From contig JALOBE010000004.1 in assembly GCA_023228425.1 (NCBI GenBank), positions 1,912 to 65,911 of the forward strand: DNA of 64,000 bases, given 5' to 3'. The stretch is from Syntrophales bacterium. Its GTDB lineage: Bacteria; Desulfobacterota; Syntrophia; Syntrophales; UBA2210. Positions 1 to 64,000 of the stretch are shown here, piece after piece. Below the pieces are notes generated by a model that saw only the letters and a list, made by a program, of their open reading frames with translations, had not been told where the DNA came from and ran no database searches. Numbering within the stretch: the stretch's first letter is position 1; each line of letters opens with the position of its first letter. The translations under genes and the position numbers were made by a program.

Positions 1-405
1 TTAGGCTATGCCTTCATTGCCATGCCGATGGATCCCGACGACCATGCACTCGCGGACGTCCTCGATGCGCTAAAGGAGGCAGCGCTCCGGTGCGGCGTCC
101 GTGCCGAGAGAATCGATGAACCCGAATCAAACGAGAGGATCACCGATAGAATCCTCGACTCTATCTCAAGAGCGGAACACGTCATTGTTGATCTGACTAA
201 CTCTCGACCAAATGTCTTCTTTGAAGCTGGCTACGCCCACGCCCTGGGTAAGATACCCATCTACGTGGCTAGGCAAGGAACGAAACTAGAGTTCGACCTT
301 AAAGATTATTATCCTGTTTTGTTCTTTAGAAATCTCAAAGAGCTGAAGGATGCTGTTGAGAGGCGGATCAGCGGACTGCAGGCAAGTCATAAGACGAACC
401 AGTGA
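1..405 (+). CDS. Nucleoside 2-deoxyribosyltransferase-like / TIR-like small domain protein; 5' end probably lies outside the window
   Basis: ORF 22..405. The frame stays open back to nt 1, with LGYAFIA preceding the first Met. The pattern FIAMP..D...(I)...AEHVIVDLTNSRPNVFFEAGYAHALGKIPIYV resembles the conserved Glu-containing core of the deoxyribosyltransferase/TIR-like fold. Recognised from memory, not searched. Confidence 0.5.
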   Translation, partial: LGYAFIAMPMDPDDHALADVLDALKEAALRCGVRAERIDEPESNERITDRILDSISRAEHVIVDLTNSRPNVFFEAGYAHALGKIPIYVARQGTKLEFDLKDYYPVLFFRNLKELKDAVERRISGLQASHKTNQ

Positions 406-500
406 ATACACGGACTGGCGAACAGACTTGTTTGCCCGCTTTGCGGTTTAGAGTCCAGTAGCATCAGCCCGTGATTCATCCGTTTTTGGCCTGAACAGAT

Positions 501-1529
501 ATGACGATATCGCCTGAGTTTACTGAAAGACTTGAGATCAAGATCACCGAACAACTGAAGGCGCAGCGTGTCGGTTATCTCCTTGGTGCTGGCTCTTCTT
601 ATTTGCGTGGAGTCGGCTACCCACTCGCTTTTGAGCTTTGGGACCAAATCAAGGAACGCATAGCTGATTCCGCAAAACGAGATGAAATCCAGTCCAAGCT
701 CGATGCAGGGGCTAATGGGATTGAGCAAGCTTTGGACTTGCTCGATAATGGATTGCCCAATGAAGGCCCGCATAGACACCTAGTGACCGCTGCGATTGCT
801 GAATTGTTCAAGCCACTGGCCCCGCCCTTAGATGCTCATATTGAGTTTGTCCGCCGATTGGGCCTCCGTTCAGATCCCGGCGTAAAGGTTTTCAGTCTGA
901 ACTACGACCCACTCATTGAGAGAGCATCAGAAAAGGCCCGGGTGCGATTATGCGACGGATTCTCAGGAAATGAGCATGCCTTTTTTGATCCTGCTACATT
1001 TGAGGAACGTATCGGGCGGATTCGCGGGTCGCATAAGGGAAGGCAGTTTGAGGAAACGGCAAGACCGATTCGGCTATTCAAACTTCATGGATCTTTAGGC
1101 TGGTATGAATGCCCTGCAAATGGAGTCCGTAGATGTGCATTTGATGTTGGCCTTCCGGCTGCAACCAAACGATTGATGATCCCCCCACAGCGACGTAAGG
1201 CAAGTGACACCATGAGCCCTCCGTACGCAACCCTCTGGTCTGCCTTTCGGGGAGCACTTGCGCAAGATGCCATACCACTAAACCGGTTAATTTGTTTGGG
1301 ATACGGGTTTGTCGATGAACACGTGAATGCCGTGATCGAAAATGCACTCGCGCGAAAAGATTTCACTGTTTTGATACTTACCAGAGAGCTTTCTGAAGCT
1401 GCTTGGAACCGTTGGTACGCTAAGACCAACGTTGTGATTGTCACGGAGTCACGTTGTGCATTGAAAGGCGAATTGGGTGCGGGTCACCGCGACTTCTGGG
1501 ATTTTGAACGCGTCGCAAAGGAGGTTTGA
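501..1529 (+). CDS. SIR2-like (SIR2_2 type) NAD-binding/NADase protein
   Basis: 342-aa ORF. Motifs: glycine-rich LLGAGSS near the N-terminus, SLNYDPLIE, and KLHGSLGWY (catalytic-His context). Its TGA stop is immediately followed by the ATG of the HerA-like gene. Confidence 0.8.
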   Translation: MTISPEFTERLEIKITEQLKAQRVGYLLGAGSSYLRGVGYPLAFELWDQIKERIADSAKRDEIQSKLDAGANGIEQALDLLDNGLPNEGPHRHLVTAAIAELFKPLAPPLDAHIEFVRRLGLRSDPGVKVFSLNYDPLIERASEKARVRLCDGFSGNEHAFFDPATFEERIGRIRGSHKGRQFEETARPIRLFKLHGSLGWYECPANGVRRCAFDVGLPAATKRLMIPPQRRKASDTMSPPYATLWSAFRGALAQDAIPLNRLICLGYGFVDEHVNAVIENALARKDFTVLILTRELSEAAWNRWYAKTNVVIVTESRCALKGELGAGHRDFWDFERVAKEV

Positions 1530-3224
1530 ATGGATTCGGAATCCTCGAAAACGGTTATAGGACACATTATAGACGTTCAGGGTACCACCCTTACGGCTAC
1601 ACTGGTCGAGGATGAACAGGGCCAAGTTCCGACCGTAACAATAGGTGACGAAGACATTACGGTCGGCCAGATTGGCTCATATGTTGCCGTACGTCAGAAT
1701 GAGGTGCACCTCGTTGCCATCGTTACGCGAATGACCGAACAGGAAGCACTGGCGGCTCCAACGATCGAGACGCCCGGTGACCATACTGCGCGGCTCCCTT
1801 TTGCGAAGCGAATAGCTCGACTAACGCCAATTGGGTCAATACGATCAGATAGGGCGTTTGATCGAGGAATCGGCTCCTATCCGACAACTGGGGCTGAGGT
1901 GCATGCGCTCGGAACCGTAGAGATCGCGAAGCTATTTGAGCGGTTCTACTCAAAGGGGTTTGCCGTTGGAACAGTGGCAACGCATCCGGCCCTCAGAGTT
2001 TGTCTTGAACCATCTAACCTATTTGGGAGACATTCTGCCATTCTGGGGCAGACGGGATCAGGCAAATCTTGGACCGTAGCATCCCTGGTGCAGAAGACCA
2101 TTGAAGTCATGTCCAAGGCCCACATCATCATACTTGATCTTCATGGGGAGTATTGCTGGAGACAGGACGATGGAACCTGCTACTATGCCTTTCCTGACCC
2201 CGCTGTTCGGCACGTTGATGCCTGCGATTTAGAGATCCCATACTGGCTAATGACTTATGCTGAACTCGTTGATCTCTTGATTGAACGTAGCGAGCGCGAG
2301 GCAACCAATCAAACAGCCTTCTTCCGTGACTGCCTGTTGGAAGGGCGGCAATCAGAGAACGCCACCGCTACCCCGGCTCTCGGCCTCGCGAGAGTGACTG
2401 TTGATACACCCATCTTCTTCTCCCTGGACGCTATCTTAGATAAAGTACGCGCCAAGAACATTGAGCGCGTTGGAAACCGGCAAGGACCTATGTTCGGTGA
2501 TTTTGATCGTTTCCTGATGCGGATCGAAAGCAAGCTAAACGACACTCGATACGACTTTCTTCTGAAGCCGAAGATCCGCTCAACATCCGCGTCGCTATCG
2601 TCTCTTTTGCGTGATTTTGTTGGTCTTGGTGACAGAAAGGTCCCGGTTACTGTAATCGATCTTTCTTCGGTGCCGTTTGACGTTCGTCCGACCGTCGCCG
2701 CCCAGATAGGTCGGTTGGCGTTCGAGTTCAACTATTGGAACCCTCAATATCGGGAATTTCCGGTCCTCTTAATATGTGAAGAGGCCCATGTCTACATTCC
2801 TCGTGCTGCTGAAAACCAATTCGCAGGATCACGTAAGTCAATGGAGCGTATCGCCAAGGAGGGCCGCAAGTACGGAGTGGGCCTGTCTGCCGTCAGCCAG
2901 AGGCCTCACGAAGTATCGGAAACAGTACTGGCTCAATGCGGCACTTTCATCTGTCTGCGAATAACAAACCCAGATGATCAGTCTTACATACGTAGTCTGG
3001 TACCGGAGAGCGAAGGCGATCTAGTCAGTGTTCTTGCGGGCCTGGGTCGAGGCGAGGCGCTTGTTCTTGGGGAGGCCGTCCCTATCCCAACCCGGATAGT
3101 GTTCGACAAGCCAAGGCCAGTTCCGAACAGTGATGACGTTGACTTTTACAATAAGTGGAGGACAGGACCGGATGATCTGGACGTAGACGCAATTGTTAGG
3201 CGTTGGCGCAGCCAGGAGAGGTGA
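1530..3224 (+). CDS. HerA-like (DUF87) P-loop ATPase, partner of the SIR2 protein
   Basis: 564-aa ORF. Motifs: Walker A GQTGSGKS, DLHGEY, Walker B LLICEEAH, and SQRPHEVSETVLAQCGTFICLRITNPDD. AAGGAGG lies 7 nt upstream of the ATG. The junction with the SIR2 gene is TGAATG. Confidence 0.85.
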   Translation: MDSESSKTVIGHIIDVQGTTLTATLVEDEQGQVPTVTIGDEDITVGQIGSYVAVRQNEVHLVAIVTRMTEQEALAAPTIETPGDHTARLPFAKRIARLTPIGSIRSDRAFDRGIGSYPTTGAEVHALGTVEIAKLFERFYSKGFAVGTVATHPALRVCLEPSNLFGRHSAILGQTGSGKSWTVASLVQKTIEVMSKAHIIILDLHGEYCWRQDDGTCYYAFPDPAVRHVDACDLEIPYWLMTYAELVDLLIERSEREATNQTAFFRDCLLEGRQSENATATPALGLARVTVDTPIFFSLDAILDKVRAKNIERVGNRQGPMFGDFDRFLMRIESKLNDTRYDFLLKPKIRSTSASLSSLLRDFVGLGDRKVPVTVIDLSSVPFDVRPTVAAQIGRLAFEFNYWNPQYREFPVLLICEEAHVYIPRAAENQFAGSRKSMERIAKEGRKYGVGLSAVSQRPHEVSETVLAQCGTFICLRITNPDDQSYIRSLVPESEGDLVSVLAGLGRGEALVLGEAVPIPTRIVFDKPRPVPNSDDVDFYNKWRTGPDDLDVDAIVRRWRSQER

Positions 3225-3837
3225 AGAGTAGCAGATCCCGCCGAGATTAAGAGGTGCGGGGCCAGATCTGGAGGCCCATGAGGGACGCCGATTGAATTAT
3301 CAAATTCGTGGCTGTAGCCAGAGCTAAGTCCTTGAGGTTCGGAGAAAGAGAGTCCCCACCTATTACCTATTACGTGCACCCTATCGCCGAAAAGCTGGCT
3401 CCGGTTTGACGCCCGTGTTTGCCGACCGCAAAAGTAAGAATGAATGACAAAATGGAGTCTTTCCGATTTTTGAGGATTCAATAATCGAGTGGCTGCGGTT
3501 GTAGCGGGACAGTGAACATTGTTTTCTATATACCCCCATATAACCTGTGATCCTTGGCATATTTTCTGTCGCATGGACCGCAAATAGTCAGTAATTCAAA
3601 TAGTATCGATTCTTCCTTCTGTGCCTGCAAGCCCCGCGGGAGTCATAAAGCTGAGATTCATAAATGTGAAGCATTCAGTACATGTCCTGACAGAGCAGGT
3701 TTATGATAACTATATGTTATTGTTGATAATGGGCAGAAAGATCAGGGGCATTCGATTTCGCTGGCCATTATCTGATTATGAATAATAGTCATTCAGTATT
3801 TGAATGTCCTGGTCTTCCTCCGATCATAGGTGGTTGA

Positions 3838-4119
3838 TCATCCCTCTCCAAGGAAACGTTTGACTGACGGTGGGATTTCATCGGGTGTATAGTTTAGTGT
3901 CTTCACATAGTTACGAATTTTGGACCGCATGGCCTGGTTATTCAAGTCTCTCTGACGGAGGCGAGAAAAATATGTATACAGATTATTTTTCTTCCTTGCC
4001 CGGTTAGGATCCGTCTCCCAGGTTTTCTTTGCAAAATTTTTTACTGAGCAAGCATGCCCGCATGTTTTTTTCATGTGCTTCGTCGTTCTGACGAAGTAGC
4101 TGTTGCATATTTGACACAC
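3838..4119 (-). CDS. Hypothetical small Cys-rich (zinc-ribbon-like) basic protein
   Basis: 93-aa ORF in an AT-rich spacer next to tRNA-Leu. It has a CxxC...CxxxC pattern (CQIC...CGHAC). No family was recognised. Confidence 0.35.
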   Translation of the reverse strand: MCQICNSYFVRTTKHMKKTCGHACSVKNFAKKTWETDPNRARKKNNLYTYFSRLRQRDLNNQAMRSKIRNYVKTLNYTPDEIPPSVKRFLGEG

Positions 4120-4235
4120 CCCTATAACATCATTTTCGAAGAGTTTTTAAAAAGTGTTGACCAAAACGTTGACCACGGGCCCTTAAACGCAAAAGAGGGT
4201 TAACCAATTGCTCAGCTAACCCCCCGTAATTCTTA

Positions 4236-4322
4236 TGGTGCCGAAGCCGGGATTTGAACCCGGACAGGCGTACGCCCACTAGACCCTGAACCTAGCGCGT
4301 CTACCAGTTCCGCCACTTCGGC
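4236..4322 (-). tRNA. tRNA-Leu (anticodon CAG)
   Basis: The reverse complement reads GCCGAAGTGGCGGAACTGGTAGACGCGCTAGGTTCAGGGTCTAGTGGGCGTACGCCTGTCCGGGTTCAAATCCCGGCTTCGGCACCA. It has a 7-bp acceptor stem, anticodon loop TTCAGGG, a long variable arm, a T-arm GGGTTCAAATCCC and an encoded CCA. Confidence 0.9.
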
Positions 4323-4476
4323 ACGCTTTATGTTTAAGGCAGATGCTTACTATACGTAAGGCTTGATCCTTGTCAAGTAATTTATGTTTTCCAGCATGCC
4401 CATATGTGATATGGTTCCTGATCCGGTTCGGACGGGGAAACAGGGAAAAACAGAAGAAACGACACCTTCGGAAATA

Positions 4477-5415
4477 ATGATGCGTGTAATCAGATCGGTC
4501 GACCATATTCCGGCGGAAATGCGGAATTCCATTGTAACCATCGGCAACTTCGATGGTGTTCACCGGGGACATCGGCTTATTTTCAAAACCATGATCGAAG
4601 AAGCCCGTCCCCTGGGGGATCCGACGGTTGTCATTACCTTTGATCCCCACCCCAAGAAGGTCATTCATCCCGAGCGGCGTCCTTTTTTCCTTCTCACGCC
4701 GCTGGAGGAAAAGCTCGGTCTCATCGAGTCCTGCGGTGTCGACGCGGTGCTTGTTATCGGTTTCGACCAGGATTTCGCTGAAACCACGGCCCATGATTTT
4801 GTGAATTCGATCCTCTGGGAAGGCCTTCACCTGAAGAAGCTCTTCATCGGGTACGACTATTCCTTCGGAAAAGGACGGGTCGGCAACGCCGCGTTCCTGA
4901 AGGAGCAGGGGAAGCGGCTGGGATTCGCCGTGCACCAGGTGGAGGCCGTTTCCGTCGGGGACACCGTGGTGAGCAGCACCAACATCCGCCTTTCCATTCT
5001 CGACGGCGACGTCCGCCTGGTGTCTCGAATGTTGGGACGTTATTATGACGTGAGGGGCACCGTGGTGAAGGGATACCGCCGGGGTACGGGCATGGGGTTT
5101 CCCACGGCCAATATCGCGTCTGAAAAGGTCATACCCAGGGTCGGCGTTTACGTTATCTACGCCGTTATCGACCATCGGCGCTACGAGGGCGTCCTTAACA
5201 TCGGTTTCAACCCAACGTTCGGCGACAACCAGCTTTCCATTGAAGGGCACCTGTTCGATTTTCAGGGAGACATTTACGGAAAGGATGTGACCATTCTTTT
5301 TGTCGAACGTCTGCGTGACGAAATGAAATTTCCGGGACCAACGGAACTGGCCGAACAGATTTCACGAGACATCCTCAGGGGAAAAGAAATTCTTGCCCGG
5401 GAGTCTTCCTCGTGA
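4477..5415 (+). CDS. ribF: Bifunctional riboflavin kinase / FMN adenylyltransferase
   Basis: ORF 4384..5415. Contains the IGNFDGVHRGH motif and a C-terminal riboflavin-kinase region (GFPTANI, EGHLFDF). The start was moved to the internal ATG (MMRVIRS) to give a typical length. Confidence 0.85.
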   Translation: MMRVIRSVDHIPAEMRNSIVTIGNFDGVHRGHRLIFKTMIEEARPLGDPTVVITFDPHPKKVIHPERRPFFLLTPLEEKLGLIESCGVDAVLVIGFDQDFAETTAHDFVNSILWEGLHLKKLFIGYDYSFGKGRVGNAAFLKEQGKRLGFAVHQVEAVSVGDTVVSSTNIRLSILDGDVRLVSRMLGRYYDVRGTVVKGYRRGTGMGFPTANIASEKVIPRVGVYVIYAVIDHRRYEGVLNIGFNPTFGDNQLSIEGHLFDFQGDIYGKDVTILFVERLRDEMKFPGPTELAEQISRDILRGKEILARESSS

Positions 5416-5493
5416 CGATCCGGGACCTATGAATCGTGTCTTTTTTAAGGAGCCCAACGGCGAGAATTATTTCTTTGGTATCATCATCCTGCA

Positions 5494-5701
5494 AGATTTC
5501 TCCCTGCGGTCGAAATGACGGGGATGGCGGTCGAAATGACTCACTGGAATGGTCGAAATGACACAATGGGACGGTCGAGATGACCCACTGGAATGGTCGA
5601 AATGACGGGGATGGCGGTCGAAATGACCCACTGGAATGGTCGCAGTGACGGGGATGGCGGTCGCAATGACACAACCGATAGTTTTTCAAACGTCTCAAGC
5701 C
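5494..5701. repeat. Repeat composite A: eight phased GGTCGAAATGAC cores plus the terminal module
   Basis: Eight 12-nt cores lie between 5508 and 5670. They are separated by 9-10-nt spacers of three recurring types (ggggatggc, yCACTGGAAT, acaatgggac). The array ends in gacacaaccgatagtttttcaaacgtctc. Confidence 0.9.
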
Positions 5702-5738
5702 GTTGAAGGGGTGTGACGGCGCAGTCCGTTTCCATGCG

Positions 5739-6434
5739 ATGAACATCAGACATTTTCACGACTGGAAGGTGGATTACGCCGGGGCGGCGCGTATCCAAAA
5801 GGATCTGGCGGGCCGGGTGATCCTGCGCGACAGGGGTTTGCCCGATCGGATATCGCTCGTGGCCGGCGCCGACGTTTCCTATTCACGGGGCGACAACGTC
5901 ATGTACGCCGCCGTGGTTGTCCTTGATTTCGCGAGCATGGAGACCGTGGAAGAATCCTGTCGGGCTGTCACGGTCGACTTTCCCTATATCCCGGGTCTTC
6001 TTTCCTTTCGGGAGGGACCGGCGCTCCTTGCGGCATTCGGAGACCTTCGAACAGAGCCGGAGGTTGTCCTGTTCGACGGGCAGGGCATCGCGCATCCCAG
6101 GGGTCTGGGGCTGGCGTCGCACATGGGTCTTTTGCTTGACCTGCCCAGCATCGGATGCGCCAAAAGCCGTCTTTGTGGTGAATATGACGATGTGGGCTGC
6201 GATCGGGGAGATTCGTCCCCCCTCGAGCACCGGGGGAAACGGGTGGGAGCCGTCCTTCGAACGAAGAACCGTGTAAAGCCTCTCTATATATCCCCGGGCC
6301 ACAACATTTCACTGGAGAGCGCGCTCGAGATCGTCCTGTCCTGCTGCCGAGGCTACCGGTTGCCTGAGCCGACGCGGCAAGCCCACCTGGCCGTCAACCG
6401 GCTGCGCGTCATGCTCCGGCAGTCTCCTCGTTGA
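5739..6434 (+). CDS. nfi: Endonuclease V (deoxyinosine 3' endonuclease)
   Basis: ORF 5703..6434 with the start moved to the ATG (MNIRHFHDW). Motifs: AGADVSY and DGQGIAHPRGLGLASHMGLLLDLPSIGCAKS. Confidence 0.85.
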   Translation: MNIRHFHDWKVDYAGAARIQKDLAGRVILRDRGLPDRISLVAGADVSYSRGDNVMYAAVVVLDFASMETVEESCRAVTVDFPYIPGLLSFREGPALLAAFGDLRTEPEVVLFDGQGIAHPRGLGLASHMGLLLDLPSIGCAKSRLCGEYDDVGCDRGDSSPLEHRGKRVGAVLRTKNRVKPLYISPGHNISLESALEIVLSCCRGYRLPEPTRQAHLAVNRLRVMLRQSPR

Positions 6435-6630
6435 TCCAGGCAAGGCAGGGCGCGAACCCTCCCTGGACGGGCAGTTTTATGATTTCAGGTACATCGTAGT
6501 TGTGGTTCTCTTCTATGCATGATTCGACGGCTGTGTATCGGCCGGCGGCGGTCTTTATCAGAAGCATCGCTTCCGGTTCATTCCGTTGCTTCGACCGCCT
6601 CTTGTCGTCACCAGCGGCTCTTTCCGTCAC
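6409..6630 (-). pseudogene. cutA: cutA (divalent-cation tolerance protein) remnant; only the C-terminal half is retained
   Basis: EAMLLIKTAAGRYTAVESCIEENHNYDVPEIIKLPVQGGFAPCLAWINEE matches the C-terminal half of CutA (..ILKT...HPYxxPE...LPV....YLxWL). Everything 5' of about nt 6588 is repeat-family sequence, and no N-terminal half is visible in any frame. Confidence 0.5.
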
Positions 6631-7057
6631 CGACGTTTCCTTGTCATTTCGACTGCCCCCCTTCCGTCACCGACGTTTCCTTGTCATTTCGACTGCCCCC
6701 CTTCCGTCATTTCGACCGGAGGGAACCGGAGGGAGAAATCTTTCACAATGACGGCAGGATGGCTGCGGAGAAAGATTTCTCGTCGCTTCGCTCCTCGAAA
6801 TGACGGTATGTGGGTGCCCCTCGAAATAACAGGCAGCTTGAGAGCTTTTGGACATGACGGCACTGTGAGCGCTTCTTCAGGCGGCACAATTCAGAGACCT
6901 TTCATTTTGTCATTTCGAGGAGCGAAGCGACGAGAAATCCATGTCCCGAGCAAAGCGAGGGATCTTTCAGACTTCTCACATGCGTTCGAAGTGACAGGGG
7001 AACGTTCGAAGTGACGGGGGAGAGGTCGAAATGACACAATCGATAGGTTTAAAGGTC
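6588..7057. repeat. Repeat composite B
   Basis: Order of parts: antisense GTCATTTCGAC units, a GAGAAATCT/AGATTTCTC dyad, GATTTCTCGTCGCTTCGCTCCTCGAAATGAC, an inverted 92-nt unit (6909-7000), and the terminal tcgaaatgacacaatcgataggtttaaaggtctc. The last module abuts the pyrE stop codon. Confidence 0.9.
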
Positions 7058-7639
7058 TCAGGCTTTCTTCATCCTTGTGTAGTAGTCCATAATCTCCGTG
7101 CGGCTGAAGATCGCCCGAACGTCGGGTACGAACGCTTCTATTGCCTGCTTGCCGCCTTCTTCGCGGTCGATGAAGGCGATCACCGAATCGACGACCAGTC
7201 CCGCCTCCCGGACCCGATGTATTGCTTGTATGGTCGAACCACCGGTTGTTATGACATCATCGAGGACGATGACCCGTTCGCCGGCTTCGACATTGCCCTC
7301 GAGCGCGCTTTGGGTTCCGTGTGACTTGGCGTCTTTGCGCACGACAAAGGACTTGATGGGCCTCCCCCGCTGCCAGGAAATGATGGACAGGGCGTTCGCC
7401 AGTGGATCGGCGCCCAGCGTGAGTCCCCCCGCTGCCGTTATATCCCGGTCGGCGACCATGTCGAAAAGGACGGCTCCCACCAGGTTCATTCCCTCCGGGT
7501 CGAGGGTCGTGGGTTTGCAGTTGAAGTAATAGGTGCTGGTCTTGCCCGACGCCAGGGTGAAGGGAGGATCGTCCCGATAGCGGAATGACTTTTCGATGAC
7601 CATCTCCCGAAGTCGCGTTTTTATGGCATCCTGATCCAT
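7058..7639 (-). CDS. pyrE: Orotate phosphoribosyltransferase
   Basis: 193-aa ORF with the PRPP-binding motif VIVLDDVITTGGS and a PyrE-like N-terminus. Confidence 0.85.
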   Translation of the reverse strand: MDQDAIKTRLREMVIEKSFRYRDDPPFTLASGKTSTYYFNCKPTTLDPEGMNLVGAVLFDMVADRDITAAGGLTLGADPLANALSIISWQRGRPIKSFVVRKDAKSHGTQSALEGNVEAGERVIVLDDVITTGGSTIQAIHRVREAGLVVDSVIAFIDREEGGKQAIEAFVPDVRAIFSRTEIMDYYTRMKKA

Positions 7640-7717
7640 GTTGTTGTATCTCCTCCAGGCGATTTGCTGTTTTTATGTATTCATCATGGGTAGCCCCGTG
7701 ACCGACTCGTGCGGCAA

Positions 7718-7860
7718 CGAGAAATCTTTCTTGACTATCGCCACTGTGAAAGATTTCTCCCTCCGGTTCCCTCCGGTCGAAATGACGGAAAGAGCGGTCG
7801 CAATGATGGGGATTGCGGTTGCAGTGACATAATCAATAGTTTTTTAAAAGCGTTGAAGCC
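7718..7860. repeat. Repeat composite C
   Basis: gagaaatcttt...aaagatttctccctccgg dyad, followed by ggtcgaaatgac / ggtcgcaatgat / gttgcagtgac units and the terminal ataatcaatagttttttaaaagcg. Confidence 0.85.
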
Positions 7861-7877
7861 TTCCGGTACCATTGCTC

Positions 7878-8615
7878 TCACCATCGTTCATCTCGCAGCT
7901 CGAACCTGACGGGAACCTCGACGGTCATGACGAAGGGAACGCCCCGGTGTGTTGCCGGATCGAACCGCCATGCGCGGACCGTGTTGAGGGCTGCTCTGTC
8001 CAGGAGTTCGTGTCCTGATGAATGCGTGACTTCGACGTTCCGGGCGCTCCCGTCTGTTCCCACCGTGACCGAAAGCACCACCAGTCCTTCGCAGCCTCTC
8101 CTGCGGGCAGCCAAGGGATACTCCGGGGGCGGATTGCCACGGTACCGTGGAAGGGCTGGAACGACTGAACCTGCCTGTTTCCGACCAGTCCGGTCTGGTT
8201 CGGTCTCATCCGCCGTTCTTTCCGGTCGCTGCCGCAAGGGTAGTGCATCTTCGGCCGGTTTTTCAACCGATTTCTTCGACTTCGTTTCGGGGGCTGGTTG
8301 TGGACGTTTTGAGGGTGCCGCCGCCAGCGCCGGAGGTCGGTGCTGCCCATGGTTGTCTCGAGGATGGGCCGTCACCCAGGGGCTTGCCTCAACAGGCCGC
8401 TGTCGTTTTCCCGGTTGCGCGGGCTCATTTTCGCCGGGACGGGCCTGAACCGACGCGTCCGGTTTTGTCCCGACGAAAGACACCTCCAATGTTCGTTTTG
8501 ACGGGATTTTCAGCATTACGGGCGAGAAGGGCTTCGGCAGGTGTAGCACGGCCATGGACCCGTGCAGGGCCAGGGCGATGACCAGGGCGATACCGAAGCG
8601 TCCCGTTTCTCTCAT
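7878..8615 (-). CDS. tonB: TonB family energy transducer
   Basis: N-terminal membrane anchor, a Pro/charged-rich linker, and a C-terminal TonB domain (PEYPLAARRRGCEGLVVLSVTV...GVP). Confidence 0.8.
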   Translation of the reverse strand: MRETGRFGIALVIALALHGSMAVLHLPKPFSPVMLKIPSKRTLEVSFVGTKPDASVQARPGENEPAQPGKRQRPVEASPWVTAHPRDNHGQHRPPALAAAPSKRPQPAPETKSKKSVEKPAEDALPLRQRPERTADETEPDRTGRKQAGSVVPALPRYRGNPPPEYPLAARRRGCEGLVVLSVTVGTDGSARNVEVTHSSGHELLDRAALNTVRAWRFDPATHRGVPFVMTVEVPVRFELRDERW

Positions 8616-9073
8616 CTCTCTGAAGACTCCCCTGGTGGTTTGAAGGTTCTTTCGCCGGCTTCCCCCTCTCCCGCTTTTCCTGTTGTTTCGAGCACAACGC
8701 CCGTCACGCCCGCCGATCGGATGGCGTCCATGACGAAGATAATCCGGTCATAGGAGACGTTCCTGTCACCGGAAACCATGACTCGCTGATCGGGATCTCC
8801 CCGGAGCAGCAGGGTGACCTGTCGGGACAGTGTGGACGGTTCGACCCGGTGGCCTTCAAGGAATATGGTCCCGTCGGCATCGATGGAGACAGTGACGGGC
8901 GCCCCCTTTTCAACCGAAGCGGTGCCGGCACCGGGGAGCTCCAGGCTGATGCCTTTCTGGGCCGTCATGGTCATGGAAAAGAGGATAAACGTGACCAGTA
9001 GCAGAAAAATGACATCGAGGAGGGGGATCATCTCGATGCGCGCCTTGTGTCGCCGGGGTCGCGCGATCTTCAT
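8612..9073 (-). CDS. exbD: ExbD/TolR biopolymer transport protein
   Basis: 153 aa with IEMIPLLDVIFLLLVTFIL typical of ExbD/TolR. Overlaps tonB and exbB by 4 nt each. Confidence 0.85.
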   Translation of the reverse strand: MKIARPRRHKARIEMIPLLDVIFLLLVTFILFSMTMTAQKGISLELPGAGTASVEKGAPVTVSIDADGTIFLEGHRVEPSTLSRQVTLLLRGDPDQRVMVSGDRNVSYDRIIFVMDAIRSAGVTGVVLETTGKAGEGEAGERTFKPPGESSER

Positions 9074-9690
9074 CGGCCGTCGCCCTTTCCGTTCTTGTTT
9101 TTTTCCACGAGCATTTCAAGGGTTGTGGCGTATTTTTCAATCTCGTCCGTCGCCTTTTCAACACGATCGGAAAAATAATTGTAGGGGATGAGACTGAAGA
9201 TCGCGATGACCAGCCCGAAGGCTGTGGTTATCAGTGCCTGGCCGATTCCGGCCGTAACGGCGGCGGGATTGTTAACGCCGGCCTCTCCAAGGATGGTGAA
9301 AGAAAAGATGATACCCGTGACGGTTCCAAGGATTCCCAGAAGCGGAGCCAGGGTGATCATGGTGTCCAGAACGGGCAGGTAGCGTCTCATGCGGCTGATT
9401 TCTTCGCCGGCGGCCATCTGGAGGGCTTCCCGGAGAGAGAACTCCCGGTGGACCATACCGCAGACAAGCACCCTGATGCGGGGATCACGGGAACCTTCAG
9501 CCAGCCGGCGGGCACCCTGGAGGTCGTTTTTCTCGACGCAGGCCATGAAGTTCTCGATTCCGGCAAAGTCGCTGTCACGCCCCTGACGAATCCAGAACAG
9601 GGCCCGTTCAATGATAACGGTGAGGGACAGGATGGAGCAGAACAGAAGCGGATACATGACGGGACCGCCCCGGCAGAAATAGTCGATCAT
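9070..9690 (-). CDS. exbB: MotA/TolQ/ExbB proton channel protein
   Basis: 206 aa with a three-TM ExbB pattern (APLLGILGTVTGII, GIGQALITTAFGL). Confidence 0.85.
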   Translation of the reverse strand: MIDYFCRGGPVMYPLLFCSILSLTVIIERALFWIRQGRDSDFAGIENFMACVEKNDLQGARRLAEGSRDPRIRVLVCGMVHREFSLREALQMAAGEEISRMRRYLPVLDTMITLAPLLGILGTVTGIIFSFTILGEAGVNNPAAVTAGIGQALITTAFGLVIAIFSLIPYNYFSDRVEKATDEIEKYATTLEMLVEKNKNGKGDGR

Positions 9691-9744
9691 GTTGCGAACC
9701 TTTCCTTTGATGCGAGCGTTGAAGAAGCGTCGTTTGCGGTGTTA

Positions 9745-10341
9745 CGACCGCTGTTTCATTTCAACAGGTCTATCGTGTTCTTCAGATTGTTCTATATCGC
9801 TCGATTGTTTCAGTTTGACTGCCCTCTTCTATCATTTTGATCGCCCTCCCCGCCAGTTTGCCCGCTCTTTCCGTCGTCTCGACCGCCCTCCCCGTCAGCT
9901 TGACTGCCCTCTTCCGTCGTCTCGACCGCCCTCTTCCGTCATTTTGCCCGCTCTCTCTGTCTTTTCGATTGCCCTCCCTGTCATTTCGACCGGAGGGAGA
10001 AATCTGAAGAGATCGCACTAGAAGAGAAAGATTTCTCGTCGCTTCGCTCCTCGAAATGACGGAATTAAACACTCCTCAAAATGACGGGATTCAACGCTCC
10101 CCTGACGGGATTCAACGTTTCTCGAAATAATGAAATACACAATGTCCTTCGAAATAACGAAATGCACAATGTCCCCTGAAATAACGGAATGCACAATGTT
10201 CCTCGAAATGACGGAATTAAACACTCCTCAAAATGACGGAATTCAACGCTCTCCTGACGGGATTAAACGTTTCTCGAAGTAACGGAACGCGCAATGTTCC
10301 TCGAAATGACGGAACGCACAATGTTTCTCGGAATGACGGGG
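9745..10341. repeat. Repeat composite D (about 600 nt dyad-organised array)
   Basis: The left arm has about eight antisense 20-22-nt units (tYtYgaYYgccctcYYc...). The centre holds a gagaaatct/agatttctc dyad. The right arm has about twelve sense 20-28-nt units starting tcgaaatgac/tcaaaatgac/tcgaaataac, and includes an internal about 153-nt higher-order duplication (10048-10128 vs 10201-10277). Confidence 0.9.
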
Positions 10342-11310
10342 TTAAAAAAACTCTCCTGTTCCCGCGTCCGGCACGTCTTCAGGGCCTGTCTCTTCCGCCG
10401 GGTGAAGGAAGGCCGCCAGTGTTTCGATTCCTTCGACGAGCCGCGGCGTCGGCTGGTAGAGTATGTCCGGGTCGATAGAGTAAATACGGCCGCCGGTGAC
10501 GGCGGGGATGTCCCTCCAGCACGTCCAGCGCTCTGTCCGGGACCGTCCGGTCGTTTCGGTGCCCATGGACGCGAGGATGATGACCTCGGGCATTGCGGCG
10601 ATGACCATCTCCATGTTCACCCTCGGGTAGCGGATGGCGGAATGGCTGAAAACGTTGATGCCGCCCGCTGTTTCTATGGCCCGCTCATGAAAGGTTCCTC
10701 CACCGACGGTTATGAGCGGATCAGCTGAAACCTGGAGAAACACCCGGGGTTTCGCTCTGCCGGCGTGGCGCGCGGCCACCCGGTCCAGGCGACGGCCCAG
10801 ATCGTCCACAAGAAGTATCGCCCTCTCGGATGTCCCCGTAATGATGCCGAGATCGACGATCATGGCGAGCATGCTCTCCAGGTCCCGGGGATTCGTGACA
10901 TACACGGGAAAGCCCGCCCGCTCCAGTTGGATCACTGTCTCCCTGGGGTTGCCATCGACGGTGGCAATGATGCAGTCCGGGTCGAGACCGATGATCCGTT
11001 CCAGTGAAAGGGAGGTGAATCCTCCCACCTTGGGCCGGTCCAGGGCCGCGCCGGGGTAACGACTGTCAGTGGTGACGCCCACGATCTCCTCATCCAGGCC
11101 CAGGGCGAAGAGGGTCTCCGTGATATTAGGCGCAAGCGATACGATCCGTTTCGGGGGCTCTGGAATAATGACGGTCCGGCCCAGGGCGTCGGTGTAGCAA
11201 GCCGCTTCCGCCCGGGCGGGAAGGCGCGGAAGCAGAAGGAGAATGAGGAGGATGCACCAGGCCACCGTGAAAACGGTGACGATGGTGGTTCTCTTGGCGT
11301 GTCCGTTCAT
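10342..11310 (-). CDS. Periplasmic binding protein, BtuF/FhuD-like (cobalamin or Fe-chelate ABC system)
   Basis: 322 aa with a signal peptide and the IVSLAPNITETLFALGL motif of the PBP type-2 (PF01497-like) family. Confidence 0.8.
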   Translation of the reverse strand: MNGHAKRTTIVTVFTVAWCILLILLLLPRLPARAEAACYTDALGRTVIIPEPPKRIVSLAPNITETLFALGLDEEIVGVTTDSRYPGAALDRPKVGGFTSLSLERIIGLDPDCIIATVDGNPRETVIQLERAGFPVYVTNPRDLESMLAMIVDLGIITGTSERAILLVDDLGRRLDRVAARHAGRAKPRVFLQVSADPLITVGGGTFHERAIETAGGINVFSHSAIRYPRVNMEMVIAAMPEVIILASMGTETTGRSRTERWTCWRDIPAVTGGRIYSIDPDILYQPTPRLVEGIETLAAFLHPAEETGPEDVPDAGTGEFF

Positions 11311-11440
11311 TGCAATGATGACCTTTTTTGAAGGGTCCGTAGAAAACCGGCGAGCCTGGTATTTCCCCCGTATCAGGAATCCTGTTATTCCCGCCGGGGT
11401 AGGCTATAGTGCCCGCCAAGGTACATCCAGGGTGTAACGA

Positions 11441-11691
11441 CCGTTTGAAAACCTGTCGAAACCTTTGCACAACTGTCGATTATGTCATTTCGATATCAAG
11501 GAAAGATTTCTCGTCGCTACGCTCCTCGAAATGACATTTTTAAAAGTCACTTCGAACTTTCCCCTGTCACTTCGAACGCATGTGAGAAGTCTCAAAGATC
11601 CCTCGCTGCGCTCGGGACAGGGATTTCTCGTCGCGATGCTCCTCGAAATGACACAATGAAAGGTCTCATGACAAAATTTAAAGGTCTCGAT
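11441..11691. repeat. Repeat composite E (MITE-like, about 190-250 nt)
   Basis: The left end is ttgcacaactgtcgattatgtcatttcga. It contains one 92-nt unit (11561-11652). The right end is tcgaaatgacacaatgaaaggtctc...aaaggtctc. It ends 1 nt before the receptor gene stop. Confidence 0.9.
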
Positions 11692-13746
11692 TCAGAACCG
11701 GACCGACAGCCCTCCCTTGATGGTGCGACCCGGAGCGGGATAGTAGGTGTTGTCGCCTCCCCACTGTTGCATGTCGAAGCCGTAGGTAGCGTATTCTTCA
11801 TCGGTGATATTTTCAATCCCGAGGAAGGCGCGTAGCTCAACCCTTTCGAGGACGGGACGATAGTGGAGGTAGAGGTCGAACGTGGTTCGTCCTTCCAGTT
11901 TTTCCGTGTTGTTGTCGAAGTCATCGGCAAGAAAGGCGTCACCGACGTGATGAACTTCCGGTCGGAAAATAAGGTCGCCGGGCAGGACAATCTCCAAGGC
12001 CAGGGAGGACATGAATCGAGGAGCCATAGGCACATCGTTCCCACTACAGATGCCCTCCCGGAATTTTGAACGGCTGAAGGCGGCGTTTCCTTCCATGGTG
12101 AAGAGATCGTCAAGCCGGTAACGGGCGTTGAACTCCAGACCCTCGTGGCGCGTACTGTCCAGGTTCCTGTTCTGTCCCGTGGGCCACAGACCAACGTAAA
12201 CGATTTTGTCTTTCATGTCGATCCTGTAGGCGGTAAGACCGACCCGAAGGTTTTCCAGGAGGGAAAACCGCCCTCCCACCTCGTAAGAGCGCCCCCGTTC
12301 CTTGTCCAGGTTCTCCAGGAAGGTAATGGGAAAGCCGAGATAGGACGCCTGTTCATCGAGAAAGGGATACCGGAAGAAGGTGCCGTAGGTGGCGAAAAGG
12401 TTCGATTTTTCTCCACAGAGCCAGGTAAGACCCGCATCCCACGCTGTTGCGCGGTGTACTTTTTTCGTCTGGTCGAATCGTTCCGTGGGATCGGCGGCGT
12501 TGTGATAGCCGCCGGTGATGGTTGCCTGTTCGGCACGCAGGCCGGCACTCAAAACAAGTGATGGCAGCAGGGAAAATTCGTTGCGAAGATAGCCGCCGAT
12601 GCTGCGTTTCGTGAACTCGATGGCATGGGTCCTGGCTGATCGTCCCGGATCGCCGTACTTGTCGAGGTCCATCGTTTCCCTGTAGAAGTCCAGTCCCAGG
12701 GTAAGCTTGTTGGTCTGTCCCGCGATGGTGCTTTCAAGGACGTAGCGTGGCGTTATCGCCAGGGTTCCCATATCGTAGGTGTTGTACTGGTTCGACCATT
12801 GGGAGGGCATATCCGGCTCCAGTTTTTTCGATCCATAGGCAATTCCCAAAGAAAATTCACCGGAATCGCCAAGGTATTTTTCCATGAGGATATGGATGTT
12901 ACTGTAACGATCGGACGACTCGTCATTCAGGTGGGCAGGAGACTGGGCCTGTTTCCGGTCCACCGCCATCTGGGCTTTCGTAAGCGCTCCCGGCATGTCA
13001 TAGTCTGTCTCGTTGCAGGAGAAGCCGAAAGACAGCTTGATGGTATCCGTGGCGGCATACCCCACGTCGAGACCGGCTCCCCGGGAAGAAAACTTCGATC
13101 GCTCCCGGTATCCGAAGGTTTTCAGGTTTTCACCGAACAGGCTATAAGAAAGGTTTCCCTTCGAGCCGGATACCCCGAGCCGTTCGTTGTGAAGGCCGTA
13201 GCTGCCGATCATGACCGACGCATCGAGGGTGGGGGGTCCTGTACCTTTCTTTGTAATAATGTTGATCACACCGGCGACGGCGGAGTCGCCATAGAGAACG
13301 GCCCCGGATCCGCGGACCACCTCGATGCGGTCGATTGTGGCCAGGGGAACCTGGAGCCAGTTGATGGAGTGCATGTCGGGACGGTTGAGTCGCCGTCCGT
13401 CGAGCATGACCAGTACCGTGCCGAAGGGGTTGTCGCCGCCCATGCCGCGCAGATCGACCATGGCTTCCGAGGGGTTGCCGCTGTAAGATCGGACATTGAC
13501 GCTTTCCAGCTTTTCCAGGAGCTCCACGACGGATGTCGCCCCCGACTGTTCGATGTCATCGGCGGTTATGACACTCACGTTGGCCGGGATCTTGCGAACC
13601 TCTTCGATCCCACGGGTGGCTGTCACTACTACCTCTTCCAGCACGACGGTGTGTTCCTGTTCCGTTCCCCGGGCGTGCTGGGCCCATCCTGTCTGGCTGA
13701 CGAAGAGGATCGAGGTTGCGGCAAGGAACAGTGTGAGATGTTTCAT
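11692..13746 (-). CDS. TonB-dependent outer-membrane receptor (BtuB-like context)
   Basis: 684 aa with a signal peptide, a plug region (VVVTATR, IPANVSVIT), a beta-barrel and a terminal aromatic residue (..LSVRF). Confidence 0.85.
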   Translation of the reverse strand: MKHLTLFLAATSILFVSQTGWAQHARGTEQEHTVVLEEVVVTATRGIEEVRKIPANVSVITADDIEQSGATSVVELLEKLESVNVRSYSGNPSEAMVDLRGMGGDNPFGTVLVMLDGRRLNRPDMHSINWLQVPLATIDRIEVVRGSGAVLYGDSAVAGVINIITKKGTGPPTLDASVMIGSYGLHNERLGVSGSKGNLSYSLFGENLKTFGYRERSKFSSRGAGLDVGYAATDTIKLSFGFSCNETDYDMPGALTKAQMAVDRKQAQSPAHLNDESSDRYSNIHILMEKYLGDSGEFSLGIAYGSKKLEPDMPSQWSNQYNTYDMGTLAITPRYVLESTIAGQTNKLTLGLDFYRETMDLDKYGDPGRSARTHAIEFTKRSIGGYLRNEFSLLPSLVLSAGLRAEQATITGGYHNAADPTERFDQTKKVHRATAWDAGLTWLCGEKSNLFATYGTFFRYPFLDEQASYLGFPITFLENLDKERGRSYEVGGRFSLLENLRVGLTAYRIDMKDKIVYVGLWPTGQNRNLDSTRHEGLEFNARYRLDDLFTMEGNAAFSRSKFREGICSGNDVPMAPRFMSSLALEIVLPGDLIFRPEVHHVGDAFLADDFDNNTEKLEGRTTFDLYLHYRPVLERVELRAFLGIENITDEEYATYGFDMQQWGGDNTYYPAPGRTIKGGLSVRF

Positions 13747-13907
13747 GAAATCACTCCTATCCTTTCAAGGTTGATGTTCTCGTAAAAAGTCCGGAAAACG
13801 TCTGATAGAGGGCGGCTTTGTACAAAGCTCCTTGAGAGCGCAATTAAACATCCGGACTTTTTCTGAAGCCGTCAAGGTTGTTTCCTTTGAGCTCTTTGAG
13901 GGCTGTC

Positions 13908-14086
13908 TCTTGTGTCATTTCGACCTCTCCCCTGTCACTTCGAACGCATGTGAGAAGTCTGAAAGATCCCTCGCTGTGCTCGGGACATGGATTTCTCGTC
14001 GCTACGCTCCTCGAAATGACAAAATCGCTCTGCTCCTCGAAACGACGAAATCGCTCTGCTCCTCGAAATGACACAATTCAAAGTTC
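13908..14086. repeat. Repeat composite F
   Basis: Starts tgtgtcatttcgac, contains a 92-nt unit (13929-14020), then aaatcgctctgctcctcgaa units. The terminal gaaatgacacaattcaaagttctca overlaps the ATPase stop codon. Confidence 0.9.
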
Positions 14087-14863
14087 TCACCTGATCATGA
14101 CCCGAGGTCGCCCCGACTTCGCGTCACGTTCCACCCGAACGTCTGTTTCGTAGACGTCGGTGACGCGCTCTTCGGTGATGACTTCTTCCGGGCTGCCCAG
14201 GGAGTGGATGGTTCCTCCCGAAAGCAGGAGCAGCCGCTCGCAGTAAAGCGACGCCAGGTTCAGGTCGTGGGTGACGGCAATGATGCCCAGTCCCTGCTCC
14301 CGATTGAGTTCCGTCAGCAGGTCGAAGGTTTCCTTCTGGTACTTGATGTCGAGGAAAGCCGTCGGCTCGTCCAGGAGCAGCATCCGGGGCTGCTGGGCAA
14401 GGGCACGGGCGATGAGTACCCGTTGACGCTCACCACCGCTCAATTCGGTCATGCTCCGCCGGGCGAAGGACAACAGCCCCGTCCGCTTCATGGCGTTCCG
14501 GGCAATGGCGAGGTCGCTGTCGCTTTCGAATTGAAAGCGGCCCAGGTGGGGGGCCCGGCCCATGAGCACCACTTCCTCGACGGAAAAAGGGAAGACCGGA
14601 CTGCTGTCCTGGGGTACCACGGCGATGCGCCGGGCGATGTCAGCACGCCTCATATCCTGCATATTCAGACCGTCCAGGGACACTCTTCCCCGCTGCGGAA
14701 CGGCGAGGCCGCTGATTATCCTGATGAGTGTCGTTTTTCCCGAGCCGTTGGGCCCGATTACTCCCCAGAAGTCTTCTGTCGAGAAATTGCAGGACAGATC
14801 CTCGAGTACCCAGGGGCCGTCGTGATAATGGAACCAGATTCCTTCGAGGAAGAGTGCCTTCAT
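14087..14863 (-). CDS. ABC transporter ATP-binding protein (BtuD/FecE-like)
   Basis: 258 aa with Walker A GPNGSGKTT, signature LSGGERQ and Walker B LLLDEP. Confidence 0.85.
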   Translation of the reverse strand: MKALFLEGIWFHYHDGPWVLEDLSCNFSTEDFWGVIGPNGSGKTTLIRIISGLAVPQRGRVSLDGLNMQDMRRADIARRIAVVPQDSSPVFPFSVEEVVLMGRAPHLGRFQFESDSDLAIARNAMKRTGLLSFARRSMTELSGGERQRVLIARALAQQPRMLLLDEPTAFLDIKYQKETFDLLTELNREQGLGIIAVTHDLNLASLYCERLLLLSGGTIHSLGSPEEVITEERVTDVYETDVRVERDAKSGRPRVMIR

Positions 14864-14867
14864 GGTA

Positions 14868-15890
14868 CTACCGGTCCCTTCGTTTCAGGAGGTAGACAAA
14901 AAAGGGAGCCCCGGAGAGGGCTGTCACGACACCCACGGGGAGATCGGCATAGGGGATCACCGAACGGGCCAGCGTGTCCGCTGCCATGAGGAAAATGCCT
15001 CCGAAGAAGAAAGCCGCCGGCAGTAAGATCCGGTGATCGGAACCGAAAATCATACGAACCATGTGGGGAACGATGAGGCCCACAAATCCGATAATCCCGC
15101 TGAAGGCGACGGCCAGGGCCGTCAGGAGTGATCCCGTTATAAAAAGCGTGAGCTTTACGGCTTCGACATTGACGCCCAGGTGTCCCGCCGTTTCCTCACC
15201 CAGGACGATCAGGTTCAACGGCCGGGCATGGGCGTAAACGATACAGAATCCCGCTGCCAGGAGCGCGAAGAGCAGGCTCAGGTTCACCCGGTCGGCGGAT
15301 CCCAGGTTGCCCATGAGCCAGTGGGTGATATCCAGCAGCTCCCCGCTGGTGCTGAGGGACAGGAAAAACATGATCAGGGCCGAGAAAAAGGCATTCACGA
15401 TCACACCGGCAAGAAGAAGTGTCGCGGGTCGAAGCGATGTTCCCGTCCGGCCGATGAAAAAGACCAGTGTCATGGCGCAGGCGGCGCCCAGAAAGGAAAG
15501 GGCGGGTACTCCCCAGAAGAAGGCGCCCAGGCCGGCAATGATGGCGACCACCGCCCCCAGGGCGGCTCCGCCGGAAATTCCCAGGATGAAGGGGTCCGCC
15601 AGGGGGTTACGCAGGAGCGCCTGGTACAGAACGCCCGCCGTTGCCAGAGAAGCTCCCGTGATGCCGGCAAAAAGCAGGCGGGGGAGGCGGATCCGGAACA
15701 GGATGACCCGGTCCACCGTGGCGGGGACGGGGGCGTCGGCGGTCCAGGATCGAATAATTTCCTCAACAGCGCCGGGGATGTCGATTCCCGTGGGGCCGAT
15801 GGCCATGGAAAACACAAGCGTCACGGCGAAAAGCAGCGCAAACAGTGCCGTCACAGCCAGAACGCGGGGAAAAGTCACCCTTGTGTTCAT
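14868..15890 (-). CDS. FecCD-family ABC permease (BtuC-like)
   Basis: 340 aa, polytopic, with a typical FecCD/BtuC pattern (RLPRLL.., GISGGAALGAV, C-terminal GAPFFVYLL). Confidence 0.85.
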   Translation of the reverse strand: MNTRVTFPRVLAVTALFALLFAVTLVFSMAIGPTGIDIPGAVEEIIRSWTADAPVPATVDRVILFRIRLPRLLFAGITGASLATAGVLYQALLRNPLADPFILGISGGAALGAVVAIIAGLGAFFWGVPALSFLGAACAMTLVFFIGRTGTSLRPATLLLAGVIVNAFFSALIMFFLSLSTSGELLDITHWLMGNLGSADRVNLSLLFALLAAGFCIVYAHARPLNLIVLGEETAGHLGVNVEAVKLTLFITGSLLTALAVAFSGIIGFVGLIVPHMVRMIFGSDHRILLPAAFFFGGIFLMAADTLARSVIPYADLPVGVVTALSGAPFFVYLLKRRDR

Positions 15891-16065
15891 ACGAGTCCTT
15901 TCCTCGCGAGGCCCTTTCGTATCAGGCCGAAACGGGGATTTCGAGTTATGTCGTTTCGCGGATCATTCAAAATTTTGTCACCTTGAAGACACGTACTGTC
16001 TCATCACTTTGAGCCTTGTATATTCTGTCATCCCGGGAGGTACCGGACATTCATCCCTCTCGGCG

Positions 16066-16228
16066 GGTTGTGTGCATTTCGCCATTTCAGTGTGCCGTGT
16101 GCATTTCCTCATTTCGATATCAAGGAAAGATTTCTCGTCGCTTCGCTCCTCGAAATGACAAAATCGCTCCGCTCCTCGAAATGACGGACCTTAAGACGCT
16201 CCTCGAAATGACACAATGAAAGGTCTCG
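16066..16228. repeat. Repeat composite G, inside the leader between the riboswitch and the permease gene
   Basis: tgtgcatttc units, then atttcgatatcaaggaaagatttctcgtcgcttcgctcctcgaaatgac, aaatcgctccgctcctcgaaatgac, and the terminal gaaatgacacaatgaaaggtctc. Confidence 0.9.
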
Positions 16229-16482
16229 TTTGCTTTTGCCGGGGGGATACTACGTGTCAAGGACCTGTCACGCCCGGCTGGACAGCTCCATCCCCGCGGG
16301 TGCTTCCGGATTTCCGCCTTTGTGGGAACTACATAACGGGCAGTTTTTCAGATGCACCAGTGGGGTTCGGGCCTGGGGGCCGGACACGCCTCGCCGGTAC
16401 CGATTACGACGGTGGAGACAGCGATTGTACATTAATTGTGCAAAACGAGTGCTTCGCGACGCACCTCCCTCGAGGTTTTCCT

Positions 16483-16622
16483 CATGGATCGGTATTCCGG
16501 CTCAGGGCGACCTACTGGTCCGTCTTCCCATCACGCGGGCGTGATAGTGACATGGTGGACGTTCGTTCCCTTTACGGCTGCGGGGCAGCGGGGGCTTTTC
16601 ACCCCTCTTCCTCACATCCATG
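16483..16622 (-). promoter_or_regulatory. Cobalamin (AdoCbl-type) riboswitch aptamer
   Basis: The minus-strand RNA reads CAUGGAUGUGAGGAAGAGGGGUGAAAAGCCCCCGCUGCCCCGCAGCCGUAAAGGGAACGAA...GUCACUAUCACGCCCGCGUGAUGGGAAGACGG...GAGCCGGAAUACCGAUCCAUG. It contains the GGUGAAAAxCC...GCxGxCCCGC..C.GUAA core, the CACU-hairpin-GGGAAG element and a B12-box-like AGCCGGAAUACC. CAUGGAU/AUCCAUG can form P1. It lies upstream of the BtuC-like operon. Confidence 0.7.
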
Positions 16623-16772
16623 GGCGATATGAATAGACGGCATACTACATGATCGGGGATATGGGGTCAAATGTTTTTTGATGATGTTAGCAACACCCCG
16701 GGATGTCAGGTGCTTTTGACATGGAATTGTGCGGTACTGTCTTCCGGTGTCAGGAGATATTTCCGTACATGT

Positions 16773-17759
16773 CTACAGTTCGGTGCGGCGGAGTTCTTCA
16801 GATGTGCGTGTTGTGAGATAGGAGGGAGCGATGTCAAAGACCGTCTTCGCTCCTACGGAGCCTTCGCGGTTCAGTCTGAAGGCGGCGCGGGCGTAGGCGA
16901 TCAGGATACTCGCCGTGAAGTAGGGATTGCTTTCCAGCTTCAGGCACAATTCCATCAGTTGTTTTGAATTGTCGGCGGTTCGGGCCGACCGTACGACACA
17001 GCCGCCGTGGGGCATGGCTCCGTGACGTTCCCGCATTTCTTCAGGGGAGATGAACGTTACTCGGGTGTCGTACCCGGCGAAGTAGTGGGGCATGGCTTTG
17101 ATTGATGCCTCTATAGCCGCCTGGTCGGCTCCTTCCCGGGCTACCACGTAGCAGATCCGGAGATGTTTCTCTCCTGTCGACAGGATCGGCTCGTCTCCCG
17201 ACCGGACCCGGTCAAGGGCGCTGTCGGTGGGGAGGGTGTACTGCCGGGCGTCCAGAACCCCTTCTATCCGCCGAATGGCGTCGGAGTGGCCCTGGCTCAC
17301 ACCGGGCCCCCAGAACGTGTAACTCGTTCCCCGGGGCAGAAAGGCTTCCTCGAGGACCCGTACCAGCGAAAAGAGGCCCGGGTCCCATCCGGTGGCGATC
17401 ACCGCCGTGGTTCCCGCCTGTCGTGCCGCAGCGTCCACAGCCTCGAAATATTCGGGAATGCGGGCATGGGTATCATAGCTGTCGACGGTATTGAACATTC
17501 CCGCGAATCGCGGCCCCTGCTCAGGAAGGTCCGTGACGGAGCCGCCGCAGAGTATGGCAACGTCGATGTCCGGTATGAATGCGGGCGCGTCATCGACGTG
17601 ATACACCGGTATTTCCCCGTTGGCCGGCGTGATCGACGAGGGGGCTCTTCGAGTAAAAATACCGCGGACGTCCATGTCCGGGGCCGATGCCGCCTCTTTC
17701 TCGGCGGCCTGCCCGATGTTGCCGTAGCCGATAATGCCGATTCTGATCCGTTCGCTCAA
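16773..17759 (-). CDS. ddh: meso-Diaminopimelate D-dehydrogenase
   Basis: 328 aa with an N-terminal Rossmann motif IGIIGYGNIG. Overall length and pattern are typical of Ddh. Confidence 0.8.
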   Translation of the reverse strand: MSERIRIGIIGYGNIGQAAEKEAASAPDMDVRGIFTRRAPSSITPANGEIPVYHVDDAPAFIPDIDVAILCGGSVTDLPEQGPRFAGMFNTVDSYDTHARIPEYFEAVDAAARQAGTTAVIATGWDPGLFSLVRVLEEAFLPRGTSYTFWGPGVSQGHSDAIRRIEGVLDARQYTLPTDSALDRVRSGDEPILSTGEKHLRICYVVAREGADQAAIEASIKAMPHYFAGYDTRVTFISPEEMRERHGAMPHGGCVVRSARTADNSKQLMELCLKLESNPYFTASILIAYARAAFRLNREGSVGAKTVFDIAPSYLTTRTSEELRRTEL

Positions 17760-17892
17760 GGGTGTCCTTTCGGGTTCTGTCGTGAAGAAACCGAGAGGCA
17801 GTCTATCGGCGCGGGGAAGGCCCTGTCAAGAAAAAAGCACCCTGGAATCGGGTGATGCATCCTTCGATGAGCCCGGTTCCGATCGCTGAGTG

Positions 17893-18425
17893 CAACCTTT
17901 GCACAACTGTCGATTGTGTCATGTCGATATCAAGGAAAGATTTCTCGTCGCTTCGCTCCTCGAAATGACGGACCTTAAGGTGCTCCCCGAAGTGACGGAA
18001 TTAAACACTCCTCGAAATGACATTTTTAAAGGTCACCTCGAACGTTCCCCCGTCACTTCGAACATTCCCCTGTCACTTCGAACGCATGTGAGAAGTCTGA
18101 AAGATCCCTCGCTTTGCTCGGGACATGGATTTCTCGTCGCTTCGCTCCTCGAAATGACGGGCCTTAAGATGCTTCTCGAAGTGACGGGCCTTAAGATGCT
18201 CCCCGAAGTGACGGGTCTTAAGGCGCTCCTCGCAATGACAAGGAGCGTTTTGAATACCAGCCATTTTTGTCATTTCGACCGGAGGGAGAAATCTTTCACT
18301 AACGGCCATCATCAGGATTTCTCGTCGCTTCGCTCCTCGAAATGACGGACCTTAAGGTGCTCCCCGAAGTGACGGGCCTTAAGGCGCTTCTCGAAATGAC
18401 TGGAGTTACAGTGCCCGTCTCGTTG
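17893..18425. repeat. Repeat composite H (about 530 nt)
   Basis: The left end ttgcacaactgtcgattgtgtcatgtcgatatcaaggaaagatttctcgtcgc is about 75 nt near-identical to composite E. It has a 92-nt unit at 18067-18158 and multiple tcgaaatgacgg(a/g)ccttaag(g/a)tgct units. The block 17941-17995 is duplicated at 18321-18375. Confidence 0.9.
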
Positions 18426-18482
18426 ACGGGCCGAGATCGCTCCTCCAAACGGGCTGTACAACGCTCTTCGCGGCGACGGAAT

Positions 18483-20288
18483 TCAAGGCTCCTGGTACAT
18501 GGACTCGATCAGGTCGGCAAACTGCGTGTTGATCGCCTTTCTCTTGACCTTCATGGTGGGTGTCACCTCGCCGTCTTCGGTATAGAGTTTCTTGTCCAGG
18601 ATGCGGAACTTCCGTATGTTCTCCACCCGTGCAAGCTGGCGGTTCACTTTGTCCACTTCTTCCTGGATCAGCTCGACAACCTCCGGTGCCCTGGTCATAC
18701 TGGCAAAGGTGGTGAACGGAACTTTCCGGTCCTGGGCGAACTTGGTGACATTCTCTTCGTCGATGACGATGATGGCCGTCAGGTATTTTCTGCCGTCGCC
18801 GATGATCACTGAATCGTTGATATAGTGGGACGTTTTAAGGAGGTTCTCAATATACTGGGGAGCGATGTTTTTCCCTCCCGCCGTGATGATGAGATCCTTT
18901 TTCCGGTCCGTCAGCTTGAGGAACCCCTCATCATCTACCTCGCCCACGTCGCCGGTGTACATCCATCCGTCCCGGAGGACTTCCTTCGTCAGTTCCTCAT
19001 CCCTGTAATAGCCTTTGAAAATGCCCTTGTGCCTGACCACGATCTCGCCGTCATCGGCGATTCTCACCTCGGTGCCCGGCAGGGGCCGCCCCACCGTCCC
19101 CACTTTGTAGTTTTTCTCTTCCGATATATGGGTAACCCCGGTGGTTTCCGTCATGCCGTAACCTTCGCGGATCGGGATACCGATGCTCAGGAAAAACTTC
19201 AGCACTTCATGGGAGATGGGAGCGGCGCCGGAAGCGCCAAAGCGAACCCGGTCGAATCCCAGCCGCTTCTTGAGTTTTCTGAAGATGACGAAATAGGCCG
19301 CCTGATAGGCCAGGGCCAGGTGAAGCGGAACCTTTTCCCGGGCGATGACCTTGTTGTTGTAGCGGGTGCCAATGGTGATGGCAATGTCATAGAGTGTCCG
19401 CTTCAGCCAGGTTGCGTCGGCCATCTTGAGCACGATAGCGGAGTAGTATTTTTCCCAGATGCGTGGAACGGCATGGAACACCGTGGGCGACACTTCCCGC
19501 ATGTCCGCCATGACGGTGTCCGTGTTTTCAGTAAAGTTCACGATATGTCCCACTGAGAGATGGAACATGATATCGAATATCTGTTCGTAGACGTGATTCA
19601 GGGGAAGGAAGGAGATCGTTTCATCATCGACGGTGGTGTCCAGGATGGACCGGGCCGCCTGTCCCACCCAGAGGTAGCCTTCGTGAGCGAGCAAGGCGCC
19701 CTTTGGCGGTCCCGTCGTTCCCGAAGTGTAGATAATGCCCGCCGTGTCTCCGGGCTTTGCCTGCAGCGCGAGCTTTTTGAAGAGGCCGGGATCGTCCTGG
19801 TCCGTCTTTCTGCCCAGTTCGAGCAGTTCGTCGAAACTCATGAACATGGGGTCTTCGAAATGTTTGAGCCCCTCCAATTCCCACACGATGAGTTTCCGTA
19901 GCTTGGGTGTTTTTTCTCTGAAAACGAGTGCTTTATCCAGTTGCTCCTCGTCTTCGCACATGTAGATTACCGAGTCTGAATGGCCCACCACGTATTCGCA
20001 TTCGGGAGGCGGATTGGTTGTGTATATGCCCACCCAGGCACCGCCGGCACAGACGGCCCCCAGGGCTGAGTAGAGCCATTCGGGACGGTTTTCTCCGATG
20101 ATCGATACGTGCTCGCCATACCTGACCCCCAGGGCGTGGAGCCCGAGGGCCACATGCTTGACCTTTTCCAGGTACTCGGCCCAGGTGATGTCCCGCCAGA
20201 TTCCCAGGTATTTTCTCCGCATTGCCACCCGATTCGGCTGTTTTTCTGCTATGTTCAGCAGTGCCTTGGGCAGCGTGTCGATTACCAT
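18483..20288 (-). CDS. AMP-dependent acyl-CoA synthetase (long-chain-fatty-acid-CoA ligase type)
   Basis: 601 aa with the AMP-binding motif YTSGTTGPPKGA plus later GYGMTET and TGDVG motifs. Confidence 0.85.
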   Translation of the reverse strand: MVIDTLPKALLNIAEKQPNRVAMRRKYLGIWRDITWAEYLEKVKHVALGLHALGVRYGEHVSIIGENRPEWLYSALGAVCAGGAWVGIYTTNPPPECEYVVGHSDSVIYMCEDEEQLDKALVFREKTPKLRKLIVWELEGLKHFEDPMFMSFDELLELGRKTDQDDPGLFKKLALQAKPGDTAGIIYTSGTTGPPKGALLAHEGYLWVGQAARSILDTTVDDETISFLPLNHVYEQIFDIMFHLSVGHIVNFTENTDTVMADMREVSPTVFHAVPRIWEKYYSAIVLKMADATWLKRTLYDIAITIGTRYNNKVIAREKVPLHLALAYQAAYFVIFRKLKKRLGFDRVRFGASGAAPISHEVLKFFLSIGIPIREGYGMTETTGVTHISEEKNYKVGTVGRPLPGTEVRIADDGEIVVRHKGIFKGYYRDEELTKEVLRDGWMYTGDVGEVDDEGFLKLTDRKKDLIITAGGKNIAPQYIENLLKTSHYINDSVIIGDGRKYLTAIIVIDEENVTKFAQDRKVPFTTFASMTRAPEVVELIQEEVDKVNRQLARVENIRKFRILDKKLYTEDGEVTPTMKVKRKAINTQFADLIESMYQEP

Positions 20289-20350
20289 GGTACAACCCCC
20301 TTGAACGACGGATTCTGTGGCCGAAGAACAGGGCAGCCGATTCTCGCGGA

Positions 20351-21133
20351 CTACCGGAACCGGACCTTTCTCCTGTAGCGTTTGTATCCCTTCACCGATT
20401 GTTCGGTGGCGATGCCGAGATAGAATTCCTTGATGTCCTCATCTTCGCGGAGAACGTCCGGCTTGTCGGCCCTGACTATCCGGCCGTTTTCAAGAAGATA
20501 GGCAAAATGCGAGTACTTGAGGGCCATGTTGACGTTTTGCTCCACGAGCAGAATGGTGACGCCGTCCTGTTCGTTGATGTCCTGTATGATACTGAATATC
20601 TCATGGGTCAGAAGCGGCGAGAGGCCGAGGGATGGTTCGTCGAGCATCAGCAGCCTGGGTCGGCTCATGAGTGCACGGCCGATGGCGAGCATCTGCTGCT
20701 CCCCGCCGCTCATCAGGCCCGCCTGCTGGTTTATCCGTTCCTTGAGAATGGGGAAATGATGAAATACATTCTCCAGGTCATTTTTGATGCCGTCCCTGTC
20801 CTTTCTCGTATAGGCGCCTATCGTTATGTTTTCGAGGACCGTGAGTTCCGGAAAGACTTCACGACCTTCCGGAACGTAGCCGATGCCCATCCTGACGATC
20901 TGGTCGGTTCTCTTGCGGTCGATACGCTCGCCCATAAATTCAATGGAGCCCTTTTCGGGCTGTTCATGCTTGGCGTCGTAGAAGAGTCGCATGATCGTCT
21001 TCAGGATTGTCGTTTTCCCTGCGCCGTTTGAGCCGAGAAGCGCCACGATGTTCCCTTTGCCGATTTCGAAGGAAATCCCGTGAAGGGCCCGGATCAGATC
21101 GTACCAGGTCTCGATGTTGCCGACCTTGAGCAT
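20351..21133 (-). CDS. livF: Branched-chain amino acid-type ABC transporter ATPase (LivF-like)
   Basis: 260 aa with GSNGAGKTT, LSGGEQQ and LMLDEPSLGL. Confidence 0.8.
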   Translation of the reverse strand: MLKVGNIETWYDLIRALHGISFEIGKGNIVALLGSNGAGKTTILKTIMRLFYDAKHEQPEKGSIEFMGERIDRKRTDQIVRMGIGYVPEGREVFPELTVLENITIGAYTRKDRDGIKNDLENVFHHFPILKERINQQAGLMSGGEQQMLAIGRALMSRPRLLMLDEPSLGLSPLLTHEIFSIIQDINEQDGVTILLVEQNVNMALKYSHFAYLLENGRIVRADKPDVLREDEDIKEFYLGIATEQSVKGYKRYRRKVRFR

Positions 21134-21912
21134 CAGCTGGTTTCCCCCTCTCCGAGGTAGGCCTGTATCACCTCCGGGTGCTGCTGGACCTCCCGGGGAG
21201 TGCCCAGAACGATTTCCTGTCCCTGGTTCATGGCGAAGACCCGGTCGGAAATACCCATTATCATGTTCATGTCATGCTCGATCAGCAGAATCGTTACCTT
21301 GTAATCTTCCCGTATATCCTTGATCCAGATGGTAAGATCATCCTTTTCCTCGGTGTTCATGCCTGCCGAGGGTTCGTCGAGCAACATCACCTTCGGCTCC
21401 ATCGCCAGCGCCCGCCCCACCTCGACAAGCTTGCGTTTCCCGTAGGCAAGGCTGCCCACATACTGATCTCGCACGGACTGAAGTTCAAGAAAATCAATTA
21501 TCTTTTCAACTTTTTCCCGGTGACGAACCTCCTCCCGGGCCGCCGGCGATCGCTTGCCGAACATGAAGGCGCCGCTGAAGATTCCCGTTTTCATGTGAAT
21601 GTGCCTGCCCAGCATGAGATTGTCCATGACCGTGGCGTTTGAGAAGAGCTCGATGTTCTGAAAGGTCCGGGCGATTCCGCGCCTGGCGATGCGATCGGGA
21701 GTCTTCCCCACCAGGTTTTCCCCTCCCATGAGGACCCTCCCCGCATCGGGTCGATAGATGCCGCTGATGAGGTTGAAGATGGTGGTTTTTCCCGATCCAT
21801 TAGGGCCGATGATTGAAAAAATCTCTTCCTGCTCGACACTGAAGCTGACGTTATTGACGGCTCGCAGACCGCCGAAACTGATGGTCAGGTTTTCAATGCT
21901 GAAATACGCCAT
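21133..21912 (-). CDS. livG: Branched-chain amino acid-type ABC transporter ATPase (LivG-like)
   Basis: ORF 21133..22047 trimmed to the ATG (MAYFSIENLTISFGG), which has AAAGGA upstream. Motifs: GPNGSGKTT, and LAYGKRKLVE in place of the signature. Confidence 0.8.
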   Translation of the reverse strand: MAYFSIENLTISFGGLRAVNNVSFSVEQEEIFSIIGPNGSGKTTIFNLISGIYRPDAGRVLMGGENLVGKTPDRIARRGIARTFQNIELFSNATVMDNLMLGRHIHMKTGIFSGAFMFGKRSPAAREEVRHREKVEKIIDFLELQSVRDQYVGSLAYGKRKLVEVGRALAMEPKVMLLDEPSAGMNTEEKDDLTIWIKDIREDYKVTILLIEHDMNMIMGISDRVFAMNQGQEIVLGTPREVQQHPEVIQAYLGEGETS

Positions 21913-22021
21913 GAAGGTTGTGTCCTTTGCAGGGGGAAATGGTGGTACAGGCGTGGTTCCGGAATGCCGGCGGGACCGCTGAGACCGGCCCCGCCGGTTC
22001 CGGCATGCCTGGTCGGTCCGC

Positions 22022-23212
22022 CTATTCGCGAACCAACTCGTTTTCAAACCAGTCCTGAACGACGATAGTTTCCCCGTTGGGTCCGCACTGCCACATCTGA
22101 AGCATCCGGGGGGCCCGGTGGTTTCCTTCCCGCCAGGTGATTTTCGGACCGATTCCCTGGAAGTCGGTTATCGAGTTCAGGGCATCCCGGGCGGCCTCCT
22201 TGCTCAGGTCCCTGCCCGCCTGTTGCAGGGCGTATACCAGTGGTTCGGCAACGACGATGCCGGCCATGTAGAAAACCCCCCACCGCTCTTCCGGTGCCAG
22301 TCTGGCGGCGGCTTCACGGTAGCTGGTCATCAAGGGCGTTTCAGAAAGGGGCTGGTCCGTGAAGGCTGCCGTGATCACGCCTTCCCTGGCCCACAGGCCG
22401 TCGGTAATGTGGCTCATAAGGGCGAAGTCACAGAGGTTGTAGGTAAAGAGCCACTGAGGCTTGAACCCCATTGAAACCGCCGTCCGGAGAGCGATGGCCG
22501 CCTGGGTGGGAGCCATGATGCCGATGACCGCTTCAGCACCCGAGGCCTGGAGCCGCGCTATCTGCGAGGAGAGGTCCCGCTCGGTTGGTTCCACGGGAAT
22601 CGCTGCCGACAGGTCGAGATTGTTCTTATGAAGCCGCGCCTTGACCCCGTCCAGATTGTCCAGGCCCCAGTCATCGTTCTGGTAGAAGAGAGCGACCCTG
22701 GTGAAGCCCATGTTTTCCACGGCATGTTTTGCCAGAAGGCTCCCCTCGTCGAAATAGTCGGGCCAGATGTTCCACAGCCAGGGATTGTCATGGAACACCC
22801 GTGCTCCGGAGGTTATGCCCGTCCATATGATCCGGTTCTGCTGCAGGTATGCCTGCACGGCAAGGCCGCAGGCCGTTCCGACACCGCCTACCACGGCGAA
22901 GATACCCTGCCGGTCAACGAGATCCCGTATCGCCGCCATGGTCTGGGACGGGTTGTACTGGTCGTCACGGATAAAGTAGCGTATCTGTCGCCCGTGAATA
23001 CCACCATCTTCATTGATCATTTCAAAGAGAAGTTTGCTTCCCCGGGCGACAGAACCCCAGGGGGCCGCGGGGCCCGTCTGGGGACCCCACTGGCCGATGC
23101 GAATCTCCTTGTCATCGAATCCCGGGTTTCGCTGGGCAAACCCGTAATCGGCGAGAAGGAACAGGGCACACAGTGTTACGAGCAGTGTTACAAGAATTCT
23201 TTTCGTCTTCAT
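22022..23212 (-). CDS. Liv-type periplasmic substrate-binding protein (ligand unknown)
   Basis: ORF 22022..23296 trimmed to MKTKRILVTLLV (signal peptide). Type-1 PBP pattern. Confidence 0.75.
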   Translation of the reverse strand: MKTKRILVTLLVTLCALFLLADYGFAQRNPGFDDKEIRIGQWGPQTGPAAPWGSVARGSKLLFEMINEDGGIHGRQIRYFIRDDQYNPSQTMAAIRDLVDRQGIFAVVGGVGTACGLAVQAYLQQNRIIWTGITSGARVFHDNPWLWNIWPDYFDEGSLLAKHAVENMGFTRVALFYQNDDWGLDNLDGVKARLHKNNLDLSAAIPVEPTERDLSSQIARLQASGAEAVIGIMAPTQAAIALRTAVSMGFKPQWLFTYNLCDFALMSHITDGLWAREGVITAAFTDQPLSETPLMTSYREAAARLAPEERWGVFYMAGIVVAEPLVYALQQAGRDLSKEAARDALNSITDFQGIGPKITWREGNHRAPRMLQMWQCGPNGETIVVQDWFENELVRE

Positions 23213-23374
23213 ACTTTCCCTCCTTTTATCGACGCTTGCACCGATTTTTTCTTTATCGCTTTCAGCGTGCCGCGGGGATTGTCTGAAAGCGAACATTCAC
23301 ACCCCTTGCCATCCGACGCTGTCCTGCAAAAAAAGGTGACGCGGCTCACTCTGAGGAAAACCATGATGGAGCCG

Positions 23375-23851
23375 TCAACTTTTATACCACCGGCCGCCTT
23401 CTCTGATAAAAATAAATCCTATATTGATTTCCGATATCTGTTTCGTGGGCAGGTGCAAGTATACCACATCCACCTCGACCTGGGCGAACTTTTCCACCGA
23501 CGGCCATGTCTCCCGGTCGTCATTGTCCTGGATGAAGGTAACCCCGACAATGGTGTAGTCAACGACATGATCTTCCGCTGCCAGGGCTTCCCGCAGGTAA
23601 TCATCGTAGCTATGCGTGTCGGTATAGGGAGACGACGGGGCCAGGCAGGCGTACACGGCCTTGAAGTCCCGGCTTGTTTCAGCATCGAGAAAATTCCGTG
23701 CCGCCTGAAGAACCGCCGCTTCCTCCGGATCTTTCGACGGCTCACTGAAGGACGGACCGGAGAGAATCAGAACGGCCGCAACCAGGAAAAGAGCGATCGT
23801 CGGCGCTGATGTGATGCTGATGTTTATCTTTCGACGGTACTGTGCTTTCAC
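23375..23851 (-). CDS. Hypothetical exported/membrane-anchored protein embedded in the Liv-type operon
   Basis: 158 aa with an N-terminal hydrophobic segment (APTIALFLVAAVLILSG). No family was recognised. Confidence 0.45.
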   Translation of the reverse strand: MKAQYRRKINISITSAPTIALFLVAAVLILSGPSFSEPSKDPEEAAVLQAARNFLDAETSRDFKAVYACLAPSSPYTDTHSYDDYLREALAAEDHVVDYTIVGVTFIQDNDDRETWPSVEKFAQVEVDVVYLHLPTKQISEINIGFIFIREGGRWYKS

Positions 23852-24050
23852 GGGCTGAACCCGACGGCGTTGTCAAACGTTTCCTGAGACATGATATCCG
23901 GCATGATAACCGGATGCTTCGTCGCGCGGTATCTTTCGTCAGCGGGGCGTGTCTCGCAGCACGCCTTCTTCCCCGGACTGCGCGCGCCCTGCCCGCGAAA
24001 TTTTTACAGAGGCGACCTGGACGGGACGTATTTCGACTCTGTCCAAGTTC

Positions 24051-24926
24051 TCAAACCTTCTTTACGTAGTGTTTCCCGAAAAGCCCGCTGGGGCGGATAC
24101 AGAGAACCAGGACGATGACCACGAACGCCGTTATGGGTTTCCATGCAGGCCAGGCGTAGCCGAAAAAGTTTTCAATCAATCCCATGATTCCTCCGCCTAT
24201 GAGAACGCCCGGTACGCTCATAAGACCGCCCAGAACGGCGGCGGCAAAAGCCCGGAGAAAGGGTTCCATCATAAACTGGGGATCCAGGATGGTCTTTGCC
24301 GATATGAGCATTCCGGCGGTGACACCGATGACGGAGCTGAAGGCCCATGCAAAGGCGAACACCCGCTCCGTCTTGATTCCCATGATTTTTGCGGCATGCT
24401 TGTTCTGTTGCGTCGCCCGCATGGCGGTCCCCATCTTCGTGTGCTTGAAGAATATGTAGAGGAAGGTCATGATGAGGGCCGCAATGACGAACACGGCTAT
24501 GGCCCACTGGCTGATGACGAACCCCGGCATAATCCGGTAGGTGATCTGGTAGGAGAAGGGTATGGAGAAGGCCTGCTGTTCCGCGCCCCATTTCCAGCTC
24601 GCCAGGCCTGCCAGGAGCAGCTGGGCCCCGATGGTAATGACGATGAGACCCACGATCGTAGGGTTCTTGGCCGGCCGCAGAAAGAAAAACTCCACGAAGA
24701 CACCCAGGAGGGCGGCGAACAGGAGGGACACGAGAAAGGCGACCCAGAACGGGTGGCCGGTGACGGCCAGCACATGGAAGGCCACGAAGGTTGAGAACAT
24801 GGCCATATCGCCGGCGGCAAAATTGACTACATCGGATGTCTTGTAGATGATGACCACTGCCAGCCCGAAAAGACCGTAACAGGCCCCCATGGCCAATCCT
24901 TCGATCAACAACTGCCCAAACGGCAT
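24051..24926 (-). CDS. livH: Liv-type ABC permease (LivH-like)
   Basis: 291 aa, polytopic, with a LivH-like N-terminus (LLIEGLAMGACYGLFGL). Confidence 0.8.
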   Translation of the reverse strand: MPFGQLLIEGLAMGACYGLFGLAVVIIYKTSDVVNFAAGDMAMFSTFVAFHVLAVTGHPFWVAFLVSLLFAALLGVFVEFFFLRPAKNPTIVGLIVITIGAQLLLAGLASWKWGAEQQAFSIPFSYQITYRIMPGFVISQWAIAVFVIAALIMTFLYIFFKHTKMGTAMRATQQNKHAAKIMGIKTERVFAFAWAFSSVIGVTAGMLISAKTILDPQFMMEPFLRAFAAAVLGGLMSVPGVLIGGGIMGLIENFFGYAWPAWKPITAFVVIVLVLCIRPSGLFGKHYVKKV

Positions 24927-25019
24927 GGTTTCCCCTTTTCTGCTGAATCCCCGGTCCGTCCTGTGTCCAGGGGACGGCGACGAGAAAAATCTATGTCGCA
25001 GCTCGCTATCCCGCCCCTC

Positions 25020-26099
25020 CTAGAAGGGCCAGGTTTTCCAGTACTTCTTGACGCGTATCCAGGCGCCGAATATTCCCAGAGGCTCGAATATGATAATACC
25101 GATCATGACGAGACCCAGGGCAATGAGGTTGACGTTATCCATTCCCGAAATGGTCAGCCACTTCCGGGAAAAGCTCAGCAGGATCCCCCCTATGACAGGG
25201 ACTTCATCAATGTTTTTGAACAGGTCATACATGAGGTAGGTAATCAGTGTGGCTCCCGCTATTGAGCCCATGACCGACCCCAGTCCGCCCACGACGACCA
25301 TGACGAGGAATATGATCGACAGGATCAGGTGGAAGGTAAAGGGATCAAAAAATCCAAGGACGAAGGCGAACAGTCCTCCGGCGATTCCCGCGTAAAAGGC
25401 ACTCACGGCAAAGGCAAGGGTCTTGTACATGGTAAGGTTGATGCCGATGACCTCGGCGGCGATGTCGCTGTCCCTGATGGCGACGAAGGCCCGCCCCGCC
25501 CGTGTTTTCAGAATGTTGACGGCGCACAGTACCATGATGACCGCGACAGCGAGTATGAGATAGTACTTGCTGAGTTCCGTCTTCAGAACCCAGTTCCATC
25601 CCAACTGCGGTATGCCGATATTCAGTGGGGGCGCGAGCATGCCCTGACGCCCGCCGAAGAGTTCCGTGTGTCCGATCACGTGCATGATAGCCAGGCCGAA
25701 GGCGAGCGTGGCGATAGCCAGGTAAGGTCCTTCAAGCCGGAGGGCGGGCAGGCCCAGGATAAAGCCGAAAAAAGCCGCCACGAACGCGGCGGCGATGATG
25801 GCCGCACAGAAGGGAATCTGCAGCTTCGTCATCAGGAGCACCGTCATGTAGGCCCCGATGGCGAAGAATCCGGCATGGCCCAGGGCGATCTGGCCCGTTG
25901 AACCCACGAGTATGTTCAGTCCCACGGCGAGAATGACATGGACCAGCATGAGATTGAAGAGGTAGACATGGTAGGTGGAGCAGAACAGCGGGACTATGAT
26001 GAGGGCGGCCAGGAGAGCGATGGTCCAGAAAAGAATGGTACCGCTACTGAAGAGTTCGATGTCCTCGTAATAGTCACGTTTCATATCCATAGGCCACAC
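25020..26099 (-). CDS. livM: Liv-type ABC permease (LivM-like)
   Basis: 359 aa, polytopic, with GQIALGHAGFFAIGAY typical of LivM. Confidence 0.8.
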   Translation of the reverse strand: MWPMDMKRDYYEDIELFSSGTILFWTIALLAALIIVPLFCSTYHVYLFNLMLVHVILAVGLNILVGSTGQIALGHAGFFAIGAYMTVLLMTKLQIPFCAAIIAAAFVAAFFGFILGLPALRLEGPYLAIATLAFGLAIMHVIGHTELFGGRQGMLAPPLNIGIPQLGWNWVLKTELSKYYLILAVAVIMVLCAVNILKTRAGRAFVAIRDSDIAAEVIGINLTMYKTLAFAVSAFYAGIAGGLFAFVLGFFDPFTFHLILSIIFLVMVVVGGLGSVMGSIAGATLITYLMYDLFKNIDEVPVIGGILLSFSRKWLTISGMDNVNLIALGLVMIGIIIFEPLGIFGAWIRVKKYWKTWPF

Positions 26100-26240
26100 C
26101 TCACAGGAATCGCCGGGCTCGATATATCACATTCGGAATAACCACGCGGCTATTTTTGAACTGTACATTACCATGCTTTTATGGAAAACAACAGACATTC
26201 ATCCTCGGCTTTTCTCCCGTGAGACGAAGGTTTTCATGGC

Positions 26241-26777
26241 ATGCATATCATCATTGACGGGTACAACCTGATACGACAATCCGATTTTCTGAGAGAGGCC
26301 GAAAGGATCAGCCTCGAAGCGGGGCGGCATCTTCTGGTGACGGAGCTGGTGAAGTACAACAGGAAGAGGCGTCACAGGGTTACCGTCGTTTTTGACGGGT
26401 GGGAGGAGGGCTCCTTCCGCGAGGAGCACATGGATGAAGGAGGCGTTCATATCGTTTATTCCCGCCGCGGAGAACGGGCTGACGAGGTGATAAAACGCCT
26501 GTGCCGGCGGGCGGGAGGGTCGGAACTGGTGGTGGTCAGCTCCGACCGGGAGGTGGCGATGTACGCGGAGCGGTCCGGAGGCGTCTCTCTTTCGTCGCCG
26601 GAGTTTGAAGTAAGGCTCATGGACCCGGGTGACGAACCGCCGCTTCGTGATAACCATCACTTCGAGGGGGACGAGGAAGATCAGCGGGATGTGAGCCTGA
26701 CGACCAGGAAAAAGGGTCCTGCCCGCAGACTGTCGAAGCGGAAGCGTAAAACCATCCGGGCCGTCAGGAAGCTTTAG
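26241..26777 (+). CDS. NYN/YacP-like (PIN-related) RNA-binding or nuclease domain protein
   Basis: 178 aa. MHIIIDGYNLI..VTVVFDG...VVSSDRE is the typical YacP/NYN pattern. It has a basic C-terminal tail. Confidence 0.7.
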   Translation: MHIIIDGYNLIRQSDFLREAERISLEAGRHLLVTELVKYNRKRRHRVTVVFDGWEEGSFREEHMDEGGVHIVYSRRGERADEVIKRLCRRAGGSELVVVSSDREVAMYAERSGGVSLSSPEFEVRLMDPGDEPPLRDNHHFEGDEEDQRDVSLTTRKKGPARRLSKRKRKTIRAVRKL

Positions 26778-28146
26778 CCCGGCCTCGTTTCCCGCACAGG
26801 TCGAGAATCAGCCGCTCCATGAGAATACCCGCGTCGGTTCCGGTCGATTTCAGGGCAAGATCGGTGTCGATGAGCATATCGAGATACCGGAGGAGTTCGC
26901 TCCAGGAGAAACGGCCCGCCTGTCTCACGGTGTTGTAGATCACGTAGGGGTGTTGCCCCGTCAAGAGGGCGGAACCCTTTTTCTCCCGGCCCGTCCGTTT
27001 CAACAAAGCGGGAAGAACGGTATCCTGAAATTCCCGGTAGGCCGGCATCCGGCCGCCCAGGGAGACCGCTCCCGATTCTGACAGGAGGTGGACCTGCATC
27101 AGCAACCGCACGTCCCTGGCAAGCATGGCCAGCATCACCAGGGGATGCACACCCCGCTCCATGAGTCGTCTGAAGGCTTTCAGCGCCCGACCCCGGTCTC
27201 CTTCCACCACGGCTTCGGTCAGCTCAAATATCCGTTCCTCCCGGGTCCAGGCGATGGCTGACTCCACGTCGGTCCTGTCGATCCGGGAACCTTCGTCACC
27301 GATGTAGGTTATCAGCTTGTCGATTTCGCCGAAAACATCGCCGTAATCAAGACCCGTAAGCCCGCCCAGGAGCGCCATTGCTTCGGGCGTCAGGGTTTTC
27401 CCCCGGTCCGCGAGGTATTCCCTGGCTCTTCGGAAGACCTGGTTTTTCTGGGCGGCCTCACTCTTTTCACGGGGAAAGTGCAGAACAGTTCCTTTTTCCG
27501 AGAGTATCCTGAAAAGCTTTTTTCTCTTGTCCACGGCCGTGGCCGTGAGAATCAGCGTCACTCCGGCGGGAAGACCTTCGTCGATCAGCCGCTCCAGGCG
27601 CTCGACGTCCCCCGTCTGGAGGGTGTTCCTGGTATCCAGAGCGAGGCAGAGAGCGATAACCTTTGGAAGCACCGAAGCATAATCGTTCACGGAGCTGCCG
27701 GCGAAAAGACGATCCCACTCGTCGTCCGGAACCTTCCGCCATCCTCCGTCGCGCAGGTCTTCCAGGGTCCATCCCGTGGGTTCAAGAAGATTCATGAAGG
27801 CCCGTGCCGCTGCGGGAGCATTGTCCTCGAGGAGAGTGAGAAAATCTTCCGGGAGTGACGGCTTGGACGGTTTGGACGCAAAGAGCGTCGTGTCCTGAAT
27901 GACGATCACTTTTCTGCCCGGAACGAGGGGCACGGTGACAAGGGCCTCGCAGATACTGTCGACAGAAACGGCTTCACCTTCGAACCTGAAGCAGTTGAGG
28001 TCGTCGGCTCCTTCGGGCAGAAGCGCGTGTACGATGCGTCGGCGGGCTTCGACCAGGAGAAAGCGCTCCTCGCCGTAAAGGAGACAGGCGGAGAGTTCTC
28101 CTCCCCGTTTTATGGAGTCCAGGATAGGGTCAATCATTCCGCTCAT
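26764..28146 (-). CDS. holA: DNA polymerase III delta subunit
   Basis: ORF 26764..28188 trimmed to MSGMIDP. Contains LLYGEERFLL and the C-terminal delta-domain pattern. It is longer than usual because of an internal insertion. Confidence 0.7.
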   Translation of the reverse strand: MSGMIDPILDSIKRGGELSACLLYGEERFLLVEARRRIVHALLPEGADDLNCFRFEGEAVSVDSICEALVTVPLVPGRKVIVIQDTTLFASKPSKPSLPEDFLTLLEDNAPAAARAFMNLLEPTGWTLEDLRDGGWRKVPDDEWDRLFAGSSVNDYASVLPKVIALCLALDTRNTLQTGDVERLERLIDEGLPAGVTLILTATAVDKRKKLFRILSEKGTVLHFPREKSEAAQKNQVFRRAREYLADRGKTLTPEAMALLGGLTGLDYGDVFGEIDKLITYIGDEGSRIDRTDVESAIAWTREERIFELTEAVVEGDRGRALKAFRRLMERGVHPLVMLAMLARDVRLLMQVHLLSESGAVSLGGRMPAYREFQDTVLPALLKRTGREKKGSALLTGQHPYVIYNTVRQAGRFSWSELLRYLDMLIDTDLALKSTGTDAGILMERLILDLCGKRGRAKAS

Positions 28147-28213
28147 GAGCCTTTTCTTTCGGGACGGACGGGGGTATCCGGATTTCACTCCGACGGCCGC
28201 GCGGCGGAGACGA

Positions 28214-28867
28214 TCAGACGATAACGTATTTTTTGATTACCTTCACAACGTCGGCGGGATCGTCGATGACCTGGATCAGGTCGAAATCTTCCTTCAGAAT
28301 CTTGTCATCTTTCAGCATGTGCTCCTTCATCCATTCCAGGAGCCCTTCCCAGTAGCCGCTTCCCATGAGAATGACGGGGAAACTTTTGATCCGTTTTGTC
28401 TGAATAAGAGTGAGAGCTTCAAAAAGCTCATCCATGGTCCCGTATCCCCCGGGAAGTATGACATAGGCCACGGCATACTTGACCAGCATGACCTTGCGGA
28501 TGAAAAAATATTTGAAATCGAGTTCGATGTTGGCATAGGGGTTCGGTACCTGCTCAAAGGGGAGGCGAATGTTCAGTCCCACCGAAATGCCTCCGGCTTC
28601 GGCGGCACCTTTGTTGGCCGCTTCCATGATGCCCGGACCGCCGCCGGTGATGACGCTGAAGCCGCTTTTGACGAGCAGGCCGGCGAGCTTCTCCGCCGTC
28701 TGATAATATGTGTCATCGGGTCCGGTGCGGGCGGATCCGAAGATACTCACGGCCCGGGAGATGCCGGACAGCTCCTCGATGGCCTCGACGAACTCCGCCA
28801 TGATCCGAAACAGCCGCCACGATTCTTCGATGCTGATCGCGTCGACGACATATTGCTTCTCTATCAT
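28214..28867 (-). CDS. LOG family protein (TIGR00730-type Rossmann fold nucleotide-binding / phosphoribohydrolase)
   Basis: 217 aa with GGGPGIMEAANKGA and PGGYGTMDELFE motifs. Confidence 0.8.
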   Translation of the reverse strand: MIEKQYVVDAISIEESWRLFRIMAEFVEAIEELSGISRAVSIFGSARTGPDDTYYQTAEKLAGLLVKSGFSVITGGGPGIMEAANKGAAEAGGISVGLNIRLPFEQVPNPYANIELDFKYFFIRKVMLVKYAVAYVILPGGYGTMDELFEALTLIQTKRIKSFPVILMGSGYWEGLLEWMKEHMLKDDKILKEDFDLIQVIDDPADVVKVIKKYVIV

Positions 28868-28948
28868 GACCGCCTCCTCAGGATGGGGCGCTGCCCGCGC
28901 GTGACGGGGTATTCCTGTGTCCGGAGCCCGGAAAGGCTCTCACACAGT

Positions 28949-29140
28949 TCAGCGGCTTCGCCGTCTGGCTGCTTTCACCATTCTTCTGCGGGCCTCAAGG
29001 GCTTTTCTTTTTTTCTTTACCGAGGGCTTTTCATAGGCCCTCCGGAGTTTGAGTTCCTTGAAGAAACCGTTCTTGGACAGCTTGTTTTTCAGGATTTTCA
29101 AGGCCTTTTCAACGTCATTGTCGATTACGCGTACTTCCAA
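28949..29140 (-). CDS. rpsU: 30S ribosomal protein S21
   Basis: The (M)EVRVIDNDVEKALKILKNKLSKNGFFKELKLRRAYEKPS pattern. A TTG start was chosen because AAAGGAGG lies 6 nt upstream. The ORF-track version (to 29230) is over-extended. Confidence 0.8.
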   Translation of the reverse strand: MEVRVIDNDVEKALKILKNKLSKNGFFKELKLRRAYEKPSVKKKRKALEARRRMVKAARRRSR

Positions 29141-29457
29141 AGAGTATCCTCCTTTGTATGTGTTTGCCCCCGCGGGGCGGTTGTCGGCATCAGATACAAA
29201 AAAGGGGCAGAACGGCACACGCGTTCTCATGCGCCGTTTACCACCCCTGTTCTATAAACCCGTATCACTCTCCTTCGCTCGGGACAGCGCCCCTGTCGCT
29301 TACGGGCACTGCCCTTCCTCCGCTTCCGTGATTGACCCTTCCAGCGTTCTGCGGTCGATGCCGGGGGAGGACAATGTCTGAACTAGAAACCCCCTTTCGG
29401 GAAGAAAATTATATACACTATTTTTTCCCCCGGTACAACGAAAAAGTACTCGATCCG

Positions 29458-30279
29458 TTACAGGCGACCCTCTCGATTCCATCGCTCTGTCCGGTATTTA
29501 CCCTCAAGAAGCTCCTGCTTCAATGATTCTTCGGTCGGTGTCAGCGCACCCGGCCGGAGCCTGATCTCCATGCGTTCCTCAAAACTTTCCCTGATGCAGC
29601 GGGCAAGGATTTCTTCTCCCGCGAAACGGCCTTCCTGCCGTCGAACGGACGTTACGGCCCGGTTCAGGTAATCGATCCACTCGTGTTCGTCGGGAGAGTT
29701 CTTCGACAGCACCCGCATGGTCATGGAGGGATCGAAATCAATCAGGATCGAACCGTGCTGAAGGAAACAGTCGTGAGCCCGTAACTGGGCGCTTCCGCAT
29801 ATCTTTGCCCCATGCACCAGGAGTTCATTGCGGAAAGGGACGGCAAAGCAACAACTTTTCAGGGGGTCCGTCCGTGAAGGATGCCGTCTCTCGGCCAGGC
29901 CGGCCCTGATGCCGATCTTTTCAAGGCCCCCGATAAGGCAGTCGGCAATTACCCGGTACGTTGTCACCACATCCGTCGTGAAGGGCGGCCATGACTGGGC
30001 GGCCACCACGGCGTAGGTGAGGTCCGCTTCATGGTAGACGGCCTTGCCTCCTGTGGGTCTCCGGACGATGTCGATGTCGTGCTCCAGGCAGAAGGGACGG
30101 TTGACGTCACTGTCGATGTCCTGCCCGTAGCCGATGGTGACCACCGGACGCCGCCATTGGTACAATCGCAGCGTCGGGGGACCTCCCCTGAGGATGGTTT
30201 CCCTGAGGACCGCCTCGTCAACGGCCATGTTCTCGCTGCCGTCAAGTTCTTCCAGGGGCAGCAATCTCCAGGACTCCAC
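29458..30279 (-). CDS. Lipoate-protein ligase / octanoyltransferase family protein (LplA/LipM/LipL-like)
   Basis: BPL/LplA catalytic-domain pattern (ENMAVDEAVL, RRPTGGKAVYHEADLTY, HGAKICGSAQ). A GTG start at 30279 follows the gcvH TAA and has GGAGGAG upstream. Confidence 0.7.
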   Translation of the reverse strand: MESWRLLPLEELDGSENMAVDEAVLRETILRGGPPTLRLYQWRRPVVTIGYGQDIDSDVNRPFCLEHDIDIVRRPTGGKAVYHEADLTYAVVAAQSWPPFTTDVVTTYRVIADCLIGGLEKIGIRAGLAERRHPSRTDPLKSCCFAVPFRNELLVHGAKICGSAQLRAHDCFLQHGSILIDFDPSMTMRVLSKNSPDEHEWIDYLNRAVTSVRRQEGRFAGEEILARCIRESFEERMEIRLRPGALTPTEESLKQELLEGKYRTERWNREGRL

Positions 30280-30286
30280 CGGCCGT

Positions 30287-30682
30287 TTATCTCCTCCCCA
30301 GGGCCTGGTCGACCAGCTCCTCGTAATCGTCGGCGTCAAGGAGGCTGTCAAGTTCACCGAGATCATCGATTTCAACAGAGATCAGCCATCCCGCGTCATA
30401 GACGTCACATTCCAGAACGCCCACATCGTCGAAGATATCTTCGTTGATGCCGATAATGTCGCCCGAAACGGGAGAAATCAGTTCTGCCGTCGTCTTGTCT
30501 GTCTCGATGACCCCGAAGGGTTCACCCTGCTTCACAGGCGAATCCACTGGATGAAGGTCGATGGAGAGGATTTCACCCAGACTTTCCTGAGCGAAATCGG
30601 TGATTCCGATGGTGACGATGGTGTCATCAACCCGAGCCCAGGTGTGATCCCGCGAGTACAGCAGATCGTCGGGATATGACAT
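30287..30682 (-). CDS. gcvH: Glycine cleavage system H protein (lipoyl carrier)
   Basis: 131 aa with YSRDHTWARVDD.. and the lipoyl-lysine context GVIETDKTTAELISPVSG. Confidence 0.85.
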   Translation of the reverse strand: MSYPDDLLYSRDHTWARVDDTIVTIGITDFAQESLGEILSIDLHPVDSPVKQGEPFGVIETDKTTAELISPVSGDIIGINEDIFDDVGVLECDVYDAGWLISVEIDDLGELDSLLDADDYEELVDQALGRR

Positions 30683-30750
30683 GCACTACCTCCTTGAAAA
30701 CATCGGCGCTGAAAGCGGCCGGTCACCGGGACGGTTTGCCGTCCCCTTAT

Positions 30751-31881
30751 CTACAGTATCAAAAGGTCCTTGGACATTTCGGTGATGCACTCACATCCGT
30801 CGGCGGTGACCAGGACCATGTCCTCGATTCGCACCCCGCAGACCCCGGGAATATAGATGCCTGGTTCAACAGTTACAACCATGCCTTCTTCGAGCCGCTG
30901 GTCGCTCGCGGCGGACAGCCGTGGAGCCTCGTGAACATCCAGGCCGATGCCGTGACCGGTGGCATGAACAAAATATCTGCCGAACCCGGCGTCGTCGATG
31001 TACGCGCGCGCCCGGGCATCGATGTCTTTACATAACACGCCGGGTTTGACGGCTTCAACGGCCCTGTCATGAGCTGACCGGACTGTATCATAGATTCTGC
31101 GCCGGTCATCGGTGACGAAGCCCAGGGCAATGGTGCAGGTTTCATCGGAGTGATAGCCTTCGTATATGGCCCCGTAATCGATGACGATGAAGTCCCCCGC
31201 TTCCATGCGACGCGAACCGGGACGCGCGTGGGGAAGCGCGCCGTTCGGTCCGGAGGCGACGATGGTGTCGAAGGAGGGCTTCTCGCTTCCTTCCATGACC
31301 AGATTCCAGTCCAGCAGGGCTGCGCACTCCCGTTCCTGCATGCCGGGCCTGATTGATTCGATCGTTTTCGTGAGGGCTCGGGCGGCCATGGCGGCGGCCG
31401 TCTTCAAACGCCCGATTTCTCCGGCATCCTTGCGGGATCTCATGCTATCGACGGTTCCGGAAAAAGAAACCAGCTCGATGCCGTCGGGTAATCCCCGGCT
31501 GAGTGCGAGGTACCGTTCATGGGTGAGGGCCGAAGCTTCAAAGCCGAGTTTTGAGATGGTTTCCCGGGACAGAAACTCCACAAGACCGCCCATCATATCT
31601 GTAACCTCTCTGATGTCGACTCCCGTCGTTTCCCGGCCCGCCTGAACCGTGTACCTGCCGTCCACCAGCAGGGTCATACCGTCCCCATGGGCCAGGAGAA
31701 GCCCCTCACTGCCTGAAAACCCGCAGAAATAGCGGATGTTCAAAAGATTTGTCAAGAGCATTCCGTCGATGGATTCGGCGTCCATGAAGGATCGAAGCCG
31801 TGCCGTACGATTCCTGTTCTCCAGGCGGGAAAGCCACCGTGAAAGTTCGCTGATGACACGGGCAGGCTGTTCTTCGGTCAT
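30751..31881 (-). CDS. pepP: Xaa-Pro aminopeptidase (M24B family)
   Basis: ORF trimmed to MTEEQPA. M24 metal-ligand pattern: DYGAIYEGYHSD, HATGHGIGLDVHE, VEPGIY. Confidence 0.8.
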   Translation of the reverse strand: MTEEQPARVISELSRWLSRLENRNRTARLRSFMDAESIDGMLLTNLLNIRYFCGFSGSEGLLLAHGDGMTLLVDGRYTVQAGRETTGVDIREVTDMMGGLVEFLSRETISKLGFEASALTHERYLALSRGLPDGIELVSFSGTVDSMRSRKDAGEIGRLKTAAAMAARALTKTIESIRPGMQERECAALLDWNLVMEGSEKPSFDTIVASGPNGALPHARPGSRRMEAGDFIVIDYGAIYEGYHSDETCTIALGFVTDDRRRIYDTVRSAHDRAVEAVKPGVLCKDIDARARAYIDDAGFGRYFVHATGHGIGLDVHEAPRLSAASDQRLEEGMVVTVEPGIYIPGVCGVRIEDMVLVTADGCECITEMSKDLLIL

Positions 31882-32048
31882 GGGAAAATCTCCCCGGAAA
31901 TTTCTCGCGGGCCGCTCCGTGGTCGGGAACACTCGCTTGTTGGTACGCCGGACGGAAAAACATTGACTCTGTTCCTGTCCTGATGCTACGTTTCTGAAAC
32001 TTTAAAACTATTTTTTCACATCTTTCAACAAGAAAGTACCGAGCCGGA

Positions 32049-32672
32049 TTGAATATTCGACTGTTGAAATATTTTTTTATTACGGCGCTCCTGCTGTCGA
32101 ACATCCTGGCAACGAAGATAATCAACGTGGGCGGGCTTTTGCTGCCGGCCGCCATCATTCTCTACCCCCTGACGTTCCTCGTGACCGACGTGGTGGGGGA
32201 GGTGCAGGGGAAGAAGAGTGCTCAAAGCCTGGTCATGGCCGGCTTTTACATGTCGTTCTTTATGGTGCTGGCTCTTTGTATCGCCCGATGGCTTCCGGCG
32301 GCACCCTTCTGGGATCACGGGGAAGCCTGGGACGCCATCCTTGGGGCGACGCCGCGGATCGTCATGGCCTCCATGATCGCCTATCTGGTGTCCCAGACAC
32401 ATGACGTCTGGGCGTTCCACTGGTGGCGGGACAAAACGGAAGGCAGGCATCTGTGGCTGAGAAACACGGCGTCCACCGTGCTGTCCCAGGGGATCGACAC
32501 GGTCCTCTTCATCACTATTGCCTTCGGCGGTCTCTATGCCTGGGCGGATATCGCCACCATGGTCGGGAGCCAGTACCTGGTCAAGGTGGTCATCGCCGTT
32601 CTGGACACGCCGCTGTGCTATTTGCTTGTGAGGTATTATGGAAACACTGGAGAACACATTCAAGGATCGTGA
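32049..32672 (+). CDS. yhhQ: Queuosine-precursor transporter (YhhQ/VUT family)
   Basis: 207 aa, polytopic, with LYPLTFLVTDVVGE typical of YhhQ/DUF165. Has a TTG start in the ORF track. Confidence 0.75.
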   Translation: MNIRLLKYFFITALLLSNILATKIINVGGLLLPAAIILYPLTFLVTDVVGEVQGKKSAQSLVMAGFYMSFFMVLALCIARWLPAAPFWDHGEAWDAILGATPRIVMASMIAYLVSQTHDVWAFHWWRDKTEGRHLWLRNTASTVLSQGIDTVLFITIAFGGLYAWADIATMVGSQYLVKVVIAVLDTPLCYLLVRYYGNTGEHIQGS

Positions 32673-32964
32673 CTACGAGGTTACCATGAGGTTCCCCGAG
32701 TTTACCTGCCTTTGTCCCATGACGTCCCAGCCGGACTTCGCCGAGATGGTCATCGAGTATGTGCCCGCCGACCGCCTTGTGGAGCTGAAATCCCTGAAAT
32801 TCTATCTCAATGCCTACCGCGACAGGGGAATCTTCCATGAGGAAGCCGTCAACCGGATCATGCGGGATTTCGTCGAGGCCGTTGAGCCGAAACGGGCGGT
32901 CATCACGGGAACCTTCAACGTCAGGGGGGGAATCTACACTACGGTAAGGGTGGCCTATCCCTGA
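32638..32964 (+). CDS. queF: NADPH-dependent 7-cyano-7-deazaguanine reductase (short type I)
   Basis: 108 aa with EFTCLCPMTSQPDFA and ESKSLKFYL-like (ELKSLKFYLNAYR) QueF motifs. Confidence 0.85.
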   Translation: METLENTFKDRDYEVTMRFPEFTCLCPMTSQPDFAEMVIEYVPADRLVELKSLKFYLNAYRDRGIFHEEAVNRIMRDFVEAVEPKRAVITGTFNVRGGIYTTVRVAYP

Positions 32965-33213
32965 AGAACTCGTACAACGGCGAAAACATCCGATGTAAAA
33001 CGGCTTCGTAAAATGGTGCCGGAGGCATGTCTCCGGCACGAGAACCGGATGCTTGATTGCGCTCTTTCCTTCATCACTGCGGCGTAGAGCACAGTACGCC
33101 TCATTCCTTAAGGATGTGCGCGCCGTACCGCAGGGAGCTTTTTACAAAGCCGTCATTGTTTGCGAGTGTTCCGCTCCGGCTTGCGTTCACACGTCAAGAA
33201 CGTCCCCATAGTC

Positions 33214-33246
33214 AAAAAAACGGGAACGGATGATTATCCGTTCCCG
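33214..33246 (-). terminator. Rho-independent terminator downstream of pilA
   Basis: On the minus strand: CGGGAACGGA-taatca-TCCGTTCCCG (10-bp stem) followed by TTTTTTT. Confidence 0.7.
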
Positions 33247-33338
33247 CGTGCTTTTCCCGGTCGAGGGATGTTTTCAACTGCTTACGTCAATACGTCCAGG
33301 ACATCCCCCGTTGATTGCTCATTCCCCGGTCAGCTTCC

Positions 33339-33725
33339 TCACTCCTGATTGTGTGAAACCGTTCCGGCTTCGTCAAGCGTATACATCCTTTCTGAGCCTG
33401 TATGCTGGGCTGTGATTTCAAGGTCGTTTAATGTACCCGCACATGTCGTCGTAACGGACGCTGTAGGAACGAAACCATACTCGGCAGTTGAAATGTCTGC
33501 AATGTCGTCAATTTCTCCGCCCGGGTTATCGCTGAAAAAGGCTTGGGAAGCCGTATAGGCGTTCTTCGCCGACGTGAGGGCCGACGCGTTAAAGCCCCTC
33601 ACCCGGTACGCATTGAACTGCGGGATTGCGATTGCCGCGAGAATGCCGATGATGGCGATGACGATCATCAGCTCGATCAGGGTAAAACCCTTCTGACTTG
33701 TTTTCTTGTTGACTGCTTGCATCAT
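33339..33725 (-). CDS. pilA: Type IV major pilin
   Basis: 128 aa with a prepilin leader and [26 protein letters not shown]. Confidence 0.9.
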
Positions 33726-33801
33726 GATGTTTTCCTCCTCGTTTGTTTTCTTTTTGTGATTGGGGGAGGGAATATCCCCGCTTCGCTACGGTACGGAAAG
33801 A

Positions 33802-33816
33802 GCAATTGTTGTGCCT
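33802..33816 (-). promoter_or_regulatory. Sigma-54 (-24/-12) promoter for pilA
   Basis: The minus strand reads aGGCACaacaaTTGCt (GG-N10-GC spacing), 77 nt upstream of the pilA ATG. Confidence 0.55.
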
Positions 33817-33923
33817 GTCGTCGATGGTTCCGGGCCGTCCTCACGGCAACGCCAGCAATACCAATGGGATAGAGGGGTGTGAAATCGGCACACCCCTCCA
33901 CAATGCCACCATGGAGGAGCCCC

Positions 33924-33966
33924 GATCCGTGATTTTTACGGATCGTACCCGTGATTTTCACGGATC
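33924..33966. promoter_or_regulatory. Tandem dyad repeats, candidate enhancer-binding-protein (PilR-type) sites
   Basis: CCGTGATTTTTACGGATC (33927-33944) and CCGTGATTTTCACGGATC (33949-33966) differ by 1 nt. Their start-to-start spacing is 22 nt, and each has an internal dyad. They lie about 110-150 nt upstream of the sigma-54 element. Confidence 0.4.
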
Positions 33967-34031
33967 ACGAGGGGGTTGTTCCTTTCGTATGCTCCTGTGA
34001 ATACTTTCACTCTTTGCCCCTTCCGGATGTC

Positions 34032-34060
34032 TTGCCTTGCTGATTTGATTCAACTATACT
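34032..34060 (+). promoter_or_regulatory. Candidate sigma-70 promoter for the minor-pilin operon
   Basis: TTGCCT, a 17-nt spacer, then TATACT, about 90 nt upstream of the first minor-pilin gene. Confidence 0.3.
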
Positions 34061-34148
34061 GACGTCAAAAAGGCTTACCCGGGTGTTGCGCGCCGGCTTC
34101 CCGTCGATACCCGGTGCGGTTTATGCTTCTTGACTGCAGGTGTGTGAT

Positions 34149-34637
34149 ATGGCGATACGAAGCGGCACAACAAACGAACAGTCCGGAACCGGAGGCTTCA
34201 CGCTGATCGAGCTTCTTATTGTCATAGCCATCATGGGGATTATTGGAGGGATGGTGGTCTTCTCCTGGCAGCAGTACGTGCGTAACGTGAACCTCAAGAC
34301 AGCGGGCGGGTCGTTGATGGCCGATATTTCTTTGAGCAGGCAGAGGGCCGTGGCGGAGGGGGTAAAATATTGCATGCAATTCGAGGAGGGATCCTCGACA
34401 TATACCATCAACACCCCGTCCTGTGACGCTCCTGATCCAGCGGTGCAACGCGATCTGGCTTCAATTGACAGTGGATTGTCGGTGTCCACCACCACCTTTA
34501 ATTCGGACCGTATCTATTTTCAACCTCGCGGAACGGTGAGTCCGGGTACGATTACCGTTAGGAACAGCCGCGATTCCAAGGCAACCATAACCATAAATAT
34601 TACCGGAAGATCTCATGTGTTGTATTCCACGAAATAA
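34149..34637 (+). CDS. GspH/FimT-like minor pilin
   Basis: Prepilin-type N-terminus GGFTLIELLIVIAIMGIIGG. It is the first gene of the fimT-pilVWXY1-like operon. An ATG was chosen over the upstream GTG. Confidence 0.75.
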   Translation: MAIRSGTTNEQSGTGGFTLIELLIVIAIMGIIGGMVVFSWQQYVRNVNLKTAGGSLMADISLSRQRAVAEGVKYCMQFEEGSSTYTINTPSCDAPDPAVQRDLASIDSGLSVSTTTFNSDRIYFQPRGTVSPGTITVRNSRDSKATITINITGRSHVLYSTK

Positions 34638-35061
34638 CAGGGGTCTGGGATTGCTGGAGGTGGTGATTGCCATTTTCATCGCCACGGTAGCCGTCATGGC
34701 CATCCTGGGACTGCAGCCGGCTGCCTGGAAAACGTCGGCACGGGCCGATTACATGGGGAGAGCGGCGGGTATTCTCCACCAGGAACTTCAGCGCCGGGAG
34801 CTCTGGATTATGAACCCCTGCAACGCGGTTACTCCGGGTACGACCCCGGCAGCGGTTCCGGTGAGCGGTCATACCACGGTCCTGCCGGGTGATACGGGTG
34901 ATATGACTTTTAACGTAACCACCACAATTTCAAGCCTTGGAACGAAAATCTGGCGCGTCACGGTTACCGTCGCCTGGCCTGGTCACGATGGGATATCGGA
35001 GAGCATAATGGTTACAAGGCAGGAAAGTTTTCGATTTCCTTCGGGGTGTTCGGACCAATGA
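34615..35061 (+). CDS. pilV: PilV-like minor pilin
   Basis: 148 aa with the N-terminal RGLGLLEVVIAIFIATVAVMAIL methylation-motif helix. Confidence 0.65.
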   Translation: MCCIPRNNRGLGLLEVVIAIFIATVAVMAILGLQPAAWKTSARADYMGRAAGILHQELQRRELWIMNPCNAVTPGTTPAAVPVSGHTTVLPGDTGDMTFNVTTTISSLGTKIWRVTVTVAWPGHDGISESIMVTRQESFRFPSGCSDQ

Positions 35062-35774
35062 AACATGATCGCGGCTTTACACTTGTTGAGTTGCTGGTAA
35101 CGATCGCGGTGATGATGATTCTTCTTACCGCCCTCTATGGAGCGGTGAATTCCGTACAGAAAAGTTCAACAGGAATTGAGCGTCGTGTAGACGCCCAGCA
35201 GGCGGTTAAGCCTGCCTTGGACCTGATGGCCATGGAAATAGCCATGGCTTCCTTCAACCCGAACTATACGCCCGATCTCTGGGTCAATCCTCCCGTGGGA
35301 GCAGGCGTCTGCGGAGACCCGTCATCAAACCAGGATTATCGCGGCATACAGGAAGCGACTGCCACGTCCATTACCGTTCAGATGGACATACGCGGGAGTG
35401 CCGACGGAAGTGCCGGGAACGGGGCGTTGGGAAACCCGAACGAGATGATCCGTTACAACTATGACGAAGCGAAGCAATTCATTACCCGGGCAACCAATTG
35501 CGGTTCCGGTCAGCCTTTTCTCGGCGCTTCGCCGGGAAATCACCGCGCCGTCAGGGTTATAAACGGGACACTGAACATCCCCCTATTCCGTTACTATGAC
35601 GGCACGGGGATGGAAATCTCCGCGGGCAGTCTCCCGGGGACAATTCCGGACATCCGGCGCATCGAGATTGTTCTGGCGGTAGAAACGGAAGATATCGACC
35701 TCATCACGAGAAAGAGAAAACGCATGATTTATGCAACCAGCGTCATACCAAGAAACCATGCAATCATACCTTGA
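35058..35774 (+). CDS. pilW: PilW-like minor pilin
   Basis: MKHDRGFTLVELLVTIAVMMILL. Its ATG overlaps the preceding stop (ATGA). Confidence 0.65.
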   Translation: MKHDRGFTLVELLVTIAVMMILLTALYGAVNSVQKSSTGIERRVDAQQAVKPALDLMAMEIAMASFNPNYTPDLWVNPPVGAGVCGDPSSNQDYRGIQEATATSITVQMDIRGSADGSAGNGALGNPNEMIRYNYDEAKQFITRATNCGSGQPFLGASPGNHRAVRVINGTLNIPLFRYYDGTGMEISAGSLPGTIPDIRRIEIVLAVETEDIDLITRKRKRMIYATSVIPRNHAIIP

Positions 35775-36282
35775 GGAGATACAAGAGGCGGGTTCTGAAC
35801 GAGGCATCGCCCTGGTGACGGCAATCATCGCCTGTGCCATTCTGCTGGCACTGGGCTTGCTTGTCATACGGCTTTCCACGGGCGATCTCCAGGTCAGTGC
35901 CAGGGCGGTGTCCGACAAAAAAGCGCTGGCCGCCGCTGAATCGGGAATTCACCGGCTCATTCGGGGCTACGACCCGTCAGCCGGCAACGCCATAACATCG
36001 GGGACATTCAACGCCATTCAACACAGTGACGGGCTGTGGTACCTGCAGGCCGATCCCGACACGGACTCCACATCGATGTACCATCACGGCGATCCGGTAA
36101 CGCCGCCTACGGGACATCCCTTTCTTCCCATGACAGGATACTCGATAGGCGGCGGACAATCGTGGGGGCAGCAACGCTTAAAGGTGACCGTCATCGGAAG
36201 GAGTACCGGTCATGACGCGAAGGCGGAGATCGAAATCGGCCTGGGATTTGGCCCCGTCGATATTTCAACCATTTCAAGGTAG
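35731..36282 (+). CDS. pilX: PilX-like minor pilin / pilus assembly protein
   Basis: 183 aa with ERGIALVTAIIACAILLALGLLVI, a PilX_N-type hydrophobic helix. Its operon position also fits. Confidence 0.6.
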   Translation: MQPASYQETMQSYLEEIQEAGSERGIALVTAIIACAILLALGLLVIRLSTGDLQVSARAVSDKKALAAAESGIHRLIRGYDPSAGNAITSGTFNAIQHSDGLWYLQADPDTDSTSMYHHGDPVTPPTGHPFLPMTGYSIGGGQSWGQQRLKVTVIGRSTGHDAKAEIEIGLGFGPVDISTISR

Positions 36283-36291
36283 GAAACTGTC

Positions 36292-39200
36292 ATGAGACAC
36301 ATACGCAGCATATTCATCGCCTGCACCGTTACGGCACTTGTGGCCCTGGGGGCCCATACCCTGCAGGCGGCGCAGCCGGCAGAGGGAGAAGAGGCGCTCT
36401 TCACCAATTCGGTTTCACCGGATGCCCTCGTCGTTCTCGATCTTTCGGGGAGCATGCTCTGGACTCCGGGGGGAATACCCATGTACACCAGCACGTCCTA
36501 CAGTTGCGGGAGCCAGAACGCTCCCTATTATGCGACCAGCGGATCGGGTCATGCCAGGCTCTGCAGGGCTTATCCCTTTTCAGGCTATTCGTACAGCGCC
36601 GCTCTGTATGATATGTACACGCCCACATGGTCAAACGCGGAATGTTCCGGACCGTTTTACTTTTCGTCCCGAGCGGGCTATAGCACCGATTGCACCCGTC
36701 TTGCCATCGCGAAACGCGCTTTGTTCAGCCTGCTGGACGACACCCGCGATGGAACGATAAATAACGCTGACGAGGGAAGCCTGGGGGTCCGTTTCGGCTA
36801 CATGCAGTTCTATGATTGCAATGCCGGCTCCGAAACAGAAACCAGCTATACCAGCGGATGCATACAGATTCCGGGTTCAGGCGGCAACCGGCGCTACATT
36901 GGCTCCCGGTACAGCCAGATCTACTGCAACAGCAACACAAGCTGCAACATTTCCAGCACCGGCACCTATTCAATCGGAGCGGCGAAGGCTTGGGGCGGCA
37001 CGCCTCTGGCGAACTCGCTGAACGTTGCCAAAATATACCTTGGCGCCCACAAGGCAGGCGACATAGCCGCCGAATGTCGACAAAAGTTCGTTATTCTTAT
37101 TTCCGACGGCGCCGATACATTCGCCTGCAATGGAAACGGCCAGGAAGACCAGCCCGGCATGGACCGGCGGCGGAGGGAATCGGTGGCTCGGGCCAAGGCC
37201 CTCCACGACGACGGCTACAAGGTTTTCGTTATAGGATTCGGCGCCGACATGCCCGAGGTGGACCTCAATACTCTTAACTGGATGGCCTATTACGGGGGAA
37301 CGGAAAATCCCAATGTGGAGAACATGGGCGACACAGGCGGATACGATCCTTCATTGTGGACGAGTTGCGGTCCCTCATCCACAGTAAACGATCCGGGGAC
37401 AAAGAGCCTCCGGGGATACGCTTTTCTGGCTTCCAATGCTGCGCAGCTCACGGAAGCGCTCACAACCGCGATCAGCATTATCCGCCAGGCGAATTATTCT
37501 TTCTCCCAGTCTTCAGTTCAATCCGTACGTATAGCCGATGAGAACCACCTCTACGAAGGCTCCTTTGAGCCCGTGGACAACGATTCATTCTGGAAGGGGC
37601 ACCTCAGGAAATATGAGATCAACGCCGATGGAACGGTAGGGAGCGTACTCTGGGACTCCGGCGAGATTCTCCAGTCCACGCCGGCTGCCGACAGGACTAT
37701 TTTCACCGTCAAAGGGGGTACTCTGACGGGCTTTACTGCGGCCAACATCACCGCCGCCGATGTGGGCGTTACTACGGATGCTTTGCGGGACAGCGTGGTG
37801 GGCTACGTCCGGGGCGAGCAGACCTACAACCCCGAGCAGAACGCTCTGGGGCAGGTGTGGAAACTGGGCGACGTGTTTCGATCCACACCCATTACGGTAG
37901 GTACTCCTTCTCCTTTTTACGAAGACAAGCGTGACCTCAATAACCAGTGGGGGGCCCACCGAACCTCCCACCATCGAAGTTCCGTAGCGGGAAACCGGCT
38001 CATAGTCGCGGGAGCCAACGACGGCCAGTTCCACGCTTTTAAAACCGGAGACGGGACGGAAGCGTGGAGTTTTGTCCCCCCTAATTTTCTGACGAAGCTC
38101 AGACTCATGACCCATGGCAGCCACCCGACATCACTGTCCCATCAGTATTTTGTCGACGGTCCCGTCACCGTAGCCGATGTCTGGCTTGGTACGGGCGACG
38201 GAAGGGCGAAAACTGCCGATTGGAAAACAGTACTTATCTTTGGCCAGGGACGAGGAGCGGTGGATGTCTCCTGGAGCTCTTCCGCTTCATGTGATGCCGG
38301 TCTCAGTCCGATCTATTCGACGGATACGCCCTTCTACTGCGGTTTCTGGGCCTTCGACCTCAACGATTCACTTGATCCGGTCTTTATGTGGCGCTTCGAT
38401 CCCGACGCCGCTCGAGCCCCTTATGTTGGGGATCCCTGGAGTAAAATGATGCCCGGCCGGGTCCGCTACAGGGAAGGCGGCCAGGAAGTCGAGAAATGGG
38501 TGGGTTTTGTGGGAGCCGGTTACAACGCGGGCAACTGCAAGGCCTCCGGGTGTGACCCGCGCGGGAAGGGTTTTTTCGTAGTCGATCTGAATGATGGTTC
38601 TATTCTCTGGAGCTACACCCGTTCGGATAACATCGGCATGGATTTCAGCCTTGCCGCCCCGCCGGCCATAGTGGACACAGACAATGACGGATTTATCGAC
38701 ACGGTCTACGTTGGAGACCTTGGGGCGAATATGTGGCGTTTCAAATTCTGCAGAGGTGTCGATATGCCGGATTGCTCCGCCAATGACTGGGCCGGAAGTA
38801 TATTTTTCAATGCTTCGTCGGGTCAGATACGGCCGATTTATACCTCTGCCGCAGTGGCTCGGGACAGCACAGGCAACCTTTGGGTGTACTGGGGCACAGG
38901 GGATAAGACTGATCCCACTGCCGCAAACGCTCAGGAGCATTTTTACGGTGTCAAGGACAACGACCGGACCGGCACCTTCGCTATAAGCGATCTGGACAAC
39001 ATTACGCAGGCCTCCGGAACCTATAATCCAGGCCCGGGTAGACCGGGATACCGGATCCAGTTCGCGGGACAAGGGGAAAAACTGCTTGCCGACCCCACCG
39101 TTTTCGGCGGTATCGTTTATTTCACCACTTTTACCCCTGCTTATGGAGATAATCCCTGCGAGCAGGGTGGATCGGCGGAGCTCTATGCCGTTCAAGGGAC

Positions 39201-39441
39201 GACCGGCGGCGGGGCTTTGAAGAAGGACGGCACACCGACGCGGAGTATGGCGGTAGGCGTGGGTATCCCTTCAGCCCCTGTCTTGTCCCTGAGTCCCGAC
39301 GGCAGCGGCAGCCCTGATCTTTATGTTACTACAAGCGGCGGCGATGGCATGTCGGCCAGCACACAACGGGTGGATATAACCCCGCCCGGGGTCTCAAGTC
39401 GTACGAATATGCTTTACTGGTGGGACCGTCGGATACGGTGA
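36292..39441 (+). CDS. pilY1: PilY1-like tip adhesin with an N-terminal vWA domain
   Basis: 1049 aa with a signal peptide, the vWA MIDAS motif VVLDLSGSM plus ILISDGADT, and a C-terminal beta-propeller with a Ca-binding-like DTDNDGFIDTVYVGDLGANMWRF. Confidence 0.8.
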   Translation: MRHIRSIFIACTVTALVALGAHTLQAAQPAEGEEALFTNSVSPDALVVLDLSGSMLWTPGGIPMYTSTSYSCGSQNAPYYATSGSGHARLCRAYPFSGYSYSAALYDMYTPTWSNAECSGPFYFSSRAGYSTDCTRLAIAKRALFSLLDDTRDGTINNADEGSLGVRFGYMQFYDCNAGSETETSYTSGCIQIPGSGGNRRYIGSRYSQIYCNSNTSCNISSTGTYSIGAAKAWGGTPLANSLNVAKIYLGAHKAGDIAAECRQKFVILISDGADTFACNGNGQEDQPGMDRRRRESVARAKALHDDGYKVFVIGFGADMPEVDLNTLNWMAYYGGTENPNVENMGDTGGYDPSLWTSCGPSSTVNDPGTKSLRGYAFLASNAAQLTEALTTAISIIRQANYSFSQSSVQSVRIADENHLYEGSFEPVDNDSFWKGHLRKYEINADGTVGSVLWDSGEILQSTPAADRTIFTVKGGTLTGFTAANITAADVGVTTDALRDSVVGYVRGEQTYNPEQNALGQVWKLGDVFRSTPITVGTPSPFYEDKRDLNNQWGAHRTSHHRSSVAGNRLIVAGANDGQFHAFKTGDGTEAWSFVPPNFLTKLRLMTHGSHPTSLSHQYFVDGPVTVADVWLGTGDGRAKTADWKTVLIFGQGRGAVDVSWSSSASCDAGLSPIYSTDTPFYCGFWAFDLNDSLDPVFMWRFDPDAARAPYVGDPWSKMMPGRVRYREGGQEVEKWVGFVGAGYNAGNCKASGCDPRGKGFFVVDLNDGSILWSYTRSDNIGMDFSLAAPPAIVDTDNDGFIDTVYVGDLGANMWRFKFCRGVDMPDCSANDWAGSIFFNASSGQIRPIYTSAAVARDSTGNLWVYWGTGDKTDPTAANAQEHFYGVKDNDRTGTFAISDLDNITQASGTYNPGPGRPGYRIQFAGQGEKLLADPTVFGGIVYFTTFTPAYGDNPCEQGGSAELYAVQGTTGGGALKKDGTPTRSMAVGVGIPSAPVLSLSPDGSGSPDLYVTTSGGDGMSASTQRVDITPPGVSSRTNMLYWWDRRIR

Positions 39442-39477
39442 CGGACGACCGGACAGACTGAAGAATCGATAAGCCGC

Positions 39478-40347
39478 ATGATGAAGCGCCGCCCCAGCCT
39501 TAAGGCCGGACCATCATCGGGGAAAGAGCATCCCCCGGGGATGAATTCAAGGACGCCCGATACTGATTCCCGGAAGAAGGCCGGGCTGAAATCCTTGATT
39601 TCTCGAACTCATGCAGCATTTGGGGGCCTGGCAATGCTTCTTGTTGCGCTAATGCTTTTCTCTTGGTCCTCATTCAGGACTTCCGACAAGCATCCTCCGG
39701 ATTTTAGAGAGACTTCAGGCGGCAAGGTGACCGAAACAGGTGCCGCCGCCAGGGGCGACATGCGAGTGACGAATGCTTCGAAGGCTGATGACAGGATCAT
39801 GATTCGACGGGTCCTTCTGACGCCTCCCACGCCTACAAAGCGGGATGTCCTGAAGGCCGTGGTTGTTCCCGCGGATGACGGCCCCAGTGGATTGCACTAT
39901 TTGTATGAATGGAAAGTCAATTACCGGACCGTCAAGAAATCCGACGATAACAGCCTCGAACTGTTCCCCTTTCAGGTGAGGGATCTTGTTTCGGTTTCCG
40001 TTTTTCCCTACGATAAGGATCGGCAAGGCTTCTCCGTTGAAAGCCCCGTGGCGGCAATTCACAGCGAACCTCCAACGCTGAGTCTGGAGCCAGCCCGTCT
40101 GCCCATAAGGTCGGGAGAGTCGATCCCCCTGCGAATGGTCGGCGAGGATCCTGACGGTATGGACATAACCTTCAGCTTGGAGCAGCCGTTCGTAGAGGGA
40201 ATGATAATTGACGAAAGGAGTGGTGAAATTATCTTTACGCCTTCGGAGGACCAAAAGGAGGGGACGATCTTTTTCGGAGCCGCCGTTGAGAATTCGGAAG
40301 GCACGAAGGTCACTAAAATATTTGAGCTTGAAATGACACTTGAATAA
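39478..40347 (+). CDS. Hypothetical single-pass membrane protein with Ig/cadherin-like repeats
   Basis: 289 aa with a basic N-terminus and a TM segment (FGGLAMLLVALMLF). The C-terminal GEDPDGMDITFSLE...GEIIFTP pattern is reminiscent of putative Ig domains. It is the last gene of the minor-pilin operon. Confidence 0.45.
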   Translation: MMKRRPSLKAGPSSGKEHPPGMNSRTPDTDSRKKAGLKSLISRTHAAFGGLAMLLVALMLFSWSSFRTSDKHPPDFRETSGGKVTETGAAARGDMRVTNASKADDRIMIRRVLLTPPTPTKRDVLKAVVVPADDGPSGLHYLYEWKVNYRTVKKSDDNSLELFPFQVRDLVSVSVFPYDKDRQGFSVESPVAAIHSEPPTLSLEPARLPIRSGESIPLRMVGEDPDGMDITFSLEQPFVEGMIIDERSGEIIFTPSEDQKEGTIFFGAAVENSEGTKVTKIFELEMTLE

Positions 40348-40432
40348 ACCGCGAAGGAAGATCATATTCTTACGGTCTTTTTCCAGTGTCCATCATGATA
40401 CAACCCGTTCGGTTCTGCCCGGATCGTATGAT

Positions 40433-42130
40433 CTATCCATCGAGAATCACCGGTGTAATAAAAATAAGCAGTTCCATCTGTGACTTGCGGAATGAACGTT
40501 CCTTGAAAAGCCAGCCAAGGATGGGAATTTTCGACAGCCCCGGAATACCCGACCCGCCCTTCGTGTCTTCACTTTTGTAAATTCCTCCAATTACGATGGT
40601 GTCGCCGTCATTGATTATGACCTTGGATTGGACCTCGCTTGTCATTATGGGAGGGCCTACTATGCCTCCGTCTCCTGCCCTGGCCCAGTCGGCATATTTA
40701 TTCTGTGCATTTATATCCAGGGAGAGCCTGCCCTCGGCGGTGATCTGCGGGGTGACATCGAGCGACAGTATGGCACGTATCGTTTTCGTCGTTAATTCGC
40801 CGTCCGCACCCGTTATCTGTACGTCGAATTCCTCCCCCTGGCTGATGGTGGCCTTAACCTTGTCAACCGTGGTTACTTTGGGCGATGATATGATTTTGCC
40901 GTCACCCACTTCCTCAAGGGCCTGCAGCTTTGCATCGAGAATCCAGCGTGATGAACCGGCGATGATACCCAGCGCGGGTGTCGTCGCGGCGGCCATGGAA
41001 GGGAAATTGACGGCGATATTACTGTTTGTCAGTCCTATATTATTCGGTAGTGTGGTCATGGATGTATTAAGTGACGGAGCTGAACTGCCGAAAAGTATGC
41101 CAAGGTCCTTGGTGTTCTCAGATCCCCCCCAGGTAGTCGTGGTTCCCGCGCCCCACCGGATGCCCAGTTCGCGGGAAAAGTTGGTGTTTACCTCGACAAT
41201 CCGGGCTTCGATGGAAACCTGCCTGACTCGTCCCTCGGCAACTTTCTTTGCCAGACGCTGTCCTTCGGCTTCCTCCATTTTCTTCAAAGGCATGACGGTT
41301 ATGACTCTGCCCCGGGTAGTCATGCCCAGTTCGTTCACCTCCAGTACTGTTTCCAGGGCCTGGTCCCAGGGAACGTTCCGCATATGAAGCGTCACCTTCT
41401 CTTTAAGATCGGAGGCGACGATATTATAGCCGCTCACTTCAGATATAAGCCGGAAAACGTTTTGTATATCCGTGTCCTGGACCACTATGGAAAGGCGTTC
41501 TCCCTTGAATTCAGGGGGATCCTCTTCGTGCAGCCGGAGGGCTTCACTTTCAAGGTGGGTCTTGATTGTATCGGTGCTCGGCAGGGGAAGGTTTCCTGAT
41601 GCGATTGTTGACGATGATACGGGGGATGATGAGGTCATGCGGGCGGCCGTGTCAAAAGAAATTACCACTGTTGATCCCGAGCGGTGCATTCGGCAGGGAA
41701 CTGTATCAGCAAGCTCCATGATAATGTCCAGGGAGGGACGGTCCAGGTCAATATGAGATTGAAGAGATACCTCCCGTATCTGTGTCAATTCCCCGGGAAG
41801 GTATCGCTCCGGGGTTCCCTCGTTCCTGACCGTGTCTTTTAATGTGAGGACGATAGTGTTTTCCGATAACTGTGACAGGTTCATCTCCTCAGGTATCCTC
41901 GTAAATACCATGGCGATGTCTTCCTTCCCCTCCCGTCGTTGAAAAAGGATGTCTTCAAGAAGGGCATAAGAAGAGCTGTCGTCATCGATTCCCTGTCCCA
42001 TAACCGTATCACCGGAAAATCTGTCCAGTGATGGAGTGCCGATCGGACTTTGTTTCCCCGCGCAGCCCAGGAGGAACAGGATCCCGATCAGCGCCGCCAA
42101 GCCGCAAAAAATTCTGCTTCTTCGTTTCAT
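40433..42130 (-). CDS. pilQ: Type IV pilus secretin
   Basis: 565 aa with a lipoprotein-like signal (LLGCAG), an AMIN-like N-terminus, and a secretin C-terminus (IPGLSKIPILGWLFK). Confidence 0.85.
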   Translation of the reverse strand: MKRRSRIFCGLAALIGILFLLGCAGKQSPIGTPSLDRFSGDTVMGQGIDDDSSSYALLEDILFQRREGKEDIAMVFTRIPEEMNLSQLSENTIVLTLKDTVRNEGTPERYLPGELTQIREVSLQSHIDLDRPSLDIIMELADTVPCRMHRSGSTVVISFDTAARMTSSSPVSSSTIASGNLPLPSTDTIKTHLESEALRLHEEDPPEFKGERLSIVVQDTDIQNVFRLISEVSGYNIVASDLKEKVTLHMRNVPWDQALETVLEVNELGMTTRGRVITVMPLKKMEEAEGQRLAKKVAEGRVRQVSIEARIVEVNTNFSRELGIRWGAGTTTTWGGSENTKDLGILFGSSAPSLNTSMTTLPNNIGLTNSNIAVNFPSMAAATTPALGIIAGSSRWILDAKLQALEEVGDGKIISSPKVTTVDKVKATISQGEEFDVQITGADGELTTKTIRAILSLDVTPQITAEGRLSLDINAQNKYADWARAGDGGIVGPPIMTSEVQSKVIINDGDTIVIGGIYKSEDTKGGSGIPGLSKIPILGWLFKERSFRKSQMELLIFITPVILDG

Positions 42131-42672
42131 AGCGTTCCTCTACGGTCGTTTCCTTCAACCCTGAGTATTGTCTGCTGTATTTTGATCTCACCGAAGGAAT
42201 CGATTTTCTTTTCTTCGATTATAACCTGATCAGGAAGGATTTCCACGACCTTTCCTTCATCCATACCGACGGCTGTTCCTTTGTAGAGATCGTATGCCGT
42301 TCCTTTTGGGTCCTCCACGATTGCCAGTCTTCTGCCTCCGCCGATCACAATTCCCACTAATCGTATCTCTTGAATTGTGAGAAGCTCCAGAGGGGAGCGA
42401 AAAAACGGTCCCCCGAGGGGTTCCGACTCTTCGGTTCTTTGCGGTATCGTTCGTTCAGCCGGTGCCGGGACAGGGGCCATAAAGGGGAGAAAGGGGTCGA
42501 CAGTAATGATACCAACGGAAGTATGTTCGTATCCCTGCTCCATCGCTCCTGTTTCCGCGACGCAAAGGGCCGGCCACAGCAGAACCAGGATGGTCACGAT
42601 AATCGGCATGCAGATGTTCATCGTAACATCCATGGAGGATATTCTTTTATGATTCCTTTTGGGGGTCGTCAT
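42127..42672 (-). CDS. pilP: Pilus assembly protein PilP
   Basis: 181-aa ORF; the true start may be internal. The C-terminal PilP beta-domain pattern (IRLVGIVIGGGRRLAIVEDPKG..YDLYKG) and gene order support the call. Confidence 0.7.
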   Translation of the reverse strand: MTTPKRNHKRISSMDVTMNICMPIIVTILVLLWPALCVAETGAMEQGYEHTSVGIITVDPFLPFMAPVPAPAERTIPQRTEESEPLGGPFFRSPLELLTIQEIRLVGIVIGGGRRLAIVEDPKGTAYDLYKGTAVGMDEGKVVEILPDQVIIEEKKIDSFGEIKIQQTILRVEGNDRRGTL

Positions 42673-43249
42673 GGGTCATTTCCAGAAACATGTACGTTTT
42701 CATCAGGCACTCGGCATCGAGCAGTAAAGGCCCTCCGGCATCTTTAGGGGTGGGTCCCCGAATGACGGCATCGGCCACGTTAACGATACGGGGAAGCCGC
42801 GAGACAGTATCAAAAAAGGCCGCGATATCCCGGTAATTCCCGCGGACTGTCATTTTCACAGGCAACTCCGCGTAAAACTCCTGCGATATCGGATTGAGCG
42901 GTTCGAAGAGCAGGATATCCAGTTTTTCCGTTTGCGCCGCCCCTGAAAGGGCGCTCAGCAGACTCGGTATATCTTTCTGTTCCGGAAGCTTTGCCAGGGC
43001 TAGGCGCAGGTTTTCATTGATTTCTTCGATTTCCTTCCGGTGACGTTCAATCTGACGGGCGACGGCCTGTCTCTGGATGATCTGGCGGTCCAGGGTTTCA
43101 AGTGTTTCAGTGAGAGAAGCCTTTTTATCCAGCGCCGCCTGGAGAAAGAAAAAATAATAAAAATACCCCAGGAGGAGTACAAGAACCACACCGATCAGGA
43201 TCTTGTATTTCATGGGGAGCGCTTTGATGTCGTCGGCGGTTATGGCCAT
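42647..43249 (-). CDS. pilO: Pilus assembly protein PilO
   Basis: 200 aa with a TM helix followed by a coiled coil. Supported by pilMNOPQ gene order. Confidence 0.7.
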   Translation of the reverse strand: MAITADDIKALPMKYKILIGVVLVLLLGYFYYFFFLQAALDKKASLTETLETLDRQIIQRQAVARQIERHRKEIEEINENLRLALAKLPEQKDIPSLLSALSGAAQTEKLDILLFEPLNPISQEFYAELPVKMTVRGNYRDIAAFFDTVSRLPRIVNVADAVIRGPTPKDAGGPLLLDAECLMKTYMFLEMTHDDPQKES

Positions 43250-43252
43250 GGG

Positions 43253-43798
43253 TTACCTCCGGATCGTCGATCCGGTCAGGGTGAAACTTTTGAGCTCCGT
43301 TCCGGCGTAGGGAACCTGCCGCACGGCCACTAGATCTACCGACAAGATTTCCGGCGATGCCGTCAGCCGTTCCATGAAGAGGGCGATGGTCCTGTTGTCT
43401 TTTGCCATCCCCTCGGTTCGAAGGTCCGTGCCTCTTTTGGATAGAAGGGTAAGCCACAGATCTCCTTCCGGGACGGTGAGGGAAAACTCTCTCAACAGAA
43501 GGTATCCCTCGTCACGATTTTTTTCGAGGCTGGTGATGACCTGGAGTTTCTTTTCCGCCAGGGCCTTGTCTTCCCGGTACTTGTCGATATCGCCGGTGAG
43601 TTTTTTCAGCCGGTCCAGTTCCGTGCGCGAGTCGGTGACCTGCCTTTCAAGGGCCGATATCGACAGGGTCATCCAGGTGTGGAAGCTTCCCACAACGAGT
43701 ACCAGGATAACGAAGGAAGCGGCGAAGGTTATGAGCAGCTTGCGGGCCCTCAGTTTTGCCATCTCTTCACGATAGGGAATGAGATTGATCCTGATCAT
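43253..43798 (-). CDS. pilN: Pilus assembly protein PilN
   Basis: 181 aa with the N-terminal MIRINLIPYRE motif and a TM helix. Confidence 0.75.
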   Translation of the reverse strand: MIRINLIPYREEMAKLRARKLLITFAASFVILVLVVGSFHTWMTLSISALERQVTDSRTELDRLKKLTGDIDKYREDKALAEKKLQVITSLEKNRDEGYLLLREFSLTVPEGDLWLTLLSKRGTDLRTEGMAKDNRTIALFMERLTASPEILSVDLVAVRQVPYAGTELKSFTLTGSTIRR

Positions 43799-44889
43799 AG
43801 ATCTTCCACGCTTCTGAGGGCAAGGCCCGTGGCTATGGGGACGATCGAGGCCATTTCCCGCATGTATTCACGGTTGAAGGTTTTCACGTCGTATGCCACG
43901 GCCTTGAACGGGTCCAGGGGTTCAACGTCGCAGCGCAGTCTCTGGGTCAGATCGTCCGTGATGCCCGGAAGGGATGACGCGCCTCCCGACAGGAAGACCG
44001 TGCTGATGAAGACCAGGCCCTGAGATGAGTTGAAGAAGTCAATGGATCGTTCTATTTCAGCCAGGACAGGATTTGCCAGCATGACCAGACTTTCTCCCCG
44101 CAGGCTTTCGTCGGGAAGGAAGCCGTCGCTTTCTCCGGCACGCCGGATCTTCCATGCCTCCGCCTCTTCAAAGGTGCCGCCGCGCCGTTCCTGAACGGCT
44201 TCGGTGACAAGGTCCCCACCCATGAGGATGTTTCTGGTAAAGACCGACTTTCCGCCCCTGACGATGTTGATGTTGGTCATGGCGGCGCCGATATGAACCA
44301 GGGCGAACACATCCTCTTCGGAAAAATCATAATTTTCTTCGTATGCCGTTTCCAGGGCAAAGGCATCCACATCCATCAGGACCAGCCGAAGGCCCGCGCT
44401 TTCGACGGCACTCCGATATTCCGCTATGACGTCGTGTTTGGCCGCCGCGATGATCACGTCGTTCTGTTCGGCGTTGTTCGCGTTTGCGCCGAGAACATGG
44501 ATGTCGAAATAATAATCTTCAATGCTGTCGATGGGCAAGTAGTTTCGGGCCTCGTCCCGGATTATCCGGCGCAGTTCGTCTTCTGCCATCTCCCTGAAGG
44601 TTGCCTTGGTGATGATGACGGAATATCCGGACAGGGCCATGGCCGCCGTTTTTGTCTTGCAGCCCGATTCCTTGATCAGGTCTTTGATGCACTGCGTCAC
44701 GGCGGAGCTGTTGTTCATGAGGCCCTTGCTGATGGTTCCCCGTTCAAGGGATTTCCGCGCGACGCGGGCGAGACGGTACCCGCCGTCGGTATGGATGATT
44801 TCAACCAGTTTTATGGAACTCGAACCGATATCGATGCCGACGATACCCTGTTTTTTCTTTCGTGACAGAAAATCAAGCTTCAGCTTCAT
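43795..44889 (-). CDS. pilM: Pilus assembly ATPase-fold protein PilM
   Basis: 364 aa with an actin-like fold pattern (VGIDIGSSSIKLVE). Confidence 0.8.
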   Translation of the reverse strand: MKLKLDFLSRKKKQGIVGIDIGSSSIKLVEIIHTDGGYRLARVARKSLERGTISKGLMNNSSAVTQCIKDLIKESGCKTKTAAMALSGYSVIITKATFREMAEDELRRIIRDEARNYLPIDSIEDYYFDIHVLGANANNAEQNDVIIAAAKHDVIAEYRSAVESAGLRLVLMDVDAFALETAYEENYDFSEEDVFALVHIGAAMTNINIVRGGKSVFTRNILMGGDLVTEAVQERRGGTFEEAEAWKIRRAGESDGFLPDESLRGESLVMLANPVLAEIERSIDFFNSSQGLVFISTVFLSGGASSLPGITDDLTQRLRCDVEPLDPFKAVAYDVKTFNREYMREMASIVPIATGLALRSVEDL

Positions 44890-44916
44890 GTGCCTTCCTT
44901 CAGAAGGTCCGGTGAT

Positions 44917-45186
44917 TCACGGTTCCCTGAACCGGTATATGATCTCGCCTTCCCTGACCATGCCCAGGTCTCTCCGGGCAATCAGTTCCAGGTAGTCCCG
45001 ATCGCTTCGCAAAAGGACTATGCGTTCGCGCAGTTGTTCGTTTTCCGCTGAAATTCGGCCGGTTTCGGTTTCGAGAAGAGAAAGCTTTTCCTTGATTTCA
45101 AAATATTCGACAAGTCCTCTGTCGCTGAACAGGATGAGGAGAACCATGGCGAAGAATCCCGCCACAAAATACCTGCCGATTTTCAT
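44917..45186 (-). CDS. ftsB: Septum formation initiator (FtsB/DivIC family)
   Basis: 89 aa with an N-terminal TM helix, a coiled coil, and DYLELIARRDLGMVREGE. Confidence 0.75.
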   Translation of the reverse strand: MKIGRYFVAGFFAMVLLILFSDRGLVEYFEIKEKLSLLETETGRISAENEQLRERIVLLRSDRDYLELIARRDLGMVREGEIIYRFREP

Positions 45187-45224
45187 GGCTTTCCACTCCG
45201 CTTCCGGTTCACAAGACCTTTGAC

Positions 45225-45343
45225 TTGCATCATTTCGAGGAGCATCGCGACGAGAACTTGTTCCTTACAGTCGTCATCGGACAGGATTCCCCCCCACGGT
45301 CGAAATGACCCAATCGATAGGATTTCAAAGGTCTTTTCGTCGG
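45225..45343. repeat. Repeat composite I (isolated copy)
   Basis: catcatttcgaggagcatcgcgacgagaac (antisense 31-nt module), then ggtcgaaatgacccaatcgataggatttcaaaggtct (terminal module). Confidence 0.85.
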
Positions 45344-45358
45344 GATGTGCCCTGAATG

Positions 45359-46537
45359 CTAAGAGATGTCTCCCGAGGGGAGCAGCCGTTGCGGTTCACC
45401 GAGGAAAAAGTTTCCCCTCTCGATCTCTTCTTTTAAAATATGACAAATTTCAAGTGCTTTATAGTAGCTGGACATGGGTGCCGTGTCAATTGTTTTTCCG
45501 TTGATACGGATGGTTCCGCTTCGCAATTCCTTATAACTCACTTCAGCGATACTTCGGGCGGAACCGCCGGGATAGTCGACACCGTAATCATAGACCTGGG
45601 CGAAGATATCCTCATCCTTCACGGCGGTGAATTGTGCCATGTCCTCGTTGAGAATCGGGATGGGAACGCCGATTCCCACATACAGCGAAACCCCGTAGCC
45701 CAGGACGCTGGCCCCCACGAGCCAGCGGTCACTCATCTCTTTCAGGTTTCCCACGACGGCGAGTGTTCCGGCCCCCTCGCGGGGGACGCCGTTTTCACCT
45801 CTCATGACACTCGTATTGTGTTGCGTTCCGTTCCAGGCGACGTATCCCCGGGCCCCTCCCAGGAACAGGGCGGTACCCACGCCGATGGTTCTGAAAAAGG
45901 GATCGTTCAGAAGGGGACTCAGCTGCCCCGACGTGGAGTAGTTCGCGTTGGCCATGTGGGGACGCAATACGCCCATGTAGGTGTAGATGGTCCGGTCCGA
46001 CATGTTGACGGCGCAGTTATAGTTCTGATAGGCGTTTCTTGGATTGAAAAGGATGGCGTCCCTCAGATCCCTGAGGGTGATACTTTTTTCAAATTTTCGG
46101 GCCGGGTAGCAGTCGGTGCCGTAGCCTTCGATATGGACCTTGACGACATTGCCGGCCACCAGGTCCTCGATGACGTGCCCGCCGCCGTAATTGAATTCTC
46201 CCGGGTGGACGCTGTTGAGAGGATCACCCTCCACAACCGCCGTAGCTCCCAGGTAACAGTCAACGGCGGCGATGCCGGCATAGGCGGGAACGTTGTTGAG
46301 CCGGACTTTCGATGATTTGATTTTCGGCGAGGGGTGACCGAAATTCAGGAAGACTCCGGAAGAGCACATGATACCGAAGGTTCCCGTGGTTACCACGTCA
46401 ACGGTCCGCGCCGCTTCGACGGCTCCCTTACGCTCAACGATGTCTATAATTTCTTCGGCCGTTACGACGACGACGGAGCCTTCCCGTATTTTGCGGTTAA
46501 TCTCCTGGTAGGTTTTGGTAACGACGTGTTTTTTCAT
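45359..46537 (-). CDS. COG1900/DUF39-family homocysteine biosynthesis-type protein
   Basis: 392 aa. The N-terminus KTYQEINRKIREGSVVVVTAEE and overall pattern resemble the methanogen-type sulfide-dependent homocysteine synthesis protein family. From memory. Confidence 0.6.
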   Translation of the reverse strand: MKKHVVTKTYQEINRKIREGSVVVVTAEEIIDIVERKGAVEAARTVDVVTTGTFGIMCSSGVFLNFGHPSPKIKSSKVRLNNVPAYAGIAAVDCYLGATAVVEGDPLNSVHPGEFNYGGGHVIEDLVAGNVVKVHIEGYGTDCYPARKFEKSITLRDLRDAILFNPRNAYQNYNCAVNMSDRTIYTYMGVLRPHMANANYSTSGQLSPLLNDPFFRTIGVGTALFLGGARGYVAWNGTQHNTSVMRGENGVPREGAGTLAVVGNLKEMSDRWLVGASVLGYGVSLYVGIGVPIPILNEDMAQFTAVKDEDIFAQVYDYGVDYPGGSARSIAEVSYKELRSGTIRINGKTIDTAPMSSYYKALEICHILKEEIERGNFFLGEPQRLLPSGDIS

Positions 46538-46640
46538 TGATAGCCCCTCGATCTTTCCTATGTGGGATATACCAAAGACCGGGAAAACTCAAGGAGAGAA
46601 TAAGGGAGGCACGGTGGGTGAAAGCGGTGACTGCAGGACC

Positions 46641-47081
46641 TCACAGTCCCGTGTGGCCGAAGCCGCCGTCGCCGCGGGCCGTGGTGTCCAGTTCGGTCTC
46701 TTCGGTCCAGACGGCACGGACCACCTGCTGGACAACCATCTGGGCCACGCGGTCACCCCTGCGGACGAGGAACGGTTCATTTCCAAGGTTGATCATGATG
46801 AGGCATATCTCCCCGCGGTAATCGGCATCGATGGTCCCCGGGCTGTTCAGCAGCGTGACGCCGTGATTCACAGCCAGGCCGCTTCGGGGACGGATCTGCG
46901 CCTCGCAGCCCCGGGGGAGGGCCACGGAGATTCCCGTGGGAATCATCTTCCGTTCTCCGGGAAGGAGCTGTTCTTCCCGGAGAACGGCGGCGTAGAGATC
47001 CATGCCCGCCGCTCCGTCGGACATGTATCGGGGAAGGGGAAGGTCGGCCGTGTTGCCGACCCTCCGCAGAGGTATGCGCAT
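46641..47081 (-). CDS. dut: dUTP diphosphatase
   Basis: [36 protein letters not shown]. An ATG was chosen over the upstream GTG. Confidence 0.85.
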
Positions 47082-47107
47082 CGACTGTCTCACCACGATT
47101 AATGGGG

Positions 47108-49234
47108 TCAGGGCAGTTCCTCGAGGGCGTCTTTCCGACTCAGCCGGACCTTGCCGTTTTTGTCGATATCGATCACCTTGACGGGAACGATGTCACCTTC
47201 CTTCAGTACGTCGGTAACCTTGGTCACCCGCCTGTTTTCAAGCTGTGAGATGTGTACGAGGCCGTCAAGACCGGGAATGATTTCCACGAAGGCGCCGAAA
47301 TCAACGATTCTCTTGACCGTTCCCATATAGATTTTTCCGATCTCCGCCTCTTCCGTGAGGGCCCTGATCATGGCGATTGCCCGTTCCGACGCTTCCGGCT
47401 CGCTCGAAGCGATGCTCACGCTGCCGTCGTCTTCGACGTCGATGGAGCAGCCTGTCTCGCTGATGATGTGGCGGATATTTTTCCCGCCCGTTCCGATGAC
47501 GTCACGGATGCGGTCGGGATTGATCTTGATGACGGTGATCCGCGGAGCGTAACGAGACATTTCGGGTCGCGGCTCCGAAAGGGTCTTCTCCATTTCTGAA
47601 AGGATGTGAAGCCGCCCCGCTTTTGCCTGTGACAAAGCCTGCCGCAGAATGTCCGCGGTGATGCCGTCGATCTTGATGTCCATCTGCATAGCCGTGATTC
47701 CCTTCCGGGTTCCGCAGACCTTGAAATCCATGTCGCCGGCGTGATCTTCATCGCCGAGGATATCGGACAGCATGGCTACCCGGTCACCTTCCTTGAGAAG
47801 ACCCATGGCGATTCCCGCAACAAGAGTCTTTATGGGAACGCCGCCGTCAAGAAGCGACAGGGTTCCGCCGCAGACAGTGGCCATGGATGACGAGCCGTTG
47901 GAGGACATGATCTCGGAAACGATCCTGATGGTGTAGGGGAATTCCTCCGCTGACGGCATGACAGGAATCAGAGCGCGTCGGGCGAGAACGCCGTGTCCGA
48001 TTTCACGGCGGCCGGGACCCCTCAGAAACCGCGCTTCACCGACGCAGTAGGGCGGAAAATTATAATGCAGCATGAAGGTGCGCAGTTCTTCTCCACCGAT
48101 ACCGTCCAGGCGCTGCTCGTCGGCCGAGGTTCCCAGGGTCATCATGGTCATCGCCTGGGTTTCCCCGCGGGTGAATATGGCCGATCCGTGGGTCCGGGGC
48201 AGAATTCCAACTTCACAGGTTATAGGACGTATTTCCTTGGGGGAACGTCCGTCGATCCTCACGTTCTCATCGAGAATCATGCTCCTGATGACGGCCTTTT
48301 CAAGCCCTTCAAGAACAGTTCCCACCTGGGACGCCATCAGGACGTCATCGGTCGCGAGTTCTTCTTTTACCGCCAGGCGGACGTCTCTGATCGCGGCGGA
48401 GCGTTGTGCCTTTGTCTTGATGCGGTATGCCGCCGAGAGACCTTCAAGGGCCCGTTCCTTGACTGAAACTACAAGTTCGTCGGGGATAAGGGGAACTTCA
48501 AAGGCCTGCTTTTCCTTGCCCACGGCGTCGCGCAGGCGGTCCTGAAGTTCAATGGCCGGCTTCAGTGAATCAAGGCCGAAGCTGATGGCTTCCAGAAGTG
48601 AGTCCTCATCCGCTTCCAGGGATCCTCCTTCAACCATGACAAGGTTGATGTCATATTCATCGCTGCCGGGAGAACGAGGGATTTTTCTGCCCACCAGGAA
48701 GAGATCGATGTCGCCGGCTTCCAGGTCTTCCGCCCTGGGATTGCAGATGAGCTGTCCATCCCGGCGGGCGATCCGGGCGCCGGCGATAGGACCGTCAAAG
48801 GGTATGTCCGACATGGTGAGGGCCGCCGATGCCCCGAGCATGGCGGCAATATCGGAGCCGTTGTCGCTGTCATAGGAAAGGACCGTGGCAATTATCTGGG
48901 TTTCGTAGCTCCAACCTCTGGGGAAAAGCGGGCGTATTGACCGGTCGATAAACCGGGAAGTGAGGGTTTCCTTTTCGTTTGGACGCCCTTCGCGCTTGAA
49001 GAATCCTCCGGGAATCTTGCCCGCCGCGGACGTCATTTCCTGGTAGTCAACGGTCAGGGGAAGAAAATCAATGCCCTCCCGTTTCGTCTTCTGGGAAACG
49101 GCAGTGACCAGAACAACGGTATCACCGTAACGGACGTAGGCGGACCCGTTGGCCTGACCCGCCACATAATTGGTTCTGATAGATATTTCCCTGCCCGCAA
49201 ATTCTGCAGTAAACACGTTGTTCATTGTTTTCAT
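47108..49234 (-). CDS. pnp: Polyribonucleotide nucleotidyltransferase (PNPase)
   Basis: 708 aa with two RNase PH domains and KH and S1 domains ([20 protein letters not shown]). Confidence 0.9.
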
Positions 49235-49256
49235 TTCCTCCTTGAAATGATGAAGA

Positions 49257-49523
49257 TTACCGTCTCAGGCCGAGTCGCTGGATAATGTCCCGGTAACGGT
49301 CTATCTGGGTATTTTTTAAGTAGTCCAGCAGGCGCCGCCGTTTTCCGACCAGCTTCAGCAGGCCCCGGCGGGAATGATGATCTTTTTTGTGTACCTTGAA
49401 GTGTTCCGTCAAGTATTCGATACGCGCGCTGAGCAGGGCGATCTGTACCTCGGGGGAACCCGTGTCATTGTCATGCTTTTTGTATGTGCTGATAATGTCC
49501 TTTTTCTTGCTTTCGTCTAACAC
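49257..49523 (-). CDS. rpsO: 30S ribosomal protein S15
   Basis: [47 protein letters not shown]. The second GTG was chosen as start (GAGGAG 8 nt upstream). Confidence 0.85.
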
Positions 49524-49567
49524 CGTTATCACTCCTCTCTGTGTATATGAGTCATCCTCGTACTGTG

Positions 49568-50500
49568 TCAGTTAAAAACACGAACAAGCTTGAGTATCTG
49601 TTCCCGTGCCCCTGCCGTCTTCAGCGCTTCCGGAGACAGCATCATCCGCGCTACGGCAACCATCCGTCCGTCATCGCGTACCAGCCGGACCAGGTCTCCC
49701 CGGTCCACCGCCGGGATGGCCGCCTTCTTCAGAATGCCACCCTCCGGTTGATACCCTTCCCGAATTCTGCGGGCCAGTTCGTCGTCGACGGTTATGGCTC
49801 GGCAGGTGTCGAGCACCCGCTCAAGGGGGACCAGGTTGTCCCGCACCATACGGGCGCCCCCACCGTTGACCAGGTCATCCAGACGAAGAGCGTTCTTTTC
49901 ACAGAACCGGCCGCTTCGGGTTCTCCTGAGACTCGCCAGGGCTGCTCCGCAGCCGAGACGGGCCCCCATGTCGTTGCACAGGGTCCGGATGTATGTCCCC
50001 TTCGAACAGGCCACCATAAACGTGACATAAGGCAGTGAAAATGACTCAATCTCGATGCCGTGAATGGTGATTTCCTTCACCGGAGTATCGAGGACAACCC
50101 CGTTTCTTGCCCAGCGATGGTGTGGCCTGCCCCGGTATTTCGCTGCTGAATAACGGGGAACTTTCTGCTCCATTCTTCCCACGAAGGCTCCGGCCGCCGA
50201 TTCCAACGCCTGCCGCGTTACGTTTCCCGGGTCCCGCCCGGACAGGACGGTGCCTGTTATGTCTTGTGTGTCGGTGGTGATGCCCAGCATCATTGTGGCC
50301 CGGTATTCCTTGTCGTCCTCCGCGAGAAAAGGCGCCATTTTCGTTCCCTCATTGATGCAGAGGGGAAGTACTCCCGTTGCCAGGGGATCGAGCGTTCCCG
50401 TGTGTCCGATTTTTCGAATTCCCAGTATCTTTCGCAGGTCCCGTACGACATCGAAGGAGGTCTTGCCCGCCGGCTTGTCCACAACGACGATGCCGCTCAT
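49568..50500 (-). CDS. truB: tRNA pseudouridine-55 synthase
   Basis: ORF trimmed to [19 protein letters not shown]. Contains [16 protein letters not shown]. Confidence 0.85.
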
Positions 50501-50525
50501 ATCCGCCTTTCGTTCCTCGGTCCGC

Positions 50526-51854
50526 TCATGTCCGGTCATTCTCTCCGGCCTCCTCATCATCCAGATGGTCGGCCACAACGGCATCAACCCTGTTTCTCAC
50601 ATCTTCCAGACTTCCCGCAATCCTGCAGGCTGATGCGTTTCGGTGGCCTCCTCCCCCGAAGACCCGGGCCGCCCGTTCCACGTCCGCCGATCCCTTTGAC
50701 CTGAAACTGACCTTCCAGGATCCGTCGACCATTTCGAAGTATGTCAGGGCTATGCGGATCCCTTCGATGGCCCGGACCTGATCGACGATGCCTTCGGCAT
50801 GCTCGGGCAGGGCCCGCTCTTCTCTCATGGTGGCCTGGTCCAGGACCACGGAGCCGACCATTCCCCCATGGCTCAGGCGCAGGGTTCCCAAGGCCCGGGT
50901 CATGAGTCTCACGGCTGTAAGCGCCCGTGTCTCATAAATGTTTTCCGATACCTCCCGGGGATCAGCGCCGGCATCCACGAGCCGGGCGGCAAGGACGAAG
51001 GTGTCCCGGCCGGTGTTTGAATACCTGAAAGAGCCCGTGTCGGTGATCACCGCCGTGTAAATGTTCACGGCAACCTCTGTCGTCAGGGGAACACCCAGCC
51101 TGTCGATGATGCGCACCAGCAGTTCTCCCGTCGAACTGACCGTGGTGTCGATCAGGGAAAGGGGCCCCTCAGTATCGTTCGGACGATGGTGATCGATGAT
51201 GATCAGCCTGTCCACGGACTTGATTTTTTCGGCTTCAGTCCCGATCCTCTCCGGTTCGTTACAGTCGAGCAGAACAACCGCGTCGAACCGGTCCACGGAA
51301 CCGAGCGTGTGGGCAATCGCGCCGACTCCCGGAAGAAACCGGTATATGTCGGGTACTTTGTCCTGGCAGAAAACGAGAGCCTCCTTGCCCATGCCCCGAA
51401 GGACGTGGGAAAGGGCAAGAAGAGAGCCTATGGCGTCTCCGTCGGGACGCACATGAGACGCGAGCAGGAGCGACCGGGACTGGCGGATGGCATCGGCCAC
51501 CCGATCCGCCGCGGGAGTCTCGATCCTGGTCAGAATCCGCTCTATGCGCGCCCCGTAGTCGAAGGATTCGTCGAAGGTGAATTCGATATTCGGCACGTAC
51601 CGAAGCTTCAGGTGCTTTCCCAGTTCCCGCTTGAAAAAGCTCGTAGCCTTTTTAAGCCCCTCCGCCGTTTCCTTTGTGTAGCCTTCTTCTCCCATCCTGA
51701 CAAAAAATATCCGGGCAAACCGCAGGTCGTCGGACATCTTTACGCCCGTTACGGTAAGATTCTGAATTCGGGGATCGGCGACGTCGCGAAGTATCAGACG
51801 CGACAGCTCCGCCTTTATGAGATCGGCTACCCGGTCTGCCCTCTTATGAGTCAT
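50526..51854 (-). CDS. Fusion protein: ribosome-binding factor A (N-terminal) plus DHH/DHHA1 NrnA-like phosphoesterase (C-terminal)
   Basis: One uninterrupted frame. The N-terminal about 115 aa are RbfA-like (RADRVADLIKAELSRLI...LRYVPNIEFTFDES). The rest carries DHH motifs (HVRPDGDAIGS, LLDCN, IIDHH, DTGSFRYSNT) and the DHHA1 motif GGGGH. The start could also be the ATG at 51881. Confidence 0.75.
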   Translation of the reverse strand: MTHKRADRVADLIKAELSRLILRDVADPRIQNLTVTGVKMSDDLRFARIFFVRMGEEGYTKETAEGLKKATSFFKRELGKHLKLRYVPNIEFTFDESFDYGARIERILTRIETPAADRVADAIRQSRSLLLASHVRPDGDAIGSLLALSHVLRGMGKEALVFCQDKVPDIYRFLPGVGAIAHTLGSVDRFDAVVLLDCNEPERIGTEAEKIKSVDRLIIIDHHRPNDTEGPLSLIDTTVSSTGELLVRIIDRLGVPLTTEVAVNIYTAVITDTGSFRYSNTGRDTFVLAARLVDAGADPREVSENIYETRALTAVRLMTRALGTLRLSHGGMVGSVVLDQATMREERALPEHAEGIVDQVRAIEGIRIALTYFEMVDGSWKVSFRSKGSADVERAARVFGGGGHRNASACRIAGSLEDVRNRVDAVVADHLDDEEAGENDRT

Positions 51855-52182
51855 CGAACTTACCTTCTCGAAGATAGACATCTTCGCCGTAATCGGACAG
51901 GGTGAGCAGTTCTTTTTTCGCGTCCACTATTTCAACCAGACGAAGGTCTTCCATATAATTCATGATGGTACTCATGGTGGAATCGATGTGCCCCCGTTCG
52001 TTTCCCACGACGGCAAAGCCCAGGGTGCATCGTTTCCAGTTGTCGTTATCGCCGACTTCCGCCATGGATATATTAAAGGTATTTCGAACACGGGCCGTCA
52101 CTTTTCGTACCACGGCGCGCTTTTCCTTCAGCGACCGGCACTCGGGTATAAATAACTTGATTATGCCTGTTCCCACTACCAC
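51844..52182 (-). CDS. DUF503 (YlxP-like) protein
   Basis: GIIKLFIPECRSLKEKRAVVRKV pattern. A GTG start has GAAGGAG 7 nt upstream. It occupies the canonical position between infB and rbfA. Confidence 0.65.
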   Translation of the reverse strand: MVVGTGIIKLFIPECRSLKEKRAVVRKVTARVRNTFNISMAEVGDNDNWKRCTLGFAVVGNERGHIDSTMSTIMNYMEDLRLVEIVDAKKELLTLSDYGEDVYLREGKFDDS

Positions 52183-52308
52183 ACTGAAACTCCTTCGGGT
52201 TCCCGGAGGTTCCTCGCGGGCCGCCGAACACTGCTCCGAATGTCGCCCCCGGGAGGGGCGTGCCATACGGAACGACCTGTTCTTCAGAGCAACGGCGCGG
52301 GGCTCGCC

Positions 52309-54801
52309 TCAACCCTTCGTTCCCTCGAGAGTCCGCTCAACTTTCCGTTTCGTGTAGGTTTCAACGATGTCCCCTACCCGTATGTCATCGAACCCGTCAA
52401 CGCCGATGCCGCACTCATACCCCGACGCGACCTCTTTGACGTCGTCCTTGAATCGTTTCAGGGATAGGAACTTGCCGTTGTGTATGACAATCCCGTCCCT
52501 GATAAGCCGGAGAAGGGAGCTTCTCGCCAGTTTGCCGCTTGTGACATAACTGCCGGCTATGACACCCACCTTGGGGATCCTGAAGATTTCCCGTACCTCC
52601 GCGGTGCCTTCTCGCTCTTCTTCGTACAGGGGTTCCAGGAGACCTTCCATTGCGGCCCTGACTTCAGCGATGGCTTCGTATATGATTTCATAAAACTTGA
52701 GATCCACGCCTTCCTGTTCTGCCAGGTCAATAATGCGGGCGTCGGGACGGACCCGGTAGCCTATGATGACCGCCTCTGAAGCGGAGGCGAGCATGACGTC
52801 ATTCTCGTTAATAGTTCCCACCGAGGCGTGAATAATGGAGAGCTTGATTTCATCTGTGCTGATTTTCTGCAGGGCTTCCGAAAGAGCCTCGATGGATCCC
52901 TGCACGTCGCCCTTGAGTACAACCCTGAGTTCCTTCGCCCCTTCTTTAATCCGCTCATAGAGCTGTTCCAGGGTGACCTTGGAGGTCATGGAAAGCTTTT
53001 TCTCCCGCTCCTTACGGGCCATGTACTCTCCTATTTCCCTGGCTTTCTTCTCATCCTCAACGCAGACGAAATCGATGCCCACGGAAGGAACTTTCGAGAA
53101 ACCGATAACTTCGATGGGCGTCGAGGGGCCGGCCGATGAGACTCTTTTCCCCTGGTCGTCAATCATGGCCCGCACTTTTCCGTATTCTGTTCTTGAAACA
53201 AAGGCGTCTCCCTCGTGAAGCGTTCCCTCCTGTATGATGACCGTCGCCACGGGCCCCCGGCCCTTGTCGAGCTTGCTTTCGATGATGATGCCCTGGGCGG
53301 GCCTGTCGGGATCGGCCTTGAGTTCCAGAATGTCTGCCTGAAGCAGGATCAGTTCGAGCAGGTCGTCGATCCCTCGATTCTCCTTGGCTGAAACATCCGC
53401 GAATATGGTGTCGCCGCCCCAGTCTTCCGGGACCAGACCGTGCTGGGACAATTGAGTCCGGATCCTTTCCCTGTCGGCTCCGGGTTTGTCGATTTTGTTG
53501 ACGGCCACGATAATGGGAACACCGGCGGCACGAGAGTGGTTGATGGCCTCCACGGTCTGGTCCATGACCCCGTCGTCGGCCGCGACAACAAGAACCACGA
53601 TGTCGGTTACTTTGGCGCCTCTGGCACGCATGGTGGTAAAGGCTTCATGGCCCGGCGTATCAAGGAAAACAATGTCCCGGTCGTTGATATGAACGTGGTA
53701 GGCGCCGATGGCCTGGGTGATTCCCCCCGTTTCGTCGTCAATGACGTTGGTCTTCCGGATAACGTCCAGGAGGGATGTTTTACCGTGATCCACATGTCCC
53801 ATGACGGTTACCACCGGGGCCCGGGGACGGAGCTTCTCGGGCGTGGCTTCTGTCTTGGGGATAACCTCATCGTATTCGAAAGTCACCGTTTCCACCTGGT
53901 ATCCGAACTCACCGGCCACCAGCGTCGCCACGTCGGCGTCGATGGACTGGTTTATGGTTACCATCATGCCCATGCCCATGAGCTTCGAGATCACCTCGTT
54001 TGTTTTTACACCCATTCTCTTTGCCAGATCGCCGACCTGGATAGCTTCGTCCACCTTTATCCGCCTTTTAATCGCTTTGGGCGTGGTGATTTCCGTTTTT
54101 TTGGGGACGACGGCAACCGGCTTTCTCTGTGCCTTCCAGGCAACGACCGCTTCGGGGTCCCGTTCCTTCCTGCCACGCCGTTCCTTTCGTTCCACGATCT
54201 GTTTGACAAAGGCCTTCTTGCGGGCGGGCACTTCCTCCACGGGGACGGGAACGGGCCGCTTCCTCTTTTTCGCTTCCGGGACGGCGTCCTCGGCGGCTGT
54301 GGCCGGTTTTTCTTTCTCCTCCAGTTCTTTCTCCGCCTCGGGAGGGATCGGAATCACGTCCGCCTCCGGCTGAACCGGTGACTTGTCGGCGACTTTATCG
54401 CGTTTGACTTCTTTCGGTTTTTCAGGCGCTCGCCGTTCTTCTTCCGCCGGTGCCGAAGGCTCGGGTGCCGTGGGTTCCGGTGCCGCAAGTTCAACTGCCG
54501 CAGGTTCAGGCGTCGCGGCTTCAGAGGCTTTGCTGTCCTCCGGCGTTTCTTCCACGACGGGTGGCGCCGGCTTTTCTTTCCGAACTGCTCTTCGGCGAAT
54601 AACCGTTGATTTTACACGCTTTTCTACAACTTTGTCAGGTTCGCCCAAGGCAAATTCCCGCTTGGCACGATCGACGTCACTCTTTTCGAGAGTACTGGAA
54701 TGAGACTTCACGGCTATGCCGATTTTTTCCAGGCGAGCGATGAGTTCTTTCGTTTCGATGGCGAGTTCTTTTGCAAGGTCGTACACTCTTTTTTTGGGCA
54801 T
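52309..54801 (-). CDS. infB: Translation initiation factor IF-2
   Basis: 830 aa with a G domain ([26 protein letters not shown]). Confidence 0.9.
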
Positions 54802-54847
54802 GCTTGAAACTCCTGCTTATACGCCGGGTGCTTTCGCGGAGCATCCT

Positions 54848-56209
54848 CTATTGAGCGGGCGCGTCTTTATTGATCTCTTCCCTGTCTTCATCCGGTTCCG
54901 GTTCTGGTTCAGTTACAGTGCGTGCTCCGGCATCGATGTGCTCATGCTCCTGTTCGGCTTCCTCCTCCTCGTCGGCTCCATCGAACCGTGAGGCCTGGGC
55001 GATCCATGAGGCCGCTTTGTCTCTGGTTACTTTGAGGGCGGTTCCGAGCACCTCGGGATCGGCCGAGGTTATCATGGGAATTGTCTTGAATCCCTGGTTG
55101 AAGAGCATCTCCGCGGTTGTGGCGTCCACACCGGGGATTCTCTGGAGCGCCTTGATCGCCTCTTCTCTCTGGGCGTCCACGGACGAGCCGCTCTTAACGT
55201 CTATCTTCCAGCCCGTCAGGCGTGCCGCCAGTCGCACGTTCTGCCCGTTCTTGCCGATGGCCAGAGAAAGCTGATCGTCGGGGACGATGACTTCGATTGA
55301 CCGTCCCTCCTCGTCGATGAAAACACGGTCAACCTTTGCCGGTGAAAGGGCGCTGCAGACATAGGAAACAGGATTGTCGGCGTAGGGGACGATATCGATC
55401 TTTTCTCCCCGCAGTTCCTGGACAACCCCCTGGACCCGCGATCCGCGCATGCCCACGCAGGCACCCACGGGATCGATATCGCGGTCCTTTGTTCTGACGG
55501 CAATTTTTGTTCGGTGGCCCGGTTCCCGTGCCACGTTGACAATTTCGATAAAACCCTCCGATATTTCCGGGACTTCAAGTTCAAAGAGGCACTTGATAAA
55601 AGCGGGGTGTGTTCGCGACAGGATGATCTGGGGACCCTTCGATATATGTTTGACATCCACGATATAGGCCCTGATGCGCTCACCCCGCTTGAAGGTCTCC
55701 CGGTAAATCTGTTCAGATGTCGGAATGATTCCCTCCGCCCTTCCGAGATTCACGATGATGTTTCCGCCTTCAAAGCGTTGCACGGAACCGTTTGCCAGTT
55801 CTCCCTTGCGATCCTTGAATTCTTCATAGATGATATCCCGCTCGGCATCCTTGACTTTCTGTATTATAATCTGTTTTGCGGCCTGCACGCCAATGCGCCC
55901 GAAGGTATTGGTTTCGATTTTCATGCCCAGACTGTCTCCGAGCTCCGCGCCCTCGTCAAGGGCGGCCCGGGCTTCCTCCAGCGATACCTGCATGTCCGGA
56001 TGGATTACCTCGTTGACCACCGTCTTGAACTGAAAGACTTCGACTTCACCTATTTCTTCGTTGTAGGCGGCTTCCAGTTCCAGATCCTGTCCCATTTTCT
56101 TTTTTGCGGCCGTCAAAACCGCCGTTTCAAGGGCATCGACAATGATGTCGCGGTCGAGTCCCTTTTCTTTGCCAAGCTGATCAATAAGACGTTTCAGATC
56201 TGGTCCCAT
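54848..56209 (-). CDS. nusA: Transcription termination/antitermination factor NusA
   Basis: 453 aa with S1 and two KH regions, plus an acidic C-terminal tail. Confidence 0.9.
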   Translation of the reverse strand: MGPDLKRLIDQLGKEKGLDRDIIVDALETAVLTAAKKKMGQDLELEAAYNEEIGEVEVFQFKTVVNEVIHPDMQVSLEEARAALDEGAELGDSLGMKIETNTFGRIGVQAAKQIIIQKVKDAERDIIYEEFKDRKGELANGSVQRFEGGNIIVNLGRAEGIIPTSEQIYRETFKRGERIRAYIVDVKHISKGPQIILSRTHPAFIKCLFELEVPEISEGFIEIVNVAREPGHRTKIAVRTKDRDIDPVGACVGMRGSRVQGVVQELRGEKIDIVPYADNPVSYVCSALSPAKVDRVFIDEEGRSIEVIVPDDQLSLAIGKNGQNVRLAARLTGWKIDVKSGSSVDAQREEAIKALQRIPGVDATTAEMLFNQGFKTIPMITSADPEVLGTALKVTRDKAASWIAQASRFDGADEEEEAEQEHEHIDAGARTVTEPEPEPDEDREEINKDAPAQ

Positions 56210-56230
56210 TGAATTATTCCTCCACCTTGT

Positions 56231-56704
56231 TCACAATTCATACTTGAGATTCGCCCTGTCGATGATACTGCGCGGTATGCGGCAGTGCTTTCCTTCCACG
56301 TCGACCACCACGATCCCGGTATTCCCGTCGGTGATGTAATCCACAAGGCATCCCGTGAAATTTTTTCGTCCGTCGATGCTCTCCCTGGTTCTGATTTTTA
56401 TGGTTTTTCCCCGAAAGGCGAGAAAGTCCTTATCCCGGCTGAGGGGACGATCGAGGCCGGGCGACGAAACTTCGAGGTCGTAGGGACCGGGAGGTATGTC
56501 GTATACGGAAAGTACATCTCCTATTTCATGACTTACCCGTGCGCAATCATCAACGGTGACACCGCTGCCGCTGTCGATATAGATCCGTACCAGCCATCGC
56601 GCTTTTCCGCGTCTGCACTCAACGAGAACGAGTTCAAGGTCTTCGGCCTCGATGATCGGTTCGATCATCTTCCGGATCCGCACCTCGTATGATCCACGCT
56701 CCAT
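56231..56704 (-). CDS. rimP: Ribosome maturation factor RimP
   Basis: 157 aa. Its position upstream of nusA and the LEVSSPGLDRPL motif support the call. Confidence 0.85.
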   Translation of the reverse strand: MERGSYEVRIRKMIEPIIEAEDLELVLVECRRGKARWLVRIYIDSGSGVTVDDCARVSHEIGDVLSVYDIPPGPYDLEVSSPGLDRPLSRDKDFLAFRGKTIKIRTRESIDGRKNFTGCLVDYITDGNTGIVVVDVEGKHCRIPRSIIDRANLKYEL

Positions 56705-56721
56705 GGTCGCTGTAACCGTAA

Positions 56722-56748
56722 ATGAAAAAAGTGGGCGGGGCCCACTTT
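56722..56748 (-). terminator. Hairpin plus U-tract between tRNA-Gly and rimP
   Basis: On the minus strand: AAAGTGGG-ccccg-CCCACTTT followed by TTTT. Confidence 0.55.
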
Positions 56749-56809
56749 AAGTCAAGTGAATTTCTTTCGAAATCCCTATCATAAAGCAACTGTCATTGCA
56801 ATGAAAAAA

Positions 56810-56884
56810 TGGAGCGGGCGATGGGGCTCGAACCCACGACGTCCAGCTTGGGAAGCTGACATTCTACCACTGAATTACGCCCGC
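56810..56884 (-). tRNA. tRNA-Gly (anticodon CCC)
   Basis: The reverse complement reads GCGGGCGTAATTCAGTGGTAGAATGTCAGCTTCCCAAGCTGGACGTCGTGGGTTCGAGCCCCATCGCCCGCTCCA. It forms a cloverleaf with anticodon loop TTCCCAA. Confidence 0.9.
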
Positions 56885-56983
56885 CTGAACCTCCCCGCGG
56901 CAATAACAGTTCATAACGGAGGATGAGACTCTCATCAAAGGGATGAATTTGTCAAGATAAATCCGAGGACGGCACGGGCCGCC

Positions 56984-58273
56984 TTATCGTCCGAGTCTTC
57001 GTTTCACCGACGACGCGTGCGCGTCCAGCCCCTCCAGGAGCGCGAAGCGGACGGCGGCGTCCCCGATTTCCTCAAGGGATCGGGGCGTTAAGGAAACCAG
57101 GCTGGTCCTCTTGACGAAATCATACACACCCAGAGGTGACGCGAATCGCGCCGTTCCAGCCGTGGGCAGGATGTGATTGGGGCCCGCCATGTAGTCGCCT
57201 ACCGCTTCAGGGGTGTTGTGTCCCAGAAAAACCGCGGAGGCGTTTACAACGGCGTCGAGCAGCTTCCGCGGTTCGGCCACCATCAGTTCCAGGTGTTCCG
57301 GAGCGAAACGGTTCGCGATCGCCACGGCTTCGTCGATGTCGCCGGTGACGATGATCCTGCCGAATCGTTCCAGGGAGACGGCGGCAATCGACTTTCGGGA
57401 CAGTAGTTTCAACTGGCGGGTCACCTCGGTGACGACTTCGACGGCGAGGGCTTCATCGGGTGTCAGGAGGATTGATGATGCCTGCTCGTCATGCTCCGCC
57501 TGGGAGAGGAGGTCGGCGGCGACCAGTTCGGGCGATGCCGATCCGTCGGCGATGATCAGGATCTCACTGGGGCCGGCTATCATGTCGATGCCCACGGTGC
57601 CGAAAACGAGGCGCTTCGCCGTCGCGACGTAGATGTTCCCGGGGCCCACGATCTTGTCGACGGCGGGGATCGATTCAGTTCCATAGGCGAGGGCCGCGAT
57701 GGCCTGGGCGCCGCCGACGCGGTAGATGCGATCGATTCCGGCGATGTGTGCCGCCGCCAGTATCAGCGGATTGACGACACCCTTCCTCGCGGGCGTGACG
57801 AGAAACAGTTCCCGAACTCCGGCTATGCGGGCGGGTATCGCCGCCATGAGAACCGTCGAGGGGTAGGGGGCGAGTCCCCCGGGGGCATAGACGCCAACCC
57901 GTTGCAGGGGGCGGACTATCTGCCCCAGCTCCGTTCCCGTATCATCGGTGGTAAACCATGACTCAACCTTCTGCATGCGGTGAAACCGTTCTATGCGATT
58001 CGCTGAAAGTGTAAGGGCAGCCAGGTCGGCGGGGTCGATCACGGGAAGGGCCTCTTCGATTTCTTCAGGCCGTACCCGCACAGTACCGGCGTCAAGGGTG
58101 CTGTCGTCAAAGTGCCGGGTGTATTCGAAAAGCGCCTCGTCACCCCGGGTGGCTACGTCCCTGACGATTTTCTCGACATCACGGAGTACTGTTTCATCTG
58201 TCGGTTCCCCCCGCTTCAGCAGGCGGCGCAGTTCCGCTTCAAATGTTTCGGACCGGGACCTGATAATTTTCAT
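56984..58273 (-). CDS. hisD: Histidinol dehydrogenase
   Basis: ORF trimmed to MKIIRSRSE, which follows the murA TAG. The length and pattern are HisD-like (SQAEHD, GDYMAGPNHILPT). Confidence 0.85.
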   Translation of the reverse strand: MKIIRSRSETFEAELRRLLKRGEPTDETVLRDVEKIVRDVATRGDEALFEYTRHFDDSTLDAGTVRVRPEEIEEALPVIDPADLAALTLSANRIERFHRMQKVESWFTTDDTGTELGQIVRPLQRVGVYAPGGLAPYPSTVLMAAIPARIAGVRELFLVTPARKGVVNPLILAAAHIAGIDRIYRVGGAQAIAALAYGTESIPAVDKIVGPGNIYVATAKRLVFGTVGIDMIAGPSEILIIADGSASPELVAADLLSQAEHDEQASSILLTPDEALAVEVVTEVTRQLKLLSRKSIAAVSLERFGRIIVTGDIDEAVAIANRFAPEHLELMVAEPRKLLDAVVNASAVFLGHNTPEAVGDYMAGPNHILPTAGTARFASPLGVYDFVKRTSLVSLTPRSLEEIGDAAVRFALLEGLDAHASSVKRRLGR

Positions 58274-58274
58274 C

Positions 58275-59528
58275 CTATTCCCTGACCCTCCTGATGTTCG
58301 CTCCGAGGCGGGACAATTTTTTTTCGATGCGCTCATACCCTCGATCGATATGATAGACTCGGGACAGTTCTGTTTTTCCCTCCGCCACGAGACCCGCCAG
58401 CACCAGCGACGCGGAAGCCCGCAGGTCGGTCGCCATGACGGGGGCCCCCCTGAGCCGCTCCACACCGCTCACGATAGCCTGATTGTTGTCGATTACAATG
58501 TCGGCGCCCATCCTCATCAGTTCGTTTACATGCATGAACCTGTTTTCAAAAACCGTTTCCCGGATCACGCTGATGCCGTTGCCCACGGACATGAGAGCCA
58601 TCATCTGGGCCTGCAGGTCCGTGGGAAACCCCGGATAGGGGAGTGTCGTGAGGTCTACGCTCTCGATGGAGCGTCTCACGGAGACTCTCGCTTCATCTTC
58701 GCCGGTCTCGATGGTTACGCCCGCTTCCCGCAACTTGGCCATGAGGGCCTCCAGATGCTTCGGTTCACACCCCTTGAGCAGGACATCGCCTCCGGTGATG
58801 GCCGCCGCGATCATGAAGGTGCCCGCCTCGACGCGGTCGGCTATGATACGGTCCTCCACCCCATGAAGCAACGAGACTCCTTCTATGGTGATGACATCCG
58901 TTCCCGCTCCCCTGACCCTGGCTCCCATGCCGTTGAGAACCCGGGCGAGATTCTCCACCTCCGGTTCCTTGGCCGCGTTTTCGAGTACCGTCGTTCCCCG
59001 GGCGAGGGTTGCTGCCATCATGATATTTTCAGTTCCCGTCACGGTTGAGGTATCAAAAAAAATCGTCGCGCCCGTAAGGCCCTTCGTCGTCGCCACCACG
59101 TAACCGTCATGAAGGTCGATGTCGGCTCCCATGGCCCGGAGGGCTTTCAGATGGAGGTTTACGGGACGGGCCCCGATGGCGCACCCCCCGGGAAGTGACA
59201 CTCGGGCTTTTCCCGTTCTGGCCAGCAGGGGGCCGAGGACAAGGATTGAGGCCCGCATGGTTTTTACCAGGTCGTAGGAGGCTTCGCAATTCTCTATCTT
59301 CCGTGCCTGTATTCGAAAGGATTCCTCGTCTTTTTCGATCTCTGCCCCCAGGCCGGCGAGCAGTTTGCCGATCGTGTGGACGTCGACGAGGTCGGGTACG
59401 TTATAAAAGGTGCAGCGTTCCTCTGTCAAAAGGGATGACGCCAGTATGGGGAGGGCCGCGTTCTTTGCGCCGCTGATGGGGACATCGCCCGTCAGCCGTT
59501 CACCTCCCTGGATAATGATCCTGCCCAT
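58275..59528 (-). CDS. murA: UDP-N-acetylglucosamine 1-carboxyvinyltransferase
   Basis: ORF trimmed to [29 protein letters not shown]. Confidence 0.9.
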
Positions 59529-60393
59529 TGTGATACCGCCCTGCTTTTTTTCTGCCCGCCATGACACGGTCCCGGCCCGTCATGTCGCGTCTGGAATGAA
59601 TCCGGTCGTACAGTCCCGAGTCCTCAAACAGTTCATCCACCTGCCGTCGCTGCCCGTCACCGATTTCCATGATCAGCCATCCGCCGTCGATGAGAAAGAG
59701 GTGCGCCTCGTCTATGAGCCGCTTGTGAAACCCGGTACCCTCGGGACCGGCCACGAGCGCTTCTCTGGGTTCAAAATCCCGCACCCCCCGGGGCAGTGAC
59801 TGCCAGGCATTGTCCGCTATATAGGGAGGGTTGGAGCAGACTATATCAAATTTTTCTTCCAGGGGGCCAAATAAATCACCGCAAAGGAACATGATTCGAT
59901 CGTCCACGCCGTGCTTCCGGGCATTGTTGATAGCCAGGGCAAGTGCCGCCTCCGACGTGTCGGTGGCGACGATGATTCTGCCGGGTGCTTCACGGGCAAG
60001 GGCGATTCCTATGGCCCCGCTTCCCGTACCGATTTCGAGGATTTTCCCTTCCGGGGGAGGAATGCCGTTCAGGAGTTCCAGCGTTTCTTCCACCACCGTT
60101 TCCGTGTCCGGCCGTGGAATGAGGACGTCGTTGGAAACAGTCATGGAGAGGGACCAGAATTCCTTTTCCCCGACGATATAGGCTACGGGTTCCCCTTTCG
60201 ATCTGCGCGCCAGGGCCCGGCCGAACCGTTCCCGTTCATCATCGGTGAGAAAACGTTCTGAATGGGCATGGAGACTGATTCTTCCGACATCGAGGCACCA
60301 GCCGAGAAGTACCTCCCCGTCGAGTCGGGCTGAGGGCGAACCGCTTTCTCGTAATAAAGCTTCGGCATTGCGGAGCGTGCTTTTTACATTCAT
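59500..60393 (-). CDS. prmC: Release-factor glutamine N5-methyltransferase
   Basis: 297 aa with SAM motif EIGTGSGAI and the NPPY motif. Confidence 0.85.
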
Positions 60394-60454
60394 GGAGGAT
60401 TCCGTACCGGGGCAACAGAAAGGACCGGTCGCCGGGGCAGTCCCCGGCCCGGAC

Positions 60455-61519
60455 TTATTCCGTTTTCAGCGCCGCGGCCTGGTAGTGAGTGGCCAGGGCA
60501 TCGACAAGAGGCTCCAGGTCGCCGTTCAGAACGTCGATCAGGTTGTAAAGAGTCAACCCTATACGATGGTCCGTGATCCGTCCCTGGGGGAAGTTATAGG
60601 TTCGGATCCGCTGGCTCCGGTCTCCGCTTCCCACTTGCAGCTTCCTGCTTTCTGAAATGGCGGCGTTCTGTTCTTCCTCCATGCGGTCCAGCAGCCGTGC
60701 CCGGAGGACCTTCAAGGCCTTTGCCTTGTTTTTGTGTTGTGATTTTTCATCCTGGCAGGTGACGACAAGTCCCGTGGGGATATGGGTTATCCTCACCGCG
60801 GAGTCCGTTGTATTGACGCTCTGCCCCCCGTGGCCCGTTGAACGGTAGACGTCAATTCTCAGGTCGTTCGGGTCGATGGTGACTTCAACGTCTTCCGCTT
60901 CAGGCAGAACAGCCACGGTGACGGCCGATGTGTGAATTCTTCCCTGGGCTTCCGTGACGGGAACCCTCTGAACCCGATGGACGCCGCTTTCGTATTTCAG
61001 GCGGCCATAGGCGTACTGCCCTTCGACAAGCATCACTACTTCCTTGAAGCCACCCATCCCGCTCGATGTGCCGGTGCTGATCACGTCGATCTTCCAGCCG
61101 GACCGCTCGGCATAGATGGCGTACATGCGGAACAGATCGGCCGCGAAGAGAGACGCTTCCTCACCGCCTGTACCGGCCCTGATTTCCAGGAAGACGTTCC
61201 GGTCATCGTTCGGGTCCCGGGGGACAATGAGTGTCTTGAGACGCGCTTCCAGGGTATCGAGTTGTTCCTCCAGGGCGTCGATTTCCGCGCCGGCGAGTTC
61301 CCGCATCTCGCGGTCGCCGTCTTGCAACAGCAATCGGTTCTCCTCGAGCTGGTTCTTTGTTTTTTCGTAGTCCCGCCAGGTATCTACGAGCGGCGAGATG
61401 TCGGCGTGCTCTTTCGCGTATTTCTGATACTCGGCGTAATTCTTCACCACCGCCGCGTCGCTCAGAAGATGTTCGAGCTCGTTGTGTCGCTTCTCAATGT
61501 CCTTCAGTTTCGAGAACAT
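60455..61519 (-). CDS. prfA: Peptide chain release factor 1
   Basis: 354 aa with the GGQ motif ([17 protein letters not shown]) and the PVT tripeptide (RVQRVPVTE). Confidence 0.9.
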
Positions 61520-61630
61520 GTAAACGGCTCACCGTCCTTTGGCGGTCCTGGGGGAAATGAATGGTTTTGACGGCAGGGGGGATCAGCGGTATTCCTCTGT
61601 GACGGCCGGGGATGTCCGGGGTAATGCGGG

Positions 61631-61843
61631 TTATTTTTCTTTGGTGATGCCGGCATATTTCTTTTTGAATTTTTCGACTCTTCCGGCGGTATCGATTATC
61701 TTCTGCTTTCCCGTCATAAACGGGTGACAGTTGGAGCATATTTCAACTTTGATGTCCGGCTTCGTCGACCTGGTTTCAAACACGTTGCCGCATACGCAGG
61801 AGACCGTCGCTTTATCATAATCGGGATGAATGCCTTTTTTCAT
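61631..61843 (-). CDS. rpmE: 50S ribosomal protein L31
   Basis: 70 aa: MKKGIHPDY...CxC...CSNCHPF. Confidence 0.9.
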
Positions 61844-61921
61844 GGGGCGCGTTTCCTTTATTGAATTCTGGACAAGATCGTATAGGGTACTTTTCAGTAA
61901 AATGCAAGAGGGATTATAAAC

Positions 61922-63169
61922 CTACTGGTTCATGGACAGGAAAAAGTCCTGGTTCGTTTCAGTTCTCCTGATCTTGTCGATGATGAATTCCATGGCGTCC
62001 ACGGCATTCATCTCCTGCAGGAGCCGCCGCAGGATCCACACCCGGTTGAGGTTTTCCTTGGGAATGAGAAGCTCTTCCTTCCGCGTGCCGGAGCGGACGA
62101 GGTCGAAGGCGGGGAACACCCTTCGATCGGCGATTTTCCGGTCCAGATGAAGTTCCATGTTGCCCGTTCCTTTGAATTCTTCGAAGATGACTTCATCCAT
62201 TCGGCTTCCCGTGTCGATGAGGGCCGTCGAGATGATGGTAAGACTTCCGCCGCCTTCGATGTTTCGTGCGGCGCCGAAAAACCGTTTCGGCTTGTGGAGG
62301 GCATTGGAATCGACGCCTCCCGACAGAATTTTTCCGCTGGGGGGAACGACGGTATTGTAGGCGCGGGCAAGCCTGGTGATGCTGTCCAGGAGAATGACCA
62401 CGTCCCGGTTGTGTTCGACGAGGCGTTTCGCCTTTTCGATTACCATTTCGGCGACCTGAACATGGCGTACGGGTGTTTCGTCAAAGGTGGACGAGATGAC
62501 TTCGCCGTCAACGCTTCTTTCCATGTCCGTTACTTCTTCGGGGCGTTCGTCAATGAGCAGAACCATGAGAACGACCTCTTTGTGGTTCGATGTGATACTG
62601 TTGGCTATGTCCTGCAGAAGGACCGTCTTGCCCGCCCTGGGCGGTGACACGATAAGTCCCCGCTGGCCCTTTCCTATGGGAGTGAAAATATCCATGATCC
62701 TGGTGGAGTAGTTCTCGGGATCTGATTCCAGATTGAATTTCTCCTCCGGATAGAGGGGCGTGAGATTGTCAAAGAGGATTTTGTCCCTGGCTGCCTCGGG
62801 AGTTTCGTAATTAACCATTCCGACCTTGAGCAGAGCGAAATATTTTTCCCCTTCCTTGGGGGGGCGTATTTCCCCGGAAATGGTGTCGCCCGTCCTGAGG
62901 CCGAACCGCCGTATCTGTGAAGGTGAGATGTATATGTCGTCTGGTCCGGGAAGATAATTGTAATCGGGTGACCGGAGAAAACCGAAACCGTCGGGGAGCG
63001 TCTCGAGGACGCCTTCCCCGGAAATAGAGCCGTTTTTTTCGGACTGGTACTGGAGAATGGCGAACATCAGATCCTGCCGGCGCAGGCTGCTCGCATCGGG
63101 AACATTGAGTTCCTTGGCGAGAACGTTCAGCTCCCCAATGGACTGCTTTTTCAATTCAGCAATATTCAT
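61922..63169 (-). CDS. rho: Transcription termination factor Rho
   Basis: ORF trimmed to [15 protein letters not shown]. Contains Walker A SPPRAGKT and RNA-binding domain motifs. Confidence 0.9.
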
Positions 63170-63534
63170 GCTCTTCCCCTCGGGATACGTAGTTTTCATA
63201 ACGATGGCGCGGAGAGCCGAAGCGCCCCCGCCGGCATAATCACAGGTTATGACAGGATAACCGTTATTGTTTAATTTCAGAGATCCATTGATGAACCGGG
63301 ATATGGAGGTATACCTGTCGATACGGTGTGTGTGACAAACCTTCTTGGCGATGAGAATTCCGGAACTGCTTGAGCTGCATCAAGCACCTTTGTTCTCAGG
63401 CACAGACTGCTGAACTGTATTCGAAACGCAACAAGAATCCTGCAAAGACCCTCTGATGGTACTCACTTGTTTCGGAACGTACGAATTGCTTTACAGGAAA
63501 GGATATAGGATCCAAGTCTTTTTCAAGGTAAAGG

Positions 63535-63563
63535 ACTATATATAATACTGTGGTGCGTGTCAA
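63535..63563 (-). promoter_or_regulatory. Candidate sigma-70 promoter for rho
   Basis: The minus strand reads TTGACA, a 17-nt spacer, then TATAGT, about 365 nt upstream of the rho ATG. Confidence 0.45.
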
Positions 63564-63585
63564 GATAAATCGTCAGATAAATCGT

Positions 63586-64000
63586 TTAGAGCAACATAAT
63601 GCCGCTCACCTGCCGTCCCGCCCCGGTGCCTTCAGCCCGCCGGGAGTGGAAAAGGTCCCTTCGGCATGCCGTGCAGAGCGGGATCGTGATAATGTTGCCG
63701 GCGGAAAGACCCGCATCCAGCAGCTGATGCCGATTGGCTCCCGGCAGGTCAAGCATCCGCCGTCCCCCTGACGATGCGTCACTGAACACGGCGTTGCGCC
63801 GGACCCGGGAACCCATTGCTTCATAGACGTCATTGCCCACTTCGTAGCAGCAGGGACCGATGGCCGGGCCGATGACGGCAATGATATCCGACGGCCCGCA
63901 GGAAAAACGATCCACAAAGAGGGCGATGGCCTGTGCCGCTATGCCCAGGGCTGTTCCTTTCCATCCGGCGTGGATCGCTCCGACAACCCGCCGCGCGGGA
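63586..64000 (-). CDS. pgeF: YfiH/PgeF (DUF152) polyphenol-oxidase-like / peptidoglycan editing factor; N-terminus outside the window
   Basis: The frame is open to the window edge. It contains GAIHAGWKGTALGI and PAIGPCCYEVG and ends ..RQVSGIMLL. Confidence 0.75.
   Translation of the reverse strand, partial: PARRVVGAIHAGWKGTALGIAAQAIALFVDRFSCGPSDIIAVIGPAIGPCCYEVGNDVYEAMGSRVRRNAVFSDASSGGRRMLDLPGANRHQLLDAGLSAGNIITIPLCTACRRDLFHSRRAEGTGAGRQVSGIMLL

Follow-up and report, generated by a model that had tools for sequence, protein, structure and literature searches.

The described repeats closest to those analyzed here are the Ssn-related motifs (SRMs), including NTS/dRS3 of Neisseria. Chenal et al. 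(2025, PMC11893778) connected these hairpin repeats with small GIY-YIG nucleases (Ssn) that are specific for single strands; 19% of SRM-rich genomes were devoid of ssn in that study. The repeat family found in a 64,000-nucleotide stretch of a Syntrophales genome (contig JALOBE010000004.1; hereafter, the window) shares with SRM/NTS/dRS3 an unpaired HGTC tag, a stem that starts with AT and encloses a short loop, and a conserved C directly after the stem, as well as strand-specific orientation, hundreds of copies grouped around particular genes, a gene for a ~94-106-aa GIY-YIG-only nuclease with a repeat on each side, the same distances between GIY Tyr, YIG Tyr, and Glu in the protein, and a spread over many phyla. 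In contrast to the 8 continuous pairs of SRMs, the stem here consists of 5 bp, a tandem G·A, and 2 bp, and these G·A mismatches keep the units outside the published search pattern for SRMs, which matched none of the window units (its three matches in the window, with 0.5 expected, are unrelated sequences). Also unlike SRM/NTS/dRS3, four unit types (A-D) combine head-to-head in fixed ways, the 5' half-units form tandem arrays, and the repeats reside in an anaerobic Syntrophales-like bacterium that is not known to be competent. Furthermore, an identical 31-mer recurs in at least 120 sequence stretches, whose genomes carry the labels of roughly 15 phyla, with no exact match in viral contigs.

A second related group are the CGTC-tagged REPs (Di Nocera, De Gregorio and Rocco 2013, PMC3733652), which resemble the present units in the CGTC/TGTC tag, the A-T and T-A pairs at the first stem positions, the arrangement in head-to-head dimers that are often heterodimers, the intergenic location, usually directly past stop codons, the occurrence of near-alike sequences in distant phyla, and the lack of a repeat-flanked transposase gene. 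The CGTC-tagged families have uninterrupted 8-9-bp stems, 4-5-nt loops, and a CCA-like tail, whereas the present units contain G·A mismatches in the stems, mostly 3-nt (GNA) loops, and a CTT/CTC tail; clusters, described as rare for CGTC repeats, are extreme here. The main text of that study makes no mention of Deltaproteobacteria or Syntrophales. The composites are also reminiscent of neisserial intergenic mosaic elements (NIMEs) and of BIMEs, intergenic mosaics in which short hairpin repeats in inverted orientation are interspersed with further short modules; these mosaics sit between operon genes and differ among relatives. In NIMEs, dRS3 alternates with 50-150-bp RS elements, whereas the filler here consists mostly of tandem 5' half-units and short spacers, and the BIMEs of E. 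coli, unlike the present composites, contain GTAG-tagged REPs served by RAYT. With the REPIN/RAYT systems (Bertels and Rainey 2011, PMC3116915), the family shares inverted hairpin doublets that probably form the unit of replication, along with a repeat-flanked gene for a small enzyme acting on single-stranded DNA; there, the enzyme is an HUH Y1 protein and the tag is GTAG, as opposed to GIY-YIG and YGTC here, and REPIN/RAYT pairs are vertically inherited and lineage-specific, whereas the present family is near-identical across phyla.

Taken together, the composites are probably mosaics of strand-specific DNA hairpin repeats of the CGTC/TGTC-tagged REP/SRM class, linked to Ssn-type nucleases. 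The original prediction had not recognized the family, but the units resemble CGTC/TGTC-tagged REPs (PMC3733652), with a different loop and tail, and their tag-hairpin-C layout is common to the Ssn-related repeats of Neisseria and other bacteria (PMC11893778), so that, at the super-family level, they do correspond to a catalogued REP/MITE element. The sub-family itself seems to be undescribed and very widespread; comparison of the repeats with Rfam, which the prediction had suggested, yielded no matching family.

A hairpin unit with a covarying stem

The basic unit is a 25-31-nt hairpin formed on one strand, in which an unpaired (T/C)GTC tag is followed by a 5-bp stem (ATTTC/GAAAT, ACTTC/GAAGT, or TCCC/GGGA), a tandem G·A/A·G, two closing pairs, a loop (GNA or 4 nt), and, directly past the stem, an unpaired C; type B contains an additional second G·A step. 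When 807 kb of sequence from many phyla were searched with a loose pattern in which only GTCA, both GA steps, and the final T were fixed, 102 of the 137 matches had all 5 stem pairs and both closing pairs, with at least nine different complementary stem versions. Across 93 distinct sequences, 88.3% of cells were paired, compared to 69.5% in shuffles, and the covariation score was 0.531 versus 0.206 (0 of 500 shuffles in each case), with slid controls reaching 19-54% and both-sided changes at 6 of the 7 pairs. The stem covaries across phyla. A standard energy model for DNA assigns types A, C, and D folding energies of no more than -2.6 to -2.9 kcal/mol (z from about -0.2 to -0.8) and favors a different fold for type B, compared to -8.9 kcal/mol (z -4.25) for Neisseria NTS. 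Sheared G·A pairs and GNA loops are known to be stable and are not captured by this model. Given the weak predicted energy, the hairpin assignment rests on covariation together with the known stability of these elements.

The units are combined in a regular manner: unlike types pair head-to-head, A with B, and C with D and B, and each full hairpin is preceded by a tandem array of 5' halves of its own type. In a representative A/B doublet (18269-18346), the first part, GTCATTTCGA-CCGGAGG-GAGAAATCT, is separated by a 21-nt spacer from the second, AGGATTTCTC-GTCGCTTCGCTCC-TCGAAATGAC. The doublet is also present at 6706-6804 and 9980-10060, and the A-then-B pairing recurs in many other phyla.

Composites in the gaps of a B12-uptake gene run

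The core TCGAAATGAC (at most one mismatch) was matched 56 times in the window, compared to 6.43 ± 2.64 in shuffles (largest, 14), with 51 of the 56 matches falling in the composites between 5.5 and 18.4 kb and two more at 45229-45309. The repeat family of this region is, accordingly, real, as are its modular, non-coding character and inverted ends, and the GAGAAATCT/AGATTTCTC dyad and the end modules match the earlier description. The 31-nt module is present in 10 copies at up to three mismatches, seven of them exact (none in shuffles), rather than at least 11, and the composites listed for the region number eight, not nine. Tandem periods within the composites are 20, 21-22, 26-27, 40, 43, and 152 nt. 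All composites are intergenic, and occupancy is strongly local: between 5.4 and 18.5 kb, most gaps of 40 nt or more contain cores, compared to only 1 of ~21 gaps of this size in the other 45 kb.

The region includes a run of co-oriented B12-uptake genes, btuCD-btuB-btuF-exbBD-tonB, led by a cobalamin riboswitch (16469-16637, minus) that itself lies outside the repeat. The composites occupy the intergenic gaps of this run and have been inserted there: in the syntenic operon of a relative (L123), no cores were found and the gaps are 4-46 nt, versus 340-650 nt in the window. Another relative, with 88% identity, carries similar arrays at the same site.

The first composite (5494-5701, minus) is located between a ribF-like gene (4480-5415, plus) and the endonuclease V gene (5739-6434, plus). 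In minus-strand order, its leader module is followed by eight 5' half-sites of type A (GTCATTTCGACC plus 9-10 nt, at a period of 21-22/43) and by a full type-A hairpin (5495-5519). The second (6588-7057), between the stop codon of a PRTase gene (7058), into which its leader module extends, and cutA1, combines type-A half-sites and a full A hairpin (6643-6740), B (6909-6939), and D (6943-6964) on the plus strand with B (6774-6804) and C with C half-sites (6970-7035) on the minus strand. The third (7718-7860, minus), between the PRTase start and the tonB stop, contains, besides a GAGAAATCTTTC/GAAAGATTTCTC dyad and the leader module, a full hairpin of type A (minus, 7752-7786) and degenerate A half-sites. 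In the fourth (9745-10341), between the exbB start and the btuF stop, a plus-strand array of A half-sites (9810-9992, period 21-22/43) with a full A (9980-10004) faces a minus-strand full B (10030-10060) and an array of B half-sites (10045-10339, period 27, with a 152-nt super-repeat) that terminates at the btuF stop codon. The fifth (11441-11691), between the btuF start and the btuB stop, starts with a left leader and a short A' 5' half (plus) paired with B (minus, 11505-11535), followed by C half-sites and a full C (plus, 11546-11591), D (minus, 11597-11618), and B (minus, 11622-11652). The sixth (13908-14086), between the btuB start and the btuD stop, comprises C (plus, 13934-13959), D (minus), B (minus, 13990-14020), and an array of B half-sites with a period of 26 nt (13999-14077), and the seventh (16066-16228), between the riboswitch and the btuC start (15890), a degenerate left arm, B (minus, 16129-16159), and two B half-sites. 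The eighth and largest (17893-18425) begins with a left leader, A', B (minus, 17939-17969), and B half-sites, continues with C half-sites and a full C (plus, 18032-18097), D (minus), B (minus, 18128-18158), and a B array (18144-18239), and ends with A (plus, 18269-18293) facing B (minus, 18316-18346) and another B array (18331-18400). The further copy at 45225-45343 was confirmed as isolated and degenerate, with the leader module, a B-like unit on the plus strand (ATCATTTCGAGGAGCATCGCGACGAGAAC), and a single A half-site on the minus strand.

This organization bears on the polarity attributed to the composites. An antisense-left, sense-right order is produced on either strand by any head-to-head inverted arrangement and is therefore uninformative, so that the polarity argument is largely an artefact of head-to-head symmetry. 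What holds is an incomplete strand bias by hairpin type, with the hairpin-forming strand of type B in the window being minus nine times and plus once; uniformity across all composites does not, and a 112-127-nt module is inverted in one copy (6894-7035) relative to its three others.

Linkage to a clade of small GIY-YIG nuclease genes

In 4 of the 120 31-mer loci examined, the 31-mer lies ~60-250 nt from a GIY-YIG ORF (Pfam PF01541); the three complete ORFs encode 90-106 aa. These proteins come from four different phyla and share 49-62% identity with the KSB1 member. Among 80 metagenomic loci selected by the GIY-YIG protein alone, a hairpin unit was found within 300 nt of the gene in 64 and on both sides in 47, with a unit density of 4.54 per kb near the gene versus 0.24 per kb away; most units upstream of the gene share its strand, and most of those downstream are inverted. 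The hairpin family is thus tightly linked to a clade of genes for predicted ~95-aa single-domain GIY-YIG nucleases, in a unit-gene-inverted-unit arrangement. Of the 220 units, 215 have C as the base after the stem and 213 have T or C before GTC, the two positions that are critical for binding and cleavage (PMC11893778). Intervals of 11 and 47 residues separate GIY Tyr, YIG Tyr, and Glu (Y10, Y21, and E68 in the alignment), and the residues mutated in Nm SsnA are Y6, Y17, and E64 (PMC11893778). The only PDB relatives of these proteins are distant UPF0213 proteins (E about 1e-4). In contrast to the SRM/NTS/dRS3 systems, no GIY-YIG ORF is present in the window or within 1.9 kb past its left end. 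In deltaproteobacterial MAGs, the GIY-YIG cassette is accompanied by A-type, D-like, and half-site units resembling those of the window.

Proposed mechanism and alternative explanations

By analogy with the Neisseria and Wolbachia homologues (PMC11893778), the hairpin formed in single-stranded DNA, such as the lagging-strand template or incoming transforming or conjugating DNA, would be bound by the cognate nuclease through recognition requiring the stem and the 3' C, and the nick would fall on the 5' side of the GTC tag, a few nucleotides away. The repeats would represent non-autonomous offspring of the nuclease cassette, and clusters bracketing genes would mark these genes for single-stranded DNA cleavage, thereby affecting recombination or transformation (PMC11893778). 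The arrayed 5' halves may each pair with a single 3' half, providing alternative cleavage registers, a possibility that follows from the split-hairpin experiments (PMC11893778).

An unlikely alternative is that the repeats function primarily at the RNA level, as operon hairpins that stabilize, process, or attenuate mRNA. The composites, one of which separates the riboswitch from the first ORF, sit between co-oriented genes of an apparent single riboswitch-led operon and hence are probably transcribed, and the G·A strand is the mRNA-sense strand in 9 of the 10 type-B units of the window. There is also a precedent, in that E. coli REPs stabilize upstream mRNA (discussed in PMC3733652). However, the B unit shows no orientation bias with respect to transcription in other phyla (23 sense, 16 antisense), half of the units are in the non-G·A sense because they come as inverted pairs, and no excess of promoter- or terminator-like sites was detected; the lack of orientation bias and of such sites was counted in favor of action at the DNA level. 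The weak predicted stability, the failure of Nm SsnA to bind the RNA form (PMC11893778), and the nuclease-gene linkage, which an RNA role leaves unexplained, also speak against this reading. An RNA-level role may be a secondary effect.

The original prediction likened the end modules to the terminal inverted repeats of MITEs. That the composites are classical MITEs, mobilized in trans by a DDE transposase whose gene lies elsewhere, now appears very unlikely. The composite ends are indeed inverted complements, the composites are missing in the syntenic relative, and in Desulfobacterales and Anaerolineae the A/B doublet is embedded in larger palindromic elements with clear boundaries, possibly MITEs. 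Nevertheless, the apparent terminal repeats are not the ends of one transposon but head-to-head pairs of strand-specific hairpin units, preceded by arrays of their own 5' halves, together with a lineage-specific leader module. The composites vary in length (140-600 nt) and module order, with internal tandem arrays and nested inversions, rather than being copies of one bounded element; no transposase family recurs near the repeats; and the stem covariation better fits selection on a single-strand fold than a double-stranded transposase site.

Mobilization by RAYT (TnpA-REP, an HUH Y1 transposase), as for E. coli BIMEs and Pseudomonas REPINs, is hardly probable, despite the short hairpins with an unpaired 5' tetranucleotide, the inverted doublets, and the mosaic intergenic clusters directly past stop codons (cf. 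PMC3733652, PMC6006769). The tag is (T/C)GTC rather than GT[AG]G, no recurrent transposase-like family lies beside the repeats, Di Nocera et al. found no CGTC-repeat-flanked RAYT (PMC3733652), and the gene flanked by the units encodes a GIY-YIG nuclease. A phmmer search with E. coli RayT against six-frame ORFs of the window and the 120 repeat-bearing loci (~870 kb) returned nothing at E ≤ 10, upholding the earlier observation that the window contains no RAYT-like gene; the family is non-autonomous within it. We give equally little credence to arrays of double-stranded binding sites for an iteron-like or nucleoid-associated protein, with the 20-27-bp spacing reflecting helical phasing: the 10-12-nt core does form direct repeats with periods of 20, 21-22, and 26-27 nt, but the period depends on the hairpin type and 26-27 nt is out of helical phase, compensatory changes preserve intra-strand pairing, a full hairpin of matching type always follows the arrays on their 3' side, and no gene for a DNA-binding protein recurs nearby.

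The chance that the composites are collapsed or chimeric assembly artefacts is very small, even though the source is a short-read metagenome assembly, in which tandem copy number inside an array could be mis-assembled, and Logan contigs end at or just ahead of the repeats: provided that the assemblies are independent, the agreement over 11.5 kb, including the first four composites, of a JGI contig (128.7 kb, identical) and an ENA contig (116.1 kb, 1 nt different) argues against it, as do the arrays in the relative with 88% identity and the presence of the repeat units in hundreds of unrelated assemblies.

Hairpin units and composites in the window

Reading the copies side by side showed that a short hairpin unit underlies the repeats and that the ten-nucleotide core from which the original prediction was built, TCGAAATGAC, corresponds to its 5′ half. 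The enrichment of the core is genuine: allowing at most one mismatch, 56 matches were found, compared with 6.43 ± 2.64 in dinucleotide shuffles, 51 of them in the eight listed composites (the repeat blocks at 5.5-18.4 kb) and two at 45.2 kb, where a degenerate ninth composite lies (45225-45343). The composites are intergenic and strongly clustered, as had been described, with most gaps at 5.4-18.5 kb occupied; of the ~21 gaps measuring 40 nt or more in the 45 kb outside this region, only one contains cores. The 31-nt module is present in seven exact and three near-exact copies, with none in the shuffles, and the tandem arrays within the composites have periods of 20, 21-22, 26-27, 40, 43 and 152 nt (Tandem Repeats Finder). 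An assembly artefact is an unlikely source of the composites, because a JGI contig is identical over the region, an ENA contig differs by 1 base, and a relative at 88% identity carries comparable arrays at the same site; copy number within the tandem arrays could be misassembled.

Four types of unit were recognised, each written here on its hairpin-forming strand: type A, GTCATTTCGA-CC-GGA-GG-GAGAAATC (three copies on the plus and two on the minus strand); type B, GTCATTTCGA-G-GA-GC-GAA-GC-GA-C-GAGAAATC, which is the 31-nt module read on the other strand (one plus, nine minus); type C, GTCACTTCGA-AC-GCAT-GT-GAGAAGTC (three plus, one minus); and type D, GTCCCGAGC-AAA-GCGAGGGATC (at least one plus, 6943-6964, and at least one minus, 11597-11618). 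All follow a common plan, in which an unpaired (T/C)GTC tag at the 5′ end is succeeded by a 5-bp stem (4 bp in type D), a tandem G·A/A·G step, two closing pairs and a loop of 3-4 nt, mostly GNA, with an unpaired C after the stem at the 3′ end.

The tandem arrays consist of type-specific 5′ halves, namely GTCATTTCGACC followed by 9-10 nt, GTCATTTCGAGGAGC by 12 nt and GTCACTTCGAAC by 8 nt; without exception they are found 5′ of a complete hairpin of their own type, on its strand. Arms are arranged head-to-head, A against B three times and a short A′ against B three times, and C, D and B form a 112-127-nt module in four copies. At four composites, the stop codon of the preceding minus-strand gene directly adjoins either the lineage-specific leader, GAGACCTTTAAACCTATCGATTGT, or the final half-site. 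The end modules previously interpreted as MITE-like terminal inverted repeats are in fact facing hairpin arms plus this leader. Similarly, the common polarity claimed for all composites is mostly an artefact of head-to-head symmetry and largely uninformative, since such a layout is identical on either strand, and the 127-nt module is inverted at 6894-7035; what survives of it is a real bias of unit type per strand.

Spacers of the type-B arrays at 17970-18000, 18160-18230 and 18347-18390 include an almost perfect palindrome, GGACCTTAAGGTSC, with CTTAAG at its centre, in place of which other B arrays (10045-10340) carry GGAAC-N7-GTTCC. For annotation, the practical consequence of such repeats is that they break assemblies and yield spurious ORFs of 110-150 aa. 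In the window, composites give rise to ORFs of 110-151 aa at 5375-5746 (minus) and at 6586-7014, 9689-10021, 16216-16632 and 17890-18345 (all plus), of which that at 16216-16632 combines composite and riboswitch sequence; their third-position GC is low, 0.51-0.56 versus 0.63-0.76 in real neighbouring genes.

The hairpin fold and its relation to known repeats

A loose pattern fixing only GTCA, both GA steps and the last T, run on unrelated loci totalling 807 kb, matched 137 times; all five stem pairs and both closing pairs are present in 102 of the matches, with at least nine complementary stem versions (ATTTC/GAAAT, ATTCC/GGAAT, ACCCT/AGGGT, ATGTT/AACAT, ACTTC/GAAGT and others). Among 93 distinct sequences, paired cells amount to 88.3% versus 69.5% in shuffles (0/500) and the covariation score to 0.531 versus 0.206 (0/500), with slid-register controls at 19-54% and both-side changes in six of seven pairs; the second stem pair is U-A in 75 of the 93, the first, A-T, being fixed by the search pattern. 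The fold rests on this covariation because standard DNA energies are weak: types A, C and D are predicted to form hairpins of −2.6 to −2.9 kcal/mol, and type B to prefer another fold, compared with −8.9 kcal/mol for the Neisseria repeat NTS. Such energy models are known to underrate the stability of sheared G·A pairs and GNA triloops.

Searching Rfam at the gathering threshold and at E ≤ 1 assigned no family to the composites; gathering-level matches in the window were limited to a cobalamin riboswitch and two tRNAs, and the sole sub-threshold match on a composite was to a plant miRNA model (E 0.46). A literature search with the core sequence returned only primers. GTAG REPs and the REPIN-RAYT system do not fit, the tag here being YGTC rather than GT[AG]G, and RAYT (Y1_Tnp) is, as far as the data go, excluded as the enzyme, no RayT homologue having been found at E ≤ 10 in ~870 kb of repeat-bearing sequence. 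All-against-all clustering of the neighbouring ORFs recovered only common housekeeping superfamilies, such as ABC, SDR and aminotransferases, and no recurrent transposase-like neighbour; nor did this clustering, which was not specific for IS110, reveal a transposase- or recombinase-like family of the IS110/Piv kind considered for dRS3. A small GIY-YIG gene was nearly overlooked by the clustering and was found by motif search after a literature lead.

Two described systems offer closer parallels. CGTC/TGTC-tagged REPs, which include dRS3 of Neisseria, have a stem starting with AT, form head-to-head dimers and occur in five phyla without a transposase; the enzyme for those of many phyla was left open (Di Nocera et al. 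2013, PMC3733652). The dRS3/NTS repeats and the Ssn-related motifs (SRMs) are bound and cut, provided that they are single-stranded, by GIY-YIG nucleases of 94 aa with no other domain, the genes of which are flanked by the repeats; binding depends critically on the C after the palindrome and cleavage on the three bases before it, cutting in vitro still takes place when the hairpin is split, and one-strand cutting a few nucleotides 5′ of the tag was demonstrated only for the Neisseria and Wolbachia homologues (Chenal et al. 2025, PMC11893778).

Like SRMs and NTS, the window units have an HGTC-type unpaired 5′ tag and a conserved C directly 3′ of the palindrome, and in other genomes, although not inside the window, units of this family form a repeat-gene-repeat arrangement around a small single-domain GIY-YIG gene. 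The published SRM pattern, HGTCWYN(0-2)YYVSBRHN(0-5)WNVSBRGN(0-2)RNCYNB, nevertheless has only three matches in the window (0.5 expected by chance), none of them in the repeat family, and matches near the nuclease gene in just 7 of 80 loci, as the G·A positions within the stem cause the units to fail it. With the CGTC-tagged REPs, compared by description rather than by consensus sequences, the units share the unpaired tag, a stem starting A-T, T-A, the head-to-head arrangement (A/B and C/D/B in the window, and in other phyla) and the lack of a transposase family nearby. Where those REPs have an 8-9-bp stem, a loop of 4-5 nt and a 3-nt tail near CCA, the units have nine stem positions, two of them G·A mismatches, a loop mostly of 3 nt (GNA), sometimes 4, and a CTT/CTC, rarely CCA, tail. 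To judge from sequence, the repeats thus belong to a known class, the Ssn-associated, CGTC-tagged hairpin repeats, within which they make up a very widespread sub-family that is marked by G·A mismatches and seems not to have been described.

Linkage to small GIY-YIG nucleases and distribution

Small GIY-YIG ORFs lie ~60-250 nt from the 31-mer in 4 of 120 loci chosen by the repeat (among the matches listed), in four phyla. The encoded proteins are 49-62% identical to the KSB1 member, 90-106 aa long in the three complete cases, and have Pfam PF01541 as the sole family above cut-off; their catalytic spacing of 11 and 47 (Y10, Y21, E68) equals that of the Neisseria SsnA (Y6, Y17, E64). In these features, single domain, size and Tyr-Tyr-Glu spacing, they resemble the Ssn family (CDD cd10448, GIY-YIG_unchar_3). 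When 80 metagenomic loci were fetched by the nuclease protein alone, without use of the repeat, a G·A-type unit was found within 300 nt of the nuclease gene in 64 and on both sides in 47, with a unit density of 4.54 per kb near the gene versus 0.24 per kb away, a 19-fold excess. The base after the stem, a position left free by the search, is C in 215 of 220 units, and T or C precedes GTC in 213; all window units, too, have the (T/C)GTC tag and the C after the stem. The typical locus reads unit (plus), ATG to stop, unit (minus), with the upstream hairpin ending 1-6 nt before the start codon in some cases.

The nuclease family has very many members, and of 8000 candidates scored, only one did not reach E ≤ 1e-10; no NCBIfam model is specific to these small proteins, and the only PDB relatives are distant UPF0213 proteins (E ~1e-4). 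Neither the 64-kb window nor the 1.9 kb between its left end and the end of the contig contains a GIY-YIG nuclease gene. In three Deltaproteobacteria MAGs (L208-L210, 6001-6291), a hairpin-flanked GIY-YIG cassette sits between co-oriented NuoE-like (2Fe-2S_thioredx) and NuoF-like (Complex1_51K) genes, normally one operon, with the upstream hairpin extending as far as the TTG start codon. The cultured Caldithrix abyssi has at least three distinct Ssn-like nuclease paralogues (P0124-P0126; genome records of ~4.96-4.98 Mb), which suggests that the nuclease cassette itself multiplies.

Outside the window, the source of which is a Syntrophales-like organism, the exact 31-mer was found in at least 120 stretches of species-representative genomes labelled as Chloroflexota, Desulfobacterota, Clostridia, Omnitrophota, Planctomycetota, Spirochaetota, KSB1, Calditrichota, Patescibacteria, Bacteroidota, Acidobacteriota, Alpha- and Gammaproteobacteria, and others. 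Most of these loci have a B unit opposite an A-type unit, 20-30 nt apart, and the half-site stutter is present there too. There were no exact matches among 2.9 million viral contigs, and so no evidence for a phage vector. The identical 31-mer and the 49-62% identical nucleases across phyla may reflect inter-phylum transfer.

In Desulfobacterales and relatives (contigs L006, L013, L017, L028-L030, L039, L082 and L099) and in Anaerolineae (L005, L010, L075, L085 and others), the A/B doublet forms part of larger palindromic elements, specific to the lineage (such as CCTACAACGACACTT...AAGTGACGTTGTAGG), that are near-identical between different MAGs and at which contigs often end. One contig labelled Candidatus Micrarchaeota archaeon (L105) probably reflects a binning error and not a presence in archaea, given that its element and flank are nearly the same as in a Deltaproteobacteria contig (L035). 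The MAG labelled Spirochaetota bacterium SO_2017_LW2_63 (L004, L009, L084, L092 and L117) contains composite segments of 100-200 nt with ~90% identity to the window and the same leader module; no gene-level similarity to the window was seen in the fetched stretches.

Insertion into the cobalamin gene run and possible mechanism

A syntenic relative (L123) has the same order of riboswitch, btuC, btuD, btuB, btuF and exbB as the window, with BtuF 66% identical, yet its contig has no cores, and its gaps measure 4-46 nt versus 340-650 nt. Composite 7 (16066-16228) lies between the cobalamin riboswitch and the first ORF (15890-16637, minus strand), and the distance from the aptamer (16469-16637, minus) to the ORF start (15890) is 578 nt, compared with 150 nt in the relative. 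Because the relative combines the absence of cores with short gaps and a short riboswitch-ORF distance, the composites are insertions into a compact gene run in the lineage of the window, widening the cobalamin-uptake gaps by 340-650 nt each, the gap between riboswitch and first gene included.

The composites have a strand-specific hairpin and a mosaic organisation, are inserted into a gene run and, as a family, are linked to Ssn-like genes. By analogy with characterised homologues, the cognate nuclease would bind the hairpin on ssDNA and introduce a nick a few bases to the 5′ side of the GTC tag, units dispersed in the genome would be non-autonomous relatives of the nuclease cassette, and clusters bracketing genes might influence the recombination or transformation of those genes. 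Given that split hairpins are cut in vitro, one may speculate that each 5′ half-site pairs with the single 3′ half. The composites, situated between genes of the same orientation, are probably transcribed, so that a side effect at the RNA level is possible as well; however, the orientation of B units relative to transcription elsewhere is unbiased (23 against 16), a terminator signal is absent, and a promoter and terminator scan gave no excess.

Beyond nicking by a cognate nuclease, we consider it conceivable, albeit rather unlikely, that the unit-nuclease-unit cassette is an unrecognised mobile element, driven by a GIY-YIG single-strand nuclease instead of a transposase of a known class. In at least 15 bacterial phyla, the ~95-aa nuclease would then have driven the spread of the hairpin ends that belong to it and of non-autonomous doublets, the directional arrays of 5′ half-hairpins would be footprints of cut-and-copy events, and clusters would arise by local re-insertion. 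The linkage makes the enzyme question of the CGTC-tagged repeats testable, an answer for Neisseria-type motifs having come from the Ssn work (2025): the same nuclease-repeat association recurs in a much more widespread sub-family that is invisible to the published pattern, which extends the system to anaerobic, uncultured lineages and provides new candidate ssDNA-nuclease specificities.

Elsewhere in the window, on the plus strand, a SIR2_2 gene (501-1529) adjoins a DUF87/HerA_C gene (1530-3224), as assigned by Pfam, a pair that matches the SIR2-HerA type of anti-phage defence system.
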